Assembly (NCBI GenBank): GCA_041665505.1
Contig: JBAYIR010000001.1
Coordinates: 83,108 to 147,107, forward strand
Reading direction: 5' to 3'
Origin: Patescibacteria group bacterium
GTDB lineage: Bacteria; Patescibacteriota; Patescibacteriia; UBA1558; GWA2-36-10
Length of the DNA stretch: 64,000 nt
Of this stretch, positions 1-64,000 are shown piece by piece. The notes beneath the pieces were generated by a model. That model saw nothing but the letters and a program-made list of their open reading frames with translations, did no database searches and was not told the DNA's origin. The translations under genes were made by a program, and so were the position numbers. How positions within the stretch are numbered: the stretch's first letter is position 1; the number at the start of each line of letters is the position of its first letter.

Positions 1-53
1 ATCTAGATTATCTTAAACAAATTTTATCTACAGCCAATACATCCGCCGCTAGT

Positions 54-959
54 TTGGATTTTTTAGCTATAACAAAAAAAGAAGATGCTGATTATTATTT
101 AAATGAAGAATTAAACAGTGTTATATCATTTGAGGGTAATTTTAAAAAAATAAGTAGTGAAGAGGTTTTAATGATAGGTACTGATTATATAGTGAAATCA
201 GGTGATAAATATATGGCGATTAGTTTTAATATGTTTACTGGTAATGAAACAGCCTATCAGACTGCTCTAGCTAAAGCTCAAGAAGTAATCAAGACTTTTT
301 CTCTTTCCGCTTCTCCTCACCAAACAGAAACTGTTGTTGAAGATACAGAAAAGCCTAAAGTGCCAGCAGAAGTTACAAAACAGCCAATATATGTTCCTCC
401 TGTTAAAGTTGGTAGTTTGGCCAATAGGCTCAAAGGACGCATTCTTTTACAAGTGGAGTCCCATGGTGAGGCTTGGTATGTGAAGCCAGAAACAGGTACA
501 AGAATGTATATGAAAGATGGAAGTGCTGCTTATGGTATGATGAGAGAGTTAGGTCTGGGCATTACCAACGCTGATCTAGCCAAAATCCCAGTTGGTCTTG
601 AGTCAAGATTTGAATGCCAAGATTCTGATAGTGACGAACTATGTGACAAATTAGAGCAAGGATTAGGTTCAGATCCTAGTGATAGTGACTCGGACAATGA
701 TGGCTATAATGATGGCACAGAGATTAACACCGACCATAATCCTTTAGGAGTAGGGAAAATGTCTTATAATAATACCTTAATTAATCGTTTGCAAGGTAAA
801 ATAGTTTTACAGGTAGAATCTCGTGGAGAAGCTTGGTATATAAATCCAGTTGATGGTAAAAGATACTATATGCCAGATGGACCATCAGCTTATCAGATTA
901 TGCGTTATCTTAGTTTGGGTATTACTAATAAAGATTTAGAATCAATATCTGCAGAATAA
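54..959 (+). CDS. hypothetical repeat protein with TSP3-like acidic Ca-binding motif and two ~55-aa internal repeats
   Basis: ORF track 301 aa. DSDSDxD/DNDGYNDG acidic stretch between two near-identical modules LQVESxGEAWY..G.RYYM.DG..AY..MR.LGLGITN (DNA repeats ~421-590 and ~781-950). Low-GC native composition. May be 5'-truncated by window edge. Confidence 0.5.
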   Translation: MDFLAITKKEDADYYLNEELNSVISFEGNFKKISSEEVLMIGTDYIVKSGDKYMAISFNMFTGNETAYQTALAKAQEVIKTFSLSASPHQTETVVEDTEKPKVPAEVTKQPIYVPPVKVGSLANRLKGRILLQVESHGEAWYVKPETGTRMYMKDGSAAYGMMRELGLGITNADLAKIPVGLESRFECQDSDSDELCDKLEQGLGSDPSDSDSDNDGYNDGTEINTDHNPLGVGKMSYNNTLINRLQGKIVLQVESRGEAWYINPVDGKRYYMPDGPSAYQIMRYLSLGITNKDLESISAE

Positions 960-999
960 TAGCAAACTTGGATAGTAGTTTTAAATATTTTAGGCAAAT

Positions 1000-1029
1000 G
1001 CTCTTGGTCAAGGACCAAGAGCATTTTAT
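1000..1029. terminator. bidirectional rho-independent terminator (palindromic hairpin gctcttggtc-aa-ggaccaagagc, flanked by T/A runs)
   Basis: Perfect 10-bp inverted repeat seen in sequence directly after stop of 54..959 and downstream (minus strand) of small ORF 1054..1158. Confidence 0.6.
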
Positions 1030-1053
1030 ATGTGATCGTCTGGCTAGCTCCGT

Positions 1054-1158
1054 CTAGTGGCGAAGGCCTGCTCCCATTGTGATGGACAGGAGCAGAAAAC
1101 CAATGACCTTTGACGAAAGCCAGACTAAGGTGTATTTCCCAAATTTTTTGTGCGACAT
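1054..1158 (-). CDS. 34-aa hydrophobic peptide (MSHKKFGKYTLVWLSSKVIGFLLLSITMGAGLRH) in GC-elevated mini-cassette
   Basis: Minus strand reads AAGGAGG-aaacagc(7 nt)-ATG at 1172..1156. Upstream perfect TTGACA(1269..1264)-17-TATAAT(1246..1241). One predicted TM helix. Longer 71-aa track ORF 1054..1269 would run through its own promoter. Confidence 0.4.
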   Translation of the reverse strand: MSHKKFGKYTLVWLSSKVIGFLLLSITMGAGLRH

Positions 1159-1240
1159 GCTGTTTCCTCCTTGACTCGAGTAGCTGGCGGGTGGACAGTT
1201 GTTGGTGGCACAAATCAAATAATGAACGAAATAGTTATTT

Positions 1241-1269
1241 ATTATATTATGATTATTTTTAGCTGTCAA
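1241..1269 (-). promoter_or_regulatory. perfect consensus sigma70 promoter TTGACA-17-TATAAT (minus strand)
   Basis: Plus strand attata at 1241-1246 and tgtcaa at 1264-1269, exactly 17 nt apart; counted base by base. Confidence 0.6.
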
Positions 1270-1364
1270 TAATTTTTTATATTAGGTCTATATTTATAGT
1301 TATAGATTGATTTCCAAAAATTATTTAAAAATGTTATAATACCCCTACAGTTTAATATTAAATT

Positions 1365-1751
1365 TTGCGTATTTGTATGGTGAAAAATGACTATATAGTG
1401 AGTTTTTTGTTAATAATTGCCATAGTTTTTAGTATTATTTTTTATTTCAATGCTCGTCCACTAGTTAAGGACAAAAATGTCTTACAATATACCGCTGGTT
1501 GCAGTTCTGACAAAATAGATGCCTCAATTTATAGTTTGAGAGGGGATACTAGTTTGATCGGGGCTTTTATTAGTTTTGATAAAGTACCAATCGATGACAC
1601 TATCAGAGCAGAGTTGACCAAACTGGGAGTATTTTTAAGGGAGGACTCTTGGATATTTGATTATGTTTTGGCAGAAATTCCTACTGAGGCGCTGTGTAAT
1701 TTAGCTGATTATGATTTTGTGACGGGTGTTTTTATACCCCAAGAAAATTAA
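1365..1751 (+). CDS. hypothetical N-terminally membrane-anchored protein
   Basis: 128-aa ORF, hydrophobic N-terminus (FLLIIAIVFSIIFYF), low-GC native composition; no recognisable family. Confidence 0.35.
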   Translation: MRICMVKNDYIVSFLLIIAIVFSIIFYFNARPLVKDKNVLQYTAGCSSDKIDASIYSLRGDTSLIGAFISFDKVPIDDTIRAELTKLGVFLREDSWIFDYVLAEIPTEALCNLADYDFVTGVFIPQEN

Positions 1752-1775
1752 TATTGATTTTTCAGAAATAGAAAT

Positions 1776-2939
1776 ATGAAATTAAAAACTATTGATCAAA
1801 TAAAAAATTTAGCTGGTCAGCGAGTATTGTTGCGTTTGGATCTCAATGTGCCTTTGGATGCTAAAGGCAATGTGGAACGTCATGGAGATTGGCGACTAGA
1901 TAGGTCAATTCCAACTATTAAATATTTATTAAAACATCAGGCCAAAGTTATTATTATGGCTCATTTGGGCAGGCCACATGGTCAGCCTGACCCCAAATTA
2001 TCACTGCTACTAGTTTCTAAAGCTTTAGCCAAAAAACTCGGTCAAAATATTGAATTTTGGGCTGATGATTTTAGAGATTATCAGGAAGATAGCCACAATC
2101 TAGCCAATGCCACAGTGGCTATGTTAGAAAATGTGCGTTTTGAGCCTCGTGAGAAGCTCAATTGTAAACGTCTAGCCAAGGCTATGGCCAAATTGGGTGA
2201 TATTTATGTTGATGATGCTTTTGGCAATATCCACCGCTTGGATTCTTCTATGGAGGCTATTACACATTATCTGCCATCTTACGCTGGATTTTTAATTAGA
2301 GATGAAGTAGCTTATTTGTCACAGATATTAAATATCAAAAGAGGCTTGGTGATTATTTTTGGTGGAGCCAAAGCAGCCAGCAAGATGCAGCTCATCAAAA
2401 AATTTAAAAATAAAGCGCAAGGCGTCTTACTAGGTGGAGCTTTGGCCAATGTCATGCTCAAAGCTAGTGGTTATCCAGTGGGCAAATCTTTAGTGGATAA
2501 AGAATCTATGCCAGTGGCCAAAGAATTGTTAAATACGGTTGTAGAAATGCCTGTGGATGTGGTGGTAGCTAGCGGATTAAAGTCTAAGACTAGAAAAATT
2601 GTAGCTGTCGCTAAAGTGGCTAAAAATGAAATGATTTTGGATATTGGTCCAGCCACTGTGGCTAGTTATATTACTTTACTCAAAAAAGCCCAGTTAGTTA
2701 TTTGGAATGGGCCTTTTGGTTATTTTGAAAATCCAATTTATATGCAAGCTTCTAAACAAATCATGCAAGCTCTAGCCAAATCAAAGACTAAAGTTATTTT
2801 GGGAGGCGGTGAAACAGTCGAGTTGGCTCAGAAATTAAAATTGGATAAGAAATTTCATTTTGTATCTACTGGTGGTGGAGCCATGCTGACTTTTTTATCA
2901 GGAGACAAACTGCCAGCCTTGGAAAGGTTAAAAAAATAA
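1776..2939 (+). CDS. pgk: phosphoglycerate kinase
   Basis: 387 aa; N-terminal RLDLNVPLD motif and overall PGK architecture; followed by eno and gpmI. Confidence 0.9.
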   Translation: MKLKTIDQIKNLAGQRVLLRLDLNVPLDAKGNVERHGDWRLDRSIPTIKYLLKHQAKVIIMAHLGRPHGQPDPKLSLLLVSKALAKKLGQNIEFWADDFRDYQEDSHNLANATVAMLENVRFEPREKLNCKRLAKAMAKLGDIYVDDAFGNIHRLDSSMEAITHYLPSYAGFLIRDEVAYLSQILNIKRGLVIIFGGAKAASKMQLIKKFKNKAQGVLLGGALANVMLKASGYPVGKSLVDKESMPVAKELLNTVVEMPVDVVVASGLKSKTRKIVAVAKVAKNEMILDIGPATVASYITLLKKAQLVIWNGPFGYFENPIYMQASKQIMQALAKSKTKVILGGGETVELAQKLKLDKKFHFVSTGGGAMLTFLSGDKLPALERLKK

Positions 2940-2941
2940 TA

Positions 2942-4225
2942 ATGCCGGATAAAATAAAAAAAATTACAGCTATAGAAATACTTGATTCGCGTGGTAATCC
3001 TACTATAGAAACAACAGTAGAACTGTCAAATGGCCTTTCCGCTAGTGCGGCTGTGCCATCTGGCGCTTCCACTGGTCGTTTTGAGGCATATGAATTAAGA
3101 GATGGAGATAAAGATAGATATGGCGGTCAGGGAGTACTCAAAGCGGTCGCCAATGTCAATAATATTTTAAATGAAGAATTAAGTGGTTTATCAGCTACAG
3201 AGCAGAGCAAAATTGATAATTTGATGATTAAGATTGATGGCACTAGCAACAAAAAAAAATTGGGCGCCAATGCTATTTTGTCTGTTTCTTTAGCTGTGGC
3301 TCAGGCGGCGGCCAAGTTTAATAACCTAGAGCTTTATCAGTATTTAAGAAGACTTTATGATCCTAAGTTAAAAAAATATAGCTTGCCGACGCCAGTGGTC
3401 AATGTCATAAATGGCGGTCGTCATGCTTCTACCAATATAAATATTCAAGAGTTTTGGTTAGCACCTGAAAAAACGCCTATTTTTTCCGAAAAATTACGTC
3501 AGGCTAGTGAAATATTTCATAAACTAGGGGAACTTTTAGAAGCGGCTGGCTATGATACTGATTTGGGTAATGAAGGTGGTTATGCTCCCAATGTCAAATC
3601 TCACAAACAAGTTTTTGAATTTATTATTCAAGCCATAGAATCTAGCGGCTATAAGGCCGGTCGTGATATATTTTTGGGAATTGATGCTGGGGCTTCAGAA
3701 TTTTATGATAATAAAAATAAAAAATATAACTTAGCTTTAGAAAAGCAGATAATGACGGATGATGAGTTAATAGATTTTTATTTTGATTTGATGGAAATTT
3801 ACCCTTTGACACTAATTGAAGATCCACTAGATCAAGAAGATTGGTCAGCTTGGGCTGATATTAGTAATGACGAGTTTATTAAAAAAAATAATATAAAAAT
3901 AATTGGTGATGATCTTTTTGTAACCAATATCGAACGTCTCAAAAAAGGAGTGTCTATGGGTGTAGCCAATAGTATTTTGATAAAACCCAACCAAATTGGC
4001 ACCTTGACTGAGACCTTAGCCACTATCCACTATGCCAAGGCTAATGGCTACAAAATTATAGTTTCTCATCGCAGTGGTGAAACACTAGATACTACGATTG
4101 CTGATTTAGCAGTAGCAGTCAATGCTGATTATATCAAAACTGGTTCCACAGCTAGAGGCGAGCGTATTGTCAAATACAACAGGTTATTAAAAATTGAACA
4201 AAAATTGTCTACACAGCAGCTTTAG
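2942..4225 (+). CDS. eno: enolase (phosphopyruvate hydratase)
   Basis: 427 aa; ITAIEILDSRGNPTIE N-terminus and SHRSGETxD motif typical of enolase. Confidence 0.95.
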   Translation: MPDKIKKITAIEILDSRGNPTIETTVELSNGLSASAAVPSGASTGRFEAYELRDGDKDRYGGQGVLKAVANVNNILNEELSGLSATEQSKIDNLMIKIDGTSNKKKLGANAILSVSLAVAQAAAKFNNLELYQYLRRLYDPKLKKYSLPTPVVNVINGGRHASTNINIQEFWLAPEKTPIFSEKLRQASEIFHKLGELLEAAGYDTDLGNEGGYAPNVKSHKQVFEFIIQAIESSGYKAGRDIFLGIDAGASEFYDNKNKKYNLALEKQIMTDDELIDFYFDLMEIYPLTLIEDPLDQEDWSAWADISNDEFIKKNNIKIIGDDLFVTNIERLKKGVSMGVANSILIKPNQIGTLTETLATIHYAKANGYKIIVSHRSGETLDTTIADLAVAVNADYIKTGSTARGERIVKYNRLLKIEQKLSTQQL

Positions 4226-4242
4226 AAATTAACAAATAATAT

Positions 4243-5805
4243 ATGTCAGATATAAATAAAAAAAATATGCCTTTGGCGCTTTTGATACTGGATGGTTGGG
4301 GTATTTGGAATAAAAAAGAAGGTAATGCCATAGCTCTAGCTCATACACCGGTTATAAATAATCTTTATGAAAAATATCCTAATACCTTACTACAGGCTTC
4401 GGAAAAATATGTTGGCTTACCAGCTAATCAGCCGGGTAATTCCGAGGCTGGGCATATGAATATTGGGGCGGGTCGAGTGATTGAGCAAGACGCGGTTATA
4501 ATTTCCAAGAGTATCAACAATGGCACTTTTTTTAAAAATCCAGCTTTTTTGCAAGCAGCTCATCACGTCAGTGAATATAATTCAGATGTCCATTTGATGG
4601 GGCTTTTGTCTGATGGTTCTAGCCCTCATTCGCACGATGATCATCTTTTATCATTGATTAGTTTTTTTCTTAGTCGGACCAAGCAAAATATTTATCTTCA
4701 TCTTTTTACAGATGGACGTGATTCGCCACCCTTTGCCGCTTTAAAAATTTTGAGTCAATATACTTCAATATTCAATAGCAATAGAGTAAAAATTGCTACT
4801 GTCATGGGGCGTTTTTATGCTATGGACAGAAAAAAATCTTGGCCTAGAACAAAATTAGCTTATGAGGCTTTGGTTATGGGGAAAGGTCATCAAGTTGAAA
4901 ATCCTATTGAAGCGGTAAATCAAGCTTATAATCGAGGGGAAAGTGATGAATATATTTTACCAACAGTCATAGTTGATAAAGATAAAAGTCCGATTGCTAC
5001 TATTAATAGTAATGATGCTTTAGTATTTTTTAATTTAAGATCAGATCGAGCTCGTCAATTGACCAAAATTTTTGGGCAAGAAGATTTTAACAAAAAAAAT
5101 CCAGGTTCATTTAAGTTGATCAAAAAAATTGAAAATTTATTATTTGTGGCTTTGACTGATTTTGGTCCAGATTTAGAAAGGGTGCTAACTGCTTATCCAG
5201 GTATTGATATTTCCGATACTTTACCCATGGCGCTTAAAGATATTAGACAGTGTTATATTGCGGAAACAGAAAAATATGCTCACGTTACTTATTTTTTTAA
5301 TGGTGGTTATGATCATCCAGTTGGTGGTGAAGATTGGGTCAATATTCCATCTAAAGATGTAGCTTCTTATGCCCAAAAACCAGAGATGAGTACTTTTGAA
5401 ATTGCGGAAGAGGTGATAAAATATGTTCAAGAGGATAAATACGATTTTATTATGGTCAATTTTGCTAGTCCAGATATGGTTGGACATACGGGAGATTTGG
5501 CAGCCGGAATAAAAGCAGTAGAATTTGTAGATAAGGCTGTCGGACAAATTATTGATGCTATTTTAGCTAAGCATGGTACTATAATTATTACTGCTGACCA
5601 TGGTAATGTGGAAGAAATGATTAACTTGGAGACCAAAGAAATTGATACTGAGCATTCCAAAAATCCAGTACCACTTATTATTGTTAGCCATGATAATTTT
5701 AAATTAGTGACTAATGGCCAATTAGCAAATATTGCTCCAACTATTTTAGATATTTTAGGCCTGCCTCAACCTAAATTAATGACTGATAAATCTTTAATTG
5801 TTTAA
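4243..5805 (+). CDS. gpmI: 2,3-bisphosphoglycerate-independent phosphoglycerate mutase (copy 1)
   Basis: 520 aa; LLILDGWG, AETEKYAHVTYFFNGG, SPDMVGHTG, ITADHGN motifs of iPGM. Confidence 0.9.
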   Translation: MSDINKKNMPLALLILDGWGIWNKKEGNAIALAHTPVINNLYEKYPNTLLQASEKYVGLPANQPGNSEAGHMNIGAGRVIEQDAVIISKSINNGTFFKNPAFLQAAHHVSEYNSDVHLMGLLSDGSSPHSHDDHLLSLISFFLSRTKQNIYLHLFTDGRDSPPFAALKILSQYTSIFNSNRVKIATVMGRFYAMDRKKSWPRTKLAYEALVMGKGHQVENPIEAVNQAYNRGESDEYILPTVIVDKDKSPIATINSNDALVFFNLRSDRARQLTKIFGQEDFNKKNPGSFKLIKKIENLLFVALTDFGPDLERVLTAYPGIDISDTLPMALKDIRQCYIAETEKYAHVTYFFNGGYDHPVGGEDWVNIPSKDVASYAQKPEMSTFEIAEEVIKYVQEDKYDFIMVNFASPDMVGHTGDLAAGIKAVEFVDKAVGQIIDAILAKHGTIIITADHGNVEEMINLETKEIDTEHSKNPVPLIIVSHDNFKLVTNGQLANIAPTILDILGLPQPKLMTDKSLIV

Positions 5806-5811
5806 AACAAA

Positions 5812-7389
5812 ATGAAAAGACCTCGACCAGTAGTGCTTGTTATATTAGATGGTTTTGGTATTGCGCCTCCTTCGAGAGCCAATGCTATTTCTTTGGCTAA
5901 AACCTCAAACTTTGATAAGTATTCTCAAAATTATCCAATTATGCCACTAGCAGCTAGTGGTGAAGCAGTCGGCCTTTCTTGGGGCGAAATGGGTAATTCT
6001 CAAGTTGGTCATCTTTCTTTGGGTTCTGGGCTAATTCCTTATCAAAATTTGCCTCGTATCACCAAAGCTATTACTGACGGAGAATTTTATAAAAATGAAG
6101 CTTTTCTTAAAGCTTGTGATAATGCTAAAAAAAGCGAAGCGGCTTTGCATATTATTGGTTTAGTCAGCTCCGGTGGAGTGCATAGCTACAATGAGCATTT
6201 GTATTCGCTGATAGAATTAGCTCACCAGCAAAAAGTGGAGAGAATTTTTATCCATGCTTTTTTAGATGGCAGGGATACCCCTTATAATAGTGGTATTAAT
6301 TTTATTAGTAAGTTGCAAGAAAAATTAAAAAATATAGGGACTGGTACTATTGCTAGTTTGAGTGGTCGTTTTTGGGCTATGGATAGAGATAATCGTTGGG
6401 ATAGGGTAGAGAAAGCTTGGCGAGCTATGGTAGACGGAGTATCTGATGAGAAATTTGAAGATCCTTTAGGAGCTATTCAAAAATCTTATGATAAAAAAGT
6501 ATATGATGAGGAATTTGTGCCAACAATAATATTGAATGATTTGGGTAAGCCCAAAGGTCTTATCAAAGATGGTGATAGCGTGATATTTTTTAACTTTAGA
6601 TCAGACAGGGCCAGGCAGCTTACTCAGGCTTTGACTTTACCAGGTTTTGAAAAATTCAAAAGACAGTATTTTAAAAATTTGGTGATGGTCACTATGACCG
6701 AATACGAAAAAGATTTGCCAGTGACAGTAGCCTTTCCACCTTTGGTCATTGAGATGCCTTTGGCTAGAGTTTTGTCTGAAGCAGGATTAAAACAACTTCA
6801 TATTGCGGAAACAGAAAAATATGCTCACGTTACTTACTTTTTTAACGGTGGTCAGGAAAAAATTTATGAAGGAGAGGATAGGGTACTAGTGCCTTCACCA
6901 CAAGTGGTCTCTTATGATCAAAAACCAGCTATGTCATCTAGAGAGCTTACTTCCAAGATAAATCAAGCAGTTAAAGAAGGGCAATATGATTTTATTGTAG
7001 CCAATTATGCCAGTCCAGATATGGTTGGACATACCGGCAATATCCAAGCGACTATAGAGGCTATAGAAATATTGGATCAACTAATTGGCGAATTAGTAGA
7101 TACAGTTTTGTCATACAATGGTTTGGTGCTTATTACCGCTGACCATGGTAATGCCGAAAATCTTTATGACTTGCAGAGTGGTGAGATAAACAAAGAGCAT
7201 TCCAATAATCCAGTACCATTTTTTATTATCGGTGATGATTTTGCTGGCAAGAGTGTCTTAGCTGGTAATGTCGGGACCGATCTCAGTCACGTTACACCAG
7301 TTGGTGTTTTAGCTGATGTGCCACCAACTATACTCAAAATTATGGGTATCAAAAAACCACCAGAAATGACCGGTAGTTCTTTGATTTAA
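5812..7389 (+). CDS. gpmI: 2,3-bisphosphoglycerate-independent phosphoglycerate mutase (divergent tandem paralog)
   Basis: 525 aa; VVLVILDGFG, identical AETEKYAHVTYFFNGG and SPDMVGHTG/ITADHGN motifs; otherwise diverged from copy 1. Confidence 0.9.
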   Translation: MKRPRPVVLVILDGFGIAPPSRANAISLAKTSNFDKYSQNYPIMPLAASGEAVGLSWGEMGNSQVGHLSLGSGLIPYQNLPRITKAITDGEFYKNEAFLKACDNAKKSEAALHIIGLVSSGGVHSYNEHLYSLIELAHQQKVERIFIHAFLDGRDTPYNSGINFISKLQEKLKNIGTGTIASLSGRFWAMDRDNRWDRVEKAWRAMVDGVSDEKFEDPLGAIQKSYDKKVYDEEFVPTIILNDLGKPKGLIKDGDSVIFFNFRSDRARQLTQALTLPGFEKFKRQYFKNLVMVTMTEYEKDLPVTVAFPPLVIEMPLARVLSEAGLKQLHIAETEKYAHVTYFFNGGQEKIYEGEDRVLVPSPQVVSYDQKPAMSSRELTSKINQAVKEGQYDFIVANYASPDMVGHTGNIQATIEAIEILDQLIGELVDTVLSYNGLVLITADHGNAENLYDLQSGEINKEHSNNPVPFFIIGDDFAGKSVLAGNVGTDLSHVTPVGVLADVPPTILKIMGIKKPPEMTGSSLI

Positions 7390-7391
7390 TT

Positions 7392-7826
7392 TTATAAACC
7401 GAGATTTATTAGTAGATAGCTAGTAACTATAGAGACTAAAAATCCTATTATTATTTCCATATTACTATGACCGAAACGTTCATTTAAAACAGGAAATTTG
7501 TATTCTTCTTTGTCTGGTAGTTTTTTAATGAGGTGATTGATGATAGCAGCTTGTTGGCCTAGTTTGCGTCTAATTCCAGCGGCATCTTTGACTATAACAA
7601 TAGCCATTATAAGCACAATAGCAAACTCTGGAGAATCCAAACCCCTAAAATAGCCCATAGTAATCAGCAGGGAAGTAGCCAAGGCAGTATGAGAAGATGG
7701 CATACCACCATAAGCAAAGATTTGAGACCAAGAAAACTGGCCTTTTATTAAGAAAATGATTACTTTTACGACTTGATTGATAAGTAAGGCTAGTATGGGG
7801 ATAAGAAAAAGTGTATATTCATTCAT
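7392..7826 (-). CDS. divergent PAP2-family (YuiD/DUF212-like) membrane phosphatase
   Basis: 144 aa, multi-TM, GGMPSSHTA motif reminiscent of PAP2 PSGH signature. Confidence 0.45.
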   Translation of the reverse strand: MNEYTLFLIPILALLINQVVKVIIFLIKGQFSWSQIFAYGGMPSSHTALATSLLITMGYFRGLDSPEFAIVLIMAIVIVKDAAGIRRKLGQQAAIINHLIKKLPDKEEYKFPVLNERFGHSNMEIIIGFLVSIVTSYLLINLGL

Positions 7827-7886
7827 ATTTGATTTTTTAAATAGATTATTGTAAAGTCATTATAACAGAAAAATAAAGTAATTAAA

Positions 7887-8633
7887 ATGGAACTAACAGA
7901 AGTATTAATATTGAGTCTCGTACAAGGAATAACTGAATGGTTGCCTATTTCTAGTGATGGCCATTTGTTTTTGTTTGAGCATTGGTTTGATATCAAAGAA
8001 GCTTCTTTGTCTTTTGATGTGTTTTTACATCTAGCATCTTTGGTAGTTATTTTATTTTTCTTCCGTCGGCAGATTATAGAAATAATCAGAGCACCTTTTG
8101 ATAAACAAGAGCATTCCAAAAAAAATTGGTGGTGGCTGATAGTTGTCTCCAATATTTTTACAGCTGGTATTGGTTATTTTTTGTATCAAAGGATGGATTC
8201 TTTCCGAAATATTAACTCAGTGACCGATTGGATGATTATTACTTCTATTTTTTTATTAGCTAGTAAGTTTACCAAAGGAGAAAAGACTATTGGTTGGAAG
8301 CAGGCAATTATCTTGGGTATAGTGCAAGGTCTGGCTGTTTTACCTGGCTGGTCTAGAAGTGGCAGTGTGATTGCCATGGCTTTGATTTTAAAAATAAAAA
8401 AGACTCAGGCTTTTGAATATGGTTTTATAATGGTTATTCCAGCGATAGTTGGCTCATTTATATTGACCGTCAAAGATTTTTCTTTTGAAGCAATTTATAT
8501 TTTGGCTTTTGTTGCTACGGCTATAATTAGTTATTTATCTTTAGCTTTATTAAAGTTTATTATGAAGCGAGATTATTTTTATTTATTTTTTATCTACACA
8601 TTGCTTTTATCTTTAATTGTAAAATTAACCTAA
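7887..8633 (+). CDS. uppP: undecaprenyl-diphosphate phosphatase
   Basis: 248 aa polytopic membrane protein; N-terminal GITEWLPISSDGHL matches UppP/BacA signature. Confidence 0.8.
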   Translation: MELTEVLILSLVQGITEWLPISSDGHLFLFEHWFDIKEASLSFDVFLHLASLVVILFFFRRQIIEIIRAPFDKQEHSKKNWWWLIVVSNIFTAGIGYFLYQRMDSFRNINSVTDWMIITSIFLLASKFTKGEKTIGWKQAIILGIVQGLAVLPGWSRSGSVIAMALILKIKKTQAFEYGFIMVIPAIVGSFILTVKDFSFEAIYILAFVATAIISYLSLALLKFIMKRDYFYLFFIYTLLLSLIVKLT

Positions 8634-9689
8634 ATGCTTTATCCAGTCATATTATCAGGGGGAGTAGGTCAGAGGCTCTGGCCAGTGTCTAATCAAAATG
8701 ATCCCAAGCAGTTTAAAGCTTTTTTGGATGATAAGACATTATTACAAAATACTTACAATCGTTTACTTAGAGCTTTTGATAAAGAAAGTATTTTTTTGGT
8801 TACTGGGCTAAGTGGCTTTGATAGCGTCAAAGCGCAATTAGATATAGCTGAAAAAAATATTTTTATTGAGCCAAGTGGCAAAGGCACAGCTATAGCTATT
8901 GCTTTAGCGGCACTACGTCTGCAAAATGTTGATCCCGAAGCTAGCATAGTTACTATTTGTACGGATCATTTTGTAAAAGAAGAAGACAAATATCTTAAAA
9001 TAATAAAAAAAGCTGGAGAGATGCTAGCCAAACATCCAGATAGATTAATTGTTTTGGGTATCAAACCCAGCTATCCCGAGACAGGCTACGGCTATATAGA
9101 ATTAGCTGATACTATAGCCAAAGATGTTTATAATGTGAAATCTCTTCAGGAAAAACCAGATTTAAATACCGCCAAAAAGTATTTGGAGGCTGGTAATTAT
9201 TTGTGGAGTTCTAGTGTTTTTGTTTTTAAAGCTAAACAATTATTGGATTGGTATCAGCAATTTTTACCTGACTTATATCAAGCACTGATGCAGATAAAAG
9301 CTGATGATTCTAGAGAGAATATGGCCAAAGTTTATTCTCAAATAAAAAATATTTCTATTGACTATGGTTTGTTGGAAAAATTGACCAATATGTTGTGTCT
9401 TCCAGCCGAGGTGACTTGGGCTGACATTGGTCATTGGCGCTCTCTAAGAGACGTCTTAAAAAAAGATAATTCCAATGTTTCTAATACCAAAAATTTAGTG
9501 ACTATTGATAGTCATAATAATTTGTTATATAGTTTTAATAATAAGAAATTAGTCACAGCAGTGGGAGTAGAAGATATGATATTAGTTGAGACAGATGAAG
9601 CAATATTGCTCTGTCCAGCTGATAGAGCCCAAGATATCAAAATTTTGCTGGAGGAAATAAAAAAACAGGGTTTTGATAAATATTTATGA
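8634..9689 (+). CDS. mannose-1-phosphate guanylyltransferase-like nucleotidyltransferase
   Basis: 351 aa; YPVILSGGVGQRLWPVS N-terminal nucleotidyl-transferase motif as in GDP-mannose pyrophosphorylase. Confidence 0.65.
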   Translation: MLYPVILSGGVGQRLWPVSNQNDPKQFKAFLDDKTLLQNTYNRLLRAFDKESIFLVTGLSGFDSVKAQLDIAEKNIFIEPSGKGTAIAIALAALRLQNVDPEASIVTICTDHFVKEEDKYLKIIKKAGEMLAKHPDRLIVLGIKPSYPETGYGYIELADTIAKDVYNVKSLQEKPDLNTAKKYLEAGNYLWSSSVFVFKAKQLLDWYQQFLPDLYQALMQIKADDSRENMAKVYSQIKNISIDYGLLEKLTNMLCLPAEVTWADIGHWRSLRDVLKKDNSNVSNTKNLVTIDSHNNLLYSFNNKKLVTAVGVEDMILVETDEAILLCPADRAQDIKILLEEIKKQGFDKYL

Positions 9690-10678
9690 AAAAATTTATT
9701 ATAAAATTAATAGTATTTTTTGGTCTAGCAGTAGCCTTTTGGTTTTTCATTTTGGTCATCAATGGCAACGGTTCAGATGAAAAAACTTTTGTGATTAGAG
9801 AAGGCCAAGGGGTCAACGAAATAAGCCAAGAGCTCTATGATGTCAATCTAATTAAAAATAAATTTGTTTTTGAAACTTGGTTGTGGCTCAAAAAATCAGA
9901 AGGCAAAATAATTGCTGGTGTTTATCAAATGCCAAAAGATATTTCTATTAGACATTTATCCAATTTATTGATGATTGGGCCAGGTCAGGCTCAATATGCT
10001 GTGACATTATTAGAAGGTTGGACTAGAGAATTGATGAAAGATACTTTAGAAGCAGCTGAAATTGATGCCGATAGATTTATTAAGTTGAGCTCTCAGGCTA
10101 GCGATTGGCAAGGTATTTATGATTTTTTAGCAGATGCACCAAGTGAGGCTAGTTTGGAAGGTTATATTTTTCCAGATACTTATTTTGTAGATAAAGCTAC
10201 TAGCGAAGAAGATTTAATCAAAAAAACTCTAAATAATTTTGATAGAAAATTAAATCAGGATTTTAGAGATGAAATAAAAAAGCAAGGTAAGACAATTTTT
10301 GAAGTAGTTACTTTGGCGGCTATTATAGAAAGAGAAGTCCCAAATAAAGAGGACAAAAAAATGATAGCTGATATTTTTCTCAAAAGATTAGTAGCGGGTA
10401 TTGGTCTACAATCTGATGCTACTGTCAATTATGTGACTGGTAAAGGTTTGGCTCAACCTAGCTATGATGATTTGCAAATTGATTCACCATACAATACTTA
10501 TAAATACCGTGGTTTGCCACCAGGGCCAATAGCCAATCCTGGTTTAGATAGTATAGAGGCAGTTATTTATCCCACTAAAAATGATTATTATTATTTTTTA
10601 ACTACTAAAGAAGGGGAAGTAATTTATAGTATAGATTATGAAGAACATTTAGATAATAAAGCTAAATATTTAGATTAA
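9686..10678 (+). CDS. mltG: endolytic murein transglycosylase MltG (YceG family)
   Basis: 330 aa; N-terminal TM, YKYRGLPPGPIANPG near C-terminus typical of YceG/MltG; 4-nt ATGA overlap with upstream gene. Confidence 0.75.
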   Translation: MKKFIIKLIVFFGLAVAFWFFILVINGNGSDEKTFVIREGQGVNEISQELYDVNLIKNKFVFETWLWLKKSEGKIIAGVYQMPKDISIRHLSNLLMIGPGQAQYAVTLLEGWTRELMKDTLEAAEIDADRFIKLSSQASDWQGIYDFLADAPSEASLEGYIFPDTYFVDKATSEEDLIKKTLNNFDRKLNQDFRDEIKKQGKTIFEVVTLAAIIEREVPNKEDKKMIADIFLKRLVAGIGLQSDATVNYVTGKGLAQPSYDDLQIDSPYNTYKYRGLPPGPIANPGLDSIEAVIYPTKNDYYYFLTTKEGEVIYSIDYEEHLDNKAKYLD

Positions 10679-10687
10679 TGTAATATA

Positions 10688-10728
10688 AAAACCTTTAATC
10701 TAGCTAGATTAAAGGTTTTTTTATTTTG
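10688..10728 (+). terminator. rho-independent terminator of mltG (AT-rich hairpin plus T-run)
   Basis: aaaccttta-atctagctagatt-aaaggttttttt seen directly after stop. Confidence 0.6.
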
Positions 10729-10768
10729 AGTAAAAAAATGAGGCGGGCACCTGTGGGGGTGCCCGCCT
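10729..10768 (-). terminator. GC-rich hairpin terminator of foreign ORF 10798..11991 (minus strand)
   Basis: aggcgggcacc-tgtgggg-gtgcccgcct palindrome preceded on plus strand by A7 (T-run on minus), ~30 nt downstream of the minus-strand stop. Confidence 0.6.
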
Positions 10769-10797
10769 TTGTGCGACCTGCGGTCGTACTGCGGATG

Positions 10798-11991
10798 TCA
10801 GTCTCCGTTGACCTCACCAATGATCCGGCGATGGTCACTGGTCTGAGCGACCAGTTTTCCGGCGACGATTGATATCGCCACCAGATCTCCCAGGAGAGTC
10901 ATGTCGAGCAGCTCCTGTGAGCCGTCCCGTCGCAGGAGTACCAGTCGGCTAGCCGACTGAACTCTGATCTCCCGGTACTGACCGGGCTCAGGGGCTATCT
11001 CAGCTACCGGCAGCGTCGGCTCTTGGTCGACGACCGGGGGCCAGATCTGCTGGTTGAGATCGACCGGGGGCCAGATCTGCTGGTCGACATCGACCGGGTC
11101 GATGTCCTGCCGAAGTCGGATTTCTCCGCCCTCGGAAGTGGTGGTTCGCGTACCAACTCGGACGTCGTTGCCACACCTCATCAGTGTGAGCGACGACGTG
11201 CCATCGGAAAGATAGCACCGCCAGGCCGGTTGCCAGTCGGGAATGTTCTTCTGCTGGCTTAGACCGCCAGCATAGCTCACCACCATGGGTCCACGTACGT
11301 CGACGGCCTCAATCCGGTCGATGCTCACTTGGCCGGGGAGCTTGGTTGATTCAGCGACCGTCATTGCGTTGCGCTCTACCTCGTACTGCCGAGCGAAGTG
11401 CTCAGCCGCTGTTTGGGCGGTTAGGATGCCGCCTGGCGCCTGATCTGGCCCCGAGTAGGGGTCAGCCATCTGTCGGAGGTAGCCTTCTTCGATCTCGTTT
11501 TGTCGACGATTGTCTTCCGCATCAGCATGCTGGGCCCTCTGGATGCCTTTACCTAGCAGGTAGGCCAGCGTAAACACCGCCATGATGACCGTGATGGCCA
11601 TCATCCAGCGTACCAAGGCGGGTGCCGTGGATCTTTCGGCCTGAGTCGTCGGCAGAGGAGATACAGTGGTGTCGGCCGGAATGGTCGGCACCATAGCATC
11701 GAGGCTAGCTCTTCGGAATTCGAAGAGGCGAACCAATGATGCTGGGATGATCAGCTTGTCACCAGGAATAATCATGTCCGGATCCGCCAGTTGCGGATTG
11801 GACTTGACCAACTCGGCCCACAAGCTCTTCTCTCCGAACGCCACTTGCCACTGACCGAGACGGTCAGCATCATCAACGATATACTCGCCGGATCCGTCGG
11901 CGAGCTTGTAAAGCCCACCTTCCGGAACCTGAGCACCGCAGATGCTGACGATGGTCAGTAGTAGCATGGCGCAGGACAGAATCCGTAGCAT
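10798..11991 (-). CDS. high-GC secreted/membrane protein: signal peptide, LysM-like motif, TM helix, C-terminal domain with tandem QQIWPPV repeat (foreign cassette A1)
   Basis: Start likely ATG 11991 (GGAGG at 12003..11999, 7-nt spacer), giving 398 aa, rather than the track start 12078. MLRILSCAMLLLTIVSICGAQ signal peptide; WAELVKSNPQLADPDMIIPGDKLIIP resembles LysM C-terminal half; hydrophobic LVRWMMAITVIMAVFTLAYLL. GC far above neighbours. Confidence 0.55.
   Translation of the reverse strand: MLRILSCAMLLLTIVSICGAQVPEGGLYKLADGSGEYIVDDADRLGQWQVAFGEKSLWAELVKSNPQLADPDMIIPGDKLIIPASLVRLFEFRRASLDAMVPTIPADTTVSPLPTTQAERSTAPALVRWMMAITVIMAVFTLAYLLGKGIQRAQHADAEDNRRQNEIEEGYLRQMADPYSGPDQAPGGILTAQTAAEHFARQYEVERNAMTVAESTKLPGQVSIDRIEAVDVRGPMVVSYAGGLSQQKNIPDWQPAWRCYLSDGTSSLTLMRCGNDVRVGTRTTTSEGGEIRLRQDIDPVDVDQQIWPPVDLNQQIWPPVVDQEPTLPVAEIAPEPGQYREIRVQSASRLVLLRRDGSQELLDMTLLGDLVAISIVAGKLVAQTSDHRRIIGEVNGD
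11039..11098. repeat. perfect-ish 30-bp tandem direct repeat inside cassette A1 (ggccagatctgctggt[t/c]ga[g/c]atcgaccggg x2)
   Basis: Seen directly; encodes VDVDQQIWPP / VDLNQQIWPP on minus strand. Confidence 0.7.
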
Positions 11992-12143
11992 AATGCTACC
12001 TCCAAAATGAATAGGGGAAACTTCAGTTACAGGGATCTGTAACCGGGAAGATTGAAATGTTTTTCGCTCTTCCCCCAAATACCCTATAGATACTTGGGGT
12101 AAAAGCGAATATTAACTTATAAATTGGCACTATACAATATATA

Positions 12144-12172
12144 ATTGTAACATATTTTTATAATTATGTCAA
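12144..12172 (-). promoter_or_regulatory. near-consensus sigma70 promoter TTGACA-17-TACAAT driving cassette A1 (minus)
   Basis: plus tgtcaa 12167-12172 and attgta 12144-12149, 17-nt spacer. Confidence 0.5.
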
Positions 12173-12203
12173 TACAATAAAATTGAGCTTAAGTTGTTTA
12201 TTA

Positions 12204-12232
12204 TTGACAATTATTATATTTTATGATATAAT
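12204..12232 (+). promoter_or_regulatory. perfect consensus sigma70 promoter TTGACA-17-TATAAT driving cassette A2
   Basis: ttgaca 12204-12209, tataat 12227-12232, spacer exactly 17; AGGAGG at ~12288 then ATG 12303. Confidence 0.6.
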
Positions 12233-12302
12233 ACTATATTGGTTCGAGAACTGAAGTCTGTAAACCTGGCCAAGAAATTGGCCTTACCAGGAGGAAAGAA
12301 TC

Positions 12303-13037
12303 ATGTTGTTTAACAAGAACACTTCCAAGAAGCTTGCTCAGGGTTTTCTGATTCTGATCGGGTCGTTGTTGATTCTGGCTGTCGTCATCGCCTTGGTCGG
12401 CGAGGCCAAGGCTGGTCCGATTCCGCGCTGGGATCACAACAGTGACATTGGTATCTGGAACGAGAGCACCCACCCGCCGCGGGCAGAGGTCAGACTCAAC
12501 CTGATCAACGCCCAATCCACTGGTGTGGAATCTCGTCTCCAAGGCGTCTGCTACGACCTCCTGGAGAAGAAGGACAAACCCTACTACCTGTACTTGGGCT
12601 TCGGCTTCCAGAGCGGACACCTGGACATCGAACCGGCTCTTGGCTGGTCCTTTCGCGACAATGAGTGGGTGGCGGCCTTTCGCACTTATCCCGAGTGGGA
12701 GAAGTGGCGGGGCTACTCCAACTGCGAGTATCAACTCGAGACCAAGAGCTGGTACTATTTGGCTCAAATCGAAACCCACTTCAACCACTGGGTAGAGTGT
12801 GGTGCCGAGATGGAGGGTTGGGGCGACATCGACGACCAGTTGACCAGCAATGGTGCTGGTATCAATGTTGTTTTCAACACCCATCCGCGGTGGGGCAATC
12901 CGGACTCAAAACTCCGGATAGAAGCTGGCCTTCAGCTCCGAGAGATGGACTCGAAGTACAAACCGCAGCTCATCGTTCGATTCATATTTAGCCCGGAGAT
13001 GGAGGAGCACACGCCAGATCCTAGGAGGTGGAGATGA
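12303..13037 (+). CDS. high-GC hypothetical protein, N-terminal TM/signal anchor, Trp/Gly/Tyr-rich beta-type domain (foreign cassette A2)
   Basis: 244 aa; LAQGFLILIGSLLILAVVIALVG hydrophobic N-terminus; strong SD; first ~10 codons AT-richer than remainder; no family recognised. Confidence 0.55.
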   Translation: MLFNKNTSKKLAQGFLILIGSLLILAVVIALVGEAKAGPIPRWDHNSDIGIWNESTHPPRAEVRLNLINAQSTGVESRLQGVCYDLLEKKDKPYYLYLGFGFQSGHLDIEPALGWSFRDNEWVAAFRTYPEWEKWRGYSNCEYQLETKSWYYLAQIETHFNHWVECGAEMEGWGDIDDQLTSNGAGINVVFNTHPRWGNPDSKLRIEAGLQLREMDSKYKPQLIVRFIFSPEMEEHTPDPRRWR

Positions 13038-13042
13038 CATTT

Positions 13043-13088
13043 GGCCCGCCGCGTGCAACAGCATGCGGCGGGCCTCAACTTTTGTCTT
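13043..13088 (+). terminator. GC-rich hairpin terminator of cassette A2
   Basis: ggcccgccgc-gtgcaacagcat-gcggcgggcc followed by tcaacttttgtctt. Confidence 0.55.
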
Positions 13089-13229
13089 AGTTATAACAGG
13101 ATTGACAATATTTTATTTTTACTATATAATAATCACATAAATTCCTAGAAGGGCTAGGAAGTAAATAATTAAATAGCCAAAGACAGTAGGTTTCTAGCTA
13201 ATATTAGCCAAGAATTAAATATCCTGCCG

Positions 13230-13295
13230 AGGTAGAAAATTTTAAGTTTTTCAACTGTCTGCGCTATTTACGCAGATTTTTTTAATAAAAAATAT
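13230..13295 (+). promoter_or_regulatory. candidate rplJ (L10) leader with attenuator-like hairpin
   Basis: tctgcg-ctattta-cgcaga hairpin plus T7 run ending ~13289 just before rplJ ATG; L10 leaders are autoregulatory in many bacteria (established knowledge), identity here is inference. Confidence 0.3.
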
Positions 13296-13820
13296 ATGGC
13301 TAAAACGAAAGAACAAAAACAAGTAGCTTTAGAGCTTATACAAGATAAGCTAAAAAATAGTAAATCAGTTATTTTTAGTTCAGATACTGGTTCTAGTGTT
13401 AAAATCATTGAAGAGCTAAGAAGAGAATTAAAACAAAATGATGCTGAATATCTAGTAGTCAAAAAAACTATTCTTAGAAAAGCTACTAAAGATATGGGCG
13501 AGACAGAGCAATTTGATAATTTGGCTGGCTCAGTAGCAGTCACACTTTCTTACGGTGATGAAATAGCTGGAGCAAAAATTTTGAATAAGTATGCCAAAAC
13601 TAGTCAAACTTTAAATCTTGGTGGTGGTATTTTGGAGAATGCTTTCATTATGCCAGAAATGGTCAAAAGATTAGCCACTCTGCCATCCAGAGAAGAATTA
13701 CTAGCCAAGTTGGTGGGCTCACTAAACAGTCCAATCAGAGGTATAGTCGGAGTGTTGGCTGGTACTACTCGCAATTTTGTGGGAGTATTAAACGCTATTA
13801 AAGAAAAAAAATCTAATTAA
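13296..13820 (+). CDS. rplJ: 50S ribosomal protein L10
   Basis: 174 aa; MAKTKEQKQ start and overall L10 pattern; immediately upstream of L7/L12. Confidence 0.9.
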   Translation: MAKTKEQKQVALELIQDKLKNSKSVIFSSDTGSSVKIIEELRRELKQNDAEYLVVKKTILRKATKDMGETEQFDNLAGSVAVTLSYGDEIAGAKILNKYAKTSQTLNLGGGILENAFIMPEMVKRLATLPSREELLAKLVGSLNSPIRGIVGVLAGTTRNFVGVLNAIKEKKSN

Positions 13821-13861
13821 TAAATTTTATATAAAAAATATTTAAGAAAGGATAAAAAAAT

Positions 13862-14266
13862 ATGTCAGAAGAAAAAAAAGACGTAGTAGTGCCTGCAAAG
13901 TTTAAAAGCCTTGTAGAAGAAATTGAAAAAATGTCTGTTCTAGATCTTTCCGAATTAGTGAGTATCTTAGAAGACAAATTTGGTGTTAGCGCTGCTGCCC
14001 CAATGGCTATGATGGCTGCTCCAGCTGCCGGTGCCGGAGAAGCTGCTGAAGAAAAGACTTCATTTAATGTTGAACTTACTTCATCTGGTAGCAACAAAAT
14101 TGCTGTTATCAAAGCTGTTCGTGAAATCACCCAACTTGGCTTAAAAGAAGCCAAAGATATGGTTGATGGTGCTCCAGTTAATGTCAAAGAAGGCGTCAGC
14201 AAAGAAGAAGGTGCAGAAATCAAGAAAAAATTAGAAGAAGCTGGTGGAGCTGCCACTTTGAAATAA
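13862..14266 (+). CDS. rplL: 50S ribosomal protein L7/L12
   Basis: 134 aa; Ala/Pro-rich hinge [21 protein letters not shown] and C-terminal [22 protein letters not shown]. Confidence 0.9.
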
Positions 14267-14279
14267 AATTTACATTAAA

Positions 14280-14311
14280 AAAACACCCAGTCTATGAAGG
14301 GTGTTTTTTTG
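14280..14311 (+). terminator. rho-independent terminator after rplL
   Basis: acaccc-agtctatgaa-gggtgt followed by T7. Confidence 0.6.
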
Positions 14312-14322
14312 TTAGTAAAAAT

Positions 14323-16434
14323 TTATTCGTTTACCGCTAATAAGTATAGATGTTGGTTATTTAGTAGGTAAATAGCTTTTTCTTCAGGGTCAATAGCCAA
14401 GTCTTTCAAATTATCAAATTTTTGACTAGCATATTGATCTTTGATATTGCCATCTTTGTTTAGTATCAAGACCCGATTGTTGCTGGGGTCAATAATATAT
14501 AGATAATCAGAATCTCTAAATGTTTTGATAATAGCGTTTGGACCTATATTTGGTCGTGGAGCGTGATAATCAAATCTTTCTAAAGCGCCTTTTAGAAAAT
14601 TTTTAATAGTTCCATCATTGTCTATAGTGTAGATGCCACCATCAATAGTCAGACTAGAGCTATTTGAAGTATCGAGAGTTTCTTTTAGCCAAGGCTGTCC
14701 ATTGGCAAAGCCACCACCACTTTCGGGATATTTGAATATTTGATTATTTTTATTATCCAAGACATATAGGTTATTGCCATAAATTACCAAATCTTTGACG
14801 GCGGTATTGTCAGTGCTTTGTTTAAAATCACCAGTCATTTGTTTTTGCTCCAAATCAAAGATAATATAAGTTATTTCATTACTAGCACTCAGGCTACTGA
14901 GTACTACTTTGTTTTTTTCTGGCCAGTCAGTCATGGACTGGATTACTTGCCCACCAGCAAAATTAAATACTTCTTCAAAAAGATTATCTTTAATTTGATA
15001 AAGCTTGTTATCACCTAAGACATAAAATAGGCCATTTTTTTGAACAATATCTTGGCTTGATGTCAGCGAAGCACTCATATCAAATAATTCTACGGGAGAA
15101 GGCACTACATAGATATGGCGTATTTTATTAATTTTATGAAAAACAGTCTCAGATAAACTAGTTATTTGTTCTTGTTGGATAGGGGAGCTTGGTTTGAGTG
15201 CGGATATCAAGGCCTGGATTTCCAAAAGTATATTTTCAGCGGCTGCTTCGTCATTGTATATCAATTTAGCGTCCACTTCTTTATATTTATTATCTATTTC
15301 TATGAGTGTGTTATTATAATTTGTATCTTTGTTATCATCAGCTTTTTCTTGAGTCAAAAATACCAAACTTTGTAAAAATATTAGGACAATTACAAATAAT
15401 ATTACTACGGCAATTTTCTTTTTTAGACTTAGATTTTTAAACCAGAAATATTTTTGATGGCTTATTTGTTTTATATCATCTATAGTTTTTTCTTCTTTTT
15501 TTTGTCTAAATTTGGCAGAAAATATAAATAGAAAAAAATATTTTATCTTTCTAGCTAAAAAAGTAAAGATAGAAGCAATAGTTTTACAATATAAGACAAA
15601 CAGCGAGAAAATGGAGCTAGTTTTTTGGACTAGTGGCACGTTTTTTAATCCACTTATATCAACGACAGTTTTGGTGCGAGGCGCGTTAGCGTGAGTGGGA
15701 GAGGGGCTAGTTTTTATGGTATCTGTTGTTTCAAATTCTTCTTGGTCTATTGATTTTCGTATTTCCTCAGGGCTGAGTTCTCGGTCAGTGGGACTTGGTT
15801 TTTTGATAATCAAAGAATTAAATGTTACAAAATCAGGCACTGTTTCTAGCAATTCGTTTATTTTTATCGCTGCTGCTGAAGGCGAGTAATGGTTGACCAA
15901 TTGTCGGACTTTTTCTTTGGAAATATAATCAAATAATGAGTTGGTTGATATAATCAAAGCATCTCCATCATCTAACTCACCACTAATAATATCAGAGAAA
16001 ACCTTACTGGGGTTGATATTATTATTTTTGGCCATAATAGTGGTAATCTGTTTGTTGTGCATCAAAAGACCATTAATATTGCCAATGCCAGCCATATAGA
16101 TACTACTATCATATATAATACCTACAGTCAGGTCTATAGTGTTTATCCAATTGTGTATTTTAATGGCCGCAGCCATTTCTGGTAAGACTTGATTAGCTTG
16201 CTGGAGTATTTCTTCTAGTAGTATTTCCGGATTATCTTGGCCACTGGTATCAAAATATGTGGCTAATTCATTGATCAATTGATCAAGGTAGGGCTGTTGG
16301 TCTATCTTTTGTTTGGGCAATTCCAAAATAATAAACAAACGACCATGATCAGAGGAGTCGCTAGTATATACTTCCGAGAGCTCCCGAGCATTGAGATGGT
16401 CGTGTGTGAATATTTTATGATATTTTAGGCCCAT
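14323..16434 (-). CDS. membrane-anchored PP2C/SpoIIE-type Ser/Thr phosphatase fused to an extracytoplasmic beta-propeller-like repeat domain
   Basis: 703 aa; N-terminal part has LDDGDALIISTNSLFDYIS resembling PP2C GDxxLLxTDGLxD; single TM (KIAVVILFVIVLIFLQSLVFL); C-terminal half with repeated YVLDN/YIIDP-type beta-strand motifs. Confidence 0.5.
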   Translation of the reverse strand: MGLKYHKIFTHDHLNARELSEVYTSDSSDHGRLFIILELPKQKIDQQPYLDQLINELATYFDTSGQDNPEILLEEILQQANQVLPEMAAAIKIHNWINTIDLTVGIIYDSSIYMAGIGNINGLLMHNKQITTIMAKNNNINPSKVFSDIISGELDDGDALIISTNSLFDYISKEKVRQLVNHYSPSAAAIKINELLETVPDFVTFNSLIIKKPSPTDRELSPEEIRKSIDQEEFETTDTIKTSPSPTHANAPRTKTVVDISGLKNVPLVQKTSSIFSLFVLYCKTIASIFTFLARKIKYFFLFIFSAKFRQKKEEKTIDDIKQISHQKYFWFKNLSLKKKIAVVILFVIVLIFLQSLVFLTQEKADDNKDTNYNNTLIEIDNKYKEVDAKLIYNDEAAAENILLEIQALISALKPSSPIQQEQITSLSETVFHKINKIRHIYVVPSPVELFDMSASLTSSQDIVQKNGLFYVLGDNKLYQIKDNLFEEVFNFAGGQVIQSMTDWPEKNKVVLSSLSASNEITYIIFDLEQKQMTGDFKQSTDNTAVKDLVIYGNNLYVLDNKNNQIFKYPESGGGFANGQPWLKETLDTSNSSSLTIDGGIYTIDNDGTIKNFLKGALERFDYHAPRPNIGPNAIIKTFRDSDYLYIIDPSNNRVLILNKDGNIKDQYASQKFDNLKDLAIDPEEKAIYLLNNQHLYLLAVNE

Positions 16435-16507
16435 GATTTTACTTTTATAGTAATTAATATTATACTATATTTGGGTATTTTAGTAAATAAATTCTTAGTT
16501 CAGTTTT

Positions 16508-17122
16508 ATGCTTGAACAAATTCTTAGTTCAGTAGCTAGAACCAAAATATTAAAGTTTTTTTGTGTCCATGCACAGGAGAGATTTTTTGTTAGAGAATTA
16601 TCTAGAGCCTTAAATTTACAGCTCAATTCTATCAGACGAGAGCTAGCTAATTTAGAAAAATTTGGTTTTTTGAAATCGGAAGAAGAAAATGGTAAAAAGT
16701 ACTACTATACCAATCAGGACTTCCCTTTATTTAATGAAATTAAAAATTTGGTTTTTAAATCTTTAGTTTTAGAAGAAATGACTATTGCTGGCAAGATGTC
16801 TCAAATACTTGGTTTGAAACTATTAGTATTCACCGGTGTGTTGACTGGATCACTGGCAGCTACTGATGTTTTGATAGTCGGTAATGTCAATAAAAGTAAG
16901 TTTGATAGCTATTTGAAAAAAATTGCTGATGGTTTGCCAGAAGATTTACGTTATACATTTTTATCAGTCAAAGAATATTTGTATAGAATAGATGTCACCG
17001 ATAAGTTTGTTTACAATATCTGGGCCAACAATCATGTAGTAGTAGTTGATAAATTATCAAAAGATATAGAGCAAAAGAGATTTAGTGATTATCAATTCAA
17101 ACATTTTAAAGAAGAGAAATAA
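16508..17122 (+). CDS. winged-helix (ArsR-like) transcriptional regulator, putative
   Basis: 204 aa; ARTKILKFF...FFVRELSRALNLQLNSIRRELANLEKFGFL resembles HTH of ArsR/MarR-like CPR regulators. Confidence 0.4.
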   Translation: MLEQILSSVARTKILKFFCVHAQERFFVRELSRALNLQLNSIRRELANLEKFGFLKSEEENGKKYYYTNQDFPLFNEIKNLVFKSLVLEEMTIAGKMSQILGLKLLVFTGVLTGSLAATDVLIVGNVNKSKFDSYLKKIADGLPEDLRYTFLSVKEYLYRIDVTDKFVYNIWANNHVVVVDKLSKDIEQKRFSDYQFKHFKEEK

Positions 17123-17136
17123 TTAATATTAAAATT

Positions 17137-17340
17137 ATGGAAAAAGTAAAAAACATTTTAACAATCAGTGCTATTATAGCGGTGGTGGTTTCAGCTATTA
17201 TTTTGGTGATGATAATTTTGGAAGTTGGCAGCAGTGTGGAAATGCAAGAATCACTATTGAAAGTTTTACAGGTGATTGGAGTGTTTGCCGCTACAGCTAT
17301 GGTGATTGTGGGTATTATAAATTTGTCCAATAAAAAATAA
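17137..17340 (+). CDS. small hydrophobic membrane protein
   Basis: 67 aa, two predicted TM helices; no homology recognised. Confidence 0.3.
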   Translation: MEKVKNILTISAIIAVVVSAIILVMIILEVGSSVEMQESLLKVLQVIGVFAATAMVIVGIINLSNKK

Positions 17341-17769
17341 ATGGTTTTAGTTTTAAGTATTTCTAGTAAGGAGCAGGGTGCTTGGTTGGTTGTGCAGGCC
17401 AATAAAATTTTTTTAACTCATAGTTTTGATGTTATCAGAGGAGAGGATAAAAGCTTATTACAGCTACAAGAGATGCTGGATAATAATAATTTAAAGCTAA
17501 AAGATTTCTCCAGTTTTGTTTTGCTGGTTAAAGAGGCTAGTATGACCCAAGTTAAAATATTTACTATCACGGCCAATACTTTAGCTTGGCAATTTAATTG
17601 GCCAATAGTAGCTGATTATTATTTTAAGGAGGACAATACTAAAGTATTACTTAAATTATTAAAAAAATTAGCTAAATTAAAAAAATTTAAAGCTCTTAGT
17701 CCCAAATATAGTCGTCAGGTAGATATTACTATCTCCAAAAAACAAGCTAAATATAAGTTAGTTAAATAA
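17341..17769 (+). CDS. TsaB/YeaZ-like (truncated) protein, putative
   Basis: 142 aa; VLVLSISSKEQGAWLV and FTITANTLAWQFNWPIV loosely match TsaB N-terminal and GxxRIG-like regions; weak. Confidence 0.3.
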   Translation: MVLVLSISSKEQGAWLVVQANKIFLTHSFDVIRGEDKSLLQLQEMLDNNNLKLKDFSSFVLLVKEASMTQVKIFTITANTLAWQFNWPIVADYYFKEDNTKVLLKLLKKLAKLKKFKALSPKYSRQVDITISKKQAKYKLVK

Positions 17770-17884
17770 TTGGTTTTTTATAGCTAAGAAACACTACTTG
17801 GAAAATAGTAGTGTTTCTTGATTTACTTTAGGGAATTATGTTGTACTTATGCACATAATTGGGGATAACTAGGGTTTGTATTTG

Positions 17885-17965
17885 TGTTGACTCTTTGGCT
17901 AATGGTGGGGTATAATGTATTCAAATGATACAATAGTGGGAAAAAGTGGGGAATTTATAAAAATA
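17885..17965 (+). promoter_or_regulatory. Pmra promoter (TTGACT-18-TATAAT) with MraZ-type GTGGG direct repeats
   Basis: ttgactctttggctaatggtggggtataat then agtgggaaaaagtggggaatt...gtgga: three GTGG(G/A) repeats (two 5 nt apart) as described for MraZ operators upstream of mraZ. Confidence 0.5.
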
Positions 17966-17987
17966 ACTGTGGATAAGTCTTCTGCCT

Positions 17988-18419
17988 ATGTTTATTGGTG
18001 AATACAAATATACTTTAGACGATAAGAATCGTTTGGCCTTACCTAGCAAGTTTAGGAATCTTTTTACATCCGGCGCAGTTATTACCAAGGGTTTAGATAA
18101 TTGTTTATTTATATATACAGATAAAGAATGGAAAAAGTTAGCTGATAAATTGGCTAACTTACCTTTTTCTCAAGCTAAGTCTCGAGCTTTTTCTCGTATG
18201 ATGTTAGCTGGAGCTATGGATGTCAGTCTAGATAAGCAAGGTAGAATTATTTTACCGGATTATCTAAAAGAATTTGGAGCTTTGGATAAGAAAGTAGTTA
18301 TTGCTGGTTTATATAATCGTCTGGAAGTTTGGGATGAAAAGATGTGGTCTAAATATCAACGTACTTCCGAGAAAGATTCCAATCAGATAGCTGAAGGTTT
18401 AGTAGATTTAGGAATTTAA
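17988..18419 (+). CDS. mraZ: transcriptional regulator MraZ
   Basis: 143 aa; MFIGEYKYTLDDKNRLALPSKFR; two SpoVT/AbrB-like halves. Confidence 0.9.
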   Translation: MFIGEYKYTLDDKNRLALPSKFRNLFTSGAVITKGLDNCLFIYTDKEWKKLADKLANLPFSQAKSRAFSRMMLAGAMDVSLDKQGRIILPDYLKEFGALDKKVVIAGLYNRLEVWDEKMWSKYQRTSEKDSNQIAEGLVDLGI

Positions 18420-18420
18420 T

Positions 18421-19410
18421 ATGAGTCAAGATTATAAGCACATTAGCGTGCTACTTGATGAAGTTATAGAATTTTTAAATCCTAGTAGCAACCAAAATTA
18501 TATTGACCTTACTTTAGGAGGTGGAGGACACAGTGGTGCTATTTTAGCTAAGACAGGTCCAAAGGGTAAAGTATTGGCCTTTGAGATGGACACTAGGGCT
18601 ATTAACGCGGCTAAAAATAATTTGTCAGAATACCTGCCTACCGGACAGGCAGGTAGAGATAGACTGATTATTGTAAATAGTAGTTATATAAATTTAGAAA
18701 CAGAAGTAAAAAATAAAGATATTAAAAATATTTCTGGTATTGTTGCAGATTTAGGTTTGTCGTCTGACCAATTGGATAAAGCAGATAGGGGATTCTCATT
18801 CAAAGATCATGGACCACTGGACATGAGATTTGATCCAAATGGTCAGACTCCGACAGCTTCAGATATAGTCATGAACTCAACTGAGGCACAAATTTTAAAA
18901 ATATTTCGTGAGTATGGTGAAGTAAAACAGGCCAAGCGCCTGGCTAGAGGACTTGTCCTCTGGCGAAAAGATTTAGGTAAACAAAAACAAAAATCTATAA
19001 AAACTTCCATGCTTGTCAACGCCATACTCCGAATATTGAATATAAAAGAAGAGAGTTTGAAACGATTTCGTATCCATCCAGCCACGCAAGTGTTCCAAGC
19101 TCTACGTATAGCAGTCAACGATGAACTTAATAATTTACAAAAAGTTTTGCCACAAGCTTATAATATTCTATCTCCAGGCGGGCGTCTGGCGATCATCACT
19201 TTCCATTCTCTTGAAGATCGTATAGTCAAACACTATTTCAAGAATCTAAGCAAAGGATGTATTTGCCCGCCAGAGACTCCAGTCTGTCGCTGTAATAATC
19301 AAGCCAAGGTAAAACTTATTACTAAGAAAGCTATTAAAGCTTTACCAAAAGAAGTGGATAAAAATTTTCGTAGCCGCAGTGCTATATTAAGAGTAATAGA
19401 AAAAATATAA
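18421..19410 (+). CDS. rsmH: 16S rRNA (cytosine1402-N4)-methyltransferase RsmH
   Basis: 329 aa; HISVLLDEVIEFL...YIDLTLGGGGHS motif. Confidence 0.9.
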   Translation: MSQDYKHISVLLDEVIEFLNPSSNQNYIDLTLGGGGHSGAILAKTGPKGKVLAFEMDTRAINAAKNNLSEYLPTGQAGRDRLIIVNSSYINLETEVKNKDIKNISGIVADLGLSSDQLDKADRGFSFKDHGPLDMRFDPNGQTPTASDIVMNSTEAQILKIFREYGEVKQAKRLARGLVLWRKDLGKQKQKSIKTSMLVNAILRILNIKEESLKRFRIHPATQVFQALRIAVNDELNNLQKVLPQAYNILSPGGRLAIITFHSLEDRIVKHYFKNLSKGCICPPETPVCRCNNQAKVKLITKKAIKALPKEVDKNFRSRSAILRVIEKI

Positions 19411-19422
19411 AATTCCCATTTT

Positions 19423-19773
19423 GTGGGTATAAAAAATAAAAAAGAAGAAATGTCAAAAACAAAAACAAAATTAATTAGTGCTTGGCAGATCATCAAAAAA
19501 GGTAATACCTTTATGGTGTTTAGCTTGGTGTTACTACTAATGACAATGCTAGTTTCTACCAATTATGCCAATAGTCAATCATTAGAGAGGAATGAGCTTG
19601 GTGAGCAAATCAAGACGGCTGAAGATGAATTGAGACTTTTTAATGCTAATGTGGGTGAATTGCAAACCACAGAGAGGATCAAGCAAGAGAGTCAGAGATT
19701 AAATTTAGTAAAAATTCAAACTGAGAATATTTACTATGTAGATGGAGATCGTGATTTGGTTGCTTTAAAATAA
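19423..19773 (+). CDS. ftsL: cell division protein FtsL-like
   Basis: 116 aa, single TM then coiled-coil; position between rsmH and ftsI in dcw cluster. Confidence 0.5.
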   Translation: MGIKNKKEEMSKTKTKLISAWQIIKKGNTFMVFSLVLLLMTMLVSTNYANSQSLERNELGEQIKTAEDELRLFNANVGELQTTERIKQESQRLNLVKIQTENIYYVDGDRDLVALK

Positions 19774-19875
19774 AGGTTATTTGAAACTTATATTAGCTCC
19801 TCGGTTAGAAAATATAAAAGCTAGGCTTTCATATTTCGCTGGCTTTATATTGCTAATAAAATCAATTGCTTATTT

Positions 19876-21690
19876 ATGAATTTTTTTAGGTCTCAGAATG
19901 TGCAAATATCTGGTTTTAGAATAAATGCCCTCTGGTGGGGTATTTTTTTCTTAATACTTATCATTATTGGGAGACTTTTTTGTATTCAAATTTTAGATAA
20001 TGAATATTATTTTAAATTGGGCTTAAGCCAGAGATCAATAGTGAGAGAAATTAAACCGGAGCGAGGACGCATTTTTGCTGTGGCCAATGATGATGCTAGC
20101 GCCGAACTGTATCCTTTGGCTATTAATAAAGTTTACTATGAAATTAGTGTGGATCCTTCCAAAATTAGCCGCCCACAAAATATTGCAGATATTCTTATAG
20201 AAGTTTTAGGCATAGAAGATCAGGCAGCTAAAGATGATATTTTAAATAAAATTAAGAAAGAAAATAGATTTTATGAACTAATAGCTAAAGATGTACCAAA
20301 AGAAAAGGTAGATATTTTGATTGCTAAGTTAGAAGAAGTACGTTTTGATATGAATAAAGATAAATCAGAAAAAGATAGGGTCAGAGATTTATCAGGTTTA
20401 GGTGTTAATTTTGTAAAAAACGTATTGCGTTATTATCCTGATAAAGAGATAGGAGCCCATATTTTGGGATTCTTGGGTTATGATGATACGGGCGTAGATA
20501 GAGTAGGTAAATATGGTTTAGAAGGATATTTTGACAATGCTTTAGCTGGTTTAGGAGGGCAAGTAGTAGGCGAAGCTGATGTGGCTGGTCGGCTTTTGAC
20601 TGGCAATGATGGTAAGGCGGTGGAAAATGGGGCAGATATTATTTTGACTATTGATCGGACAGTGCAATACGCCGTTTGTAAATCTTTGGAAAAGTCTGTC
20701 GCCAATTATATGGCCAAGTCAGGCACAGTCATTGTCATGGAAACAACAACTGGCGCTATCAGAGCGATGTGTACTTATCCTAGCTTTGATCCAAATAATT
20801 ATAGTGATGTAGCCAGTGGTGATGTTTATAATAATCTGGCAGTTTATGATAATTATGAGCCAGGCTCAGTGATGAAGTCTATTTCTCTGGCTATTGCTAT
20901 AGATCAAAATAAAATAACGCCAAATACTGTTTATGAAGACAAAGGGGAGGTAAAATTTTCTAGTGGACAAACCATTAGAAATTCTGATTTGAAAGCTCAC
21001 GGTATGGTAGATATGAAAGAAGTACTAGCTGCTTCTTTAAACACTGGTGTTGTCTTTGCCACTTCAGATATTAATAATAAAATTTTTGAAGATTATATGA
21101 AAAAATTTGGTTTTGGCCAAAAAAGTGATTTGGCCATTAGCCAAGATTCAGAAGGTAATATTTCTTCTTTATCTAAAAGTGGAGATATTTATAAAGCTAC
21201 TGCTTCTTATGGGCAGGGTGTGACGGTATCACCTATGCAGATGTTAAATGCTATAAATGTCCTAGCCAACAGTGGGAACTTGGTGAAGCCTTATATTGTT
21301 TCTAGAATAGTTTATGCCAATGGTACAGAAGAAAAATTTTCTCCTAAAGTACTTCGTCAGGTAATAGATAAAGCTACTGCTACCCAATTATCAGCTATGA
21401 TGGTTAACGTAGTAGATAATGGTCATTCTAAGAAAGCTGGAGTAGAGGGATATTATGTGGCTGCTAAAACTGGTACCGCTCAGGTAGCCAATCCAGATAC
21501 TGGTCGTTATTATACTGATAGAACTATACATACTTTGACTGGTTTTGCTCCCAATGAAAATCCAAAGTTTACTATGCTGGCAAAATTAGATTATCCAAAA
21601 GCGGCTTTTGCCGAATCCACAGCCGCTCCATTATTTGGTGAAATTAGCAAATTTCTGTTAGAATATTATCAGATAGCACCCACAAGATAA
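19876..21690 (+). CDS. ftsI: penicillin-binding protein 2 / FtsI transpeptidase
   Basis: 604 aa; N-terminal TM, SVMKS (SxxK), SLN (SxN), KTGTA (KTG) motifs. Confidence 0.85.
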   Translation: MNFFRSQNVQISGFRINALWWGIFFLILIIIGRLFCIQILDNEYYFKLGLSQRSIVREIKPERGRIFAVANDDASAELYPLAINKVYYEISVDPSKISRPQNIADILIEVLGIEDQAAKDDILNKIKKENRFYELIAKDVPKEKVDILIAKLEEVRFDMNKDKSEKDRVRDLSGLGVNFVKNVLRYYPDKEIGAHILGFLGYDDTGVDRVGKYGLEGYFDNALAGLGGQVVGEADVAGRLLTGNDGKAVENGADIILTIDRTVQYAVCKSLEKSVANYMAKSGTVIVMETTTGAIRAMCTYPSFDPNNYSDVASGDVYNNLAVYDNYEPGSVMKSISLAIAIDQNKITPNTVYEDKGEVKFSSGQTIRNSDLKAHGMVDMKEVLAASLNTGVVFATSDINNKIFEDYMKKFGFGQKSDLAISQDSEGNISSLSKSGDIYKATASYGQGVTVSPMQMLNAINVLANSGNLVKPYIVSRIVYANGTEEKFSPKVLRQVIDKATATQLSAMMVNVVDNGHSKKAGVEGYYVAAKTGTAQVANPDTGRYYTDRTIHTLTGFAPNENPKFTMLAKLDYPKAAFAESTAAPLFGEISKFLLEYYQIAPTR

Positions 21691-21698
21691 ATTTAAAA

Positions 21699-22964
21699 AT
21701 GAAAAAAATATTACATATTATTTTAAGATTATTAGCTAAAGCCGTAGTTGATAAATATCAACCCAAGGTGATTGCTATTACTGGCTCGGTGGGTAAAACT
21801 TCAGCTAAAGAGGCTATTTTTGTAGTTTTAAAGGATAAATTTAATACTAGGGCTCCTAGCAAGAATTTTAATAATGAAATCGGCACACCTTTGACTATTT
21901 TAGGTCGCCAAAACTCACCAGGTAAAAATATTTTAGCTTGGCTTTGGATATTTATTTTGGCTATAAAATTATTGATTATTAAAGATAAAAATTATCCTCA
22001 AGTATTGGTTCTAGAGATGGGGGCTGATAAAGTAGGGGATATAAAATATTTGACCTCTATTGCTCGTCCACAAATTGGCCTTATTACTGCTATTGGCACT
22101 AGCCATCTAGAATTTTTTAAAACAATAGAAAATATTGTCAAAGAAAAAAGTTCTATATTGGATAGATTGCATAAAGATGAATTGGCAGTTTTAAATAATG
22201 ATGATGTCAATTTAGAAAAAGTAATAGCCAATTGTCAAAGCAAAGTTTTGACTTATGGCCGAAAAGAAAATTCTAATATTAGAATTTCAGATATCAATAT
22301 TGTTAAAAAAGAGGATGCTTATGGTACAAATTTTAAATTGACTTATCAGGGAGCAGAAGTGCCAATGTTTTTGCCTTATGTCTTGGGCTGGCAGCATACT
22401 TACGCCGCTGCTAGCGCAGTAGCAATAGCTTTGTCTATGGGCATGAATTTGGTAGAAATTGGTCAAAGATTATTGGATTATCGGCCAGCCCGTGGCAGGA
22501 CCAATCTTATCAAAGGAATAAAAGATACTTGGATAATTGATGATTCTTACAATGCCTCTCCACAGTCTGCTAAAGCAGCTTTGGATCTTTTGGTAGCTAT
22601 GCCTATAGCTGGCAGGAAAATAGCAGTCTTAGGTGATATGCTGGAGCTAGGCTCTTTAAGTGTTGAAGCTCATCAAGAAGTGGGTAGAGAATTAGTAAAG
22701 TTGGGTGTTGATTATTTGTTTGTAGTGGGAGAGAGATCATGTGATATTGCTAGAGGAGCTAGGACAGCTGGTATGGATGAAGATAATATTTATCATTTTG
22801 CTTTTACTACTGAAGCTGGTTTATTTTTGCAAGAACGTCTTAAGGAAAATGATGTCATACTAGTTAAAGGTTCTCGGGGAGCTAAGATGGAGCAAATTGT
22901 TTATGAGATAATGGCTAAACCATGGTCAGCCAAGGATTTATTAGTCGGACAAATAGTCAAATAG
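21699..22964 (+). CDS. murF: UDP-N-acetylmuramoyl-tripeptide--D-alanyl-D-alanine ligase
   Basis: 421 aa; Mur ligase P-loop ITGSVGKTS; dcw position after ftsI. Confidence 0.7.
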   Translation: MKKILHIILRLLAKAVVDKYQPKVIAITGSVGKTSAKEAIFVVLKDKFNTRAPSKNFNNEIGTPLTILGRQNSPGKNILAWLWIFILAIKLLIIKDKNYPQVLVLEMGADKVGDIKYLTSIARPQIGLITAIGTSHLEFFKTIENIVKEKSSILDRLHKDELAVLNNDDVNLEKVIANCQSKVLTYGRKENSNIRISDINIVKKEDAYGTNFKLTYQGAEVPMFLPYVLGWQHTYAAASAVAIALSMGMNLVEIGQRLLDYRPARGRTNLIKGIKDTWIIDDSYNASPQSAKAALDLLVAMPIAGRKIAVLGDMLELGSLSVEAHQEVGRELVKLGVDYLFVVGERSCDIARGARTAGMDEDNIYHFAFTTEAGLFLQERLKENDVILVKGSRGAKMEQIVYEIMAKPWSAKDLLVGQIVK

Positions 22965-23075
22965 CTTGACTATAGTTTAAATATTTGTTAGAAATATATC
23001 TGTTTTATAGTCCCATACCGTTATTAGGCGGATGGGAGTTTAATAATTATGTTGTTAATATTTATAATATTTTAT

Positions 23076-23150
23076 GGCCCCATCGTCTAACGGTTAGGAC
23101 GTCAGGTTCTCAACCTGGCAATCAGGGTTCGATTCCCTGTGGGGTCACCA
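23076..23150 (+). tRNA. tRNA-Glu (anticodon CTC), CCA encoded
   Basis: Cloverleaf folded by hand: acceptor GGCCCCA/TGGGGTC, D-loop AACGGTTA, anticodon loop TTCTCAA, T-loop TTCGATT. Confidence 0.75.
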
Positions 23151-23151
23151 A

Positions 23152-23228
23152 GGGCATGTAGCTCAGTTGGTTAGAGCACTACATTCACATTGTAGGGGTC
23201 GAAGGTTCGAATCCCTCCATGCCCACCA
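23152..23228 (+). tRNA. tRNA-Val (anticodon CAC), CCA encoded
   Basis: Acceptor GGGCATG/CATGCCC, anticodon stem CTACA/TGTAG with loop TTCACAT, T-loop TTCGAAT. Confidence 0.75.
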
Positions 23229-23354
23229 TTCGACTCCGTTCTGCTCTGCAGAACTTCGCTCATGGTCTGCGACCACAAAAGTAAATTAAAATATAAGGTG
23301 TCGAATGTCCTGAGCGGAGTCCTGAGTTTATCGGAGGACGAAGTCGAAGGACAT
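23226..23354 (+). ncRNA. conserved structured tRNA 3'-trailer element, copy 1 (unknown family)
   Basis: Starts at the tRNA-Val CCA with TTCGACTCCG. Shares hairpin, ACTTCGCTCA/TGAGCGRAGT long-range pair, TGGTC/GACCA stem and CATTCGACTCC/GG(A/T)GTCGAATG closing helix with copies at 28003..27891(-) and 58824..58946(+). Followed by weak hairpin plus T7. Confidence 0.5.
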
Positions 23355-23383
23355 TAAAAATCAGTTTTATTTAAGGACTGTTT

Positions 23384-23430
23384 TTTTGTTGAAAAAAGAA
23401 GGCCGCCGCCACGTCAGACGTGGCGGCGGC
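23384..23430 (-). terminator. GC-rich palindromic terminator of cassette B1
   Basis: gccgccgccacg-tcaga-cgtggcggcggc 12-bp stem; A-run on plus (T-run on minus) at 23391-23397. Confidence 0.6.
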
Positions 23431-23445
23431 ATGAAGCGATATGAC

Positions 23446-24111
23446 CTAGCCGAGGTCGGCTTGGTCGAGGAGGCTCTTCTCGTATCTCTCGGCCACTTCG
23501 AGCTGATGCATCAGCCCATCGATGGCCATCTGGATGAGGTCTTCCCGGCAGGTCGGGACAGCTACAAAGCGTCTAGCCGCTTTGTCAGTTGGGAACATCA
23601 CAACCATCCACCAGCCTGCGGTAATTCCGCCGATTCCTTTGACCTTGCTACCGTAGGTGGTTGCCTTACCATCGACGATATCGTCGGGATTCTCCAAGCC
23701 GTAGCCATGGAAGCAGCGATAGTCGGGACCATGACGCTTGAATCGCAGGACCGCCACGACGGGTATTCTCACGTATTGATGGTACGTGGCAGCAGAGCAG
23801 CTGGTCGCCCTGACGATCTCGTTGTAGAACCCATCTTTGCGCTGAATTCTGATCAGCTGGTCAGAGAGGTCTCCCAGGACCGTCTTGATCTCCGAGCTGT
23901 CTGCAATCGGCCGTGCTATGACCGTGGTGGCCTGGGGGTTGACCTTGATGTCCAGCAGTGCAAAGCCGGCTTTTGCCAAGCTGATGGGGGACTCCGGATC
24001 GAGGGTGCCAGTAGCTACATCGTCTCTACCGATTCCCCAACGAAAACAATGATTGCCGTCGAGCCGTACCACACCAGTGGTGTAGATGGGGTCACAATTT
24101 TGTGCCTGCAT
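23446..24111 (-). CDS. high-GC hypothetical cytoplasmic protein (foreign cassette B1)
   Basis: Preferred start ATG 24111 with GGAGG(24123..24119)-7 nt-ATG, giving 221 aa; track start 24147 lacks SD. Natural-looking composition, unlike the plus-strand antisense ORF 23386..24153. No family recognised. Confidence 0.5.
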   Translation of the reverse strand: MQAQNCDPIYTTGVVRLDGNHCFRWGIGRDDVATGTLDPESPISLAKAGFALLDIKVNPQATTVIARPIADSSEIKTVLGDLSDQLIRIQRKDGFYNEIVRATSCSAATYHQYVRIPVVAVLRFKRHGPDYRCFHGYGLENPDDIVDGKATTYGSKVKGIGGITAGWWMVVMFPTDKAARRFVAVPTCREDLIQMAIDGLMHQLEVAERYEKSLLDQADLG

Positions 24112-24193
24112 TGGGAATCCTCCAGATTTAGTTGCATTTGTCTGCATTTATGATGCCTGCTGGCACCATTGTTCCTAGAGTTAGGAACAAAGT

Positions 24194-24222
24194 ATTATAC
24201 TATTATTTATTTTTTTTGTCAA
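24194..24222 (-). promoter_or_regulatory. perfect consensus sigma70 promoter TTGACA-17-TATAAT driving B1 (minus)
   Basis: plus attata 24194-24199, tgtcaa 24217-24222, 17-nt spacer counted. 5' UTR begins with 7-bp hairpin gttccta-actc-taggaac. Confidence 0.6.
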
Positions 24223-24235
24223 TGGTTGTTATATT

Positions 24236-24278
24236 TAAAGAAAATTAAGACCGCCGCGCATCCAGGGACGCGCGGCGG
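24236..24278 (-). terminator. GC-rich hairpin terminator of cassette B2
   Basis: ccgccgcgc-atccagggac-gcgcggcgg 9-bp stem, A/T-rich tract on minus side after hairpin. Confidence 0.55.
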
Positions 24279-24290
24279 CTACGGAGGATA

Positions 24291-24791
24291 CTACGGAAGT
24301 ATCTTCCAGACGGTAGGATTTCTTTTCCGGAAACTCTTGATGCTCTGCTCTCGGTGCATATTTTTGGCCAACACTACGGCCAAGATCAGAAGCATCAGAG
24401 CCATGAGGCTCTTGAACAGAGCCAAAATCCCTTGACCTAAAGGAGCGTGGATGGTGTGGACGGACATCGTCGCAACCAGTTTGTCTCCTTTGGTCTCGTA
24501 GACCATGAACTGGTACTGACCGAAGACGATCAGTGCTTCTTCGCCACTTTTGATGGTGGCGAGGTGCCGGCTGTTCTTGATGACCTTGAAGTAACACTCC
24601 TTGGAGTCGATGGTGACCAGCGCATGTTCGCTAATCTTGAAATCGACACTGTCGCCGTCCCGAAGGACAGCTCCAGTCACAGGAATCCGGTCATTCTCCG
24701 AACGAATATGGAGCTCGATAGCTCCTTCGCTCGCACGGACGACGGTGGTGGCACAGATCAGAATGGCGATGGTCAGAAGAAGAGTCTTCAT
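24291..24791 (-). CDS. high-GC secreted protein with N-terminal signal peptide and C-terminal TM anchor (foreign cassette B2)
   Basis: 166 aa; MKTLLLTIAILICATTVVRASEG signal peptide; C-terminal LMALMLLILAVVLA hydrophobic helix; AAAGGA SD 8 nt before ATG. Confidence 0.5.
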   Translation of the reverse strand: MKTLLLTIAILICATTVVRASEGAIELHIRSENDRIPVTGAVLRDGDSVDFKISEHALVTIDSKECYFKVIKNSRHLATIKSGEEALIVFGQYQFMVYETKGDKLVATMSVHTIHAPLGQGILALFKSLMALMLLILAVVLAKNMHREQSIKSFRKRNPTVWKILP

Positions 24792-24894
24792 GTCGCGAGT
24801 CCTTTCGCTTGCAGTTTCAGGTTCCTTCCCTCTTTATTTTAAAGGCTTTTGAGCCTTTTGTGACGTCAATGAGCTTGCTTTAAGCAATTATCTA

Positions 24895-24923
24895 ATTATA
24901 GCACTTTTTATCTTTTTTGTCAA
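24895..24923 (-). promoter_or_regulatory. perfect consensus sigma70 promoter TTGACA-17-TATAAT driving B2 (minus)
   Basis: plus attata 24895-24900, tgtcaa 24918-24923; ~95-nt leader to ATG 24791. Confidence 0.6.
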
Positions 24924-25021
24924 TGTATATTATTAAAATATATAAATATGTTTGAAAGCGCCATTATAGTTGACAATATTGATTATTTTTGTTAATATTT
25001 ACCCTGTTAAATAAAGAAAAT

Positions 25022-25336
25022 ATGAAAGCAGTTATAAAAACAGGTGGAAAACAATATCAAGTCGTCAAAGGTGATATTATTAAGATTGAAAAATTACCAA
25101 AGACTGAAGAAGGACAAAAGGTAATTTTTGATACAGTTTTACTTTTAGTAGATAAAGATAAAGCAACTTTGGGTAATCCGACTGTGGCTAAGGCCAAAGT
25201 GGAAGCTACTTTATTGCGTAATTTTAAAACCAAAAAAGTAGATGTCTTTAAATATAAAAATAAGACTAGATACAGAAAAAATTATGGTCATCGTCAACAG
25301 TTAGCTGAAGTAAAGATTGATAACATTGTTGCCTAA
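25022..25336 (+). CDS. rplU: 50S ribosomal protein L21
   Basis: MKAVIKTGGKQYQVVKGD start; the track ORF 24989 starts 11 codons earlier but the conserved L21 N-terminus begins at 25022. Confidence 0.85.
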   Translation: MKAVIKTGGKQYQVVKGDIIKIEKLPKTEEGQKVIFDTVLLLVDKDKATLGNPTVAKAKVEATLLRNFKTKKVDVFKYKNKTRYRKNYGHRQQLAEVKIDNIVA

Positions 25337-25349
25337 AAAATTTCAATAA

Positions 25350-25382
25350 TAAAAAAAGAACTAGCTAGCTAGTTCTTTTTTG
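25350..25382. terminator. bidirectional terminator between rplU and recR
   Basis: aaaaaaagaactagc-tag-ctagttctttttt palindrome with A-run before and T-run after. Confidence 0.6.
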
Positions 25383-25411
25383 TTTGTAGTTTAATTTTTT
25401 TTGAAACTGCT

Positions 25412-26008
25412 TTATAATTTTTTTCTATTTTTTAAAGCCGAGCTCAAGGTAACTTCATCAGTATATTCTATATTAGCTCCCATTGGTATACCTCTAGCTA
25501 GTTGGGTAACTGCTACTGGGTAGTCTTGTAAAAATTTGGCCAGGTAAATAGTAGTTGCTTCTCCTTCCATACTTTGATCAAGAGCGATAATCATTTCACT
25601 GACGCCATTATTTTTTATTCTCGCGGCTAGTTCTTTTATTTTTAATTTGTCAGGAGTAATACCTTCTAGCGGACTCAGTAAGCCATTTAATAGATGATAG
25701 ACACCATTAAATTCTCTGGTTTTTTCTATTGCTTCGACATCTTGATTGTTGGCTACTACACAGATAGTAGTCTTATCTCTCTGAGGATTAGCACAAATAC
25801 TGCATAGGCCATCGTCTGTCAAATCGTAGCACTCTGGACAAAGGTGGATATTTTTATAAGCATCGGCCAAGGCTTCTGATAATTCTTTGATATCTTCTTT
25901 TCTATGCATCAAATTAAAAACTAACCTGGCGGAAGTTTTTGGTCCAATGCCAGGTAGTTTATCAAATTCATTGATTAGTCTTTGTAGGAAAGCTGGTAAA
26001 TGCTTCAT
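25412..26008 (-). CDS. recR: recombination protein RecR
   Basis: 198 aa; LINEFDKLPGIGPKTSARLVF HhH and CPECY...CSIC zinc finger, Toprim-like C-terminus. Confidence 0.9.
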   Translation of the reverse strand: MKHLPAFLQRLINEFDKLPGIGPKTSARLVFNLMHRKEDIKELSEALADAYKNIHLCPECYDLTDDGLCSICANPQRDKTTICVVANNQDVEAIEKTREFNGVYHLLNGLLSPLEGITPDKLKIKELAARIKNNGVSEMIIALDQSMEGEATTIYLAKFLQDYPVAVTQLARGIPMGANIEYTDEVTLSSALKNRKKL

Positions 26009-26015
26009 AAGGAGT

Positions 26016-26306
26016 TTATTTTAAAAGACTATCGAAGCCGCCCATTTGTTGCATCTTCATAGCCATCTTGCGTTGGACTTTTTTGATAGCCTCGGAAATG
26101 CCACTGATAATTTCTTTTTCTAGTTCATTTTTTTTGTCTTTAGCCAAGAAATCATCACTAATATCTAAACTTTTTATTTCTTGATTACCATCCATCACTA
26201 TTTTGACAGCACGGTTACTAACCTCAACACTTTCTTCAGCCATAGCATTTTTGATGGTGCTAGCTTGTTTTCTTAGGTCGTTGTATTGTTTTAATTTGTT
26301 GAACAT
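26016..26306 (-). CDS. ybaB: nucleoid-associated protein YbaB/EbfC
   Basis: 96 aa; MFNKLKQYNDLRKQA...MQQMGG typical YbaB. Confidence 0.85.
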   Translation of the reverse strand: MFNKLKQYNDLRKQASTIKNAMAEESVEVSNRAVKIVMDGNQEIKSLDISDDFLAKDKKNELEKEIISGISEAIKKVQRKMAMKMQQMGGFDSLLK

Positions 26307-26327
26307 ATTTTGTTTTAATTAATTATT

Positions 26328-27782
26328 TTAAGGTATATCTTGCCAACCAATTTTGGCTGGTGGTCTATTATTTTTAAAATTATCAGCATTAGGAATTGGT
26401 ATAGCATCTTCACTTATTTCTGGCGGGGGAAGGGTATTTTGATATTCTCGATCTAGGTTTTTAAAAGATACTTTACTTTCATCAAAAAACAATCGACAAA
26501 TACCAGTTGGACCATTTCTATGCTTATCAATATGTATTTCAGCTATATTTCTTTCTTCATCAGGGCAATCACGTGATTTGTCTTTGGATTTTCTGTATAT
26601 AAACATCACAATATCAGCATCTTGCTCAATAGATCCAGATTCACGAAGATCAGCTAGTTTTGGTATGGCTGGGCTTCTAGATTCTACAGCACGAGAAAGC
26701 TGAGAAAGAGCCAAAACAGGGATATCTAGTTCACGAGCAATTTGTTTGAGAGAACGAGAGATTTTGGAAATTTCTTGGACTCTATTTTCAGAATTGGTAT
26801 CACCTTCCATAAGTTGTAGATAGTCAATCACCAAAAAGCCAAGATTGTGTTCCATTTTTAAGCGTCTGGCTTTGGTGCGGATTTCCATGACATTGGCATT
26901 GGCACTGTCGTCAATAAATATTGGTGCTTCTGACAATATGCCCATAGCCCGACCAATGCGCGGGAAATCATCATCTTCTTCTTTATCAGACAATTTTCCA
27001 GTGCGCATTTTCCAAAGATCTACCTCAGCTTCAGCGGCCAGTAATCTATCAACTAATTGTTCTTTACTCATTTCCAAAGAAAATATACCAACTGGTACTT
27101 TGGCTTTAACGGCAATATTTCTAGCAATATCTAAAGCAAAAGTCGTTTTACCTAAAGATGGACGAGCAGCCAAGATAATCAAATCAGAGTTTTGAAAACC
27201 AGATAGTCTACTATCTAGGTCGTTAAAACCACTAGGAATGCCGCGAGTGCCGTGGCCACCTGATTTGTGTAGTTCATCTATACGATTGAAAGTTTCAGTC
27301 AAAACACTTTTGATTGGTATAAAATTTTTCTTGAGTGATTCTTGGGAAATAGCAAAAAGTTTTTGTTCAGCTTTATCTAATAATTGGCTGACATCTTGGT
27401 CTTCAGAAAAACTAAACTCAGATATTTCGCTAGCGGCACGTTCTAGTTTTCTTAGAGTAGATTTTTTGCGGATAATATCAGCGTAGGATACAGCGTGAGA
27501 TGAATTTGGTACGCCGGCAGTAAGTTCGGCTAAATAAGCTTTACCGCCTACATTGTTTAACTGTTTTTTTTCAGCTAGTCTATTACCAACAGATAAAATA
27601 TCAGCCGGTTCATGCTTTTCAAATAAGTCCAAAATAGCCTGATAGATCAGACCGTTGGCTTCTTTGTAGAAATCACTGGTGCGTAAAGTATCACCAATCT
27701 TGATAATAGTTTCTTTATCAAGTAGTAAGGCGCCCAAAAGTGAACTCTCGGCTTCTAAATTTTGAGGAGGTATTTTACTCAT
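26328..27782 (-). CDS. dnaB: replicative DNA helicase DnaB
   Basis: 484 aa; PQNLEAESSLLGALLL N-terminus, Walker A ARPSLGKTT, RecA-like C-terminal domain. Confidence 0.9.
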   Translation of the reverse strand: MSKIPPQNLEAESSLLGALLLDKETIIKIGDTLRTSDFYKEANGLIYQAILDLFEKHEPADILSVGNRLAEKKQLNNVGGKAYLAELTAGVPNSSHAVSYADIIRKKSTLRKLERAASEISEFSFSEDQDVSQLLDKAEQKLFAISQESLKKNFIPIKSVLTETFNRIDELHKSGGHGTRGIPSGFNDLDSRLSGFQNSDLIILAARPSLGKTTFALDIARNIAVKAKVPVGIFSLEMSKEQLVDRLLAAEAEVDLWKMRTGKLSDKEEDDDFPRIGRAMGILSEAPIFIDDSANANVMEIRTKARRLKMEHNLGFLVIDYLQLMEGDTNSENRVQEISKISRSLKQIARELDIPVLALSQLSRAVESRSPAIPKLADLRESGSIEQDADIVMFIYRKSKDKSRDCPDEERNIAEIHIDKHRNGPTGICRLFFDESKVSFKNLDREYQNTLPPPEISEDAIPIPNADNFKNNRPPAKIGWQDIP

Positions 27783-27855
27783 GCCTGTATTAATTCGTAG
27801 GCTTAGCTTAACTCATTTTTCCTTATTTTTCAAGCTTTTTTATAGACAGTTTATG

Positions 27856-27885
27856 CCCAAATAAAAAACAGCCTTTTGGCTGATA
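27856..27885 (-). terminator. terminator following trailer copy 2 (minus strand)
   Basis: minus strand reads cagcc-aaaa-ggctg followed by ttttttatttg. Confidence 0.45.
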
Positions 27886-27890
27886 TTTAA

Positions 27891-28003
27891 GTGTCCTTCG
27901 GTTCGCTATGCTCACTCAGGACATTCGACACCTTATATTTTAATTTACTTTTGTGGTCGAAGACCATGAGCGAAGTTCTGCAAAGCAGAACGGAGTCGAA
28001 TGG
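27891..28003 (-). ncRNA. conserved structured tRNA 3'-trailer element, copy 2 (inverted relative to copy 1)
   Basis: Reverse complement is identical to copy 1 over ~95 nt except two substitutions, both in hairpin loops (tc->tt, tgc->ttc); begins at the tRNA-Lys CCA. Confidence 0.5.
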
Positions 28004-28077
28004 TGCGCCCAGAGGGATTCGAACCCCCGACCGTTTGCTTAAAAGGCAACTGCTCTACCAGGCTGAGCTATAGGCGC
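28001..28077 (-). tRNA. tRNA-Lys (anticodon TTT), CCA encoded
   Basis: Reverse complement GCGCCTATAGCTCAGCCTGGTAGAGCAGTTGCCTTTTAAGCAAACGGTCGGGGGTTCGAATCCCTCTGGGCGCACCA folds as cloverleaf, anticodon loop CTTTTAA. Confidence 0.85.
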
Positions 28078-28206
28078 GTATGAAAAATTAAAATTTGTAA
28101 ATTATCAATGATCTGGCCTATCTATCTTGGAGGCGAAGCCTGGAAGGCTGCCTGTCCCGCGTAGCTTTAGCGAAGCGGGGAGCTATAGGCGCATGTTTTT
28201 TTGAGC

Positions 28207-28232
28207 TACCTGCCTGCCGGCAGGCAGGTAGG
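28207..28232. repeat. perfect 26-bp palindrome ctacctgcctgc-cg-gcaggcaggtag, flanked by partial copies of the tRNA-Lys 5' end
   Basis: Seen directly; taggcgcgtatgaaaaattaaa at 28232-28253 repeats 28071-28092; gagctataggcgca at 28182-28195 repeats tRNA positions 1-13. Confidence 0.6.
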
Positions 28233-28298
28233 CGCGTATGAAAAATTAAATGTAAAATACGGAGATTAGTATATACATTTTTGTTTGTATTGTCAATA

Positions 28299-30110
28299 TT
28301 ACATTATCTCTGGTGCTTTGATACCAAGTAGAGCTAGACCATCTTTTAAGACATTTTTGGTGAGTTTAGAAATAGCTAGTCTAATTTGTTTGCTTGACTG
28401 GCCTTCGGCATTTAAAACGCTATGTTGTTGGTAAAAATTATTATATGTTTTAGCTAAATCAAATAAATATTGAGAAATCAAAGAAGGGTTTTTATCAATA
28501 GCTGCTTTTTGAATAATATTGGTAAATATTAATAAAGTTTTGACTAATTTTCGTTCTTCTTTATTAAAATTAAAATCTTTTATTTTAGTCAAATTATTTA
28601 TTTTGTCACCTTTTTTTAGCATCGTTGAAATTCTAGCATGGGTATATTGAATAAAAGTACCAGTGTAACCGTCAAAAGAGATGGACTGAGCTGGTTTGAA
28701 AACTATATTTTTTTGTGGATTGGTAGCTAGCATAAAAAATTTAAGAGCTCCTAAACCCACAATTTTTGAGATATCTTCTTTTTGCTCTTCAGAACTATCA
28801 ACTTTTTTCTCGGCTTTACTCATAATTTCTTTGGCCGAATTTATCATCGTTGTTATCAGCTCATCAGCGTCAGCTGTCTTGCCTTCACGGGATTTTATTT
28901 TGCCACCAGGTAAAGAAACCATGCCGTATGATAGGTGATATAAATTTTTGGCCCAGTCAAAGCCTAATTTTTGTAAAGTCAAAAATAATACTTTAAAGTG
29001 ATATTCTTGTTCATTGGCTACCACATAGATAGCTTGGTCAAATTTGAATTTTTTGTATCTACTTTCAGCTGTGCCCAAATCTTGAGTAATATAAACTGAT
29101 GTGCCATCAGAGCGCAAGACTATTTTTTGATCCAAACCATCACTAGTCAAGTCTATCCAAATAGAGCCATCATCTTTTTGAAAAAATACTTTTTGTTTTA
29201 GACCTTTGGTTATTATATCTTTGCCTAGTAGATAATTTTCAGATTCAAAATCCAAATGGTCAAATTCAATGCCTAAATCATGATAAGTTTTGTCATAACC
29301 AATATAAACCCAATCATTCATAGTCTTCCAGAGCTGATATACTTGAGGATCGTTGTTCTCCCAAGCCAATAACATGGCTCTAGCTTTTTTCATCCAACTG
29401 GAGTGATCTAAAAATTTTTCTTCAGTTTTTTTGCGTTCTAAATTATCCAATTTATCTAAGTCAATATTATTTTTAGCATAATATTTTTCGGCTTCCTCTT
29501 TGAGTAATTGACCAAACTTTACATAATATTTACCGACCAAATGGTCTCCTTTAATACCAGATGATTGGGGAGTTTCACCATTACCAAATTCTTGCCAGGC
29601 CAGCATACTTTTTACAATATGAATGCCGCGGTCATTGATAATATTGACAGCCGTAGTTTTGTAGCCAGCGGCTCTAAAGATATTGACTAGCGCTTGGCCG
29701 ATACAATCATTACGGACATGACCGACATGTTGAGGTTTGTTGGTGTTTGGTCCAGAAAATTCGATTAGTATTTTTTTATTTTGTCCGTATTTGCTTTGAC
29801 CAAATTTTTTGTTTTTAGCTATTTGGTCAATAGATTCTTTGATAAAATCATTACTGACAAAAATATTGAGATAAGGGCCAATATTTTTTACTTGAGTTAT
29901 AGCTGCTCCAATTTGATATTTATCAGCTAGTTCTTTGGCAATGGTGACTGGATTTTGACCTAATTTTTCGGCTAAGTCAAAACAGGGGAAAGCATAATCT
30001 CCTAATTCTTCTTGTGGGGGATAGTCTAAATCAAAATCATCTATTTTTTGCTGATAGATAGCTTTTAAATTAATCCTAATGTCTTGTTTGATTTTAGCAA
30101 TAGCGTCCAT
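28299..30110 (-). CDS. argS: arginyl-tRNA synthetase
   Basis: 603 aa class I aaRS; PNTNKPQHVGHVRN HIGH-region as in ArgS. Confidence 0.8.
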   Translation of the reverse strand: MDAIAKIKQDIRINLKAIYQQKIDDFDLDYPPQEELGDYAFPCFDLAEKLGQNPVTIAKELADKYQIGAAITQVKNIGPYLNIFVSNDFIKESIDQIAKNKKFGQSKYGQNKKILIEFSGPNTNKPQHVGHVRNDCIGQALVNIFRAAGYKTTAVNIINDRGIHIVKSMLAWQEFGNGETPQSSGIKGDHLVGKYYVKFGQLLKEEAEKYYAKNNIDLDKLDNLERKKTEEKFLDHSSWMKKARAMLLAWENNDPQVYQLWKTMNDWVYIGYDKTYHDLGIEFDHLDFESENYLLGKDIITKGLKQKVFFQKDDGSIWIDLTSDGLDQKIVLRSDGTSVYITQDLGTAESRYKKFKFDQAIYVVANEQEYHFKVLFLTLQKLGFDWAKNLYHLSYGMVSLPGGKIKSREGKTADADELITTMINSAKEIMSKAEKKVDSSEEQKEDISKIVGLGALKFFMLATNPQKNIVFKPAQSISFDGYTGTFIQYTHARISTMLKKGDKINNLTKIKDFNFNKEERKLVKTLLIFTNIIQKAAIDKNPSLISQYLFDLAKTYNNFYQQHSVLNAEGQSSKQIRLAISKLTKNVLKDGLALLGIKAPEIM

Positions 30111-30224
30111 TTATTTGGGGATTTTTATTATATAAAATAATTATAACAAAATTTGAATTTATTTAATAGGGTAAATTTTACTCTGATAGCAATAAAATTC
30201 CAGCTTAGATTTTTGGATTTTTTA

Positions 30225-30233
30225 TGTTATAAT
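30225..30233 (+). promoter_or_regulatory. extended -10 promoter (TGtTATAAT) placing TSS at or next to the ATG of the P-type ATPase (leaderless)
   Basis: tgttataat at 30225-30233; ATG at 30240 is 7 nt downstream; no SD possible. Confidence 0.45.
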
Positions 30234-30239
30234 ATAGAC

Positions 30240-32906
30240 ATGTCAAAAAATGATATTACTTGGCACAATTTGAATTCAGCCAAAGTTTTTAAGTTATTAA
30301 ATTCTTCTCCTAAAGGCCTTAATCATTCTGAAGCAAAAAAGAGTTTGGATAAGATTGGATTTAATACTTTGGCTTCGGCTGATAAATTTTCGGTGGCGAC
30401 TTTATTTTTTTCTCAATTTAAGAGTGCTTTAGTTTATGTACTGGTTATTGCTGGTATAATATCAATTATTTTTGGTGAATATATAGATGCTTATGTTATT
30501 TTTGCGGCGGTCATGATAAATGTAGTGGTTGGTTTTGTTCAAGAATTTAAAGCCAATAAATCTCTAGAAAAATTAAATAAAATTGTTAAAAAAGAAATTT
30601 TGGTACTAAGAGATGGCCAGAAAAATAAAATAGAAGCTAAATATTTGGTACCAGGTGATATCATCATACTGGAGTCAGGTAATAGAATACCAGCTGATGC
30701 CAGACTGATTGAAATTAATGATTTTGAAGTAAATGAAGCTACTTTGACTGGAGAATCTTGGCCAGTCAAAAAAAGTTTAGAGATTTTGGATGTGGGGACA
30801 GTTCTAGCAGAAAGAAATAATATGGTTTTTATGGGTACTTTGGTAGTGGAAGGTAGAGCTCAGGCAATGGTGGTCAGTACCGGTTTTGCTACTGAGATGG
30901 GTAAAATCACAGTAATGCTCAAAGAGACTAAAGAGGAAAAAACGCCATTACAGCAAAAATTAGATGATTTTGCCAAGAGTATTACTAAAATAATTGTGTT
31001 TATTTCCTTGTTGTTATTTATTTTTGGTTTACTAAAAGGTTATTCTTGGGTGGAGATGTTTACTTTGGCTGTAGCCGTGACTGTTTCAGCTATTCCAGAG
31101 GGGCTGGTGATTAGTATGACGATGATACTGACAGTCGGTATGCAGAGAATTCTAAAACACAAAGGCTTGGTTAGACGTTTGGTATCAGCTGAAACGCTTG
31201 GTTCAACTACGGTAATTTGTACAGATAAAACCGGCACTTTGACAGAGGGGGAAATGAGAGTGACAAGTGTCGTAACTAATAAAATTCAATTTGATTTATC
31301 AGCTGGATCTTTGAGGGATTTGGAGTCTAATAATGAATTAAAATATATTATCCAAATTGCCTTTTTTTGTAATGATGCCATAGTACAAAATCCTAACGCT
31401 TCTGGTGAGGATTGGGTAGTAATAGGTTCTCCTACTGAAAAAGCTTTGATGATATTTGGTGCCAATAACCCAAATATTTCTGAGGAGCAAAAGAAGATGA
31501 AACGTTTGGGAGAAATTCCTTTTGATCATCAAAGGAAATTTATGATGACTAGATATCATCATAATAGTGAATATGATATTGTTTTTATCAAAGGCGCGCC
31601 GGAGAGAGTTTTGTCTTATGCCAGTCAGTATTTGCATGATGATAAAGCTGTCAAAATGTCTAACACCAAGGAAGTTTATTTTGATACTCAATGGCAAGCA
31701 CTTAGCAAACAAGGTTTGAGAGTTTTAGCTGGCGCTTATAAATTAGTACCAAAAAATTATAATCTAGATGATTTAAAAGACAGTCCTCGAGATTTTGTTT
31801 TTGTTGGTATTTGGGGCTTGTCTGATCCGCTCCGCAAAGAGGCTAAAAGAAGTTTACAAGATACTTTGAGTGCTGGTATTAATACAGTAATTATTACTGG
31901 GGATAATAAATTTACTGCTAGAAGTATTGCCAAAGATTTGGGTCTAAGTTTTGAAGATGACAGTGTAATAACTGGTGATGAACTATTAAAAATGACTGAC
32001 GAAGAGTTAAATAAAAGAGTCAGAAATATAAAAGTCTATGCTCGGGTCAGCCCTAGTGATAAGTTGCGTATTATCAAGGCTTGGCAAAGTAAAGGCGAAA
32101 TAGTGTCAATGACTGGTGACGGAGTAAATGATGCTCCAGCCCTTAAAGCCGCTGATATTGGTGTGGCAGTGTCTAGTGGTTCGGATGTGGCCAAAGAAAC
32201 AGCTGACTTGGTTCTATTGGATAATAATTTTGAAACTATAGTCATGGCCATTAAAGAGGGGCGAGTAATTTTTGATAATTTACGCAAAGTGATATTATAT
32301 CTTTTATCCAATGGTCTATCTGAAGTGATTATTTTGGTTGGAGGCATGGTATTACAATTGCCATTGCCTTTATTGGCTGCTCAGATTTTATGGGTCAATT
32401 TGATTAGTGATGGTTTTCCAGCTTTGTCTTTGACTATGGAGCCAGAAGATGAAGATATTATGAATAGAAAACCTAGAAAACAAAATTCTTTGCTAGATTT
32501 TAAGGGTAAATTTTTGATTATTTTGATTAGTTTAGTGACTGGTTTTTCTAATTTATGGCTCTTCTGTTATGTCTATAAAAGCACAGGTGATGAAGAATTA
32601 GCTAGGACAGTGACTTTTACCGCTTTAGGTTTAAATACTTTATTCTACGTCTTTAGTATTAAAAATTTGGAGAAAAATATTTTAAACTCCAAGCCCTTTA
32701 AAAATAAATATTTGAATGGGGCGGTCTTGGTAGGTATTATAGTTCAAGTTTTAGCTATTTATTTACCAGTGTTAAATAAATTTCTTCATACAGTTCCTCT
32801 AGGTATTAAAGAATGGCAGTTGGTGCTAGCAGCAGTAGTCGGTGTGGTAGTGCTTATTGAAATAGTTAAGATGATATTTATTTATTTTCAGAGAAGAAAA
32901 AAATAA
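30240..32906 (+). CDS. P-type cation-transporting ATPase (type IIA Ca2+/Mg2+-like)
   Basis: 888 aa from MSKND (track ORF starts 30153 but upstream residues read through the promoter); ICTDKTGTLTEGEM phosphorylation motif, TGDGVNDAPAL hinge, ~10 TM segments. Confidence 0.85.
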   Translation: MSKNDITWHNLNSAKVFKLLNSSPKGLNHSEAKKSLDKIGFNTLASADKFSVATLFFSQFKSALVYVLVIAGIISIIFGEYIDAYVIFAAVMINVVVGFVQEFKANKSLEKLNKIVKKEILVLRDGQKNKIEAKYLVPGDIIILESGNRIPADARLIEINDFEVNEATLTGESWPVKKSLEILDVGTVLAERNNMVFMGTLVVEGRAQAMVVSTGFATEMGKITVMLKETKEEKTPLQQKLDDFAKSITKIIVFISLLLFIFGLLKGYSWVEMFTLAVAVTVSAIPEGLVISMTMILTVGMQRILKHKGLVRRLVSAETLGSTTVICTDKTGTLTEGEMRVTSVVTNKIQFDLSAGSLRDLESNNELKYIIQIAFFCNDAIVQNPNASGEDWVVIGSPTEKALMIFGANNPNISEEQKKMKRLGEIPFDHQRKFMMTRYHHNSEYDIVFIKGAPERVLSYASQYLHDDKAVKMSNTKEVYFDTQWQALSKQGLRVLAGAYKLVPKNYNLDDLKDSPRDFVFVGIWGLSDPLRKEAKRSLQDTLSAGINTVIITGDNKFTARSIAKDLGLSFEDDSVITGDELLKMTDEELNKRVRNIKVYARVSPSDKLRIIKAWQSKGEIVSMTGDGVNDAPALKAADIGVAVSSGSDVAKETADLVLLDNNFETIVMAIKEGRVIFDNLRKVILYLLSNGLSEVIILVGGMVLQLPLPLLAAQILWVNLISDGFPALSLTMEPEDEDIMNRKPRKQNSLLDFKGKFLIILISLVTGFSNLWLFCYVYKSTGDEELARTVTFTALGLNTLFYVFSIKNLEKNILNSKPFKNKYLNGAVLVGIIVQVLAIYLPVLNKFLHTVPLGIKEWQLVLAAVVGVVVLIEIVKMIFIYFQRRKK

Positions 32907-32907
32907 C

Positions 32908-33663
32908 ATGGAAAGTTTATTTATAAAAAATAGAAAAGGTCAAAATATTTCAGTTGATTTGAGCAGAAGTGCTAATCAAAAAGCTTTGGCTTTTGTCATG
33001 CCTGGTTTAGGAAATATAAAAGAAGAAATTCACATTCAAACTTTTGTAGAAAGTTTTTTGACTAAGGATTTTACAGTTGTGACTTTTGATGTGACAAATG
33101 GCGTAGGCCAGAGCGATGGTGATTATAGTCAAGCTACTTTCACTGGTTATTATAATGATTTAGTTGATGTTATAACTTGGGCCAAGTCACAAGATTGGTA
33201 TCAGGAGCCTTTTGTTTTGCTAGGACATAGTATGGGTGGCGGTTGTATTTTACGTTACGCCGCTGATCAGCCAAAAAAAGTATTTGGCTTAGCACCAATT
33301 TCTACTGTGATTGGTGGTCATCAGACTTTGGCCAAATTTGGTCGAGATGACTTACCAGCTACTAAGATAGAAAAAGGGAAAAAAATAATTAAAAAAATAG
33401 ACTGGGAGCCATTTGAAAAAGATATCTTACAATATGATATAGTGCCAGAAGCTCACAAGTTTGTGATGCCGGTTTTGATGATGGTAGGAGAAAATGATAG
33501 AGGCACGCCTTTGGAAGACCAAATTAAACTTTATGAAGGTCTGCCTGGTGATAAAGAAATTCATGTTATAAAAAATGCCCCACACACTTTTGTAGAGGCC
33601 AAGCATTTAGCAGAAATAAAAGAAATTTTTCATAATTGGATAGATACTAAGATATTAAAATAA
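32908..33663 (+). CDS. alpha/beta-fold hydrolase (esterase/dienelactone-hydrolase-like)
   Basis: 251 aa; nucleophile elbow LLGHSMGGG; C-terminal His region. Confidence 0.55.
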   Translation: MESLFIKNRKGQNISVDLSRSANQKALAFVMPGLGNIKEEIHIQTFVESFLTKDFTVVTFDVTNGVGQSDGDYSQATFTGYYNDLVDVITWAKSQDWYQEPFVLLGHSMGGGCILRYAADQPKKVFGLAPISTVIGGHQTLAKFGRDDLPATKIEKGKKIIKKIDWEPFEKDILQYDIVPEAHKFVMPVLMMVGENDRGTPLEDQIKLYEGLPGDKEIHVIKNAPHTFVEAKHLAEIKEIFHNWIDTKILK

Positions 33664-33685
33664 TAATTATATTTTTATAGCTCTC

Positions 33686-33730
33686 AATATACAGTGAGGG
33701 CTATTTTTGTTTTGTTTATTTTTTTAAGAT
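33686..33730 (+). terminator. rho-independent terminator after hydrolase gene
   Basis: gctctca-atataca-gtgagggc stem (one G.U) followed by long T-rich run. Confidence 0.45.
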
Positions 33731-33890
33731 AAATATATTTGATTCAGCCATTCGCGAAGGGCTGGATTGACAAAATGGGGTTTTTGTGTTAAAAATTATA
33801 GTTATTCGCGATTCATAGGCTTTGGGCTTATGGGTCACTGTTCCCCAGGCAAGTTGAAGCACCCCGAACCGAACATGGAGGTTTTAAGTC

Positions 33891-34613
33891 ATGACTCGCA
33901 AGCCCGTGATTCAAACAGCTCTCGAAAGCCTTGACCGTCAGATTGATGACAGAGTGGTCATCGACATTGACGGCGATGTGGATGAGGCCCAGCACATGCT
34001 TTACGCGTTTCGCACTTCGGTGGAAGAGGTGATCTTCGAAGGAGACAACACCGAAGAGTGTCGTCGGCAGTGCCTGGCCAACCTGACCAAGGTCGGCTAC
34101 CTGGAAGAGGCCATCAAGGAGTTGATGACTTTCTCCAAGCGGAGTCGGCGAGCGGTTCGTCGGTGGCTCTATGGGGAAGTTGTTCCTCAGCGAGTTGATT
34201 GGCTGCGGTGGCAGTACTGGCTTCGCGCCAAGGGGTACTACACGCGCGAGCTTGACCACATGCCCAACAGCTTCTTCCAGTTGCGCAAGCACATCCTCTG
34301 TGGCGATATCAGCTTCGCGGTTGCCGCCAAGGAGCTTGGTTGCACTCAGAAGGTTCTTCGGGGCATTCTGAACAATGAGGTGGACAGAGCTGTGATCATC
34401 AGTATCATCGGCAATGTCCACCATCTGGTGGCCAAGATCAACCGGCAGATCAGCCATCGGGAGATTGTCGGTTACATGGAGGTCTATTTGGATTCCGACG
34501 GCGAGTTTGCCGAAGTGAATCGGCGCTACAACCTGGACAACCAGAAGCGTCGTCGTAAGGTGGCTCACAAAGCTGCCAAGGCTCGCCGCAAGGCCAGGTC
34601 TTCCAAGAGCTAG
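33891..34613 (+). CDS. high-GC hypothetical protein with strongly basic C-terminal tail (foreign cassette C)
   Basis: 240 aa; GGAGG 9 nt upstream of ATG; C-terminus KRRRKVAHKAAKARRKARSSKS suggests nucleic-acid binding; TTGACA at 33767 with weak TAAAAA -10 at 17 nt; GC-rich hairpin 34638-34670 downstream. Opposite-strand ORF 33828..34568 judged antisense artefact. Confidence 0.5.
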   Translation: MTRKPVIQTALESLDRQIDDRVVIDIDGDVDEAQHMLYAFRTSVEEVIFEGDNTEECRRQCLANLTKVGYLEEAIKELMTFSKRSRRAVRRWLYGEVVPQRVDWLRWQYWLRAKGYYTRELDHMPNSFFQLRKHILCGDISFAVAAKELGCTQKVLRGILNNEVDRAVIISIIGNVHHLVAKINRQISHREIVGYMEVYLDSDGEFAEVNRRYNLDNQKRRRKVAHKAAKARRKARSSKS

Positions 34614-34760
34614 GCCACCACGGCCAGCGGCTAGATTTACCCCGGACTGCGTCCAAGCAGCCCGGGGTAAAAAATTGTAAAAATTAAGGCAAAATTAGCC
34701 AGAATTATTAAGTTATGATATTATATATCAACAAATACACCTTAAATCAGGCTTTAGATT

Positions 34761-37118
34761 ATGAAGTATAATTTTCAAGACAGAGAAAAATATTGGAGAG
34801 AATTTTGGGATAATAAAGAAATTTATAAATTTGACTCAAGCAGTCAAAAGCCTTTTTATTTGGTAGATACTCCGCCACCTTATGTTTCGGCTGATCATCT
34901 CCATGTTGGACATATCATGAGCTATTCTCAAGCGGAATTTATAGTGCGCTACAAAAGAATGCGTGGCTATGAAGTTTTTTATCCAATGGGTTTTGATGAC
35001 AATGGTTTACCAACTGAAAGATTTGTAGAGAAAAAATATAAAATAAATAAAAATGAAATCAGCCGAAGTGATTTTATAAAAAAATGTCTGGAAGAAACAA
35101 AGATTGGCTCGCAGACTTATAAAAATCTGTGGCAGGAAATGGGTATTTCTATTGATTGGTCCAAAACTTATAGCACCATCAATGAACATAGCCAAAGAGT
35201 ATCACAGTGGTCATTTATTGATTTGTATAAAAAGGGAAAGATGACCAGAAAAGATGAGCCTTCTTATTGGTGTACAACTTGTCAGACAGCGGTAGCTCAA
35301 GCCGATTTGGAAGACAAAGAAGAGGATAGCTTTTTAAATTATATTAATTTTAAATCAGCCGATTCTGATAAAAATTATTTGATATCTACATCTCGACCAG
35401 AATTACTAGCAGCTTGCGTAGCACTCTTTGTCAATCCAGAAGATAAGAGATATCAAGATGTTATTGGTAGAAAAGCTATAGTACCTATATTTGATTATGA
35501 AGTACCAATTTTAAGTGACGAAGATGTAGATATTGATTTTGGTACTGGTATGATGATGGTTTGTACTTGGGGAGATGGCGAAGATGTCAAAAAATCCAAA
35601 AAACATAATCTAGAAATTAGATCAATTTTACAAAAAAATGGCCGTTTGAATGAACTAGCTGGTGAATTTGCTAATTATAAAATTAAAGAGGCCCGTCAAG
35701 AAATTATTGAAAAATTAAAAGCCAGTGGGCATTTGCAAAAACAAGAAAGTATTAATCATGTTTTAAATGTTCATGAGAGATGTTCTACACCAGTAGAGTT
35801 GATAAAAGCTAAACAGTGGTTTATTAATGTTTTAGAGTCTAAAGAAGAGCTCATCAAACAAGCGGATAAAATGAATTGGTATCCAGAGTTTATGAAGCAG
35901 CGGTATATTGACTGGGTGCAAGCTTTAAAATGGGACTGGTGTATTTCTAGACAGAGATACTATGGTGTGCCTTTTCCAATTTGGTATTGTCAAAAATGTG
36001 GAGAAGTGATTTTGCCCAAAGAAGAATCTTTGCCAGTTGATCCGATAAATTCACAGCCAGATATCAGTAGCTGTCCCAAATGTGGTGCTCATGATTTTGT
36101 GCCAGAAAACGATGTCATGGACACTTGGATGACTTCTTCTTGCACTCCGATTATCATTTCCAAATTGTTTGCTGATAAAAAAATTCAAGACAAATTGTAT
36201 CCTAGCAGTCTTAGACCGCAAGCTTTTGAGATTATTCGGACTTGGTTGTTTTATACGGTAGTCAAATCTTTTTATCATTTTAATGATGTGCCTTTCAAAG
36301 ATATTATGATTTCTGGTCATGGTTTGGATGATAGCGGACAAAAAATTTCCAAGCGTTTGGGAAATTTTGTACCACCAGAAAAAATTATAGAACGTTATGG
36401 AGCTGATTCTCTAAGATATTGGGCTACCGGGGCCAATTTGGGAGAAAATTTGAGATACAATGAAGATGAAGTAAAAAAAGGCAATCGGACCATCACCAAA
36501 TTACACAATGCTTCAGAGTTTTGTTTTAGCCATTTCAAAGGAGAGGATTATTCTCAGATTAAAATAGAAAATTTAGAGCCAGCCGATAAATGGATTTTGC
36601 ATTATTTGAATGAGACATTAACTAAAGTTACAGAGCATTTTGATGCTTATCAATATGCCAAAGCTAAAGGGGAGATAGACAATTTTTTCTGGGCTTATTT
36701 TTGTGATAATTATTTGGAATTTATCAAACATAGACTCTACAGAGAAGAGTCAGATCAAGTAGCTAAAAGTGTTTTATATCAGGTCATGCTGGGTATTATA
36801 AAAATGTATGCTCCAATCATGCCTTATATTACTGAAGAAATTTATCATTCATATTTTGATAAATTTGAAAAAGATATTAGTATTCACTTATCTAAATGGC
36901 CAGAAGTGATTAAAAAGCTTAATTTTTCACAGGCTGAATTGGATGAATTTAGCCAGGCCGTTGAGCTGATTAAGGAAATTAGAAAATTTAAATCAGCCAA
37001 TCAATTTTCTTTGGCAGTAGAATTGGATGATTTTCAAAGTCCAATCGCGATTTCAGAAAAGCATAGGGAATTTGTCTCTTTAGTTGGCCGAGTAAAGAAT
37101 ATAATAATTAAAAGCTAG
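34761..37118 (+). CDS. valS: class I aminoacyl-tRNA synthetase, most likely valyl-tRNA synthetase (compact form)
   Basis: 785 aa; PPPYVSADHLHVGH HIGH region like ValRS PPPNVTGxLHMGH; TSRPELLAACVALFVNPEDKRY like ValRS editing-domain TTRPET...NPEDERY; DWCISRQRYYGVP; KISKRLGN KMSKS motif. Lacks long C-terminal coiled coil. Leu/Ile family not fully excluded. Confidence 0.55.
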   Translation: MKYNFQDREKYWREFWDNKEIYKFDSSSQKPFYLVDTPPPYVSADHLHVGHIMSYSQAEFIVRYKRMRGYEVFYPMGFDDNGLPTERFVEKKYKINKNEISRSDFIKKCLEETKIGSQTYKNLWQEMGISIDWSKTYSTINEHSQRVSQWSFIDLYKKGKMTRKDEPSYWCTTCQTAVAQADLEDKEEDSFLNYINFKSADSDKNYLISTSRPELLAACVALFVNPEDKRYQDVIGRKAIVPIFDYEVPILSDEDVDIDFGTGMMMVCTWGDGEDVKKSKKHNLEIRSILQKNGRLNELAGEFANYKIKEARQEIIEKLKASGHLQKQESINHVLNVHERCSTPVELIKAKQWFINVLESKEELIKQADKMNWYPEFMKQRYIDWVQALKWDWCISRQRYYGVPFPIWYCQKCGEVILPKEESLPVDPINSQPDISSCPKCGAHDFVPENDVMDTWMTSSCTPIIISKLFADKKIQDKLYPSSLRPQAFEIIRTWLFYTVVKSFYHFNDVPFKDIMISGHGLDDSGQKISKRLGNFVPPEKIIERYGADSLRYWATGANLGENLRYNEDEVKKGNRTITKLHNASEFCFSHFKGEDYSQIKIENLEPADKWILHYLNETLTKVTEHFDAYQYAKAKGEIDNFFWAYFCDNYLEFIKHRLYREESDQVAKSVLYQVMLGIIKMYAPIMPYITEEIYHSYFDKFEKDISIHLSKWPEVIKKLNFSQAELDEFSQAVELIKEIRKFKSANQFSLAVELDDFQSPIAISEKHREFVSLVGRVKNIIIKS

Positions 37119-37176
37119 AATTACCAGGCTCCGTTTCATGTCTAATTTAATATAAATATATTATAATTAAAAATTC

Positions 37177-38937
37177 ATGGAGTATTTAACTAAACAAACA
37201 TTTAAAATCTTTTGGAGGCACTTGCTAAAATACAAATGGCAGGCCTTATTTATTTTACTCTCGGTGATTATTGCTTCTATTGGCAATATTATTGCGCCAT
37301 TTTTTTATAAAGATTTTTTTAATATTTTGACTAGTGGTGGTGAGAGTATTGATAAAGTAGCTACACTCAAAATTATTTTGATGAAAGTATTGGCTGTTTA
37401 TTTGGTCTCTTGGGTTTTTTGGAGAATTTCTACTTTTTTGACAGCCTATTTTCAGACACACGCTATGGCTGATATATCAAATTCTTCTTTCGCCTATTTA
37501 CATAAACATTCTATTTCTTTTTTTAATAATAATTTTGTTGGCTCATTGGTAAAAAAAGTAAATAGATTTTCCAGAGCTTTTGAAGTTATCACTGATTTAT
37601 TATTTTGGGATTTTTTACCAATTTTTGTTAATGTATTTTTAATTATCATAGTTTTGGGTAAAAAAAATTTATGGTTAGGAGTGGGTATTTTGCTTTGGAC
37701 CATAGTCTACATGTTAATAAATTATTATTTTTCTTTATATAAATTAAAATATGATGTTCAAAGAGCTAGCTTAAATTCTAAAGTAACTGGAGTGTTGGCT
37801 GACACTATTACCAATCATCTCAATGTCAAATTATTTTCAGGCTACACTAGAGAAAGAAATCGTTTTAAACAAGTGAATGATCAATTTAGAAAGTTACATC
37901 AATTTACTTGGAATTTGGCTAATTATTTTGAAGCTGGTCAAACACTACTGATGATGCTTTTGGAAATTGGAGTGATGTATTATGGTATTTCCCTTTGGCA
38001 AAAAGGAATCATCAGCGTGGGAGATTTTGTTTTGATTCAAACTTACCTTATCAATATTATGATGAGGCTTTGGAATTTTGGCCGCATTATTAGGAAATAT
38101 TATGAAGCTATGGCTGAAGCAGAAGAAATGACTGAAATTTTAGAAATTCCTCATGAAATTCAAGATGTTAAAAATGCTAAAATTTTGAAAGTAAGCAATG
38201 GCCAAATAGAATTTAAAGAAGTAGATTTTTCTTATCATAAGACTAGACAAATTATTTCTAATCTTAATTTAAATATCAAAGCTAAAGAGAAAATAGCTGT
38301 CATTGGACCCTCTGGTAGCGGTAAATCAACCTTGGTCAGTTTGTTACTTAGAAATTATGACATTGATAAGGGTAAAATAATGATAGATAATCAAAAAATA
38401 ATCAGTGTGACACAAGATTCTCTCTGGCAAAATATATCTTTGGTTAATCAAGATCCAATTTTATTTCATCGGACCTTAAAAGAAAATATTTCTTATGGTA
38501 AGCCAAAAGCTAGTGATGCGGAGATTAAAAAAGCAGCCAAACTAGCTCACGCTGACGATTTTATAACAAATTTTCCTGAGAAATATGAAACTTATGTTGG
38601 AGAAAGAGGAGTAAAACTCTCTGGTGGTGAAAGACAGCGTGTGGCTATGGCTCGAGCCATACTCAAAAATGCGCCGATTTTGGTATTAGATGAAGCTACT
38701 TCTTCTCTGGATTCGCAGTCAGAAGAGCTGATTCAAGAAGCTTTGGCTAATCTAATGAAAAATAAAACAGTTATAGTAATTGCTCACAGGTTGTCTACTA
38801 TCATGAGAATGGATAGGATAATAGTCTTTGATCAAGGGAAAATAGTAGAACAGGGCACACATCAGGAATTGATAAACAAAACTGGTGGCTTGTACAAAAA
38901 ACTTTGGGAAAAACAAGTTGGTGGATTTATTGCTTAA
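37177..38937 (+). CDS. ABC transporter, fused permease/ATPase (MsbA-like exporter)
   Basis: 586 aa; 6 N-terminal TM helices, Walker A GPSGSGKST, signature LSGGERQR, Walker B ILVLDEATS. Confidence 0.85.
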   Translation: MEYLTKQTFKIFWRHLLKYKWQALFILLSVIIASIGNIIAPFFYKDFFNILTSGGESIDKVATLKIILMKVLAVYLVSWVFWRISTFLTAYFQTHAMADISNSSFAYLHKHSISFFNNNFVGSLVKKVNRFSRAFEVITDLLFWDFLPIFVNVFLIIIVLGKKNLWLGVGILLWTIVYMLINYYFSLYKLKYDVQRASLNSKVTGVLADTITNHLNVKLFSGYTRERNRFKQVNDQFRKLHQFTWNLANYFEAGQTLLMMLLEIGVMYYGISLWQKGIISVGDFVLIQTYLINIMMRLWNFGRIIRKYYEAMAEAEEMTEILEIPHEIQDVKNAKILKVSNGQIEFKEVDFSYHKTRQIISNLNLNIKAKEKIAVIGPSGSGKSTLVSLLLRNYDIDKGKIMIDNQKIISVTQDSLWQNISLVNQDPILFHRTLKENISYGKPKASDAEIKKAAKLAHADDFITNFPEKYETYVGERGVKLSGGERQRVAMARAILKNAPILVLDEATSSLDSQSEELIQEALANLMKNKTVIVIAHRLSTIMRMDRIIVFDQGKIVEQGTHQELINKTGGLYKKLWEKQVGGFIA

Positions 38938-38940
38938 TAT

Positions 38941-38975
38941 TTTTGGCCGCCGCGTCTGACGCGGCGGTTTTTGTT
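38941..38975 (+). terminator. GC-rich hairpin terminator after ABC exporter
   Basis: gccgccgcg-tctga-cgcggcggt followed by ttttgttt. Confidence 0.55.
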
Positions 38976-39118
38976 TATAGGCATTTTTGTAAAAATATTG
39001 TATAATAAACATATTCCTTTAGGTGTTAATAAATTTATATATAAAAACTAAAAAAATTTTTCCGTTGTAATACAGCAGCGTGATTTTTTGTATATAATAT
39101 TAGAGAATATTTAAGGGA

Positions 39119-40099
39119 ATGAAAAATAAAAATATAATAGCCAAATTAAAAATAGCTGATTTGCGCGGACGAGGGGGCGCTGATTTTCCTACTTATCTAA
39201 AATGGGAAATGATGGCGAGTACTAAGGCTAAAAATAAATATATTGTAGCTAATGGTAGTGAAGGAGAACCAAATGTTCTCAAAGATGGCTATATTTTAAA
39301 AAATCATCCAGAGTTGTTGATAGAGGGAATAAAAATTGCTTTAGAGACTTTTAAAGGATCTGAAGCTTTTATTTTTTTAAGGCGAGATTATTTCAAAAAA
39401 TATAAAAAGCAATTAGATAAATTAGTGGGTGATTTACCAATTACTGTTTTTAGAGAACATGGTGGATATTTGTCTGGTGAGGAAACTGTGCTTTGTGAAG
39501 AAATTGAAAAAAGTCTGCCAGCCCGTCCTAGAACCAAGCCGCCTTTTCCAGGTCAAGCTGGTATATATGGATTGCCGACTTTGATAAATAATATAGAAAC
39601 TTTTTATTATATTGCTAAAATTGCTAGAGATGATTATCAGCAGACAAGATTGTATAGTATCACTGGTAAAGTCCTACATAAAGGAGTTTTTGAACTGCCG
39701 GTAGTTTGGTCTATTAAAAAGATTTTAGAAGCTACTAAAAATAGTCCAGACTTTGATTATTTTGTCCAAGTCGGTGGTGGAGCCAGTGGTGATATATTAT
39801 TGCCTGCAGAAACTACGCAAAAAGTATCTGGTAGTGGGGCTATTGTTGTTTATGACAAAGAGCAGACAGATCCCTGGGTCTTGATGCGCACTTGGATTGA
39901 TTTTTTCATGCGAGAAAATTGTGACAAATGCACACCTTGTCGGGAAGGCACTTATCGGATACTAGAGATGATTAGAAACAGACAATTTGATAAAAAGATT
40001 TTGGATGATTTATTTTTTGTTTTAGAAAATACTAGTTTTTGCGCGTTGGGTAAATCTATACCATTGCCTTTTAGATCAGTTATTAAAAAATTATTATGA
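39119..40099 (+). CDS. NuoF-like NADH-binding flavoprotein subunit (hydrogenase diaphorase / HndC-like)
   Basis: 326 aa; LRGRGGADFPTYLKW matches NuoF GLRGRGGAGFPTGLKW; C-terminal CDKCTPCREG 4Fe-4S motif. Confidence 0.75.
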   Translation: MKNKNIIAKLKIADLRGRGGADFPTYLKWEMMASTKAKNKYIVANGSEGEPNVLKDGYILKNHPELLIEGIKIALETFKGSEAFIFLRRDYFKKYKKQLDKLVGDLPITVFREHGGYLSGEETVLCEEIEKSLPARPRTKPPFPGQAGIYGLPTLINNIETFYYIAKIARDDYQQTRLYSITGKVLHKGVFELPVVWSIKKILEATKNSPDFDYFVQVGGGASGDILLPAETTQKVSGSGAIVVYDKEQTDPWVLMRTWIDFFMRENCDKCTPCREGTYRILEMIRNRQFDKKILDDLFFVLENTSFCALGKSIPLPFRSVIKKLL

Positions 40100-41823
40100 A
40101 CGCTAAGAAAATTTCAATTTTTATCAATAAGCAGAAATATTCCGCTCAGCTAGGCGAAAGTGTTTTGGATGTGGCTAGAAGAAACAATATACATATTACT
40201 ACCTTATGTCATCATCCCGATGTAAAAATTCAGGGTTCTTGTCGTTTATGTTTGGTAGAAATAACAGGTCGTAAAGGTTTATTTACAGCTTGCAGTACCA
40301 AAGTGGAAGAGGCTATGAAAGTGGTCACTGATTCCAAAGATATCTCTAGAGCTAAACAAACAAATTTAGAGTTAATATTTGCTGAGCATTGTGAAGAATG
40401 TGGAGATTGTATTTATAGTCAAAATTGTACTATCAAAGAATATGCCAAAAAGTATAATATTAAAATAACTAAATATCCTGATCGCAAAAAAGGCTATCCT
40501 GTACACAAATTTGGTCCAGCTCTACAGTTTGATAGCTCTAAGTGTATTGATTGTGGTTTGTGTGTAGAAATTTGTAAAAAAGAAGGTGTAGATTTTTTGG
40601 AGTTTAAGAAAAACAGAAAGTTTTATGAAGTTAGTCCATCTTGTAAAAAGTCTAAAGATTGTATTTATTGTGGGCAATGTTTAACTCATTGTCCAGTGGG
40701 AGCTTTTGAAGGTATAGGGGAATTTGAAGATGTGGATAAGTATATAAATATCAAAGGTAAAACAGTGGTTTTTCAGTTTGCACCATCTATTCGCTCTACT
40801 ATTGGTGAAGAGTTTGGCCTGCCAGTTGGATCAGTTGTGACCGGTAAACTGGTGGCTGCTATCAAAGCTTTAGGTATTAAGCATGTTTTTGATGTTTCAG
40901 TTGGCGCTGATATTACTACTATGGAAGAAGCTACCGAACTCCTAGAGAGGTTAAAAGAAAATAAAGCACTACCGATGTTTACTTCTTGTTGTCCAGCCTG
41001 GGTTAAATATGTAGAATTTTTTCGGCCAGATATGATAGCCAATTTAACTACAGTGCGTAGTCCACAAATTATTATGGGCGGTCTTATCAAGACCTACTGG
41101 GCCAAAGAAATGAATATTAACCCTAAAGATATTGTAGTAGTGGCAATTATGCCTTGTGTGGCCAAAAAATATGAAATTGACAGAAGTCAAAACAAAATAA
41201 ATGGTTTAAAAGCTGTTGATCAAGTATTAACCACTAGAGAATTAGCCCATTTACTGCGTAAGAAAAAAATTGATTTAGCTACTATCAAAGCTGAGGTGGC
41301 TAAATCACCACTACTTAAACCAAGCGGAGCCGGAGTGATTTATGGAGCCTCGGGTGGTGTAATGGAGTCAGCTCTTCGAGCTGCTTATAGAAAAATAACT
41401 GGACGTAGAATGCCCCAGTTACAACTGCAGGCAGTGCGCGGTATCGCAGGCTTTAAAAAAGCTAAGATTAAAATAACTGGACGGACTATTAAAGTGGGAG
41501 TAGTCAATGGTATTGCCAATGCCAAGAGAATTTTGGCAGAGTTAGAAAAAAATCCTCAGGCTTATGATTATATAGAAGTAATGGCTTGTTTTGGTGGTTG
41601 TATTGGCGGTGGAGGACAGCCAGTGCCAGTTGATGATGAAATTAGGAGAAAACGTTCAGCTGGACTTTATAATGAAGACAATAAAAATATTTTGCGTAGT
41701 GCTGATGAAAATCCAATTATCAAAAAATTATATCAAGATTTTTTCAGTGACCACAAAAATATCCATAACGTTTGTCACACTAGTTTTATAAAAAAGAAAA
41801 AAGAAGTTTTTCCAGCTAAATAA
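40096..41823 (+). CDS. hydA: [FeFe]-hydrogenase catalytic subunit HydA
   Basis: 575 aa; N-terminal 2Fe-2S ferredoxin-like fold (NuoG-like), two CxxCxxCxxxCP ferredoxin motifs, and H-cluster motifs L1 FTSCCPAWV, L2 MPCVAKKYE, L3 EVMACFGGCIGGGGQP. Confidence 0.85.
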   Translation: MNAKKISIFINKQKYSAQLGESVLDVARRNNIHITTLCHHPDVKIQGSCRLCLVEITGRKGLFTACSTKVEEAMKVVTDSKDISRAKQTNLELIFAEHCEECGDCIYSQNCTIKEYAKKYNIKITKYPDRKKGYPVHKFGPALQFDSSKCIDCGLCVEICKKEGVDFLEFKKNRKFYEVSPSCKKSKDCIYCGQCLTHCPVGAFEGIGEFEDVDKYINIKGKTVVFQFAPSIRSTIGEEFGLPVGSVVTGKLVAAIKALGIKHVFDVSVGADITTMEEATELLERLKENKALPMFTSCCPAWVKYVEFFRPDMIANLTTVRSPQIIMGGLIKTYWAKEMNINPKDIVVVAIMPCVAKKYEIDRSQNKINGLKAVDQVLTTRELAHLLRKKKIDLATIKAEVAKSPLLKPSGAGVIYGASGGVMESALRAAYRKITGRRMPQLQLQAVRGIAGFKKAKIKITGRTIKVGVVNGIANAKRILAELEKNPQAYDYIEVMACFGGCIGGGGQPVPVDDEIRRKRSAGLYNEDNKNILRSADENPIIKKLYQDFFSDHKNIHNVCHTSFIKKKKEVFPAK

Positions 41824-41845
41824 TTAAATTTTTAATTAAAAAAAT

Positions 41846-42358
41846 ATGGCTTTAACACAAACTTTAACTTGGGACAGGACTAAAACCATAAGTGCTGTGC
41901 AGTTTGTATCTTTACTTAGTATTGCTACTATTGCTCCATTATTTCATCAACAATGGTTGACTGGCCCCATAGTCAACGCTATGTTTTTAATAGCAGTGGT
42001 ATTACTTGGTAGTCAAAACGCTATTATTTTGGCTTTACTGCCTAGCACTATTGCTCTGGGTGTGGGACTTTTACCAGCTTTGCTAGCACCCATGGTACCT
42101 TTTATTATTATTTCCAATGTCATATTTATTTTGGGTTTTAGCTATTTAAGGGAAAAGAATTTTTTCTTAGCAGTTATAGTAGCTAGTGTTTTAAAATTTA
42201 TTTTTTTATGGTCAACTAGTTTTGTAGTGATAAATCTACTGCTTAAAAAAGAATTAGCTACTAGTGTTTCTGGTATAATGTCTTGGCCACAGTTGGCTAC
42301 AGCTCTAATAGGTGGAATGCTAGCTTACATATTTCTCAAAGGAATTAAAAAGATATAA
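41846..42358 (+). CDS. polytopic membrane protein (possible ECF-type substrate-binding component)
   Basis: 170 aa, 5-6 hydrophobic helices; no confident family. Confidence 0.35.
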   Translation: MALTQTLTWDRTKTISAVQFVSLLSIATIAPLFHQQWLTGPIVNAMFLIAVVLLGSQNAIILALLPSTIALGVGLLPALLAPMVPFIIISNVIFILGFSYLREKNFFLAVIVASVLKFIFLWSTSFVVINLLLKKELATSVSGIMSWPQLATALIGGMLAYIFLKGIKKI

Positions 42359-42363
42359 AAAAT

Positions 42364-42402
42364 AGCCCCTGACACTAAAATTTGTAGGGGCTTTTTTATT
42401 TT
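42364..42402 (+). terminator. rho-independent terminator
   Basis: agcccctgacactaaaatttgtaggggct hairpin followed by tttttatttt. Confidence 0.6.
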
Positions 42403-42427
42403 GACTAATTTGGCTGATTGGTATACT
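42401..42427 (+). promoter_or_regulatory. promoter TTGACT-15-TATACT upstream of cassette D
   Basis: ttgact 42401-42406, tatact 42422-42427; 15-nt spacer is short. Confidence 0.35.
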
Positions 42428-42465
42428 TTTAGTTTACACCCATCCCTGTGAAAGGAGGGAAAACC

Positions 42466-42717
42466 ATGTCTAGAGGCAGCATCGACAGAAGAGAAATCTT
42501 CATTGACATCACAGTGCCTGTCGAGCACTCTCAGGCATTTCTGGCCCGCCTCACAGCGGACAAGCAGTACAGTGTAGACGAGCTACACTGCCACCAAGCC
42601 CAGGATGGGTATCACATCAGGATTACCGCCCAGGTAATCGACCAGGTAAAATGCCTCCAATTTATCAAAGCTCTGGCCATAGAGCTTGGTATGGACGGCA
42701 TGACCAACAAGGCCTAG
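42466..42717 (+). CDS. high-GC small cytoplasmic protein, 83 aa (foreign cassette D)
   Basis: AGGAGG(42453-42458)-gaaaacc(7 nt)-ATG 42466; track ORF 42448 begins at a GTG inside the SD. MSRGSIDRREIFIDITVPVEH...; no family recognised. Confidence 0.5.
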   Translation: MSRGSIDRREIFIDITVPVEHSQAFLARLTADKQYSVDELHCHQAQDGYHIRITAQVIDQVKCLQFIKALAIELGMDGMTNKA

Positions 42718-42726
42718 TTTGATGAG

Positions 42727-42757
42727 AAGACCAGCACGGAGGCTGGTCTTTAATTTT
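42727..42757 (+). terminator. hairpin terminator of cassette D
   Basis: agaccagc-acgga-ggctggtct followed by ttaatttt. Confidence 0.6.
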
Positions 42758-42818
42758 GACAAAAATAGCAATTTATGTTAATTTGAGCAGAATTGTTTTG
42801 AATCATTAATCCATTAAT

Positions 42819-44438
42819 ATGAATAAAAAAGTCATCAAATTTGTCTATTTTAGCTTTCTACTCCTTACACTGATGTCAGTGTCTGCTTGTGGCAAGAAGG
42901 ATAAAGAGGAAGATAAAGTAGAAATAAAGAAAAAAGTGCAAGTACAGAATATTGTTAAGCAGAATGAAGTCACTTCTAACTTACTATTAAGTGCCACAGT
43001 AGTACCTCAAGAATATAGTATTATTCGTTCACTTAGTCCTGGCACAGTAGAGTTTTTAGCACCAGTGGGTTCAGAAATATCTGCTGGGCAAGCTTTATTT
43101 TCCATTAGAGATTCAGGTATAGAAAATAATTATTTTAATACTTTACAGAGTTTTCAACAGACTCAGATTGTCAGTAGTCAAGGTATTTCTCAAGCTGAAC
43201 TTAGTCTAAATAGTGCCAAGGCTAGGTTAGATTTATCCAGGATACAATACAATAATACGATTATTCAAACTGAGCAGGCTCTAGCTAACACTCAAGATTC
43301 AGCGGTGGCAAATTATAATTCGGCTTATAATACTTTAAAACAGTTTTATTTATTTTTAAATAAAGATTTGGATTTAAGAGATAAAGAATATGTATATAAT
43401 GACCTTTTAACTCCTCAAATTCAATTAAAGTCAGATTTAAATCTAAAATTTAATAATTCGCTGGATTATTTTAATGGAATAGCTAATACAGTAACGGTTG
43501 ATGATGTTAGAGAAAATATGCCAAGATTACAACAAGCCTTGGCGCTCAGCAAAGACGTAGTAGATGATACTGTAATTTTACTCCAGAGCGCAGTGAGTAG
43601 TAATATGTTTCCTACTCTGACTATAGAATCTGATAAAGGCACTATGATTAGTTATCAAGCCACTATTAATACTCATTTATCAGGAATAATTGCCGCTATC
43701 AATTCTATAGTAAACACAGGCTCTTCAAATAATTTAGCCATTAATAATGCTCAATCACAGTTAGATTTAGCGGAAATAGAATATAAGAATTCAGAGATTG
43801 CTTTGCAGAACTCCAAAGATGGAGCTAATCTTCAAACTAGTGCTATGCAATCACAGCTTGATCAAGCCGCTTACAATTATAATAATTTGACATTATCATC
43901 ACCTTTTTCTGGGACTATATTGTCTCATTTCGTCGCTATAGGAGAGCAAGTCTCAATGGGCCGTGAACTAATAGAGATAGGTAATCTTTCGTTAGTGGAA
44001 ATGACCGTTGATATGGATGTTGAATTTGCTAAAGCAGTTAAATTGGCTGATGAAGTAAAGATTAATAATAAATATACTGGCCTGATAACTGAAATAGAAC
44101 CTATTGGAGATCTGACTAGCGGTAAAGTCAGTGTTACAGTTCAAAGTCAACCAGGCGATGAAGATTTATCAGCTGGTAGTATTGCGGAATTGGAATTTAT
44201 TTTACATTATGAAAGTGTTGAAGCTATAGTTATTCCTATAAAATCAGCCACTATTGAATCTTCTGGTAATTATGTCTATGTAGTAGTAGACGGCAAAATT
44301 TCTAGAAAAAATGTTACTTTAGGTCAGATTTTTGGAGATAAGGTGTCTGTTTTAAGTGGTTTAACAGAGGGGGATAAATTGGTAATTTTAAATGGCGTAT
44401 TTGTATCTAATGACGAAGCAGTAGATATTATTGAATAA
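42819..44438 (+). CDS. RND efflux periplasmic adaptor (membrane-fusion protein, HlyD family) lipoprotein
   Basis: 539 aa; signal peptide with lipobox LMSVSAC; long coiled-coil; C-terminal beta-barrel region LSSPFSGTILSHFVAIGEQVSMG. Confidence 0.7.
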   Translation: MNKKVIKFVYFSFLLLTLMSVSACGKKDKEEDKVEIKKKVQVQNIVKQNEVTSNLLLSATVVPQEYSIIRSLSPGTVEFLAPVGSEISAGQALFSIRDSGIENNYFNTLQSFQQTQIVSSQGISQAELSLNSAKARLDLSRIQYNNTIIQTEQALANTQDSAVANYNSAYNTLKQFYLFLNKDLDLRDKEYVYNDLLTPQIQLKSDLNLKFNNSLDYFNGIANTVTVDDVRENMPRLQQALALSKDVVDDTVILLQSAVSSNMFPTLTIESDKGTMISYQATINTHLSGIIAAINSIVNTGSSNNLAINNAQSQLDLAEIEYKNSEIALQNSKDGANLQTSAMQSQLDQAAYNYNNLTLSSPFSGTILSHFVAIGEQVSMGRELIEIGNLSLVEMTVDMDVEFAKAVKLADEVKINNKYTGLITEIEPIGDLTSGKVSVTVQSQPGDEDLSAGSIAELEFILHYESVEAIVIPIKSATIESSGNYVYVVVDGKISRKNVTLGQIFGDKVSVLSGLTEGDKLVILNGVFVSNDEAVDIIE

Positions 44439-47400
44439 TTTTATGGAAGATAGAGATATTAAAAAAGAGCCACAAGCTAAAGATCATTTTGCCCAAAAGG
44501 CCATTGCCAAAACTCGCCAGAATTTTATGGGTTATTTTGTAACTCATTTTAGAGTAGTGACTTTAGTTATAGCCGCTATTATTATTTTGGGTAGTTTTGC
44601 TTTGTTTAATATTCCCCGTGAGTCAGATCCAGAAGTCAAGATTCCTATTGCTGTGGTTAGTACTTTCTATCCAGGTGCCAGTCCCTTGGATGTGGAAAAT
44701 TTATTGACTGACGAAATAGAAAATAAATTAGAAGAATTGGATAATATAAAATTAATTACCTCTACTTCTAGAAATAGTCTTTCTTCTATAGTAGTAGAAT
44801 TTGAAGCAGAAGCGAATTTAGAAGATAGTATTCGGGAATTAAAAGATAAGGTAGGAGAGATTGCTGCTTTACCTGATGAGGCTGAAGAGCCAGTAGTTAC
44901 TCAAATCAGAGCTAATGATTATCCAGTTATTACTTTTTCTTTATCTGGTGATTTGACAGATAATCAGTTTAAGCAATTAGGAGAAATAGTACAAGATGAA
45001 TTGGAGGGAATTTCTGGAGTTTCAAAAGTACCTCTGCTAGGAGTGAGAAATAAGGAATTTTCTGTTTTGGTCAATAAAACTGCTTTGTCACGGCTCAATA
45101 TTTCTTTGTCACAAGTAGTAGGGGCTATTAGAGCTTCTAATCTGGACTTGCCTTTAGGAGATATAGATATAGACTCTTTGCATTATAATATTAGATCAAT
45201 AGGTAAATTAAATTCTATTGAAGATTTAAATAAAGTAGTCATAGCTAGTGACCAGGGGCGGGCTATCTTTTTGCAAGATATTGCTCAAGTTAGTGAACAA
45301 TTTGTTGAGAGGAAAAACATTTCTCGTATTTCTATAAATGGGGAGAAGGCTCAAGAAAATATTTCTTTACAAATTTATAAAAAAACAGGTGGAAATATTT
45401 TGGATATTGTAGACTCGGCCAAAAATAAAGTACAAGAGCTGCAAACAAAAAAAATCATACCAGCGGAAGTAAAAATAGAAATTAATAGTGATTATTCTTC
45501 TTTTATCCGTGAGGATTTAAATACTTTAGGTAGTAGTGGTATACAATCTACAGTTTTGATATTTATAGTAATGTTTATTGCCTTGAGTTTTAAGGAAGCT
45601 ATTATTGCTCTGTTTGCCATTCCAGTGACTTTATTGGTCACTATTATGGCTTTATATTTTTCCGACTATACCTTAAATAGTATGTCTTTATATGCCTTGG
45701 TGCTTTCTTTGGGCCTCTTAGTGGATACTTTTATAGTGGTGTTAGAAGGAATATTTCATAATATTAGGGAAGGGTATTCTTCTACCAAAGCTGCTCTTTT
45801 GTCGCTAGCTCATTATAGTGGACCAGTGACCTCAGGTATGTTGACTACTGTAGCGGCCTTTTTCCCAATGCTTTTAGTTAGTGGAATTTTGGGTGAATAT
45901 CTAAAGATTTTTCCTATTACTATTGGTATTACTTTGACCGCTTCTTTGTTTGTCTCTTTGATTTTAGTACCTTCATTTGCCGCTGTTTTCTTGAAAAAGG
46001 GTCAATTTGTGGGTGGCACAAAAGAGAGTATTTTGGAAAGGTATTTTACTAATCGTTTGAGAAAAGTATATAAGAAAAATATTGCTATATTTTTACGAAG
46101 TAAAAAATTGAAACTAAAATTTTCTATTGTTTTGACAATATTGTTTATCAGCTCTTTAGGACTTTTAGTTACTCAAGTTATACCAGTTCAATTATTCCCC
46201 AAAATGGATGCTGATTTTGCTTATATAGATATCAAAATGCCCATTGGTAGCAATTTAGAAAGTACTAGCCAGATACTTAGCAAGGTTGAAGAAAAACTTT
46301 ATCAGTATCCAGAAATTAAAAATTTTGTTAGTACAGTTGGCCAATCATCTAGTATGGGTTCCTTTGAGGCAGGTAGTTCCAGTGAGCACTTAGCTAGTAT
46401 TTCTATAGATTTTGTCAAGAAAGAAGACAGAGGAAAGAAAAGTTATGATATTGTTGAAGAAATTAGAGAAGACATCAAAACTATCAATGAGGGTGAAATA
46501 AGTATTGCTGAATTGTCCGGGGGACCACCTACTGGTTCGCCTATAGAAGCCAGAATTAGTGGTGAAGATCTTCAGGTCTTGGATCAAATCTCCACTAGGG
46601 TTAAAACTATTTTAGCCAATACACCTGGCGTCATCAATGTTGATAGTAATCAAGATTTATCACCAGCTGATTTGACCTTCCGTTTGAATAAAGAGACAAT
46701 AGCCAAGTCAGGCCTCACTGTCAGTGAAGTGTCAAATCTTTTGAGAACAGCTATTTTTGGAGTGACGGCTACAGAAATATCTCAAGATAATAAAGATCTT
46801 GATGTGGTAGTTAAGTTTGATAAAAATAAAATTGACTCCATAGAACAGATTAAAAATTTATCTTTGGTAAATAATTTGGGGCAAGAAGTAAAGTTGTCTT
46901 ATCTAGCTGATTTTTCTTTGGAGCCAGCTTTGGCAATTATCAATCATAGAGAATTTGAAAGGACTATTAGTATTACTGCTGATTTAGAATCTGGGTATAC
47001 AGCTGCCAAAATAGTGCCAGTAGTGGAAGCAGCTATTAAGCAAGAGGGCATAGCTCAGGGCTATACAGTCAATTTTGGTGGAGAAGTAGAGGATATTGAA
47101 CAGTCTTTTTCAGAATTATGGAGTGCTATGATAGTAGCAGTGTTGTTAATTCTGATTATTTTGGTATTGGAGTTTGATTCATTCATTAGAACTGGCATCA
47201 TATTATTTACTTTGCCACTGATGTTGATTGGTGTGGTAACTGGTATGTTGATATTTGATTTGCCATTTAGTTTTATGGTTTTCCTAGGCTTGGTATCACT
47301 AGCAGGTATTGGGGTAAATGACGCTATAGTCTTAATGGATAAAACCAAGAGAAATATTGAAGAAATGGGTATGTCATCTATTGAGGCAGTGATAGATGCT

Positions 47401-47640
47401 GGAGATACTAGATTGCAACCAATTATGCTTACTACTATTACTACTATTATTGGTGTGGTACCTTTGGCCTTTGCTAATGAATTTTGGGTAGGGCTTTCTA
47501 TTTCTATAATTTTTGGTTTGGCCTTTGCTACAGTGCTTCAACTTTTTGTGGTGCCAATGCTTTTTGTCAAATTTGAAGGGTCTAAACTTGATAAAAAAAG
47601 AGCAGAAGCAGATGAGAGTATTATTAAGTATCAAAAATAA
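44431..47640 (+). CDS. RND superfamily efflux permease (AcrB/MMPL-like)
   Basis: 1069 aa; 12 TM pattern with two large periplasmic loops; 8-nt overlap with adaptor gene. Confidence 0.85.
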   Translation: MNNFMEDRDIKKEPQAKDHFAQKAIAKTRQNFMGYFVTHFRVVTLVIAAIIILGSFALFNIPRESDPEVKIPIAVVSTFYPGASPLDVENLLTDEIENKLEELDNIKLITSTSRNSLSSIVVEFEAEANLEDSIRELKDKVGEIAALPDEAEEPVVTQIRANDYPVITFSLSGDLTDNQFKQLGEIVQDELEGISGVSKVPLLGVRNKEFSVLVNKTALSRLNISLSQVVGAIRASNLDLPLGDIDIDSLHYNIRSIGKLNSIEDLNKVVIASDQGRAIFLQDIAQVSEQFVERKNISRISINGEKAQENISLQIYKKTGGNILDIVDSAKNKVQELQTKKIIPAEVKIEINSDYSSFIREDLNTLGSSGIQSTVLIFIVMFIALSFKEAIIALFAIPVTLLVTIMALYFSDYTLNSMSLYALVLSLGLLVDTFIVVLEGIFHNIREGYSSTKAALLSLAHYSGPVTSGMLTTVAAFFPMLLVSGILGEYLKIFPITIGITLTASLFVSLILVPSFAAVFLKKGQFVGGTKESILERYFTNRLRKVYKKNIAIFLRSKKLKLKFSIVLTILFISSLGLLVTQVIPVQLFPKMDADFAYIDIKMPIGSNLESTSQILSKVEEKLYQYPEIKNFVSTVGQSSSMGSFEAGSSSEHLASISIDFVKKEDRGKKSYDIVEEIREDIKTINEGEISIAELSGGPPTGSPIEARISGEDLQVLDQISTRVKTILANTPGVINVDSNQDLSPADLTFRLNKETIAKSGLTVSEVSNLLRTAIFGVTATEISQDNKDLDVVVKFDKNKIDSIEQIKNLSLVNNLGQEVKLSYLADFSLEPALAIINHREFERTISITADLESGYTAAKIVPVVEAAIKQEGIAQGYTVNFGGEVEDIEQSFSELWSAMIVAVLLILIILVLEFDSFIRTGIILFTLPLMLIGVVTGMLIFDLPFSFMVFLGLVSLAGIGVNDAIVLMDKTKRNIEEMGMSSIEAVIDAGDTRLQPIMLTTITTIIGVVPLAFANEFWVGLSISIIFGLAFATVLQLFVVPMLFVKFEGSKLDKKRAEADESIIKYQK

Positions 47641-47818
47641 GCTCAATAATTTTCTTTCTAGATAAATAAATGGGATTAAATAAAAAGCATTAGCTAGAGC
47701 TAAGGCTTTTTATTTTGTTAAATAGCTTTTATTAGGACATTTATACTTTATTTAGTCAAATTTGAGCTTGTAAAATTTGATTATTTTAGTTATTATTTAA
47801 ACTAGTTAATATATAATT

Positions 47819-49108
47819 ATGGAAAATATTTTTATTAAAGATTTAAAGGATTTTGTTGATCAGGAAGTAGTCATCAAAGGCTGGGTGGCTAATTTCCGTT
47901 CTTCTGGCAAAATTGCTTTTTGGCAAATTAGAGATGGCAGTGGCTTTGTCCAAGCTATTTTGAATTCCAATGATTTATCAGAGACTCAGTGGTCAGAGGC
48001 TCAAAAAGTGACTTTGGAGACTTCTGTTAAATTAATAGCTAAGGTAGCCAAACATCCAAAAAAAGACGAGTATGAATTACAGGTAAAGGATTTTAGTTAT
48101 TATCAAATTTCCGATGAATATCCCATTGGTAAAAAAGATCATGGTGTAGATTTTTTGATGGATAATAGACATTTGTGGCTTAGATCTACTAAGCAAATTG
48201 CTATTCAGAAAATTAGAAATACACTTATCCAAGCCAACTATGATTATATGGCCAAAAATTCCTTTACCAAGATTGATGCACCAATTTTGACACCCAATGC
48301 TTGTGAAGGCACTACAGAATTATTTGAAATAAATTATTTTGACGAAAAGGCTTATTTATCACAAAGCGGACAATTATATATAGAGTCGGCTATTTTTGCT
48401 CACAACAGAGTCTTTGATTTTGGTCCAGTTTTCCGCGCTGAAAAATCAAAAACGCGTCGTCATTTGACTGAGTTTTGGATGATGGATGCTGAAATGGCTT
48501 TTGTGGACCTTCAAGAAAATATGGCTATTCAAGAAGCATTAATCCGTCATATGGTCACAGTTGTTTTGGAAAAAAATCAAACAGAGCTGGCAGTTTTAGA
48601 AAGAGATATAAAACCTCTTGAAAATATTATCAAGCCATTTCATAAAATTACACATACAGAGGCTGTTAAAATGCTGCAAGAGATGGGTAGTGATATCAAA
48701 GAGGGGGATGATTTGGGAGCAGATGATGAGACAATACTAACCAAAAAATTTGATAATCCATTGTTTGTTACTCATTATCCAGCCAAGATTAAAGCTTTTT
48801 ATATGAAGCGTAATGCTACTGATCAGTCATTGGCTGAATGTAGTGATTTATTAGCCCCAGAGGGTTATGGAGAAATTATTGGTGGTTCACAACGTGAAGA
48901 TGATTATGATATTTTATTAGAGCGTATTAAAGAGCAAAAATTACCAGTTGATGAGTTTCAGTGGTATTTAGATCTCAGAAAATATGGCAGTGTACCTCAT
49001 GGTGGTTTTGGTTTTGGATTGGAGAGAATAGTAGCCTGGGTTTGTGGTATTAGCCATGTCAGAGAAACCATTCCCTTTCCTAGAACAATTAATAGATTAA
49101 AACCTTAA
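47819..49108 (+). CDS. asnS: asparaginyl-tRNA synthetase
   Basis: 429 aa class IIb aaRS; OB-fold N-terminus, motif 2 FRAEKSKTRRHLTEFWMMDAE, EIIGGSQRE motif typical of AsnRS. Confidence 0.75.
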   Translation: MENIFIKDLKDFVDQEVVIKGWVANFRSSGKIAFWQIRDGSGFVQAILNSNDLSETQWSEAQKVTLETSVKLIAKVAKHPKKDEYELQVKDFSYYQISDEYPIGKKDHGVDFLMDNRHLWLRSTKQIAIQKIRNTLIQANYDYMAKNSFTKIDAPILTPNACEGTTELFEINYFDEKAYLSQSGQLYIESAIFAHNRVFDFGPVFRAEKSKTRRHLTEFWMMDAEMAFVDLQENMAIQEALIRHMVTVVLEKNQTELAVLERDIKPLENIIKPFHKITHTEAVKMLQEMGSDIKEGDDLGADDETILTKKFDNPLFVTHYPAKIKAFYMKRNATDQSLAECSDLLAPEGYGEIIGGSQREDDYDILLERIKEQKLPVDEFQWYLDLRKYGSVPHGGFGFGLERIVAWVCGISHVRETIPFPRTINRLKP

Positions 49109-49118
49109 TTATAAAAAT

Positions 49119-49325
49119 ATGGCATTTGATCCAGAACATCCTCGTACTGAGGATAGGGCATTTCATCCCGAACAAGCTAGTTTAAATAGAATTACTACAG
49201 ATTTAGCCAGAGTAGAATCTCGCGATGATTTTGAGTTTCCAGATGATAACGCTAGAGAGACTTTTGTGAGGTCATTGGAAGTAGCAAAAGATCAGATTGA
49301 AAGAATTAGAGAAAAGATTGGTTAA
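49119..49325 (+). CDS. small hypothetical acidic protein (68 aa)
   Basis: ORF 10 nt after asnS stop, no SD, native-like composition; coding status uncertain. Confidence 0.25.
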   Translation: MAFDPEHPRTEDRAFHPEQASLNRITTDLARVESRDDFEFPDDNARETFVRSLEVAKDQIERIREKIG

Positions 49326-49366
49326 TTGTTGATTGGTAGATCAATAGGCAGGCAGGGAGCAGCTTG

Positions 49367-49442
49367 GCCGGAATAGCTCAATTGGTAGAGCAGTGGCATC
49401 GTAAGTCATTGGTTGGGGGTTCAAGTCCTCTTTCCGGCTCCA
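49367..49442 (+). tRNA. tRNA-Thr (anticodon CGT), CCA encoded
   Basis: GCCGGAATAGCTCAATTGGTAGAGCAGTGGCATCGTAAGTCATTGGTTGGGGGTTCAAGTCCTCTTTCCGGCTCCA; anticodon loop ATCGTAA; stems include G.U pairs. Confidence 0.7.
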
Positions 49443-49453
49443 TAAATTAAAAT

Positions 49454-50113
49454 ATGAAATTACTTCTTACATCAAATGGTCTTTGTAACGAAACGATTGC
49501 AGCTAGGTTTGTAGAAATGATTGGCAAGCCAATAAGTGAAGCAATAATTGCTTTTATACCAACAGCTGTAAATGTTACAAGCAGTAATAAAAGTTGGTTT
49601 GTTAATGATCTAGTTAATATAGAAAAATTAAAACCAAAAATGTTGGATATAGTTGATATTTCTGCTTTACCTCAAGAGCTATGGCAAGCACGTTTGGAAG
49701 CTGCTGATGTATTATTTTTTTCTGGCGGTAACTCTTTTTACTTGATGTATCACATTAGAAAATCAGGTTTAGATAAATTATTGCCAAAATTACTTGAAAC
49801 TAGATTATATACAGGAATTAGTGCCGGGAGTATTGTTGCTACCAAATCTTTGGCATTAACCAGTGAGTATAATAGAGCTTTTGCTAAGCAATATAATGAA
49901 TATGCAGGAGAAGAGGGTTTAGCGTTAGTAGATTTTCATATTATACCGCATCTGAATTCATCTAAATTTCCAGATGCGTGTGATGAAAAGATTAAAGAAG
50001 TAGCTAAAGATATTCTAGGACCAATTTATGCTCTAGATAATGAAAGCGCCATTTCTATAATTGATGGGCAGCTAGATATAGTATCTGAAGGAAAATGGAA
50101 AAAATATAATTAA
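49454..50113 (+). CDS. peptidase E / S51-family dipeptidase
   Basis: 219 aa; LFFSGGNSFYLMY and GISAGSIVA (Ser nucleophile) motifs of peptidase S51. Confidence 0.65.
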   Translation: MKLLLTSNGLCNETIAARFVEMIGKPISEAIIAFIPTAVNVTSSNKSWFVNDLVNIEKLKPKMLDIVDISALPQELWQARLEAADVLFFSGGNSFYLMYHIRKSGLDKLLPKLLETRLYTGISAGSIVATKSLALTSEYNRAFAKQYNEYAGEEGLALVDFHIIPHLNSSKFPDACDEKIKEVAKDILGPIYALDNESAISIIDGQLDIVSEGKWKKYN

Positions 50114-50149
50114 CAAGATATTCAAATAAATTTAGTATAATAAAGCTAT

Positions 50150-51565
50150 ATGACAAGAATAAAAACAATAGAAACAGTAAATAAAGTAGGTGAAACAGTT
50201 TTGGTCAAAGGCTGGGTCAATGTCCGTAGAAATATGGGTAAAATTGCTTTCTTGGATTTACGTGACCGTTTTGGCATACTGCAAGTAGTGGCTGTACCAG
50301 CTGAGCTGGATGAAGCATCACAGGCTTTATTAAATACTATCCGTCCAGAGTTTGTCTTGGCTATAGAAGGTCTAGTCCAAGCTCGGGGGGCTAAACAAAT
50401 CAATAATGACTTAGCTACCGGCACAGTTGAACTTTTGGCCAAAAAAATACAGATATTATCTGAGGCTGAAACACCACCATTTGAAATAGATAATGAAGAA
50501 CGGCAAGCCAATGAAGAATTGCGTTTGAAATATAGATACCTTGATCTTCGCCATGAGCGCATGAAAAATAATATTGTGGCTCGTGATAAAGTGATTATGT
50601 TTTTTAGAGAGTGGTTGCATAAAAATGATTTTATAGAAGTGCAGACTCCAATTCTTTCCAAATCTACCCCTGAGGGAGCTAGAGATTATCTAGTGCCCTC
50701 ACGTCTTCATCCGGGACAGTTTTTTGCTCTGCCACAAGCTCCACAGCAATACAAACAGCTACTGATGGTAGCTGGCCTTGATCGTTATTTTCAAGTGGCT
50801 CCTTGTTTTAGAGACGAGGATGCTAGAGCTGATAGAAGTCCAGGAGAATTTTATCAATTGGATATGGAAATGAGCTTCATGACTCAAGAAGAGATTCTTG
50901 TTTTGGTAGAAACAATGTTTACAGAAATGGTAGAAACTCTATTCCCAGAGAAAAAAATTACGAAAAAGCCTTGGCCAAGAATTGATCATGATGAAGCTAT
51001 AGCCAAATACGGCAGTGATAAGCCTGATTTGAGAGAAAACAAAAATGATCCCAATGAATTAGCTTTTGCTTGGATAATTAATTTTCCATTATTTGCCAAA
51101 CAAACTGATGAAGATAGATTTATTGGTGCTGGCGACACTTGGGGACCAAGTCACAATATGTTTACTGCTCCCAAAGAAGAAGATGTACCATTACTAGATA
51201 GTGATCCAGGCAAAGTCAGAGCCTACCAACATGATTTGGCTTTAAATGGTTTTGAAGTAGGAGGAGGAGCTATTCGTATTCATGACATGAAAATTCAAGA
51301 AAAAGTTTGGAATTTAATTGGCTTTTCTGATGAGCAGAAAAAACAGTTTAAGCATTATTTTGAAGCTTTCAAATATGGTGTACCACCTCATGGCGGTATT
51401 GCTCCAGGCTTAGACAGACTAATGATGGTTTTGTTGGGAGAAAAAAATCTCAAGGAAGTGACTGCTTTTCCTTTGACTTCTGATGGTAGAGATCCAATGA
51501 TGGAATCTCCAGCTAATGTTAGCCAAGAACAGCTGGATGAATTACATCTGTCTATTAAGAAATAA
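50150..51565 (+). CDS. aspS: aspartyl-tRNA synthetase (short, archaeal/eukaryal-type length)
   Basis: 471 aa class IIb; FRDEDARADRSPGEFYQLDMEMSF motif 2, GGGAIRIHD motif 3. Confidence 0.8.
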   Translation: MTRIKTIETVNKVGETVLVKGWVNVRRNMGKIAFLDLRDRFGILQVVAVPAELDEASQALLNTIRPEFVLAIEGLVQARGAKQINNDLATGTVELLAKKIQILSEAETPPFEIDNEERQANEELRLKYRYLDLRHERMKNNIVARDKVIMFFREWLHKNDFIEVQTPILSKSTPEGARDYLVPSRLHPGQFFALPQAPQQYKQLLMVAGLDRYFQVAPCFRDEDARADRSPGEFYQLDMEMSFMTQEEILVLVETMFTEMVETLFPEKKITKKPWPRIDHDEAIAKYGSDKPDLRENKNDPNELAFAWIINFPLFAKQTDEDRFIGAGDTWGPSHNMFTAPKEEDVPLLDSDPGKVRAYQHDLALNGFEVGGGAIRIHDMKIQEKVWNLIGFSDEQKKQFKHYFEAFKYGVPPHGGIAPGLDRLMMVLLGEKNLKEVTAFPLTSDGRDPMMESPANVSQEQLDELHLSIKK

Positions 51566-51582
51566 TATATTTAAGTATTTTA

Positions 51583-51617
51583 AAACACTCTGGGCACAAG
51601 CTCAGGGTGTTTTTTTG
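51583..51617 (+). terminator. terminator after aspS
   Basis: acactctgggcacaagctcagggtgt hairpin followed by T7. Confidence 0.5.
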
Positions 51618-51649
51618 ACCGGCCTTTTTGTTTGTAGTATAATAAAATA

Positions 51650-51806
51650 AATATAAAGTTCTTCCAGCTATTCACGTCTTGATAAACATCATTTATCATG
51701 ATGGCGTGGAAACCGTCAGCCCAAATGCGCCTCAGGTGTCTCCTAGCGCTTGCGCGCTGACGGAATAGGGGGCCGGCGTTCGTCGGCCCCCGTCCTTTTT
51801 TACTGC
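51650..51806 (+). ncRNA. candidate GC-rich small RNA with own promoter (TTGACC-17-TATAAT at 51615-51643) and strong intrinsic terminator
   Basis: Long-range pairing ccgtcagc(51712-51719)/gctgacgg(51758-51765) encloses gcgc-rich hairpins; terminator gggggccg-gcgttcgt-cggccccc plus T6 at 51769-51805. Only a 20-aa SD-less ORF inside. Confidence 0.35.
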
Positions 51807-51898
51807 TAAATACGTTTTTTATATTGGGCAAAATGAATTGAAAAAAAAGACTTTAAATGCTATAATAAAAACGCGTTTTTTATTACTTTATTCTATAA

Positions 51899-52603
51899 AT
51901 GCATCAAATCCAATTGGAACAATTTGAAGGTCCGCTGGATCTTTTACTTAAATTGATAGAAAAAAATCAGTTACAAGTCACAGAAATTTCTTTGGCCAAA
52001 ATTACTGATCAATATCTATCATACATAGAACAAGGCGAAAATATTGCTTCCACCGAGATAGCTGATTTTTTATTGATAGCTTCCAAGCTTATTTATCTAA
52101 AATCAAAATATTTATTGCCAGATTTTGATATTGAAGATGAAGAAGATGCTGCTTCTTTGGAAAATCAGTTAAAAATATACAGGCAATATTATGAAGCTAG
52201 CAAATTATTAGCCAAGCAATTTGGTGATTTTAATAAATTTTCATACCCTCGTATTACTCCTTATAAATTACCTAGTGAAAAAGGTTTTGCACCAGCTGAT
52301 AATGTGAATAAAGATATTATGAGAGAGTTATTTGCCAATGTAATTTCCAAAATAGAGAGAATAGTCAGTTTGCCAAAGATGATTATGACGCGAGCAGTTT
52401 CTATTAGTGAAAAAATTAGAGATTTGCAGGAGATTATAAAAATTCATAGTAAAATAAGTTTTAATAAAATGTTTAGGAGACAAGATAAGATTGAAACAGT
52501 GGTCAATTTTTTGGCCATGTTGGAACTCATCAAGCGTAAAGAAATAGATGTAGAGCAGGATATTTTATTTGGCGACCTAAATATATTAAGAAATCAAAAA
52601 TAA
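51899..52603 (+). CDS. scpA: segregation and condensation protein A
   Basis: 234 aa; LEQFEGPLDLLLKLIEKNQLQVTEISLAKITDQYL typical ScpA N-terminus. Confidence 0.85.
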   Translation: MHQIQLEQFEGPLDLLLKLIEKNQLQVTEISLAKITDQYLSYIEQGENIASTEIADFLLIASKLIYLKSKYLLPDFDIEDEEDAASLENQLKIYRQYYEASKLLAKQFGDFNKFSYPRITPYKLPSEKGFAPADNVNKDIMRELFANVISKIERIVSLPKMIMTRAVSISEKIRDLQEIIKIHSKISFNKMFRRQDKIETVVNFLAMLELIKRKEIDVEQDILFGDLNILRNQK

Positions 52604-52604
52604 T

Positions 52605-53165
52605 ATGCTAAAAAATAGTTTATCAATCTTAGAGTCTCTACTTTTAGCTTCGGGCAAAGCGTTGACTTACAAAGAAGCTAGTAAATTATTGGAGTGTCAA
52701 GAAGATGATATCAAAAAAATATTGCCACAGCTAGAAGAAAAATTTAATAAAGCAGACAGTGGTATTCATATTTTAGTTAATAATCAAAAAATACAATTTG
52801 TTTCTAATCCGGATAATATCCAAGTGTTAAAAAATTATTTTCAAGATGAGCTAAGCGGTGATCTTAGTAAGCCATCTTTGGAGACTTTGACTATTATTGC
52901 TTATCGTCAGCCAGTCAGCAAAGAAGAATTAGAACAAATCAGAGGCGTCAATTGTTCCATGATCATACGCAATTTATTGATTAGAGGCCTGATAGAAGAG
53001 AGTACGGAGAAAGACAGTCTAACTACCAATTATTCAATTACTATGGATTTTTTAAGGCATATGGGTTTGTCTTCAGTCAAAGAATTACCAGATTATGATA
53101 AGTTAAATAGCGATGAAAATTTAGCCAAACTTTTAGAAACTACTGGTCATGAAGAAAACAAGTAA
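52605..53165 (+). CDS. scpB: segregation and condensation protein B
   Basis: 186 aa; two winged-helix repeats, IAYRQPVSKEELEQIRGV motif. Confidence 0.8.
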   Translation: MLKNSLSILESLLLASGKALTYKEASKLLECQEDDIKKILPQLEEKFNKADSGIHILVNNQKIQFVSNPDNIQVLKNYFQDELSGDLSKPSLETLTIIAYRQPVSKEELEQIRGVNCSMIIRNLLIRGLIEESTEKDSLTTNYSITMDFLRHMGLSSVKELPDYDKLNSDENLAKLLETTGHEENK

Positions 53166-53847
53166 AAATACTATACGGCTAGCCAAATTTTTGGCTGAAG
53201 CTGGCTTGGCTTCACGACGTAAGTCAGAGGAGCTTATTAGAGCTGGCAGAGTTAAAATAGCTGGTGTAGTTACTGATGATGTAGCTACCAATGTCTTGGC
53301 TAGTCAATCTGATATTTCAGTAGATAATAAAAAAGTAATATTAGAGGAAAAAGTTTATTATTTGTTGAATAAACCAGAGGGCTATATCTGTTCTGTTAGT
53401 GATCCACATAATGATAAATCAGTCATTGATTTGGTACCCAAGCATCCGAGAGTAGTACCAGTAGGCAGATTAGATAAAGATTCAGCAGGTTTGCTTTTAC
53501 TGACTAATGATGGGGAATTAATTTATCAATTGACTCATCCAAAATTTGAGATAAGTAAAACTTACGTGGCGACAGTCAATCAGGAATTGGATAGAGGCAT
53601 TGTGGATATATTGAAAAAGGGTGTTCTCTTGCCAGAGGGTTTAGCTCGAGCTGACAAGATAAGAATCTTGGACAAAAATAAATTGGAAATAGTAATTCAC
53701 CAAGGTTGGAATAGACAAATTAGGCGCATGATAGGATCAGAGGGTTTACGAGTGACAGAATTAGTCAGACTAGCTGAAGGTAAATTAAAATTAGGTGATT
53801 TAGCCAGTGGTAATTATAGACAGTTAAGACGAGAGGAAATTTTATGA
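53149..53847 (+). CDS. rluB: pseudouridine synthase, RsuA/RluB family
   Basis: 232 aa; S4 domain (LAKFLAEAGLASRRKSEELI), catalytic VGRLDKDSAGLLLLTNDG. Confidence 0.8.
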   Translation: MKKTSKNTIRLAKFLAEAGLASRRKSEELIRAGRVKIAGVVTDDVATNVLASQSDISVDNKKVILEEKVYYLLNKPEGYICSVSDPHNDKSVIDLVPKHPRVVPVGRLDKDSAGLLLLTNDGELIYQLTHPKFEISKTYVATVNQELDRGIVDILKKGVLLPEGLARADKIRILDKNKLEIVIHQGWNRQIRRMIGSEGLRVTELVRLAEGKLKLGDLASGNYRQLRREEIL

Positions 53848-54371
53848 AACTTTTAGTCACTATCAAAGATAAAGATATTCGTCCAGATTATATATTACCA
53901 AAGGAGCTAAATTATAATCCAAGAATTTCTCCGCGAGCGGTTCTATTTGATGAAGATAACAAAATAGCTTTATTACATGTTAGTAAACATCATTATTATA
54001 AATTACCAGGCGGTGGAGCTGAAAAAGAGGAGGATATTAAAAGTGCTTTAGCTAGAGAATGCTTAGAAGAAACTGGTTGTGAGATTAAAATAATAGGTGA
54101 AATTGGTCAAACTATAGAGTATAGAGCCGGCTGGCAAACACTTCAGACTTCTTATAATTTTCTAGCTAAAGTTGAGGGGAAAAAGGGTCAGACAAATTTT
54201 GAAGGTGACGAAATCGATTATGGTTTTAAACTTATCTGGGTAGATCTTGAGCAGGCTTTAGAGCTAATAAAAAATTCTAGACCAAATGATGATACATACG
54301 ATGGCAAATTTATTGTTAAGAGAGATAGAATTATTTTGGAAGAAGCAAAAAATATAATGGATAATTTATGA
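53844..54371 (+). CDS. NUDIX hydrolase
   Basis: 175 aa; Nudix box GGGAEKEEDIKSALARECLEETG. Confidence 0.75.
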   Translation: MKLLVTIKDKDIRPDYILPKELNYNPRISPRAVLFDEDNKIALLHVSKHHYYKLPGGGAEKEEDIKSALARECLEETGCEIKIIGEIGQTIEYRAGWQTLQTSYNFLAKVEGKKGQTNFEGDEIDYGFKLIWVDLEQALELIKNSRPNDDTYDGKFIVKRDRIILEEAKNIMDNL

Positions 54372-55294
54372 ATCTTTGGATATTAGTATCAACAATAATT
54401 TTTAGCTGGGGTTTAAATAGCCATGCTATTTATCAATTGCCACTTGTGAGTATTTTTAACAGTGAGCAAGGCACAATGGCTAATCTAGAAAAAGTAGTAG
54501 TGGCTGATGAGAAAAAAATAGTGCCTCATAAAATAGATAACAAATCTTTAGGTGTAAAGATTCAGGCTGTTTCAGCAGCTAGTATGGATAAAGATACTGG
54601 CATTATTTTGTGGCAAAAAAATGCCACTGAACAGAGGTCTATTGCTAGTATTACAAAATTGATGACTACTTTGGTATTTTTGGAACATAATCCAGGTTGG
54701 GAAAATGAAGTCACTATGGAAGAAACTGATGAAGTCAGCGGAGGTACCAATAGGATACTAAGAGGGGAAATAGTCACAGTGCGAGATCTTTTTTATACTG
54801 CTCTGATTGCCTCAGACAACAATGCTACTGAAGCTTTAGCTCGTAGTACTGGATTGTCAAAAGAGGAATTTATAAAAAAAATGAATAGCAAAGCCAGAGA
54901 TTTATCTTTGAATAATACTAGTTTTAAAGGTTTGACTGGTCTGCAAGATGATAATAAATCCACAGCCCTAGATATTTTATCGCTAGCGAAAGTAGCTTTT
55001 GCTAATCAGCATATTAGTGATGCTGTTTCGCGCTCGGCTTATAATTTTCAAGCTAAAAGCGGACAGAATCATGAGATAAAGACCACTAATAAATTATTTA
55101 ATAGCTTTTTGGATATCAAAGCTGGTAAAACTGGTTTTACCAATGCAGCTGGCTATTGTCTAGTAGCTGAAGTAGGAAATAAGGACGGTCACGATATTAT
55201 ATCAGTAGTTCTAGGCTCTGATACACATGATGGTCGCTTTCAAGATTTGAAAATATTGTCAGCTTGGGTCTTAAATAATTTTATCTGGTCTTAA
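54368..55294 (+). CDS. D-alanyl-D-alanine carboxypeptidase (S11, PBP5-like)
   Basis: 308 aa; signal anchor, SIASITKLMT (SxxK), SDNNATEAL (SxN), KTGFT (KTG). Confidence 0.75.
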   Translation: MNLWILVSTIIFSWGLNSHAIYQLPLVSIFNSEQGTMANLEKVVVADEKKIVPHKIDNKSLGVKIQAVSAASMDKDTGIILWQKNATEQRSIASITKLMTTLVFLEHNPGWENEVTMEETDEVSGGTNRILRGEIVTVRDLFYTALIASDNNATEALARSTGLSKEEFIKKMNSKARDLSLNNTSFKGLTGLQDDNKSTALDILSLAKVAFANQHISDAVSRSAYNFQAKSGQNHEIKTTNKLFNSFLDIKAGKTGFTNAAGYCLVAEVGNKDGHDIISVVLGSDTHDGRFQDLKILSAWVLNNFIWS

Positions 55295-55326
55295 ATAGCA
55301 TTTTGTTTTATACTTAATTCATAATT

Positions 55327-55818
55327 ATGGAAATATCTTGGATTTATAATATTCATCCTTTAGTAGCTACATTTTTATTATCTATTTTACCTGTTTTTGA
55401 ACTCCGAGCAGCTATTCCTATGGTCATGGCCAATTTTGATACGCCACTATGGCAAATATTTGTGGTAGCAGTTTTGTCTAGCATTATTCCAGGTATATTA
55501 ATTGTTTATTTTTTGGGGCCAATATCCAATTGGCTGAGAAGGTGGAAAATATTTGATAGATTTTTTGATGCTTTGTTTGCTAGAACTAGAGCAAAATATG
55601 ATAAAAAATATGCGGTTTTAAGTAAAGTGGCGCTTATGCTTTTTGTAGCTATTCCTTTACCAGGTACAGGAGTTTGGACAGGATCTTTGATTGCTTGGTT
55701 ATTTAATTTTGATAAGCAACAATCATTAATATATATTGGTCTAGGTTCTTTTTTAGCAGGTGTTTTGGTTATGATGATCTCATTAGGAGCATTTAAGATT
55801 TTTGAGATAATACTATGA
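55327..55818 (+). CDS. small polytopic membrane protein (COG2426-like putative small export protein)
   Basis: 163 aa, 4 TM helices; weak family assignment. Confidence 0.35.
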   Translation: MEISWIYNIHPLVATFLLSILPVFELRAAIPMVMANFDTPLWQIFVVAVLSSIIPGILIVYFLGPISNWLRRWKIFDRFFDALFARTRAKYDKKYAVLSKVALMLFVAIPLPGTGVWTGSLIAWLFNFDKQQSLIYIGLGSFLAGVLVMMISLGAFKIFEIIL

Positions 55819-56555
55819 AAAAATATAAACAAATTTTAGTGGCTAATTGGAAGATGAATTTAGATGTTGGTGAAACTACTGTTTTAGCTAAGAAATTAAA
55901 ATTAATGCTAGCCAAGGAAAAACTAGCTGACAAAAAAGTAGTGTTTTGTCCTAGTTTTTTAGCAATAGCTGAAGTATCTAAAATTTTAAAGGGTTCAGGC
56001 ATATCTTTGGGAGCTCAAGATGTCTTCTATGAAAAAAATGGTGCTTTTACCGGTGAGATATCTGCTTCTAGTTTAAAAAAATTAGCTTGTGATTATGTTA
56101 TTGTTGGCCACAGCGAGAGAAGAGCGCTGGGTGAAACTGATGAAATGGTCAACAAAAAAGCCAAAGCAGTTTTGGAAAATAATATAACACCTATTATTTG
56201 TGTGGGTGAAACTTTGGCAGAATATAAAGCTGGTGCCACTAAAAAAGTTTTAGCTAGACAAGTAACTAAAGCTTTAAAAAAATTAGATAACAAATATTTT
56301 ATATTAGCTTATGAACCTGTTTGGTCTATCAGCACCAGTGGTAGTGGTAAAGTCATCAGTCCAGCTGAAGCCATAGCTCAGATTGCAGTACTTAAAAAAA
56401 ATATTCCAGCGCATTTGAATAATTTTGATATTATCTATGGTGGTAGTGTTAAGGCTGACACAGTAGCTAATTTTAGCACAGATTTTAAAGGTGCTTTGGT
56501 CGGTGGCGATAGTTTAAAGGCGCAATCATTTTTTAAGTTAATTAAAAATTCATAA
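55815..56555 (+). CDS. tpiA: triosephosphate isomerase
   Basis: 246 aa; ILVANWKMN, VIVGHSERR, active-site E in YEPVWSIS region. Confidence 0.9.
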   Translation: MKKYKQILVANWKMNLDVGETTVLAKKLKLMLAKEKLADKKVVFCPSFLAIAEVSKILKGSGISLGAQDVFYEKNGAFTGEISASSLKKLACDYVIVGHSERRALGETDEMVNKKAKAVLENNITPIICVGETLAEYKAGATKKVLARQVTKALKKLDNKYFILAYEPVWSISTSGSGKVISPAEAIAQIAVLKKNIPAHLNNFDIIYGGSVKADTVANFSTDFKGALVGGDSLKAQSFFKLIKNS

Positions 56556-56673
56556 AAATATATTTATTTAAATTTATTGTTCATACTTTGAATTATCTGT
56601 TCCGTTGTTGTTACAAAGTCACATCTAAATCAAAGTTCTCACAATAAATTTAAATATTGTAAAATAAAAACAT

Positions 56674-57543
56674 ATGATAGTGCCAATCAAGCAAATAGTA
56701 TTAAAAGCCCAACAAGGTCGCTACGCGGTGGGAGCTTTTAATACTTCAAATTTAGAAACTACTTTGGCTATTATTAGAGCGGCAATCAAGCAAAAATCAC
56801 CAGTCATAATTCAGACATCAGAATCAGCTATTAGCTATTCCAATTTACAAACTTTATTTGCTATCATGACGAGCCTTGGAAATACTGTTGGTAAAAAAGT
56901 GCCTATTGCCATACACCTTGATCATGGCAAAAATACCCAGATAGTCAAAGATTGTATTAATATTGGTTACAATTCAGTGCATATGGATGCTTCCGAAAAA
57001 GATTATGCCACTAATCTTAAATTGTCCAAACAAATGGCTATTTTGGCGCACAATAAGAAAATATGGATTCAGGCAGAGCTGGGTTCAATTTTGGGTAAAG
57101 AAGGCTTAGTTAAGCTTGAAACAGGGGAGATAAATATGAAAGATTTAATGACTAACCCTCATCAAGCTAAGGATTTTGTGGAACATACTAAAATAGACAC
57201 CCTAGCTATTTCAGTCGGCACTATTCATGGTCATTTCAAAGGCGTGGAAAGAGTTGATCAGCCCCGCTTGAAAAAAATAAGAGAATTGGTTAAGATACCT
57301 CTTGTTTTGCATGGTGGCTCAGGACTTAGCCCTCAAACTTTCAAGCAGGCTATCAAAAATGGTATTAGTATAATAAATATAGATACAAATTTGCGTTTAG
57401 CCTTTAAAAAAGCCTTGAGTGATACTATTTCTAAAGAAAGTGATATTATAGATCCTCGTAAGATTCTTAATCCTTCTACCGAGGCTATGCAAAAAGAAGT
57501 AGAAAAAATGATTAGAATTTTTGGTAGTTATAACAAAGCATAA
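56674..57543 (+). CDS. fba: fructose-bisphosphate aldolase class II
   Basis: 289 aa; AVGAFNTSNLE, IHLDHG, LVLHGGSG zinc/aldolase II motifs. Confidence 0.85.
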   Translation: MIVPIKQIVLKAQQGRYAVGAFNTSNLETTLAIIRAAIKQKSPVIIQTSESAISYSNLQTLFAIMTSLGNTVGKKVPIAIHLDHGKNTQIVKDCINIGYNSVHMDASEKDYATNLKLSKQMAILAHNKKIWIQAELGSILGKEGLVKLETGEINMKDLMTNPHQAKDFVEHTKIDTLAISVGTIHGHFKGVERVDQPRLKKIRELVKIPLVLHGGSGLSPQTFKQAIKNGISIINIDTNLRLAFKKALSDTISKESDIIDPRKILNPSTEAMQKEVEKMIRIFGSYNKA

Positions 57544-57546
57544 TAT

Positions 57547-58431
57547 ATGTTGGATGTATTTTTAGTAATTATCATACTTTTATCTCTGGGCTTTATTATT
57601 TGGAGAGTAATAAAGAAGTTTTCGCTTTTGACAAATATCAACGTTGATAATTTGCCAGAAGTAAAAATACAAAGACAAAAAGAAGCTATTTTAAAAACTC
57701 GTTTAGAAAGATCCTGGATGGAAATTTTTGCTAAGCTTCAGGTCTTAGCGGGGCCAGCTAAGACCAAGTTAAAAGGTAGTTTAAAACAGTATTATAAAAA
57801 ATTAAAAGATATAGAAAAAGACATCAAGCATCGTGGTTTTGAAAAGCTTAGTTCTTCGGTAGATAAATCTCAAGCTATTGATGAGATTTTAACTACTGCC
57901 AAACAACAGATAAATAATGAAGAATATAATCAAGCTGAAGAAATTATATTAGACGCTATTGGCCTTGATCAGCATAATATAGAAGCTTATAGATTATTAG
58001 CTGAGGTTTATAGATTAAAAAAAGAATATTCTCAAGCTAGGGAAACTTTAGAATATTTATTAAAATTGACTCACGCTGAAGATCCAGATGTTTATTATTC
58101 TTTAGCTGACATTGCTAGAGAAAGAGGTAATCTCAAACAAGCAGAGGAGGAATATATAAAATCAATATCTTTATCAGATGACAATTATCTCTATCTTTTG
58201 TCACTGGCCGAAGTATATATTGATTTAGAAGAAGAAGAAAAAGCTTTAGAAACAGCCAAAAGAGCTTTACTTTTAGCCCCAAATAATCCCAAGATTCTTG
58301 ACTTTTTGATAAATATTAGTATAATTATGTCTGATAAAGAATTAGCTTCTGATTATTTAGACAAGCTAAAAGAAGTAAATCCAGCTAATCAGAAGATAGC
58401 GGAATTTATTGAACGTATTGATAGTTTATAA
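57547..58431 (+). CDS. TPR-repeat protein with N-terminal membrane anchor
   Basis: 294 aa; N-terminal TM; multiple AxxxY/LxxA TPR-like 34-aa repeats. Confidence 0.55.
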   Translation: MLDVFLVIIILLSLGFIIWRVIKKFSLLTNINVDNLPEVKIQRQKEAILKTRLERSWMEIFAKLQVLAGPAKTKLKGSLKQYYKKLKDIEKDIKHRGFEKLSSSVDKSQAIDEILTTAKQQINNEEYNQAEEIILDAIGLDQHNIEAYRLLAEVYRLKKEYSQARETLEYLLKLTHAEDPDVYYSLADIARERGNLKQAEEEYIKSISLSDDNYLYLLSLAEVYIDLEEEEKALETAKRALLLAPNNPKILDFLINISIIMSDKELASDYLDKLKEVNPANQKIAEFIERIDSL

Positions 58432-58515
58432 TAATTTGAAAATATAATTGTCTTACAGTTGGTGAAGATTTTTCTGCTTACCGGCAGTTAGCTACCAGCT
58501 GTTAATTTTTTATAT

Positions 58516-58601
58516 GGGTCGGTACCGAAGCGGTCAAACGGGGCAGACTGTAAATCTGCTGGCATATGCCTTCGGGGGTTCGAATCCCTCCCGGCCCACC
58601 A
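58516..58601 (+). tRNA. tRNA-Tyr (anticodon GTA) with long variable arm, CCA encoded
   Basis: Anticodon stem GCAGA/TCTGC loop CTGTAAA; variable arm tggcatatgcc; T-loop TTCGAAT. Confidence 0.75.
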
Positions 58602-58751
58602 TCCTTTTTGTATTTTAGTAGTTAGAAATTAATTTGTCGTCTGCCGTCATAGCTCCCCGCACAGTCCTGCGGACTTGACGGGGCGAGTGTTGGTAAAATA
58701 AAGAGTAATAGGCACTTTCTTAGTTTAGTATATAAAATAAGTTTATTATCT

Positions 58752-58823
<72 letters not shown>

Positions 58824-58826
<3 letters not shown>

Positions 58827-58946
58827 TTCGACTCCGTCCCGCTAAAGCGGGACTTCGCTCATGGTCTTCATCCTCACCGCCATAGGCGGTTCGGATTGCG
58901 ACCACTTTTCTAGGAGTCGAATGCCCTGAGCGAAGTCGAGGGGCAT
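58824..58946 (+). ncRNA. conserved structured tRNA 3'-trailer element, copy 3 (divergent, with compensatory stem changes)
   Basis: TTCGACTCCG then hairpin gtcccgc-taaa-gcgggac (vs gttctgc-tc-gcagaac in copies 1/2), conserved ACTTCGCTCA...TGAGCGAAGT pair, TGGTC/GACCA stem carrying an inserted ccgcc-ata-ggcgg hairpin, perfect 11-bp closing helix CATTCGACTCC/GGAGTCGAATG. Confidence 0.5.
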
Positions 58947-58952
58947 AATAAA

Positions 58953-58978
58953 ACCACCCTTGGGGGTGTTTTTTTGTT
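58953..58978 (+). terminator. terminator ending the tRNA-Thr plus trailer transcript
   Basis: ccaccc-ttg-ggggtg followed by T7. Confidence 0.55.
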
Positions 58979-58990
58979 TGTTGTATTCAT

Positions 58991-59019
58991 TTGACAAAAT
59001 ATATAAAATATGTTATTAT
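58991..59019 (+). promoter_or_regulatory. near-consensus promoter TTGACA-17-TATTAT driving cassette E
   Basis: ttgaca 58991-58996, tattat 59014-59019, 17-nt spacer; ~100-nt GC-moderate leader with gggg-N13-cccc hairpin. Confidence 0.5.
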
Positions 59020-59123
59020 ATATAGTTCGTAATTCCTATTCGTATGAGTAGGTGGCTCTGAATGAGCAACGGGGTTTAGGCTTCTTTCCCCAACCAAGGA
59101 AGCGTGTTCTTTGAGGAGGCTGT

Positions 59124-59414
59124 ATGGCCAAGCAATTTGATATCACTGGTGGTCCCTCGCGGGAAGAGCTCTTTGACGCTCTGCGCCTGAGGCATGAGAA
59201 CAGGAAGCCTGTCTTCCACGTGCCGTACATCAGAGGAGGCTGTTTCGTAGTCAGTGTCGATGCCATCGGCATCGAAGACGGCAGTGGCGACAACTGGCTG
59301 TTGCAGCTACATGACCCTAATGGTCTTCTCGGGGCCAATCATTTGAAGGCCTACTTCAACACTGTCACGCGCAGGGGTTGGATGAAGCCCTTGGACTTGA
59401 AGCCCTTGGACTGA
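59124..59414 (+). CDS. high-GC small protein, 96 aa (foreign cassette E)
   Basis: GAGGAGG 4 nt before ATG; MAKQFDITGGPSREELFDALRLRHENRKPVFHVPYIRGGCFVVSVDAIGIEDGSGDNWLLQLHDPNGLL; no family recognised; antisense ORF 59036..59338 rejected. Confidence 0.5.
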   Translation: MAKQFDITGGPSREELFDALRLRHENRKPVFHVPYIRGGCFVVSVDAIGIEDGSGDNWLLQLHDPNGLLGANHLKAYFNTVTRRGWMKPLDLKPLD

Positions 59415-59428
59415 CGACAACATTGGTG

Positions 59429-59483
59429 CCGCGCGCAGAAGTCATCGGACTTCTGCGCGCGGGCCACAATTACTTTTTTTTTC
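59429..59483 (+). terminator. long GC-rich hairpin terminator of cassette E
   Basis: gccgcgcgcagaagtc-atcg-gacttctgcgcgcgggc then T9 about 8 nt later. Confidence 0.5.
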
Positions 59484-59620
59484 AGCTATTTTAGCTGTTT
59501 TTTTGTTTGTTGGACCTATATCTTGACAATTTCTCTGAAATAGAGTATATTCTGCTTTGTTTTAATATAAACAATATTTTATATATAAAAGCGATTAATT
59601 ATTTAAAAAGGTGAAAATTT

Positions 59621-60928
59621 ATGTTTAAAATGAACTTAAACAAGTACTTAATTCTTTCTTTAGTCATTCTAACGGGCTTTGGCTCATTAGTAGCTAATGC
59701 CAAGGAAGATTTAATTATTTCTGGTGATACAATAGCCGAAGTATTGACTGATGAACCTACTTTAGCAATTTGTGACCATAATGGTGATGGTTTTAGGAAT
59801 TTAAGTGATGTGAGTCTATTTGCCGAAGTTAAGGATTCCTTCTCTCTTTCTGAAATTGCTGAATATGCTGAACACAATCAAGATAACGATTGGTGTGAAG
59901 CACATTTTTGGCCTTCTGAAAGAGTAGAGGAAACTACAGCTACTTTGGCTATCTGTGACCACAATGGAGACCATGTCAGAAATTTAAGCGATGTAGCTAT
60001 GTTTGCTGAATGTGCTGAGACATTTGATGTCGATGGTAATGGTATCCATGATTTGTCTGATATATCTTTGTATACTTCAAACAACCAAGACGACACTTGG
60101 TGTGCTAGTGATTTTGATTGTGAGGCTATTCCCAATGCTGAGCCAGCTTATGTTACTGAAAATCTAGATGTAGTTTCTAGCACTTTAGCTATTTGTGACC
60201 ACAATGGTGATGGTTTAAGAAATCTAAGTGATGTCAGTGAATTTGCTTCTTGTGTTGATACTTTTGATGCCAATGGTGATAATAGACACGATCTATTAGA
60301 TACTAGTGCTTATGCTTCAAATAACCAAGATAACATTTGGTGTAGAGATAGCTTTGTTTGTGATGTGGCTACTAGTACAGAAGCTCTTTATAGTACTGAA
60401 GTGGTAGAAGAACCAGTTACTCCTTTAGCTATTTGTGACCACAATGGTGATGGTTTAAGAAATCTAAGTGATGTCAGTGAATTTGCTTCTTGTGTTGATA
60501 CTTTTGATGCCAATGGAGATGGTGTGCATAACTTAGAAGATGTAAGTGAATATGCTACAAATAAGTTTAGAACTGATACTTGGTGTACTACAACTTTTGA
60601 ATGTGTAGCTACTCCTAAATCTGTTTTAGCTGGTGGATCAACTTTTTTCAACCAACCAATATCTGAAATTGAAGGCGAAGTTTTAGGTGAAAAAATTGAA
60701 GCAGAAGAAGATGTTTTAGAAACAGAAGTTTGTACTTATAATACTCCAGATGCTGATATATTAGGAAAAACTGATTGGTCTGACGGTAGTTTGATTAGAG
60801 GTTGCGGACCAGAAATTTATGTTATTGAGAATCAACAAAAGCGTCATATCAGATCTTTAGAAGAATTATTCAATTATATTGGTCAAAGAATTAATAATGT
60901 TACTAACGATATATTGAGTTTATTCTAA
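59621..60928 (+). CDS. secreted protein with four dockerin/EF-hand-like Ca-binding repeat modules
   Basis: 435 aa; signal peptide MFKMNLNKYLILSLVILTGFGSLVANA; four ~80-aa modules LAICDHNGDGxRNLSDV...DxNGDGxHxLxD...NNQDxxWC; two modules identical at DNA level over >110 bp (60181-60300 vs 60421-60540). Confidence 0.6.
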   Translation: MFKMNLNKYLILSLVILTGFGSLVANAKEDLIISGDTIAEVLTDEPTLAICDHNGDGFRNLSDVSLFAEVKDSFSLSEIAEYAEHNQDNDWCEAHFWPSERVEETTATLAICDHNGDHVRNLSDVAMFAECAETFDVDGNGIHDLSDISLYTSNNQDDTWCASDFDCEAIPNAEPAYVTENLDVVSSTLAICDHNGDGLRNLSDVSEFASCVDTFDANGDNRHDLLDTSAYASNNQDNIWCRDSFVCDVATSTEALYSTEVVEEPVTPLAICDHNGDGLRNLSDVSEFASCVDTFDANGDGVHNLEDVSEYATNKFRTDTWCTTTFECVATPKSVLAGGSTFFNQPISEIEGEVLGEKIEAEEDVLETEVCTYNTPDADILGKTDWSDGSLIRGCGPEIYVIENQQKRHIRSLEELFNYIGQRINNVTNDILSLF

Positions 60929-61091
60929 AAGATAATAAATTTATATTTTTTTAAAAACTACCTTGGATTCAGGGTAGTTTTTTTGTAGCTTTTTGTGTTA
61001 TAATAAAGTCAATAAAATTATTTTATTTATTTACTATTGACAAAATCATAGGTATATGATTTAATTGATTATTAATATTTGTCTATAAAAT

Positions 61092-62918
61092 ATGTCAAAA
61101 GACAAGCAGGACAAAAAATTCTTAGACTCTGATGCTGATGGTTTATTGGATTATGAGGAAAAGGCTTTAGGTACAGATCCTTATAGTGTTGATACTGATA
61201 AAGATGGTCTAGGTGATTATCAAGAAGTAAAGGTCTATAAGACAGATCCTCTTAGACCTGATACTGATTGTGATGGCATGAATGATGGTAATGAAGTAAA
61301 ATCTGGTAGCAACCCCAGAGGTAGTGGTAGTTTAAGGAATCTTTTTATACCTAATCAGTGTAATGATTTTAAACCTCGTGCTCTACATCCAAAAAGAATA
61401 GCATTTTATGCTGCTTCGGCTGTAGTTATAAAAGTAACTATAGTAGTTTTTGCTTTGTCATTTCCAGTCCAAGCTTGGTTATCTCCAGATATTTTAGCTC
61501 AGCAAGCTAAAAAAATTGTGACTTTAACTAATAATATTAGAAATGAATTAGGCATTAACCAACTTAAAGAAAATCAAGTTTTAAATCAAGCGGCTTTAAA
61601 TAAAGCTCAAGATATGTTGCTTAATCAATATTTTGCCCATGTTAGTCCTGATGATAGGGCTTTAAGACATTGGTTGTATGACTTAAGCTATAATTTTAGA
61701 TTTGCTGGAGAAAATTTGGCTATTGGTTTTTCTGATGCCAATGATGTAGTAGCTGCTTGGAAAGAATCGCCAACCCACTATAGTAATATTATTGATCCAG
61801 ATTTTACAGAAATAGGTGTCGGTGTAGTCAGTGGTGATTACAATGGCTATGAAACTACTTTAATAGCCCAGTATTTTGGCGATCCTTATGCCAAAGTAGT
61901 CCCAGTGGTGATTGAAGAAACTATTCCAGAAATTCAAGAAAATTTAGCCAAAGCCCAAGATTATAATACAAAAGTAGAACAAGCTATTATAGAATCAGAG
62001 CCAGAACCAGAGGAAATACCAGAGGAAATAGTAGCCACAGAAAATAAGCCAGAGGAAATAGTAGAGGAACTACCAATACCCGAAGTGTCAAATGATTTAA
62101 TATTACCTGAGCAGGAAGCAATTGTTTTACAAACGCCAGTGTTGATTAGCCCAGAAAATAATTATATTTCAAAGGAAAATATAAACACTTTTACTTTTTT
62201 GGCCAAAGGAGCACAAAGAATAACTACTTATGTTGACGGAGACCTAGAGGTCAGCAAAGTAATTGATAATGAAAAATTTGATGTAACAATTAAACTTACT
62301 GAAGGTCAACATAGTTTACAGCTAATAGCTTATCAAGGAGACGAAAGTCTTAGTTCATCTTATTATACCGTGACTGTGGACAACACGGCACCAATTTTAG
62401 ATCAAAACGAAACTAATATTTTGGTCAATCAACCTAGTGGCAGTAAAGATTTAGTTTTAAAAGCTACTGCTTATCTAAGTGACGACACGGTGGATGCTTT
62501 TGTTAATTTCGCTGATAATAAAATAGTTTTGGCTAAAGATTATAGCCAAGCAGGCAGATGGACAGGCCATCAAATTATATCAGGAGTGGACTATGATACT
62601 TTATTTAATCCCGTAGTTTTAGCTACTTTGACTGCTCGTGATAGTGCCGAAAATGTCTTAGTTCAGGATATCAGTTGGCAAGATATCAAGCCAGTGGCTG
62701 GTTCTACTATTAGCCAATATTCTTTCTTAAAACAGAGCAATTCAGAGCTAATAAGGCCTTTGTTTAAAATAGGTAATATTTACTACCAAATAATGTTGAT
62801 AATAGCTTTTATTGCCTTACTTTTGAATATTTTTATCCAAATCAAAAAACAACATCTTAGTACTATAGCCTCTACTTTAGGCTTAATAGCCTTACTGAGT
62901 TTCTTGACTATTTTTTAA
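61092..62918 (+). CDS. membrane-anchored CAP/SCP (PR-1-like) domain protein with N-terminal TSP3-like Ca-binding repeats and C-terminal Ig-like region plus TM anchor
   Basis: 608 aa; DSDADGLLDYEE/DTDKDGLGDYQE/DTDCDGMNDGNE repeats; CAP motifs (GENLAIGF, HYSNIIDPDFTEIGVGVV); C-terminal hydrophobic anchor. Confidence 0.6.
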   Translation: MSKDKQDKKFLDSDADGLLDYEEKALGTDPYSVDTDKDGLGDYQEVKVYKTDPLRPDTDCDGMNDGNEVKSGSNPRGSGSLRNLFIPNQCNDFKPRALHPKRIAFYAASAVVIKVTIVVFALSFPVQAWLSPDILAQQAKKIVTLTNNIRNELGINQLKENQVLNQAALNKAQDMLLNQYFAHVSPDDRALRHWLYDLSYNFRFAGENLAIGFSDANDVVAAWKESPTHYSNIIDPDFTEIGVGVVSGDYNGYETTLIAQYFGDPYAKVVPVVIEETIPEIQENLAKAQDYNTKVEQAIIESEPEPEEIPEEIVATENKPEEIVEELPIPEVSNDLILPEQEAIVLQTPVLISPENNYISKENINTFTFLAKGAQRITTYVDGDLEVSKVIDNEKFDVTIKLTEGQHSLQLIAYQGDESLSSSYYTVTVDNTAPILDQNETNILVNQPSGSKDLVLKATAYLSDDTVDAFVNFADNKIVLAKDYSQAGRWTGHQIISGVDYDTLFNPVVLATLTARDSAENVLVQDISWQDIKPVAGSTISQYSFLKQSNSELIRPLFKIGNIYYQIMLIIAFIALLLNIFIQIKKQHLSTIASTLGLIALLSFLTIF

Positions 62919-63081
62919 ATAAATAGTAAGTTTGAATTGCAGAATTAATATAGTATTTTTTTGTTGACAAACTATCAGACATCTTGTTATAATTATTAGT
63001 TATATAATAATTTATTATTTAAATATAAGATTGTAATTTTTATTACAGCTAAAAAATTAATTAACTAATTTAAGATAAAAT

Positions 63082-64000
63082 ATGAAAAAAGTTTTTAAAA
63101 CTGGTTTTTTCTACTTTGTCGCACTAACTATGTTAGTTGGGAATTCTGGCTTGCAAATCAAGCTAGCTTCTTTTAGTAATATAGCGCATGCCACATCTAG
63201 TGGAAAAGTAACAGTATGCCATGCAACTGGCAGTCAGTCTAATCCTTGGGAAAGGATAAATGTCGATGCTAGTGCTGTTGGTGCTCATACAGATCATGGT
63301 TCAGATATTATTTCTCCTGATGAGGATAATACATATCAATGTCCACAACCTCAGCCAGAACCAGAGCCAAGTTGTGACGGTGCTGATTTAGAATTTCCAG
63401 TAGATTTATATGTGGCAGGTGCTAATTGTGATATTTCTTTGCCTATTTATGACTCACAAGTAGTCAATTTAGTTAATGGAGGTAATTATGATGTTTATAC
63501 TGTAGCCAATCGCGATGCTTTAAATGAAGATACTACTTATGGCCAAGATAATGAAGAATTTACTATTAGAGTAAATAGTAGTATAGCTGGTGATGTTGTT
63601 TTGGATCAACCAGCTGGTCAAGTCTGGAGTATTCAAAATGCTGGTAATTTTGATTTTGTGAGCGGTGATAATACTGTTCATATGGATACAGCTTTTGATT
63701 GTATAGAAGCTGATAACTCGATGGCTAGAAATAGTGTGACAGTTACTAAACTTTGTCTATATGAAATTGATGAACAAGAGCCATTTTGTGGTGATTATAA
63801 TATAGATCCAGGCGAAGATTGTGACGCCGGCCCAACTGGTTCAGAGTCATGCACAAATGATTGTACTAATATTGAAGACCAAGAAAATTCAATTGCTACT
63901 GTAATTGCTCATAAGATTGTCTGTGATAAAGAAAGTGATTTACCAAATTGGTCTGGCAGTACAAATATTACTGCTGACACAGCTCAAAATTATGTAGATA
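63082..64000 (+). CDS. secreted Cys-rich repeat protein (3'-truncated by window end)
   Basis: Open frame from ATG 63082 to window end with no stop; signal peptide MKKVFKTGFFYFVALTMLVGNSGL; CGDYNIDPGEDCDAGP...C..DC resembles Cys-rich CxxCxxDxxE-type repeats. Confidence 0.5.
   Translation, partial: MKKVFKTGFFYFVALTMLVGNSGLQIKLASFSNIAHATSSGKVTVCHATGSQSNPWERINVDASAVGAHTDHGSDIISPDEDNTYQCPQPQPEPEPSCDGADLEFPVDLYVAGANCDISLPIYDSQVVNLVNGGNYDVYTVANRDALNEDTTYGQDNEEFTIRVNSSIAGDVVLDQPAGQVWSIQNAGNFDFVSGDNTVHMDTAFDCIEADNSMARNSVTVTKLCLYEIDEQEPFCGDYNIDPGEDCDAGPTGSESCTNDCTNIEDQENSIATVIAHKIVCDKESDLPNWSGSTNITADTAQNYVD

Follow-up and report, generated by a model that had tools for sequence, protein, structure and literature searches.

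A GC-rich gene in a fixed slot of AT-rich Patescibacteria genomes encodes a predicted tandem Cro/cI-type HTH protein

The window analysed here is a 64,000-nucleotide stretch of contig JBAYIR010000001.1 from a Patescibacteria genome. It contains a GC-rich locus, termed island C, at which one gene occupies positions 33891-34613 of the forward strand. The gene encodes a protein of 240 amino acids, which is listed by NCBI as WCV71_00645 with the annotation 'hypothetical protein' and is 100% identical to sequence P0001. The high-GC open reading frame (ORF) described in the initial annotation was confirmed at these coordinates, with a GC content of 55.7%. Its neighbours in the window are a P-type ATPase gene, an alpha/beta-hydrolase gene, valS and an ABC transporter gene, and the left boundary of the unit is the canonical intrinsic terminator of the upstream hydrolase gene (33677..33714, +), located by a terminator scan. 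In comparisons with orthologs, the substitution load of the sense ORF falls on the codon positions in the order 3>1>2, and dN/dS is 0.11-0.25 among close orthologs, for which pS is 0.45-0.78. From the codon-position pattern together with these dN/dS values, it follows that 33891-34613 is a real, self-contained protein-coding gene.

Seven further ortholog types (loci denoted by L numbers) lie in the same slot in Komeilibacteria-like Patescibacteria, one of them in a named Candidatus Komeilibacteria MAG. In L001, L002, L009, L011, L014 and L021 the order is the P-type ATPase gene, usually the hydrolase gene and then the island C gene, and on the short contigs of L005 part of the same neighbourhood is seen; across the CPR loci, the neighbours are the P-type ATPase, the hydrolase, valS or tRNA-Asn and the ABC transporter. 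All related genomes that were recovered carry the gene in this slot, and it is apparently a syntenic, vertically inherited member of the Patescibacteria lineage. The terms island and cassette used in the initial annotation imply foreign DNA, a framing that gives way before this synteny: the gene is native. Scans of metagenome and genome contigs yielded only the ortholog types already found, and no copy outside the CPR slot exceeded ~30% identity among the 5.8 billion and 1.84 billion proteins searched. A match to a common native CPR family would, by the initial annotation, have counted against its reading; the gene is native to CPR, but far from common, with 17 clusters among 1.84 billion representatives. 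The ATPase of the window is 72-75% identical to those of L001, L002 and L009 (72% for L009), whereas the identity of the island C protein to these loci is 51%, 65% and 27%, respectively. Judged by these alignments, the island C protein is diverging far faster than its neighbours.

The gene is preceded by a sigma-70-type promoter (33767..33795, +), which is a unique match in the window. The hexamers TTGACA (33767-33772) and TAAAAA (33790-33795) are separated by 17 nt, as had been described, and the -10 element is extended by a TGn motif at 33787-33789 (TGT-TAAAAA) that had been overlooked. The pattern TTGACAA...T.TG.TAA is invariant across seven orthologous loci. The rplU promoter is conserved equally between the window and L001, so such conservation is not special to the island C gene. 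An autoregulatory operator, suggested by the inverted repeat ACAAAA-N6-TTTTGT and the conserved spacer, was dropped as a candidate, since the rplU promoter spacer is equally conserved in the same genomes and the inverted repeat degrades in L011 and L014; autoregulation of the island C gene thus finds no support in the conservation of its promoter. The only motif common to the promoters and untranslated regions (UTRs) of islands A, B and C is the generic ATTGACAA, which also occurs at native promoters.

Judging from the position of the -10 element, transcription would start near 33802 and give a 5' UTR of ~88 nt (33802..33890, +) with a GC content of 0.50. The UTRs of the orthologs measure 64-88 nt and have a GC content of 0.38-0.50, against only 0.14-0.39 upstream of the -35 element; their sequences can be aligned among the closest orthologs only. 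The Shine-Dalgarno sequence GGAGG reported previously was found at 33877..33881 (+), 9 nt before the ATG, within ACAYGGAGGT, which is invariant in the ortholog alignment. The leader had also been called structured, a view that its folding does not bear out. Folding of 33800-33900 gives -24.2 kcal/mol, whereas its shuffles average -25.2 (z = +0.29), and no consensus RNA structure is predicted across the ortholog leaders; with no Rfam match in the leader either, a structured RNA, riboswitch or cis-regulatory leader was rejected. The two leader repeats, copies of ATTCGCGA, do exist (33750-33757 and 33804-33811, with no other copies in the window). They are nevertheless conserved in no ortholog, and at least two copies also arose in 15 of 100 shuffles, so they were set aside as a regulatory motif. 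Within the leader, the sole structure recurring in the nearest orthologs is a small 5'-proximal stem-loop, CATAGGC-TTTGG-GCTTATG (33814..33832, +), whose 7 bp join 33814-33820 with 33826-33832 and are paired in all sequences covering the site. It shows one compensatory and three one-sided changes, a score equalled in 86 of 500 shuffles, and it may help to stabilise the 5' end of the mRNA. Other orthologs and other island genes have a 5' hairpin too, of unrelated sequence.

Downstream of the gene lies a terminator-type hairpin, TTTACCCCGGaCTGC-gtccaa-GCAGcCCGGGGTAAA (34636..34671, +), defined by folding and covariation and followed by AAAAAATTGT, which may be a degenerate U-tract. The hairpin folds at -25.2 kcal/mol (z = -6.4), which none of 200 shuffles equalled; three of its 15 pairs show compensatory changes among four orthologs. 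Like intrinsic terminators, it is a stable GC-rich stem-loop just past the stop codon. It differs from them in that an A-run follows the stem in the window, L005, L002, L001 and L021, where flanking T/A bases lengthen the stem and leave no free U-tail; in the window, AAAAAATTGT stands in place of a U-tract 3' of the stem, and a simple terminator scan makes no call. Because the equivalent hairpin at the same position in L009, L011 and L014 has a normal T-run and is a canonical terminator, the 3' hairpin appears to belong to the gene itself, as a terminator stem whose U-tract is degenerate, and positional homology suggests that it terminates transcription. The initial annotation was right about the A-run in place of a T-run, but the opposite-strand action that it proposed does not agree with the T-run in L009, L011 and L014. 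A terminator for the opposite strand or a repeated element was also rejected: both strands read T-run, stem and A-run, and the hairpin occurs once in the window.

No Pfam family matched the window protein at E <= 1, and searches against PHROGs, NCBIfam and PADLOC gave nothing usable, including no PADLOC defence match. An early AF2 model from four sequences was poor (pLDDT 52.8), whereas the model from a 17-sequence alignment reaches a pLDDT of 78.6, with values above 88 in the core (residues 45-190). The N-terminal end is acidic, and confidence in its model is low (pLDDT < 50 for residues 14-43); the C-terminus is basic. The first predicted HTH domain (approximately residues 54-113; 34050..34229, +; pLDDT > 90) contains RSRRAVRRWLYGEVVPQR and the invariant aromatic helix DWLRWQYWLRAKGY. 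Here, the family profile aligns to helix 2-3 of the P22 C2 repressor (E 0.08, PDB sequences), and HTH_3 matches in P0015 (21.5 bits versus a cut-off of 23) and P0009 fall in the same domain. The second predicted domain, GDISFAVAAKELGCTQKVLRGILNNE (approximately residues 126-160; 34266..34370, +; pLDDT 87-95), aligns to the N-terminal domain of lambda cI (E 0.07, PDB sequences), and sub-threshold HTH_26, HTH_31 and Xre-like-HTH matches in P0010 fall in its equivalent. Other HTH matches of family members have E values of 0.0014 to 0.02, all below the Pfam gathering score, and within the Cro/cI HTH clan no match reaches that score, the HTH_3 match of P0015 being the best. The top Foldseek matches in PDB and BFVD are all of the Cro/cI/XRE type (C.BclI, HipB, an XRE regulator, lambda cI and phage repressors), with sub-threshold best E values of 0.8 (PDB) and 0.12 (BFVD). 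Since the AF2 model, the sub-threshold Pfam matches and the sub-threshold PDB matches agree, we infer a protein in which two Cro/cI (XRE)-type HTH domains stand in tandem and are followed by a long helix and then by a polybasic tail. Structure prediction thus points to a Cro/cI-type HTH protein by similarity that stays below threshold.

The long helix (residues 166-199; 34386..34487, +) is taken from the AF2 secondary structure, with a pLDDT of ~88-95 up to residue 190, and may be a dimerisation or coiled-coil element. The polybasic C-terminal tail (residues 217-240; 34539..34610, +), read by direct translation, is QKRRRKVAHKAAKARRKARSSKS, and the protein terminates in KRRRKVAHKAAKARRKARSSKS. 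Basic tails are present in P0002, P0005, P0006, P0008, P0009 and P0011, and so are kept in the partial relative P0005 and in slot-confirmed orthologs at 24-27% identity (P0006, P0008, P0009 and P0011). The tail noted in the initial annotation is therefore both present and conserved. Nucleic-acid binding, which had been deduced from it, is likely, but the chief evidence for it comes from the two predicted Cro/cI-type HTH domains, not from the tail by itself.

The closest known proteins are the Cro/cI (XRE) repressors (HTH_3 PF01381, CL0123). Both predicted domains share with them an HTH followed by a G, a P and a leucine-rich helix, in addition to the profile alignments and Foldseek matches given above. 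Nevertheless, there are differences. The first is that a single island C chain carries both domains, in tandem and linked through an invariant helix rich in Trp and Tyr. The second is that they are followed by the long helix and the polybasic tail, and there is no prophage context. Moreover, the island C matches lie below significance and below the Pfam gathering score.

The family also has a non-CPR branch (P0010 and P0012-P0020), which is homologous across the double-HTH core (E 2.8e-7 to 9e-4 with the CPR profile) and shares with the CPR family the motifs W..G...P.G..L.R..YFL...GY...EL. Most of these proteins have a C-terminal ...LCSEKAR domain in place of the CPR basic tail, and some are internally duplicated (380-407 aa). 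The genes for P0017, P0010 and P0020, at the three loci examined, overlap the start of a downstream gene for a GHKL HATPase_c_3 ATPase; at the positions flanking the island C gene, such a gene is absent in every CPR locus. In contrast to island C, the genes for P0017 and P0010 have a GC content in keeping with the genomes that carry them (GC3 0.74-0.78 versus 0.82-0.87 in neighbours). The CapK/CapS proteins, an anti-sigma-type kinase and a STAS-domain protein, respectively, in the portion of the source available (PMC13373217), were considered as an analogue of the HTH and GHKL pairing and rejected, as the architecture described there differs.

The best explanation of the locus, and one that we consider probable, is a native single-gene unit for a double-HTH DNA-binding regulator, in an old slot and with its GC content maintained. 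The transcription unit would consist of the extended -10 promoter, the ~88-nt UTR with its 5' stem-loop, a strong Shine-Dalgarno sequence, the 240-aa ORF and the stable terminator hairpin. The core of its product would be the two tandem Cro/cI (XRE)-type HTH domains joined by the invariant aromatic helix, followed in the CPR branch by the long helix and the polybasic tail. Such a protein most likely regulates transcription by binding DNA at specific sequences; base recognition would fall to the HTH domains, while further, non-specific affinity for the backbone would come from the basic tail. DNA binding is accordingly a probable property predicted from the model, which also suggests a regulator of a rare, uncharacterised family. 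The gene would have occupied the same chromosomal slot since before the genomes diverged, evolving much faster than its neighbours, and its GC3 of ~0.6-0.7 would be kept actively in genomes with a GC3 of ~0.25.

Two other functions were weighed against this one. The protein might be mainly architectural, nucleoid-associated or RNA-binding, that is, an abundant protein that binds nucleic acid non-specifically through its polybasic tail, in the manner of the histones or ribosomal proteins to which the initial annotation likened it. The tail is conserved in orthologs at only 24-27% identity, the protein has a net positive charge (R+K 17.9% versus D+E 13.7%) with its acidic, low-confidence N-terminus set opposite the basic C-terminus, and the consensus -35, extended -10 and invariant GGAGG elements suggest good expression. 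However, it is the double-HTH core and not the tail that is most conserved and best modelled, and the non-CPR family members lack the tail. Nucleoid proteins are slow-evolving as a rule, which does not fit the pace at which this protein has diverged, far above that of its neighbours. We regard a mainly architectural role as unlikely, at about one chance in five by our own estimate of the evidence.

The protein could also be the surviving specificity component of a conflict system, resembling an immunity repressor, an antitoxin or a controller, with diversifying or balancing selection preserving divergent alleles at a single locus. Its nearest structural neighbours include restriction-modification (R-M) controllers, HipB/HigA antitoxins, phage repressors and Aca1; C.BclI, C.AhdI, HipB and HigA stand at the top of the Foldseek PDB search (ranks 1-4, 6 and 11), with E values of at least 0.8, and share with the island C protein the character of a small HTH protein with its own promoter. 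The identities of 51, 65 and 27% to L001, L002 and L009 are untied to the 72-75% of the flanking ATPase. In addition, each of the three non-CPR relatives examined shows translational coupling to the GHKL HATPase_c_3 ATPase, whose domain is met repeatedly in defence systems. On the other hand, no toxin, R-M, phage or ATPase partner adjoins the gene at any CPR locus, and there is no PADLOC match. R-M controllers and antitoxins have ~70-100 aa and one domain, in contrast to the 240 aa and two domains of the island C protein, and the dN/dS values given above denote purifying selection among close orthologs. A conflict-system component is therefore improbable, and a native regulator remains the preferred reading.

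The base composition of the locus departs from that of its surroundings. GC1/2/3 of the island C gene are 0.60/0.37/0.71, against a GC3 of 0.24-0.27 in the neighbouring genes, and codon usage is inverted (AAG 93% versus 17%). These are the features expected of a recent foreign cassette from a GC-rich donor whose composition has not yet drifted, and the distant family members P0017 and P0010 do sit in GC-rich genomes. However, at least seven diverged genomes share both the slot of the gene and the promoter in front of it, and the absence of any copy above ~30% identity beyond the CPR slot in the two protein sets likewise stands against a donor. Furthermore, GC3 is 0.58-0.71 in all eight ortholog types, compared with 0.24-0.44 in the flanking genes, and stays flat whatever the divergence, although synonymous sites are saturated; plain decay toward host composition is thereby ruled out. 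A decay model with the native mutation bias requires an ancestral GC3 of ~1.0 for the split between the window and L001, and fails outright for deeper orthologs. A search for the marks of a recent island found neither patchy presence, nor an empty slot in the related genomes recovered, nor decaying composition. In its simple form the foreign cassette is refuted by the synteny, the saturated sites at high GC3 and the failed decay model, and we give it very little credence. Polarisation of third positions gave 19 W->S against 23 S->W changes, a comparison with little power as the outgroups are near saturation. The high GC content of island C is best explained as actively maintained rather than as a fading foreign trace.

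GC-rich islands within AT-rich genomes are a classic sign of structured RNAs. The GC-rich block has an antisense ORF of 246 aa (33828..34568, -), an exact codon-for-codon complement of the sense frame, which is full-length in the window, L005 and L002 and contains one to four stops in L001, L009, L011, L014 and L021. This frame is open only because the sense gene lacks TTA, CTA and TCA codons, and as a by-product of codon usage broken in five orthologs it was rejected as a gene. That the block is a structured non-coding RNA or an antisense gene, with the 240-aa ORF incidental, is refuted by the codon-position substitutions and dN/dS, which match the sense frame, and its probability is next to nil. 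The lack of any credible Rfam match in 33600-34800 also stands against it (the sole one at E <= 1, a chance match of the 3' hairpin to a miRNA model, scores 20.7 bits versus a gathering score of 94).

Islands A1 and A2 show the same compositional behaviour as island C in ortholog comparisons, and islands B1 and B2 share its composition. There is about an even chance that Komeilibacteria-like Patescibacteria hold a class of lineage-specific, fast-evolving, fixed-slot genes at a GC3 of ~0.6-0.7 against a chromosomal GC3 of ~0.2-0.3; by ortholog comparison, its members would be the double-HTH protein in island C and, in A1 and A2, membrane or secreted proteins. Some force specific to these loci would be needed to maintain such a class. 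It might be selection on nucleotide or mRNA composition, for example through resistance to AU-targeting RNases or control by rare codons, or else GC-biased gene conversion, concentrated where loci are hypervariable and recombine often. Protein-coding genes of outlying G+C in the genome of a symbiotic bacterium have a precedent in the lgr 'large G+C-rich genes' of Protochlamydia amoebophila, which are, in the portion of the source available, paralogs of 5.6 kb with leucine-rich repeats, one of which lies on a conjugative island (PMC2216083). The islands described here differ from that account: their genes are short, unrelated and present in single copy, and each has a fixed slot flanked by housekeeping genes.

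Few candidate regulators are known in Patescibacteria, and this analysis contributes a further, uncharacterised family with predicted tandem Cro/cI-type HTH domains. Its non-CPR branch also draws attention to an association between HTH proteins and GHKL ATPases that has yet to be studied. The island C protein itself is fairly ordinary; the striking part is the GC-richness kept for so long within very AT-rich genomes. GC-rich patches in such genomes are normally read as recent transfer or structured RNA, and for island C both readings fail. If the class of GC-rich genes is real, accessory genes would here be GC-richer than the core genome, reversing the usual rule. If a locus-specific force maintains their GC content, base composition would be a misleading guide to horizontal transfer in CPR genomes, and these loci would be a natural setting in which to tell bacterial GC-biased gene conversion apart from selection on the composition of mRNA or nucleotides.

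Within the window, which derives from a Patescibacteria MAG and has an overall GC content of ~34%, the composition profile shows sharp GC-rich blocks (50-66% GC) at 10700-12080, 12300-13100, 23390-24150, 24240-24800 and 33820-34660, the last of these being island C. The 240-aa ORF of this island (33891-34613, + strand) is 100% identical to NCBI WCV71_00645, annotated as 'MAG: hypothetical protein' and encoded on a 350,638-bp contig of a Patescibacteria group bacterium. As described in the initial annotation, the ORF is preceded by GGAGG at 33877-33881, 9 nt 5' of the ATG, and by a TTGACA (33767) - 17 nt - TAAAAA (33790) promoter, and its product ends in the basic tail KRRRKVAHKAAKARRKARSSKS; a TGn extended -10 preceding TAAAAA had been overlooked. 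The ORF is a protein-coding gene. In comparisons with the orthologs P0002, P0003 and P0004 (81%, 65% and 51% identity), differences by codon position rank 3>1>2 (for example, 0.35, 0.15 and 0.12 at positions 3, 1 and 2), dN/dS is 0.11-0.25 and pS has reached saturating values (0.45-0.78); GC1/2/3 is 0.60/0.37/0.71. We rejected a 246-aa antisense ORF (33828-34568, - strand) as a gene: it complements the sense codons exactly and carries 1-4 stops in five orthologs. It is open solely because the gene is without TTA, CTA and TCA codons, and is a by-product of their near-absence. Long antisense ORFs also occur in other islands, at 23386-24153 (+, 255 aa) and 12234-12884 (-, 216 aa), and gene callers could annotate the wrong strand.

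Rather than a recent cassette, island C is a native gene in a syntenic position. Only four clusters related to its protein were found in a search of 5.8 billion proteins; an exhaustive profile search, over 1.84 billion representatives, gave 17. The contigs of the basic-tailed relatives amenable to look-up (P0002, P0003, P0004, P0006, P0008, P0009 and P0011) were taken for comparison, and within the reach of each contig all seven have the gene in one and the same slot; one such genome is named Candidatus Komeilibacteria. The order is a divergent argS, a P-type cation ATPase, usually an alpha/beta hydrolase, the island C gene, tRNA-Asn and an ABC transporter. In the sub-lineage of the window (with L005-L007), valS (34761-37118, + strand, in the window) replaces the tRNA; in the other lineages (L001, L002, L009, L011 and L014) tRNA-Asn, with its own TTGACA promoter, is followed by the ABC transporter, which indicates a local rearrangement right at the 3' boundary of the island. 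In GCA_028718865.1, a GC-richer stretch of several kb (L014 6900-12615, ~45-60% GC) lies 3' of tRNA-Asn and has the appearance of an element inserted at this tRNA; among its genes are one for an HTH_17 protein and one for an SLFN_AlbA_2/HATPase_c_4 protein.

The expression architecture of this real gene is ordinary. The leader had been proposed to be structured and to contain repeats; two copies of ATTCGCGA are indeed present, at 33750 and 33804, but neither unusual structure nor a conserved repeat was found. The leader has an MFE of -24.2 kcal/mol compared with a shuffle mean of -25.2 (z = +0.29), and the octamer occurs at least twice in 15 of 100 shuffles of the window and in no ortholog. 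The only leader element common to the nearest orthologs is a 7-bp 5'-proximal hairpin (33814-33832), with all pairs intact and one compensatory change, which is not significant (86/500 shuffles). In distant orthologs and the other island genes the UTRs likewise start with a hairpin, unrelated in sequence, which would fit a generic 5'-end stabiliser. No Rfam family matches the island C region at gathering score, the sole match with E <= 1 being a chance hit of a miRNA model to the 3' hairpin; native cis-regulatory RNAs are detectable in this genome, as an L10 leader (RF00557, 59.7 bits) was detected at 13159-13291 (+), directly after the terminator of island A2. Within the promoter, TTGACAA...T.TG.TAA is invariant in 7/7 orthologous loci. 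The conserved promoter spacer prompted consideration of an autoregulatory operator, an idea that was dropped because the promoter of rplU shows equal conservation across the same genomes. The hairpin followed by an A-run, at 34636-34671, is strong (-25.2 kcal/mol, z = -6.4) and covaries, with compensatory changes in 3 of 15 pairs. Its proposed action on the opposite strand is not borne out, since both strands read T-run, stem, A-run. In L009, L011 and L014 the positionally equivalent hairpin has a T-run after it and forms a canonical terminator, and the 3' hairpin is therefore taken to be the terminator stem of island C; the window, L005, L002, L001 and L021 have a displaced or eroded T-tract, and termination in the window's lineage is possibly leaky.

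The protein has no match of value in Pfam, PHROGs, NCBIfam or PADLOC. AlphaFold2 gave a pLDDT of 52.8 with four sequences and 78.6 with a 17-sequence alignment (>88 for residues 45-190). The model, all-helical except for two short strands, has HTH units at residues ~54-113 and ~126-160; these precede a long helix (166-199) and a basic C-terminal tail, itself helical. The acidic N-terminus (14-43) is of low confidence. Foldseek returned no significant match among PDB or viral models (best E 0.8 and 0.12), and its lists are dominated by Cro/cI/XRE domains, all sub-significant, including C.BclI, HipB, XRE regulators, C.AhdI, lambda cI, 434 Cro, SinR, Aca1 and phage repressors. Searched against PDB sequences, the family profile matches best to the N-terminal domain of lambda cI, which aligns with domain 2 (E 0.07), and to P22 C2, which aligns with domain 1 (E 0.08; ...GVSrravrrWlsgevlPkGenLlrl with GVSNVAISQWERSETEPNGENLLAL). 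Single family members give near-threshold HTH_3, HTH_26, HTH_31 and Xre-like-HTH matches in either domain. Because these three lines agree, each being sub-threshold, we interpret the core as a probable tandem pair of Cro/cI-type HTH domains, and the whole protein as a probable DNA-binding member of an uncharacterised family. Because slot-confirmed orthologs (P0006, P0008, P0009 and P0011) and a partial relative (P0005) also carry the polybasic tail, it is a selected feature.

The tail is missing in the non-CPR members, most of which have a C-terminal ...LCSEKAR domain in its place. Three of these were amenable to look-up: P0017 and P0010, from GC-rich genomes, and P0020, from a mid-GC contig (gene GC3 0.74, 0.78 and 0.60; following genes 0.85, 0.87 and 0.57). 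Each overlaps the start of a 3' gene for a HATPase_c_3 (GHKL, sacsin/MORC-like) ATPase (L008 1239-2942, L020 1348-2241 and L023 1712-2071; 3/3 examined). This HTH + HATPase_c_3 module is conserved and without a curated family, PADLOC giving only weak TmtA-like matches to the ATPase. A kinase and repressor pairing, CapK/CapS, has been published (PMC13373217); its architecture, in the available portion of that paper, differs. No HATPase_c_3 ATPase adjoins the island C gene in any CPR locus, and the CPR form thus looks like a stand-alone derivative of the two-gene module.

An unexpected result is that island C has kept its high GC content: GC3 of the gene is 0.71, 0.69, 0.63, 0.61, 0.71, 0.64, 0.59 and 0.70 in eight ortholog types, compared with 0.24-0.44 in flanking genes. 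Codon choice inverts the native one (AAG 93% versus 17%, NNC far above NNT), and third-position A is 0.06 versus 0.31. The 5' UTRs are GC-enriched too (0.38-0.50 versus 0.14-0.39 upstream of -35), which speaks against codon selection for translation alone. Synonymous sites are saturated between orthologs, and hence their common GC-richness is not inherited sequence. Parsimony polarisation gave balanced counts (W->S 19 versus S->W 23), with outgroups too saturated for it to carry weight. The protein evolves fast, out of step with its neighbours: the window's ATPase shares 72-75% identity with its counterparts in L001, L002 and L009, and the island C protein 51%, 65% and 27%, respectively.

Islands A1 and A2 behave similarly, and the GC-rich pattern is general across islands. 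Between yceG and the L10 leader/rplJ are A1 (10798-12078, -), whose 426-aa product has a transmembrane segment and gives a weak LysM-like match, and A2 (12303-13037, +), whose 244-aa product has a hydrophobic segment at its N-terminus. Their orthologs occupy the same slot in a Komeilibacteria MAG (L024 5001-6341 and 3909-4607), at 46% and 58% identity versus 78-81% for the flanks and GC3 of 0.62 and 0.57 versus 0.18-0.23. Islands B1 and B2 (23446-24147 and 24291-24791, -) fill the slot upstream of rplU, where L001 (577-1020, -) encodes a different 147-aa protein (GC3 0.56, N-terminal signal-like hydrophobic segment) without detectable similarity to either; this slot is conserved with variable content, GC-rich in both genomes compared. 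All five island genes have native-style consensus promoters and hairpin terminators. Directly beside island B lie genes for tRNA-Glu(CTC) and tRNA-Val(CAC) (23076-23228, +), which read the G-ending codons GAG and GUG. Native genes seldom use these codons (28% and 22% within the respective codon families), whereas island genes favour them (GAG 67% across islands, GUG 48% in island C). The location may be coincidence, or the two tRNAs may have been kept for translating the GC-rich genes.

As for the cause, selection on the nucleotide or mRNA composition of island transcripts is our tentative preference. A rather doubtful candidate is GC-biased gene conversion centred on hypervariable loci that recombine. 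Repeated replacement from an unsampled GC-rich pool seems unlikely, and some other cause very unlikely. Simple decay, modelled with native third-position frequencies, is rejected: it fits the closest pair only from an ancestral GC3 of ~0.85-0.9, needs ~1.0 for the window-L001 split and cannot fit deeper orthologs at all. Our literature search found no description of such GC-rich genes in CPR, the nearest precedent being, in the available part of the source, the 'large G+C-rich genes' of Protochlamydia (PMC2216083). The island C protein by itself is of low-to-moderate interest; what is worth pursuing is that island C, A1 and A2, in conserved slots, have persistently stayed GC-rich and evolve fast.

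What the first reader, a model, noticed from the sequence alone, without database searches (positions are those of the whole stretch)
42401..42757. Island D: minimal high-GC cassette encoding an 83-aa protein (AGGAGG-7-ATG) between a membrane-protein gene and the RND efflux operon
The ORF caller picked a GTG inside the SD. The real start is ATG 42466 with the same AGGAGG plus 7-nt geometry seen in the other cassettes. It is flanked by its own TTGACT/TATACT promoter and a GC hairpin terminator. Small His/Gln/Asp-containing proteins of this size could be an immunity, antitoxin or regulator-type component.
Basis: partly seen in the sequence, partly recalled or inferred. Interest (0 to 1): 0.55.

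Follow-up and report, generated by a model that had tools for sequence, protein, structure and literature searches.

The report
Small Shine-Dalgarno-led gene beside hydrogenase cluster
This is a real, self-contained gene for an 83-residue protein of unknown function; it is not a mobile cassette but a fast-evolving, lineage-specific gene fixed next to a hydrogenase cluster in a group of ultra-small (Patescibacteria) bacteria, and it stands out because it has a very strong ribosome-binding site and high G+C where all its neighbours have neither.

Summary
An 83-codon ORF (ATG 42466 to TAG 42717) has AGGAGG followed by 7 nt before the ATG, its own promoter-like site, a strong hairpin terminator, and 52% GC (GC3 0.65) against neighbours at 33-34% (GC3 0.22-0.25).

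The "cassette" reading does not hold. An exhaustive HMMER search found about 10 small homologues (35-53% identity, aligned from Met1). In every lineage with readable flanks the gene sits directly after a NuoF-like gene, an [FeFe]-hydrogenase gene and a 170-aa membrane-protein gene, while the downstream genes differ. There are no flanking repeats, no integrase, and no phage or plasmid relatives.

The host is a Parcubacteria-type Patescibacteria MAG. None of its 48 ordinary genes in the window has a Shine-Dalgarno site. The small gene keeps an 8-11 nt one in all nine lineages, and higher GC3 than its flanks in seven of them.

The protein evolves 4-5 times faster than the adjacent membrane protein. 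The predicted fold is a generic beta-alpha-beta-beta-alpha sandwich of the ACT/ferredoxin type (pLDDT 79) with no significant structural or family match. One homologue is a tandem fusion, which suggests a dimer.

Function is unknown. My best guess is a separately expressed, Shine-Dalgarno-dependent small binding or regulatory protein. An antitoxin or immunity role is unsupported.

The parts
39119..41823 (+). Context: a NuoF-like flavoprotein gene (39119-40099) and an [FeFe]-hydrogenase group A gene (40096-41823). They form the conserved upstream synteny block.
   Evidence: NCBIfam TIGR02512 scores 450 bits against a cutoff of 406, and there are nuoF_fam hits. The same pair lies upstream of the small gene in wherever flank is available (HydA in L001, L003, L006, L011, L014, L016, L020 and the P0019 contig; the NuoF-like gene also in the four loci long enough to show it).
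41846..42358 (+). Context: a 170-aa multi-pass membrane protein. It resembles an ECF-transporter S-component or riboflavin transporter, but NCBI labels it 'iron hydrogenase'. In 8 of 9 lineages it is the immediate upstream neighbour.
   Evidence: Homologues carry PF12822, and JGI names some 'riboflavin transporter'. The L006 orthologue gives a weak PF12822 hit at E = 0.004. It is 73-87% identical between lineages.
42364..42398 (+). Intrinsic terminator of the 170-aa gene: AGCCCCT...AGGGGCT followed by T6. It separates the small gene from the upstream operon.
   Evidence: Folds at -15.8 kcal/mol, z = -3.84, with 0 of 200 shuffles as good.
42401..42427 (+). Sigma-70-type promoter-like site: -35 TTGACT (42401-06), a 15-nt spacer, and an extended -10 TGgTATACT (42419-27).
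   Evidence: Read from the sequence. It is conserved at the same place in 6 of 7 diverged homologous loci and is identical, apart from one C/T change in the -10, in five related strains.
42428..42465 (+). 5' leader. It holds a conserved TTAGTT(C/T)T..CAC motif, a pyrimidine tract (CCATCCCT, 42440-42447) that can pair with the Shine-Dalgarno site, and the extended Shine-Dalgarno site GAAAGGAGG (42450-42458) placed 7 nt before the ATG.
   Evidence: The Shine-Dalgarno site is present in all nine lineages while their neighbouring genes have none. The pairing with the pyrimidine tract is weak and not significant.
42466..42717 (+). Coding sequence for the 83-aa protein (MFA6466358.1, WCV71_00675). 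It belongs to an unnamed small-protein family with a predicted beta-alpha-beta-beta-alpha fold.
   Evidence: 10 homologues; alignments: M1, P18, L74, G75 invariant; I6, D14, V17, R28, D38, I51, R52, E73 at 90% or more; AF2 pLDDT 74 and 79; GC1/2/3 of 0.56/0.33/0.65.
42726..42757 (+). Intrinsic terminator: a 10-bp hairpin (core GACCAGC-ACGGAG-GCTGGTC) followed by TTTAATTTT.
   Evidence: The 20-nt core is 100% identical in three lineages whose coding sequences are only 55-61% identical. It occurs only once in the window.
42756..42784 (+). Context: a promoter-like site for the downstream RND efflux operon (TTGACA, 17 nt, TGtTAATTT). It shows that the small gene is not co-transcribed with the efflux genes.
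   Evidence: Read from the sequence. This is an inference: the consensus scan did not list it on the + strand.

Best explanation
Island D is a genuine monocistronic gene. It has its own sigma-70-type promoter, a ~38-nt leader, an extended Shine-Dalgarno site (GAAAGGAGG, then 7 nt), ATG 42466, 83 codons and its own intrinsic terminator.

It encodes a small cytoplasmic alpha+beta protein of a previously unnamed, fast-evolving family. The family is confined to one clade of Parcubacteria-type Patescibacteria; the neighbouring membrane protein's closest named relative is from Candidatus Komeilibacteria. The gene is inherited in place, always directly downstream of the NuoF-like / [FeFe]-hydrogenase / 170-aa membrane-protein genes. 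It is not a mobile cassette.

What sets it apart is how it is expressed. In genomes whose ordinary genes have no Shine-Dalgarno site, it keeps an 8-11 nt complement to the canonical 16S rRNA 3' tail. It also keeps conserved promoter and terminator signals, G+C above its surroundings, and in this lineage an unusually structured mRNA.

Inferred mechanism:
1. The mRNA is a stable, structured message that ribosomes load through Shine-Dalgarno pairing rather than through the AU-rich, Shine-Dalgarno-independent route used by the rest of the genome. This gives expression that is separately controlled and probably high or conditional.
2. The protein works as a dimer of ACT/ferredoxin-like beta-alpha-beta-beta-alpha domains. 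The exposed sheet face carries the conserved D14, T16, H50 and R52, and binds a small ligand or a partner protein.

Sub-confidences:
- Real coding gene: 0.97.
- Vertically retained, lineage-specific gene rather than a mobile cassette: 0.8.
- Shine-Dalgarno-dependent special expression class: 0.55.
- ACT-like dimeric binder or regulator: 0.25.
For: Shown:
- Homologues of 73-88 aa, plus one 143-aa tandem fusion, at E = 3.8e-18 to 5e-4. They align from Met1 with conserved core motifs (FIDITVP, HIRI, ELG).
- Coding-type GC periodicity across codon positions.
- The identical locus in five independent assemblies.
- Fixed position after HydA and the 170-aa gene in every lineage, with different downstream genes: the RND operon here, ECF sigma plus a 483-aa gene in L006 and L012, MarR then RND in L020, Asx-tRNA synthetase in L011 and the P0019 contig.
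- No repeats flanking the locus.
- No PHROG family, no meaningful PADLOC hit (one weak NsnC match on a homologue, E = 0.0056), and no phage, plasmid or IMG/VR relatives.
- 0 of 48 host genes in the window have GGAGG within 25 nt upstream, whereas 5-6 of 7 high-GC genes do.
- In L001, L006, L011, L012, L014, L015 and L020 the small gene carries AGGAGG, and none of the roughly 30 housekeeping neighbours does.
- The Shine-Dalgarno variants (GAAAGGAGG, AAGGAGGTGAT, AAAGGAGGTGA) all fall in register with the canonical 16S tail.
- GC3 exceeds the flanks in 7 of 9 lineages.
- The promoter is conserved in 6 of 7 lineages, and the terminator core is identical in 3 lineages.
- mRNA folding z = -6.0 to -6.7; the coding sequence alone gives -5.2 on the + strand and -1.6 on the - strand. 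The background is -0.8 +/- 1.4.
- AF2 topology is beta-alpha-beta-beta-alpha with pLDDT 74-79. The nearest structural matches are ACT, RAM, PII and KH-type sandwiches.
- The tandem-fusion homologue P0020 supports a dimer.
Against: - Function is not shown by any tool. All structural matches are non-significant (E >= 0.02, TM <= 0.6), and no Pfam, NCBIfam or PDB sequence match exists.
- The fold lacks the fourth strand of a canonical ACT domain.
- The 16S rRNA is not in the window. About half of Parcubacteria reportedly lack the anti-Shine-Dalgarno motif (PMC9297842), so whether the AGGAGG really works as a Shine-Dalgarno site here is inferred, not shown.
- The strong mRNA-structure signal is specific to this lineage. 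Homologue coding sequences give z of -0.7 to -2.1, and a few ordinary windows reach z of about -4.5.
- The predicted long-range pairing between the Shine-Dalgarno region and the coding sequence is broken in sister strains.
- Low synonymous divergence (pS 0.057 against 0.18-0.35 in flanking genes) is matched by other local high-identity tracts, so it could be a recombination mosaic.
- The extreme GC3 in this lineage (0.65) could still reflect replacement by a copy from a GC-richer relative.
Confidence: 0.55

Rival explanations
1. The unit is a recently acquired foreign gene, either from a higher-GC, Shine-Dalgarno-using donor or as a xenologous replacement of the resident copy by one from a GC-richer Parcubacteria relative. 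It would be one of several independent insertions in this genome.
For: - GC3 is 0.65 against 0.22-0.25 in the flanks, and a strong Shine-Dalgarno site stands in a Shine-Dalgarno-less genome.
- Six other ORFan genes in the window share this signature.
- At least one of them (island C) is replaced by a barely related gene (24% identity over 92 residues) in a sister strain.
- The small protein is much more diverged between lineages (35-54%) than its neighbours (73-87%).
- HGT among Patescibacteria is reported to be common (PMC12455944).
Against: - The gene sits in the same slot in at least nine lineages, with conserved promoter, leader, Shine-Dalgarno site and terminator.
- All homologues lie in the same Patescibacteria context. 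No donor-type homologue was found among 1.84 billion representatives.
- The GC3 excess recurs across deeply diverged lineages, where a foreign signature should have ameliorated.
- There are no repeats, tRNA or integrase at the borders.
Confidence: 0.15
2. The protein is an accessory or regulatory subunit of the adjacent NuoF-like/[FeFe]-hydrogenase module or of the 170-aa S-component-like membrane protein. For example, it could be a redox- or metabolite-sensing ACT-like partner.
For: - The gene is always linked to HydA, and in 8 of 9 lineages to the 170-aa gene, while the downstream genes vary.
- ACT-like folds are typical small-molecule sensors.
Against: - It has its own promoter and lies behind the terminator of the upstream operon.
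- It evolves 4-5 times faster than HydA or the 170-aa protein.
- It has no Cys or His cluster motif; the two Cys are only partly conserved.
- More distant Parcubacteria keep the NuoF/HydA/170-aa trio but carry an unrelated 95-aa ORFan in the slot.
- The 170-aa family is far wider (637 or more clusters) than the small-protein family (about 10).
Confidence: 0.15
3. The protein is an antitoxin, immunity protein or other conflict-system component.
For: - It is small and evolves fast: dN/dS of 0.27-0.71 between strains against 0.06-0.24 in the flanks.
- One weak PADLOC hit on a homologue (NsnC, E = 0.0056).
Against: - It is monocistronic, with no toxin or effector partner. Its neighbours are a conserved transporter-like protein and an efflux operon.
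- The window protein itself has no PADLOC, PHROG or Pfam hit.
- Its position has been stable over deep divergence, unlike typical defence islands.
Confidence: 0.07
4. The functional product is mainly a structured RNA, or a dual-function RNA, and the ORF is incidental. High GC in an AT-rich genome is a classic sign of a non-coding RNA.
For: - mRNA folding z = -6 to -6.7, strand-specific.
- Three perfect 7-8 bp hairpins lie inside the coding sequence.
- All four strain substitutions in local stems keep the pairing.
- The terminator hairpin is identical across lineages.
Against: - Conservation is at the protein level, down to 35% identity, with a fold-consistent pattern and conserved N-termini.
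- GC3 > GC1 > GC2 periodicity indicates coding sequence.
- Homologue coding sequences are not unusually structured.
- No Rfam family scores at or near its gathering threshold.
- The predicted long-range pairs are not conserved.
Confidence: 0.05

Closest known systems
ACT / RAM / PII-type small alpha+beta sandwich domains (ferredoxin-like beta-alpha-beta-beta-alpha-beta), such as the regulatory domains of aspartokinase or IlvN
   Same: - Similar size, about 70-80 residues.
- The same order of the first five elements, beta-alpha-beta-beta-alpha.
- They are the best, though non-significant, Foldseek matches.
- They tend to act as dimers. Here a natural tandem fusion exists.
   Different: - There is no sequence-family match: Pfam and NCBIfam are empty, and MgtC_SapB_C scores only E = 0.13.
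- The fourth strand is missing from the model.
- It lacks the glycine-rich beta1-alpha1 ligand loop; the sequence there is VPVEH.
- It is a stand-alone protein and is not fused to or next to an enzyme it would regulate.
Rare Shine-Dalgarno-led genes in Shine-Dalgarno-poor bacteria, for example rpsU (bS21) in Bacteroidota, where the anti-Shine-Dalgarno sequence is sequestered. This comparison rests on my own knowledge of that literature and was not tested here.
   Same: The genome's ordinary genes lack a Shine-Dalgarno site, while one or a few genes keep a very strong, conserved one. That implies a separate mode of translation initiation.
   Different: - The phylum is different.
- The protein is not a ribosomal protein; it is acidic to neutral, not basic.
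- The presence and accessibility of the anti-Shine-Dalgarno sequence in this organism is unknown. It is reported missing in about half of Parcubacteria (PMC9297842).
Compositionally atypical genomic islets acquired by HGT in Patescibacteria (PMC12455944)
   Same: - The G+C and codon signature departs sharply from the host genome.
- The content is ORFan.
- Several such genes occur per genome, and some vary between strains.
   Different: - Island D is positionally conserved over deep divergence.
- It has no mobility genes or boundary repeats.
- It has no identifiable donor.
Type II antitoxins and small immunity proteins
   Same: It is small, cytoplasmic and fast-evolving.
   Different: It has no adjacent partner gene, forms a transcription unit of its own, and gives no defence-family hit.

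Membership tests
ACT domain (Pfam clan ACT) | A significant sequence-profile match to an ACT-clan family | tested here: not met
   Pfam found no family at E <= 0.1. Across 13 family members the best clan-related hit is MgtC_SapB_C at E = 0.13, 13 bits against a cutoff of 27.
ACT domain (Pfam clan ACT) | A beta-alpha-beta-beta-alpha-beta fold with a four-stranded antiparallel sheet | tested here: inconclusive
   The AF2 models give beta-alpha-beta-beta-alpha with no fourth strand. Foldseek hits to the ACT domains of aspartokinase and PAH have TM 0.53-0.59 and E = 0.06-0.25, which is not significant.
Dodecin | A beta-alpha-beta-beta fold of about 70 aa that matches solved dodecins | tested here: not met
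   No dodecin appears among the top 50 PDB matches of either model, and no Pfam hit was found.
Type II toxin-antitoxin / immunity pair | A partner toxin or effector gene adjacent in the same operon | tested here: not met
   The gene is bounded by a terminator upstream and its own terminator downstream. Its neighbours are an S-component-like membrane protein and an RND adaptor.
Type II toxin-antitoxin / immunity pair | A match to a known antitoxin or defence family | tested here: not met
   PADLOC, PHROGs, Pfam and NCBIfam gave nothing for the window protein.
Mobile gene cassette / genomic island | Boundary repeats or att sites, an integrase or transposase, or a tRNA target | tested here: not met
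   No direct or inverted repeat flanks 42400-42760. The nearest tRNA is about 6.6 kb away. No mobility gene lies nearby.
Mobile gene cassette / genomic island | Variable presence or position among related genomes | tested here: not met
   The gene is present at the same site in all six strain-level loci and in every more distant lineage examined.
[FeFe]-hydrogenase subunit or maturase (HydC/NuoE-like, HydE/F/G) | Sequence similarity to a known subunit or maturase | tested here: not met
   NCBIfam and Pfam found no hit. Only synteny links it to HydA.
Shine-Dalgarno-led exceptional genes in a Shine-Dalgarno-poor genome | A strong Shine-Dalgarno site at canonical spacing while the bulk of the genome's genes have none | tested here: met
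   GAAAGGAGG followed by 7 nt precedes the ATG. None of 48 host genes has GGAGG upstream. The same contrast holds in seven other loci.
Shine-Dalgarno-led exceptional genes in a Shine-Dalgarno-poor genome | A 16S rRNA 3' tail carrying the complementary anti-Shine-Dalgarno sequence | not testable with these tools
   No rRNA gene lies in the window, and the rest of the MAG cannot be fetched. There is only indirect support: the Shine-Dalgarno variants in different lineages all match the canonical tail in register.
Known non-coding RNA family (Rfam) | A covariance-model match at the gathering score | tested here: not met
   Nothing reached gathering. The best sub-threshold hit is isrJ, 27.4 bits against 37, on the minus strand over the terminator.

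The most novel reading that the evidence does not exclude
These Parcubacteria may run two translation-initiation regimes.

- The housekeeping genome would be read without Shine-Dalgarno pairing.
- A small set of GC-rich, structured, fast-evolving ORFan genes, each with its own promoter and terminator, would keep very long Shine-Dalgarno sites and form a separately gated 'Shine-Dalgarno regulon'. Island D would be its most stably inherited member.

This set might be translated only when the anti-Shine-Dalgarno tail is available, or by a ribosome subpopulation. Selection for this mode of expression, through stable structured mRNA, rather than foreign origin would then explain why high GC3 persists against the genome's AT mutation bias.
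Probability: 0.2. Interest if true: 0.7.

Novelty: new variant of a known kind. Interest (0 to 1): 0.42.

Why it matters
Taken alone, this is one more small hypothetical protein. Its value is as a clean, comparative example of two things.

1. A compositional 'island' in a Patescibacteria genome is not necessarily recent HGT. The anomaly here is tied to a gene that has kept its position, promoter, Shine-Dalgarno site and terminator through deep divergence.
2. Genomes that have abandoned Shine-Dalgarno-led initiation for nearly all genes can retain a handful of genes with extreme Shine-Dalgarno sites. If this class is real, it gives a direct handle on how ribosomes of these reduced bacteria choose messages, given that some are reported to lack the anti-Shine-Dalgarno motif. 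It also marks which unknown genes the cell treats specially.

The work also flags a widely propagated misannotation: a 170-aa S-component-like membrane protein is called 'iron hydrogenase'.

Tried and rejected
- Word-indexed protein search with the single sequence found only itself. The exhaustive search was needed.
- Pfam, NCBIfam, PHROGs, PADLOC and PDB sequence-profile searches gave nothing usable.
- Foldseek of both AF2 models against PDB and BFVD returned only generic alpha+beta sandwiches with E >= 0.02. Dodecin, antitoxin and HPF/RaiA-like ideas were dropped for lack of any match.
With a narrower alignment, the GTDB, metagenome and IMG/VR scans added only L016, L019 and L020. They also returned two spurious hits, L017 (a hydrolase fragment) and L021 (15 aa).
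- Shared repeats between islands: none involve island D.
- A hairpin sequestering the Shine-Dalgarno site in the leader: pairing exists in most lineages, but the energies equal those of shuffles and the consensus energy is -1 kcal/mol. I kept it only as a hint.
- Synonymous-site constraint: pS of 0.057 against 0.18-0.35 looked striking. Sliding-window identity shows equally conserved tracts inside ordinary genes, so I do not claim it.
- RNA structure as a family trait: rejected, because homologue coding sequences have ordinary z-scores and the long-range pairs break in sister strains.
- A whole-window z-score scan at fine step timed out.
- Homology between the 83-aa family and the 95-aa ORFans that occupy the same slot in distant Parcubacteria: hhalign probability 0.3%.
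- Paralogy among the seven high-GC proteins: none.
Full report
**Source and setting.** The window comes from a Patescibacteria (CPR) metagenome-assembled genome with NCBI locus tags WCV71_* and roughly 33-36% GC. The flagged ORF is annotated there as hypothetical protein MFA6466358.1. Upstream lie a NuoF-like gene (39119-40099), an [FeFe]-hydrogenase group A gene (40096-41823; TIGR02512 at 450 bits against a cutoff of 406) and a 170-aa membrane-protein gene (41846-42358). Downstream lie an RND adaptor (42819-44438) and an RND pump.

**Check of the observation.**
- The terminator hairpin at 42726-42751 plus T-tract folds at -16.3 kcal/mol (z = -3.8).
- The promoter spacer is 15 nt, so the consensus scan did not report it. 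The -10 has a TG extension, and the arrangement is conserved in other lineages.
- The 170-aa gene ends with its own hairpin terminator at 42364-42398 (z = -3.84).
- A TTGACA-17-TAATTT site at 42756-42784 precedes the RND genes. The ORF is therefore an isolated transcription unit.
- The longest ORF starts at GTG 42448 (89 aa). IMG called that version and NCBI called the ATG version. Homologue N-termini settle it in favour of ATG 42466.
- Composition: the ORF is 52% GC with GC1/2/3 of 0.56/0.33/0.65. Neighbours have GC3 of 0.22-0.25.

**It is a real protein-coding gene.**
- The word-indexed search found only the protein itself.
- The exhaustive HMMER search of 1.84 billion representatives found 10 proteins with E <= 1e-3. 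Eight of the nine retrieved are 73-88 aa at 35-52% identity, and one is a 143-aa tandem duplication; the tenth, a 1,797-aa protein matching only residues 31-55, was set aside.
- The alignment shows M1, P18, L74 and G75 invariant. I6, D14, V17, R28, D38, I51, R52 and E73 are conserved at 90% or more.
- The pattern GC3 > GC1 > GC2 is that of coding sequence.
- Rfam finds nothing at or near gathering.

**It is not a mobile cassette.**
- The same locus is 98% identical in five independent assemblies from other samples (L001-L005).
- In every more distant lineage with readable flanks the gene directly follows the 170-aa gene, which follows HydA. This holds in L006, the P0019 contig, L012, L014/L016, L015 and L020.
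- In L011 the tandem version follows HydA directly.
- Downstream genes differ: the RND operon here, MarR then RND in L020, an ECF sigma gene plus a 483-aa gene in L006 and L012, and Asx-tRNA synthetases in L011 and the P0019 contig.
- No repeats flank the locus and no tRNA or mobility gene adjoins it.
- No relative exists in PHROGs, the phage and plasmid collections or IMG/VR, and PADLOC gave only one weak hit on a homologue (NsnC, E = 0.0056).

**What is unusual: the expression signals.**
- Of 48 ordinary genes in the window, none has GGAGG within 25 nt of its start. Their leaders are AT-rich.
- Five of the seven high-GC genes have GGAGG or AGGAGG at 4-9 nt. A sixth does if its start is moved to 24111.
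- The same contrast holds at every homologous locus. The small gene has AGGAGG, extended to 8-11 nt of complementarity to the canonical 16S tail: GAAAGGAGG, AGAAAGGAGG, AAGGAGGTGAT, AAAGGAGGTGA. About 30 neighbouring housekeeping genes have none.
- The promoter is conserved in 6 of 7 lineages, and a leader motif (TTAGTTCTTCAC) follows it.
- The 20-nt terminator core GACCAGCACGGAGGCTGGTC is identical in three lineages whose coding sequences share only 55-61% of their bases. It occurs only once in the window.
- Tsurumaki et al. (PMC9297842) report that the anti-Shine-Dalgarno motif is undetectable in about half of Parcubacteria 16S genes. The 16S gene of this organism is not in the window, so whether the site works by canonical pairing is inferred, not shown.

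**What is unusual: composition.**
- Genes in the window fall into two classes. Forty-eight have GC3 of 0.18-0.35, including ribosomal proteins L10, L7/L12 and L21 at 0.20-0.25, which excludes expression-linked codon bias.
- Seven ORFans have GC3 of 0.58-0.71.
- For island D the GC3 excess over the flanks recurs in other lineages:

| Lineage | Small-gene GC3 | Flank GC3 |
|---|---|---|
| L001 | 0.62 | 0.22-0.23 |
| L006 | 0.55 | 0.28-0.37 |
| L020 | 0.51 | 0.23-0.31 |
| L008 | 0.46 | 0.28 |
| L011 | 0.31 | 0.19-0.21 |
| L015 | 0.27 | 0.12-0.22 |

- L012 and L014 show no contrast; their genomes are GC-richer.
- These lineages differ by 46-65% at the protein level, so a one-off foreign signature should have decayed. 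Something maintains it, or copies are exchanged. I cannot tell which.

**RNA structure.**
- The predicted transcript (42434-42756) folds at -121.4 kcal/mol against -88 +/- 5.5 for shuffles, z = -6.0 to -6.7.
- The coding sequence alone gives z = -5.2 on the + strand and -1.6 on the - strand.
- Ordinary 250-nt windows average -0.8 +/- 1.4, with a minimum of -4.75.
- The signal comes from local perfect hairpins (for example 42573-42593, 42621-42639 and 42668-42689) and the terminator.
- In sister strains all four substitutions in local stems keep the pairing. Five substitutions break the predicted long-range pairing between the Shine-Dalgarno region and the coding sequence.
- Homologue coding sequences are not unusually structured (z of -0.7 to -2.1). 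The structure is therefore a lineage feature and not a defining trait of the family.

**Evolutionary rate.**
- Between lineages the 170-aa neighbour is 73-87% identical, while the small protein is only 35-54% identical.
- Window against L006: NuoF-like 69%, HydA 75%, adaptor 59%, small protein 45%.
- Among strains, dN/dS is 0.27-0.71 against 0.06-0.24 for the flanks, and pS is 0.057 against 0.18-0.35.
- Sliding-window identity shows other equally conserved tracts, so I make no claim of synonymous constraint.

**Structure and function.**
- AF2 gives beta(10-17), alpha(19-33), beta(40-45), beta(48-56), alpha(57-74), with pLDDT 74 from the single sequence and 79 with 12 homologues.
- Foldseek against PDB and BFVD returns only generic two-layer alpha+beta domains: KH, ACT of aspartokinase and PAH, PII-like, and EF-G domains. 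Their E-values are >= 0.02 and TM-scores <= 0.6.
- From the alternation of residues in beta1 (F12, D14, T16) and beta3 (H50, R52, T54), the conserved polar residues should lie on the open face of the sheet. This is an inference.
- The tandem-fusion homologue points to a dimer.
- I therefore favour a dimeric ACT-like binder or regulator, at about 25% confidence.
- A role as a hydrogenase subunit is weakened by three points: the separate promoter and terminator, the fast rate, and the situation in more distant Parcubacteria. Those genomes keep the NuoF/HydA/170-aa trio (L022, L025-L027) but carry an unrelated 95-aa ORFan in the slot (hhalign probability 0.3%). That ORFan is again Shine-Dalgarno-led with raised GC3.

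**The 170-aa neighbour.** NCBI labels it 'iron hydrogenase', but many of its listed homologues carry PF12822 (ECF-transporter S component) and JGI names some 'riboflavin transporter'. One close homologue (86%) is from Candidatus Komeilibacteria, which places the organism near that group.

**Verdict.** The 'cassette' interpretation is replaced by a positionally fixed, lineage-restricted, fast-evolving small gene with exceptional expression signals. Function remains unknown. Novelty is moderate: an unnamed family and a clear case of a Shine-Dalgarno-led gene class in Shine-Dalgarno-less Parcubacteria. The wider two-class pattern across the window is the part most worth following up.

Noticed in passing
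window 10798-13037, 23230-24800, 33891-34613, 42466-42717, 59124-59414: Genes in the window fall into two classes. Seven ORFan genes have GC3 of 0.58-0.71, and five or six of them have GGAGG/AGGAGG Shine-Dalgarno sites. All 48 other genes have GC3 of 0.18-0.35 and no Shine-Dalgarno site. None of the seven has a Pfam domain, and they are not paralogues of one another.
   Followed up: partly
window 23197-23314 and 27915-28032; also 58847-58876: A 118-nt inverted repeat (93% complementary) covers the 3' end of tRNA-Val (23152-23228), the start of tRNA-Lys (28001-28077, minus strand) and about 85 nt beyond each. A 30-nt partial copy lies just after tRNA-Thr (58752-58826). Each copy borders a high-GC island. 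They could be att-site remnants or a tRNA-linked element (repeats I1 and I13).
   Followed up: no
window 33700-34650 versus L001 900-1700: Island C, between an alpha/beta-hydrolase gene and valS, varies between strains. The window has a 240-aa ORFan. Sister strain L001 has a different 190-aa protein (24% identity over 92 residues, with an HTH-like segment). That protein is also GC-rich (GC3 0.61) and has its own promoter and an AGGAGG site. L001 additionally carries a tRNA-like sequence before valS.
   Followed up: partly
window 41846-42358: NCBI annotates the 170-aa membrane protein as 'iron hydrogenase'. Its family (637 or more clusters across Parcubacteria) carries PF12822, the ECF-transporter S component, and JGI calls some members 'riboflavin transporter'. 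The name is probably a propagated misannotation arising from its position next to HydA.
   Followed up: partly
L022 4555-4842; L026 4846-5133 and 4522-4764 (minus strand): In more distant Parcubacteria the slot after NuoF-like/HydA/170-aa holds an unrelated 95-aa ORFan. In L026 there is also an 80-aa ORFan on the opposite strand. These too have strong Shine-Dalgarno-like sites (AAGGAGGTGA; GAAAGGAG) and GC3 above their flanks. The slot seems to collect, or rapidly turn over, Shine-Dalgarno-led small genes.
   Followed up: partly
window 24109-24123 (minus strand): GGAGG followed by 7 nt and an ATG lies inside the 233-aa ORF of island B. This suggests its true start is ATG 24111 (MQAQNCDP...) and not 24147.
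   Followed up: no
window 13159-13291 and upstream: The L10 leader and rplJ-rplL are preceded by high-GC island A and a YceG-like gene, not by rplK-rplA. Tsurumaki et al. link loss of uL1 with loss of the anti-Shine-Dalgarno motif in Parcubacteria, so checking whether this genome lacks uL1 would be relevant.
   Followed up: no
window 59621-60928: A 435-aa protein has four or five repeats of about 80 aa carrying 'LAICDHNGDGxRNLSDVS' motifs, which look like dockerin or EF-hand calcium-binding repeats (D1/D2).
   Followed up: no
L011 1450-1707 (minus strand); P0019 contig 6377-6616 (minus strand): In two lineages a further small ORFan (85 and 79 aa) lies convergent to the small gene. The L011 copy also has GAAAGGAGGG before its ATG.
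   Followed up: no

Follow-up and report, generated by a model that had tools for sequence, protein, structure and literature searches.

A 64-kb stretch of DNA, here called the window, was analysed, and positions 51615-51801 of its forward strand very probably hold a real non-coding RNA gene that is under selection. Our full reading, to which we give a probability of about 0.6, is that the locus, in a member of Candidatus Komeilibacteria (CPR/Patescibacteria), forms a self-sufficient gene whose product is a structured non-coding RNA of ~150 nt, most likely acting in trans through a seed at its 5' end. A stand-alone small RNA (sRNA) gene had been proposed in an initial annotation of the same DNA, and the proposal was borne out by the unit's own promoter and terminator, by homologues with compensatory changes and by the lack of a conserved open reading frame. 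It is a member of an sRNA family that is confined to Komeilibacteria, diverges rapidly and occupies a conserved hot spot between aspS and scpA. As a kind of element it is ordinary; what is new is the family, along with the dynamics of such a hot spot in a CPR genome.

Anatomy of the aspS-scpA locus

The features of the locus, all on the forward strand, are as follows.

50150-51565, +: aspS, 471 aa, class II Asp-tRNA synthetase (Pfam tRNA-synt_2 and OB anticodon-binding domain)
51586-51616, +: aspS intrinsic terminator, read from the sequence; 9-bp stem (51586-51609) and T7 (51610-51616)
51615-51643, +: sRNA promoter; TTGACC (51615-51620), 17-nt spacer, TATAAT (51638-51643); 11 of 12 consensus matches
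51650-51801, +: predicted sRNA transcript, ~150 nt; fold z = -5.9; covariance-model matches in relatives
51657-51664, +: conserved 5' motif AGTTCTTC (RNA AGUUCUUC); candidate seed or recognition element
51662-51711, +: P1, AU-rich hairpin of the minimum free energy (MFE) fold
51673-51678 with 51703-51708, +: P1 basal helix, CACGUC / GGCGUG
51681-51686 with 51692-51697, +: P1 apical helix, GAUAAA / UUUAUC
51713-51763, +: P2, GC-rich domain; outer helix CCGUCAGC / GCUGACGG, inner helices AA/UU and GCGC/GCGC
51713-51720 with 51756-51763, +: P2 long-range helix, ~8 bp, CCGTCAGC with GCTGACGG
51768-51801, +: sRNA intrinsic terminator, from a terminator scan
51838-51866, +: scpA promoter, outside the sRNA; TTGAAA, 17-nt spacer with TG (TG-extended), TATAAT
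51899-52603, +: scpA, 234 aa (Pfam SMC_ScpA); conserved downstream anchor

The TTGACC-17-TATAAT promoter and the 10-bp GC terminator with T6, both described in the initial annotation, were found in place. The terminator stem, GGGGGCCGGC / GTCGGCCCCC (51768-51791), comprises 10 pairs, nine of them G-C, around a GTTC loop, and its tail is a GTCC spacer followed by T6 at 51796-51801. Transcription would start at ~51650, 7 nt past the -10 box, and end within the T-run. The T-run of the aspS terminator overlaps the -35 box of the sRNA promoter, an arrangement also seen in the related loci L007 and L255. Downstream, the scpA promoter lies 37 nt beyond the sRNA T-run and marks the boundary of the unit; in relatives no other part of the spacer is as well conserved (blastn, L004-L007), and the promoter is also visible in L247, L251, L255 and L257. 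With the aspS terminator on one side and a separate scpA promoter on the other, the sRNA unit is insulated at both ends. Within the 64-kb window, a strong promoter followed by a perfect-stem terminator within 40-400 nt occurred in only four cases, one of which is an Rfam L10 leader.

The entire 334-nt aspS-scpA spacer was 100% identical on an independent JGI metagenome contig and is therefore no assembly artefact; the exact ScpA is encoded on a 350-kb ENA metagenome contig and, independently, on JGI and Logan contigs. The relatives of AspS belong to Candidatus Komeilibacteria (Patescibacteria/CPR), the best species representatives being 86-89% identical in AspS. As the conserved upstream anchor of the locus, aspS keeps its synteny with scpA across Komeilibacteria.

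Homologous units at the same position in relatives

Homologues were found in synteny, between aspS and scpA, in at least five other Komeilibacteria lineages, some as tandem copies. The homologous units consist of a consensus promoter, the 5' motif AGUUCUU, a P2 domain held by compensatory changes, and a terminator. The copies lie at the following positions of the related loci.

L247, 1597-1737: ScpA identity 85%; outside the model seed
L007, 4498-4642: ScpA identity 82%; in the seed of model R1
L004 (= L256), 4634-4769: ScpA identity 78%; L004 in the R1 seed; long form
L255, 853-1034 and 1316-1465: ScpA identity 78%; two of three tandem units
L257, 699-828: ScpA identity 77%

The seed of the covariance model R1 comprised three sequences (window, L007 and L004); L256 does not differ from L004 over the length of the unit. 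R1 matched L247, a non-seed sequence, at E = 2.9e-10. It also matched L007 and L004/L256 strongly, but L007 and L004 are seed sequences and L256 is a duplicate. Weaker matches were obtained for two copies in L255 (E = 0.015 and 0.1) and one in L257 (E = 0.27). A model restricted to P2 (R2) recovered copies in L247, L007, L004/L256, L255 (two copies) and L257; its E-values of 7.5e-13 to 2.1e-6 were for its own seed sequences and the duplicate, matches that are high by construction. No further copy was found by R2 in 436 kb of Komeilibacteria sequence, and no second copy in the window by blastn-short or by R2 with filters off.

Promoters with 10-12 of 12 consensus matches precede every homologous unit, each tandem copy having its own, and the L247 terminator is homologous to that of the window, with the loop ATTCGTCG. 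Nucleotide identity of the sRNA between species is 58-62%, that of the flanking genes 80-82%, and conservation within the sRNA is concentrated in islands: the 5' motif, the strands of P2 and a portion of the terminator. Islands of conservation amid fast divergence are the usual pattern for sRNAs. The sRNA is vertically inherited and rapidly diverging.

Synteny of aspS and scpA was found throughout Komeilibacteria, with a spacer of 8 nt to 2.9 kb. The spacers read hold between one and three small units, in each of which a consensus promoter precedes a transcript of 100-260 nt and a GC-rich terminator; in different species, unrelated small units or protein cassettes occupy the spacer. The element is absent from L020 and L023, where the spacer is 8-11 nt, and from the spacer next to P0008, which is 109 nt as judged from gene spacing. 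The locus is thus dispensable in some relatives. The L251 copy is AT-rich and decayed (25-29% GC). Long forms (L004, L255 units A and C, L259) carry ~90-100 extra nt between the 5' motif and P1, in which a T-arm-like hairpin (YUGGG-UUCNARN-CCCAR) adjoins an acceptor-like stem; this module was not recognised by tRNA detectors or Rfam, and the window copy is without the T-arm-like hairpin.

The same comparison bears on two readings that would tie the RNA to a neighbouring gene. In the first, the RNA would mainly be the 3' UTR or a back-up terminator of aspS, the promoter being incidental and the structure serving to stabilise or terminate the aspS mRNA. In L247 and L251 the sRNA promoter directly follows the aspS stop codon and the aspS terminator is missing, so that aspS transcripts must enter the sRNA and end at its terminator; in these two loci, read-through from aspS could also yield the sRNA as a 3'-UTR product. 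However, aspS has a strong terminator of its own upstream of the unit in the window, L007, L255, L257, L259 and L261, and the near-consensus promoter recurs in every homologue and before each tandem copy. We regard this reading as very improbable. The second reading, a cis-acting leader, riboswitch or attenuator of scpAB, had been offered as an option in the initial annotation, and the sRNA does lie upstream of scpA on the same strand with a terminator at its end. It is contradicted by the anatomy and we give it next to no credence: the conserved, TG-extended scpA promoter lies past the sRNA terminator, a separate 180-aa gene with its own promoter sits between the sRNA and scpA in L247 (the closest relative), relatives with spacers of 8-109 nt do without the element, and no cis-regulatory family of Rfam matches it.

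The RNA is structured and its helices covary

The MFE of the RNA (51650-51802) was -62.8 kcal/mol, compared with -41.1 +/- 3.7 for dinucleotide shuffles (z = -5.9); none of 200 shuffles was as stable. The long-range 8-bp helix noted earlier, now the outer limit of P2, pairs as described (CCGTCAGC with GCTGACGG). The region also stands out in composition, as had been remarked at the outset, with a local GC peak of 0.51 against ~0.33 for the genome. The tRNAs of the window have 0.51-0.58 GC, a range that the sRNA matches, and the GC-richness of the sRNA is that of its helices, as structured RNAs have in an AT-rich genome.

RNAalifold on three sequences gave 31 pairs, 11 of them with a compensatory change. 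The basal helix of P1 stays paired in L004 and L007 through changes on both sides. The position of P1 is constant and its sequence variable, L247 having an unrelated 8-bp palindromic hairpin there. For P2, aligned in seven sequences, 89.6% of cells were paired, compared with ~31% (28-40%) in slid registers, and five pairs showed a compensatory change, for example C-G to U-A and G-C to A-U in L004; the observed values were reached by none of 500 shuffles, in a sample of seven sequences that contains few independent events. The sequence of P2 is conserved as well, CCGUCAG..CAAAUGCG and GCGCUUG being nearly invariant in four species. Its apical loop, which in the window copy is 15 nt long and contains CUCCU, is not conserved among the homologues. 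Because P1 and P2 show compensatory changes and the 5' motif is retained across species, we conclude that the RNA is under purifying selection.

Coding potential

The 20-codon frame without a Shine-Dalgarno sequence, MMAWKPSAQMRLRCLLALAR, that the initial annotation mentioned does exist in the window. A gene for a small protein, a peptide of ~20 residues, could be argued from several observations: short frames cover P2 in several homologues, the window VETVSPNAPQVSPSACALTE and the L247 MTHQPVRPNALQLLPSACPLTVEGE look alike in one frame, and an ATG in the context GATGG(C/A)G recurs in the window, L004 and L007. No conserved ORF was found among the window, L247, L007, L004 and L255, where the short frames vary as to start and stop, register and length, and none of the frames that span P2 is preceded by a Shine-Dalgarno sequence. 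The ATG of the window's 20-codon frame lies in another register than the ATG frames of L247, L004 and L007, and in a different frame from the look-alike peptide; the L007 frame runs on through the terminator for 106 codons, and in L255 the P2-spanning frame has no start codon. Between the window and L247 there were three synonymous and six non-synonymous codon changes, the stop was not conserved, and the conserved nucleotide blocks showed no 3-nt periodicity. A peptide gene is scarcely plausible on this evidence. The opposite strand has an 83-codon antisense ORF with no counterpart in L247 or L007.

Comparison with known RNA families

A family assignment through Rfam, envisaged earlier, was not obtained: an Rfam 15 cmscan found no family at gathering score in the sRNA region, and across the whole window it returned only tRNAs and the L10 leader. 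The search covered the window at gathering score, positions 51500-51950 at E <= 10, 19 related loci, and the long-form units of L255, L259 and L004. The best matches by E-value were below gathering and terminator-driven (MicC, 23.8 of 90 bits; OmrA-B, 20.6 of 40 bits); the weak terminator-type alignments were at chance level and driven by the aspS terminator hairpin. Neither the 19 related loci nor the long-form units held an Rfam family at gathering score, their weak matches being terminator hairpins. ARAGORN found no tRNA or tmRNA in the spacer of the window or of its relatives, and Rfam models for tRNA, tmRNA and YrlA gave no match even at E <= 10.

Several specific identities were considered and rejected. 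A mimic of the tRNA-Asp anticodon (GUC within CCGUCAG) was dismissed by eye: this segment is part of a helix, and in L004 compensatory change has turned it into GUU/AAC. Inspection by eye also showed only a TTCACGT half-site of a parS site, and a LexA-type GAAC/GTTC box without its partner half-site. SRP and 6S RNA have the wrong shape and no model match.

Foreign origin and the GC-rich cassettes

Of the protein-coding units in the window, at least six are GC-rich (55-60%) and have no Pfam domain; each of these has its own consensus promoter, Shine-Dalgarno sequence and GC-rich terminator. The sRNA had been assigned tentatively to the same foreign set as these cassettes, an assignment not supported in that form, in view of three findings: the same syntenic position in several Komeilibacteria species, the lack of a phage or plasmid match, and a tRNA-like GC content. 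BLAST against phage and plasmid sequences in distant mode gave no match to the sRNA, and blastn-short showed no similarity to the cassettes or to the rest of the window. An exact scan for the 15-base core CCGTCAGNNCAAATGCG yielded 44 viral and at least 120 metagenome matches, the pattern being too unspecific; nhmmer found no similarity beyond the core in the matches listed, which are chance matches. The known identical JGI contig was absent among the matches listed, and the scan is uninformative on distribution. Presence is patchy at a conserved insertion point, the content of the spacer differing among species, and the syntenic homologous copies fit vertical descent with turnover. A foreign origin of the sRNA is not supported.

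The cassettes themselves were compared with the very close relative L258, whose ybaB and recR are 93-94% identical in nucleotides to those of the window. In L258, cassettes c and d keep their place and are just as GC-rich, and are hence no recent imports. Cassette promoters and 5' UTRs are 90-99% identical, yet the protein of cassette c is only 57% identical, which argues that the cassette genes are hypervariable and not foreign. The tetramer GTTC just past the -10 box is common to the sRNA and four cassettes. After strong promoters, GTTC was present in 12 of the 26 GC-rich units but in only 6 of the 48 other units (Fisher p = 0.0035); it is the top 4-mer, but is not significant after correction for 256 4-mers, and some of the rows are homologous. 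The sRNA thus shares with the cassettes only the layout and the post-promoter GTTC, and the link is weak.

These data also bear on whether the unit has a function at all. It could be a non-functional or selfish, moron-like element, either a cassette remnant without an ORF or a promoter-terminator module that duplicates at a permissive hot spot. The spacer, ranging from 8 nt to 2.9 kb with one to three unrelated units or protein cassettes by species, would suit such an element, as would the tandem duplication in L255, the decayed L251 copy, and the GC-rich cassettes with the same promoter and terminator layout and sometimes GTTC. We nevertheless consider it improbable, since P1 and P2 have undergone compensatory change and the 5' motif persists across species, which implies purifying selection; the sRNA has no similarity to window cassettes, phage or plasmid DNA, and no flanking repeats or recombinase genes were noticed among the sequence and Pfam annotations inspected.

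A broader and distinctly improbable conjecture is that the sRNA is one member of an accessory programme of strongly promoted, GC-rich, fast-turnover units in an episymbiotic CPR bacterium. The programme could include the sibling sRNAs at aspS-scpA, some with a tRNA-like T-arm/acceptor module that RNase P might process, together with hypervariable orphan proteins; its units would share the promoter-proximal GTTC and be co-regulated for host-cell interaction. If this were true, the sRNA family would be a tRNA-derived, diversifying regulator or even an effector RNA, not a housekeeping riboregulator.

The conserved 5' motif and a possible mechanism

The sequence AGTTCTT (RNA AGUUCUU) lies 13-15 nt past the -10 box in the window copy and likewise in L247, L007, L251, L005, L006, L255 (three units), L010 unit 3, L049 and L259. 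It is kept even where the bodies of the units share nothing else with the window RNA. The predicted probability of being unpaired averaged ~0.66 for the motif and 0.38 for the rest of the RNA. In 10 of the 11 units listed, the predicted accessibility of the motif exceeds that of the remaining RNA; the row for L255B is mis-registered.

We propose that the sRNA acts in trans as a base-pairing riboregulator, with the accessible, conserved 5' segment as its seed. The RNA would consist of a short A/U-rich 5' end with AGUUCUUC, the variable AU-rich P1, the conserved GC-rich P2 and the intrinsic terminator; P1, P2 and the terminator would give stability and possibly a platform for protein binding. 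The proposal draws on this architecture and on analogy to sRNAs with a 5' seed, and is favoured mainly because the motif is conserved and predicted to be accessible. Action in trans through the 5' end is thus the most probable mode of action, held tentatively and at somewhat less than even odds. Equally, the motif may represent a DNA operator or a signal for processing; a GTTC also follows the promoters of GC-rich cassettes.

Pairing with cassette mRNAs, a possibility raised by the earlier suggestion of a regulatory sRNA, found no backing. The best duplexes of the 5' 31 nt with 57 translation-initiation regions of the window, cassettes included, were no better than those of shuffled seeds (p ~0.1); this target set covers ~64 kb of genome and represents cassettes c and e only by an opposite-strand ORF. 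The complement of the motif, GAAGAACU, was near no start codon in the window.

The main alternative, to which we attach a minor share of belief, is an RNA driven by structure and protein binding (a sponge, scaffold or decoy) whose functional part is P2 and not the 5' end. P2 is conserved in sequence beyond what maintenance of its helices needs, a base-pairing target did not emerge among the 57 regions, and the tRNA-like T-arm/acceptor module of the long forms suggests recognition by tRNA-handling proteins. Against this, P2 is missing from units that keep the motif (L005, L006, L251, L255B and L259), its apical loop varies, and no partner protein is encoded nearby.

Significance and relation to known systems

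CPR bacteria have tiny genomes and few recognisable regulators, and no sRNA from Komeilibacteria or from any other CPR bacterium came up in the literature searched. The consensus promoters of the family suggest high expression. The locus offers a concrete, testable sRNA family in which the 5' element is conserved and a domain covaries, and which varies naturally among relatives through short and long forms, tandem copies and loss; such a family is useful for annotation and is an entry point to post-transcriptional regulation in CPR. A further lesson of the locus is that an island of high GC within an AT-rich genome can be something other than foreign DNA.

In this last respect the locus resembles the RNAs sought by the GC-IGR/DIMPL approach, which identifies structured non-coding RNAs as long GC-rich intergenic regions in AT-rich genomes (PMC8723152, PMC11109978). 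Here too, a GC-rich island in a low-GC intergenic region corresponds to a folded RNA. It differs in that none of the motifs catalogued in Rfam 15 matches the sRNA, which is a terminated stand-alone transcript, not a riboswitch-like element of a 5' UTR.

Phage morons are autonomous promoter-gene-terminator units of deviant composition between conserved genes. The sRNA unit shares with them a sigma-70-type promoter, a GC-deviant payload and an intrinsic terminator between conserved neighbours, as well as patchy occurrence among relatives. It differs in being chromosomal and syntenic in a CPR bacterium, in having a non-coding payload with covarying structure, and in showing no phage or plasmid homology.

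Multicopy families of sRNAs with near-identical promoters and CU-rich anti-Shine-Dalgarno loops are represented by LhrC1-5 of Listeria and the csRNAs of Streptococcus. As in those families, there are several sibling sRNAs, some in tandem, each with a strong promoter and a terminator, and the window copy has an anti-Shine-Dalgarno-like CUCCU in the apical loop of P2. In contrast to them, the CU-rich loop is not conserved among the homologues, no regulator-binding repeat was identified, and there is no Rfam match.

OmrA/OmrB and RybB are enterobacterial sRNAs with a seed at the 5' end and a Rho-independent terminator, OmrA and OmrB being adjacent paralogues. The Komeilibacteria sRNA has no sequence or covariance-model similarity to them, the Rfam OmrA-B alignment (51532-51614) falling upstream of the sRNA on the aspS terminator hairpin; it comes from a different host phylum and has a conserved GC-rich internal P2 domain. 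In organisation it is similar to these sRNAs, with an independent promoter and terminator, a length of ~90-150 nt, and a conserved segment at the extreme 5' end followed by a diverging body; as with OmrA/B, paralogues can be arranged in tandem, the three units of L255 being the example.

Cassettes and promoters

Seven orphan protein genes in the window have a GC content of 55–60%, compared with 33% for the genome:

about 905-1213 (-), GC-rich orphan protein gene
10798-12078 (-), GC-rich orphan protein gene
12303-13037 (+), GC-rich orphan protein gene
23446-24147 (-), GC-rich orphan protein gene
24291-24791 (-), GC-rich orphan protein gene
33891-34613 (+), GC-rich orphan protein gene
59124-59414 (+), GC-rich orphan protein gene

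Each has its own TTGACA-17-TATAAT consensus promoter, an SD sequence and a GC-rich terminator, and a Pfam domain was detected in none of the seven. For cassette c, one of the GC-rich protein-coding units, only four homologues were found among 5.8 billion proteins. At five strong promoters in the window, GTTC was present 5–15 nt 3' of the -10 box, with GC-rich units downstream in all five:

1227-1245 (-), GTTC after -10 box
12232-12250, GTTC after -10 box
24185-24200 (-), GTTC after -10 box
51657-51664, GTTC after -10 box of the sRNA
59019-59035, GTTC after -10 box

In cassettes b and c, GTTC is one arm of a GTTC...GAAC inverted repeat; the promoter-proximal motif could be an operator, part of a 5' hairpin, or due to chance.

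A further small unit is present at 62964-63174 (+); it consists of a perfect TTGACA-18-TATAAT promoter, a very AT-rich stretch of ~170 nt (GC 0.21) and an 8-bp terminator.

The aspS–scpA gap and relatives of the sRNA

In L247, the closest relative with the sRNA, the aspS–scpA spacer also contains a 180-aa gene (1835-2377) with its own promoter and terminator and without a Pfam domain; this gap is thus a hot spot for RNA and protein units alike. The window also has a pair of genes for class II aminoacyl-tRNA synthetases of the D/K/N type. The 1 kb that separates them contains a 68-aa ORF, tRNA-Thr(CGU) and a gene for an S51 peptidase, an arrangement kept in relatives:

47819-49108, synthetase, 429 aa
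50150-51565, synthetase, 471 aa

Long-form sRNA relatives, with ~90–100 extra nt between the 5' motif and hairpin P1, contain a T-arm-like hairpin (YUGGG-UUCNARN-CCCAR) adjoining an acceptor-like stem or a few nucleotides from it. The tRNA-like module was not recognized by ARAGORN or Rfam, and the window copy lacks the T-arm-like hairpin module:

L004 4575-4650, T-arm-like/acceptor-like module
L255 820-905 and 1262-1335, T-arm-like/acceptor-like modules
L259 1075-1135, T-arm-like/acceptor-like module

tRNA-linked repeats

Partial copies of their own 5' ends occur upstream of tRNA-Lys(UUU) and tRNA-Thr(GGU), with the sequences GCGCCTATAGCTC followed by cccgc... and GCCGTCATAGCTC followed by cccgc..., and GC-rich hairpins come after them. 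A strong promoter at 28296 (-) would drive the tRNA-Lys(UUU) case. Both genes share a 3' trailer of ~45 nt (CCAttcgactccgtYcYgct..agcRgaacttcgctcatggtctt), a repeat associated with tRNA 3' ends.

28080-28300 (-), partial tRNA 5'-end copy, upstream of tRNA-Lys(UUU)
58640-58751 (+), partial tRNA 5'-end copy, upstream of tRNA-Thr(GGU)
27960-28003 (-), trailer repeat
58824-58870 (+), trailer repeat

Comparison of cassettes c and d with a close relative

Window positions 23346-24930 were compared with 1710-3311 of L258, a very close relative with 93–94% nucleotide identity in ybaB and recR. Cassettes c and d keep their synteny in L258 and are just as GC-rich there. Identity was 90–99% in the promoters and 5' UTRs of both cassettes; in the coding sequence of cassette c it was only 66% (nucleotide) and 57% (amino acid). 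This pattern is one of conserved control regions enclosing a hypervariable coding sequence, arising from diversifying selection or allele replacement.
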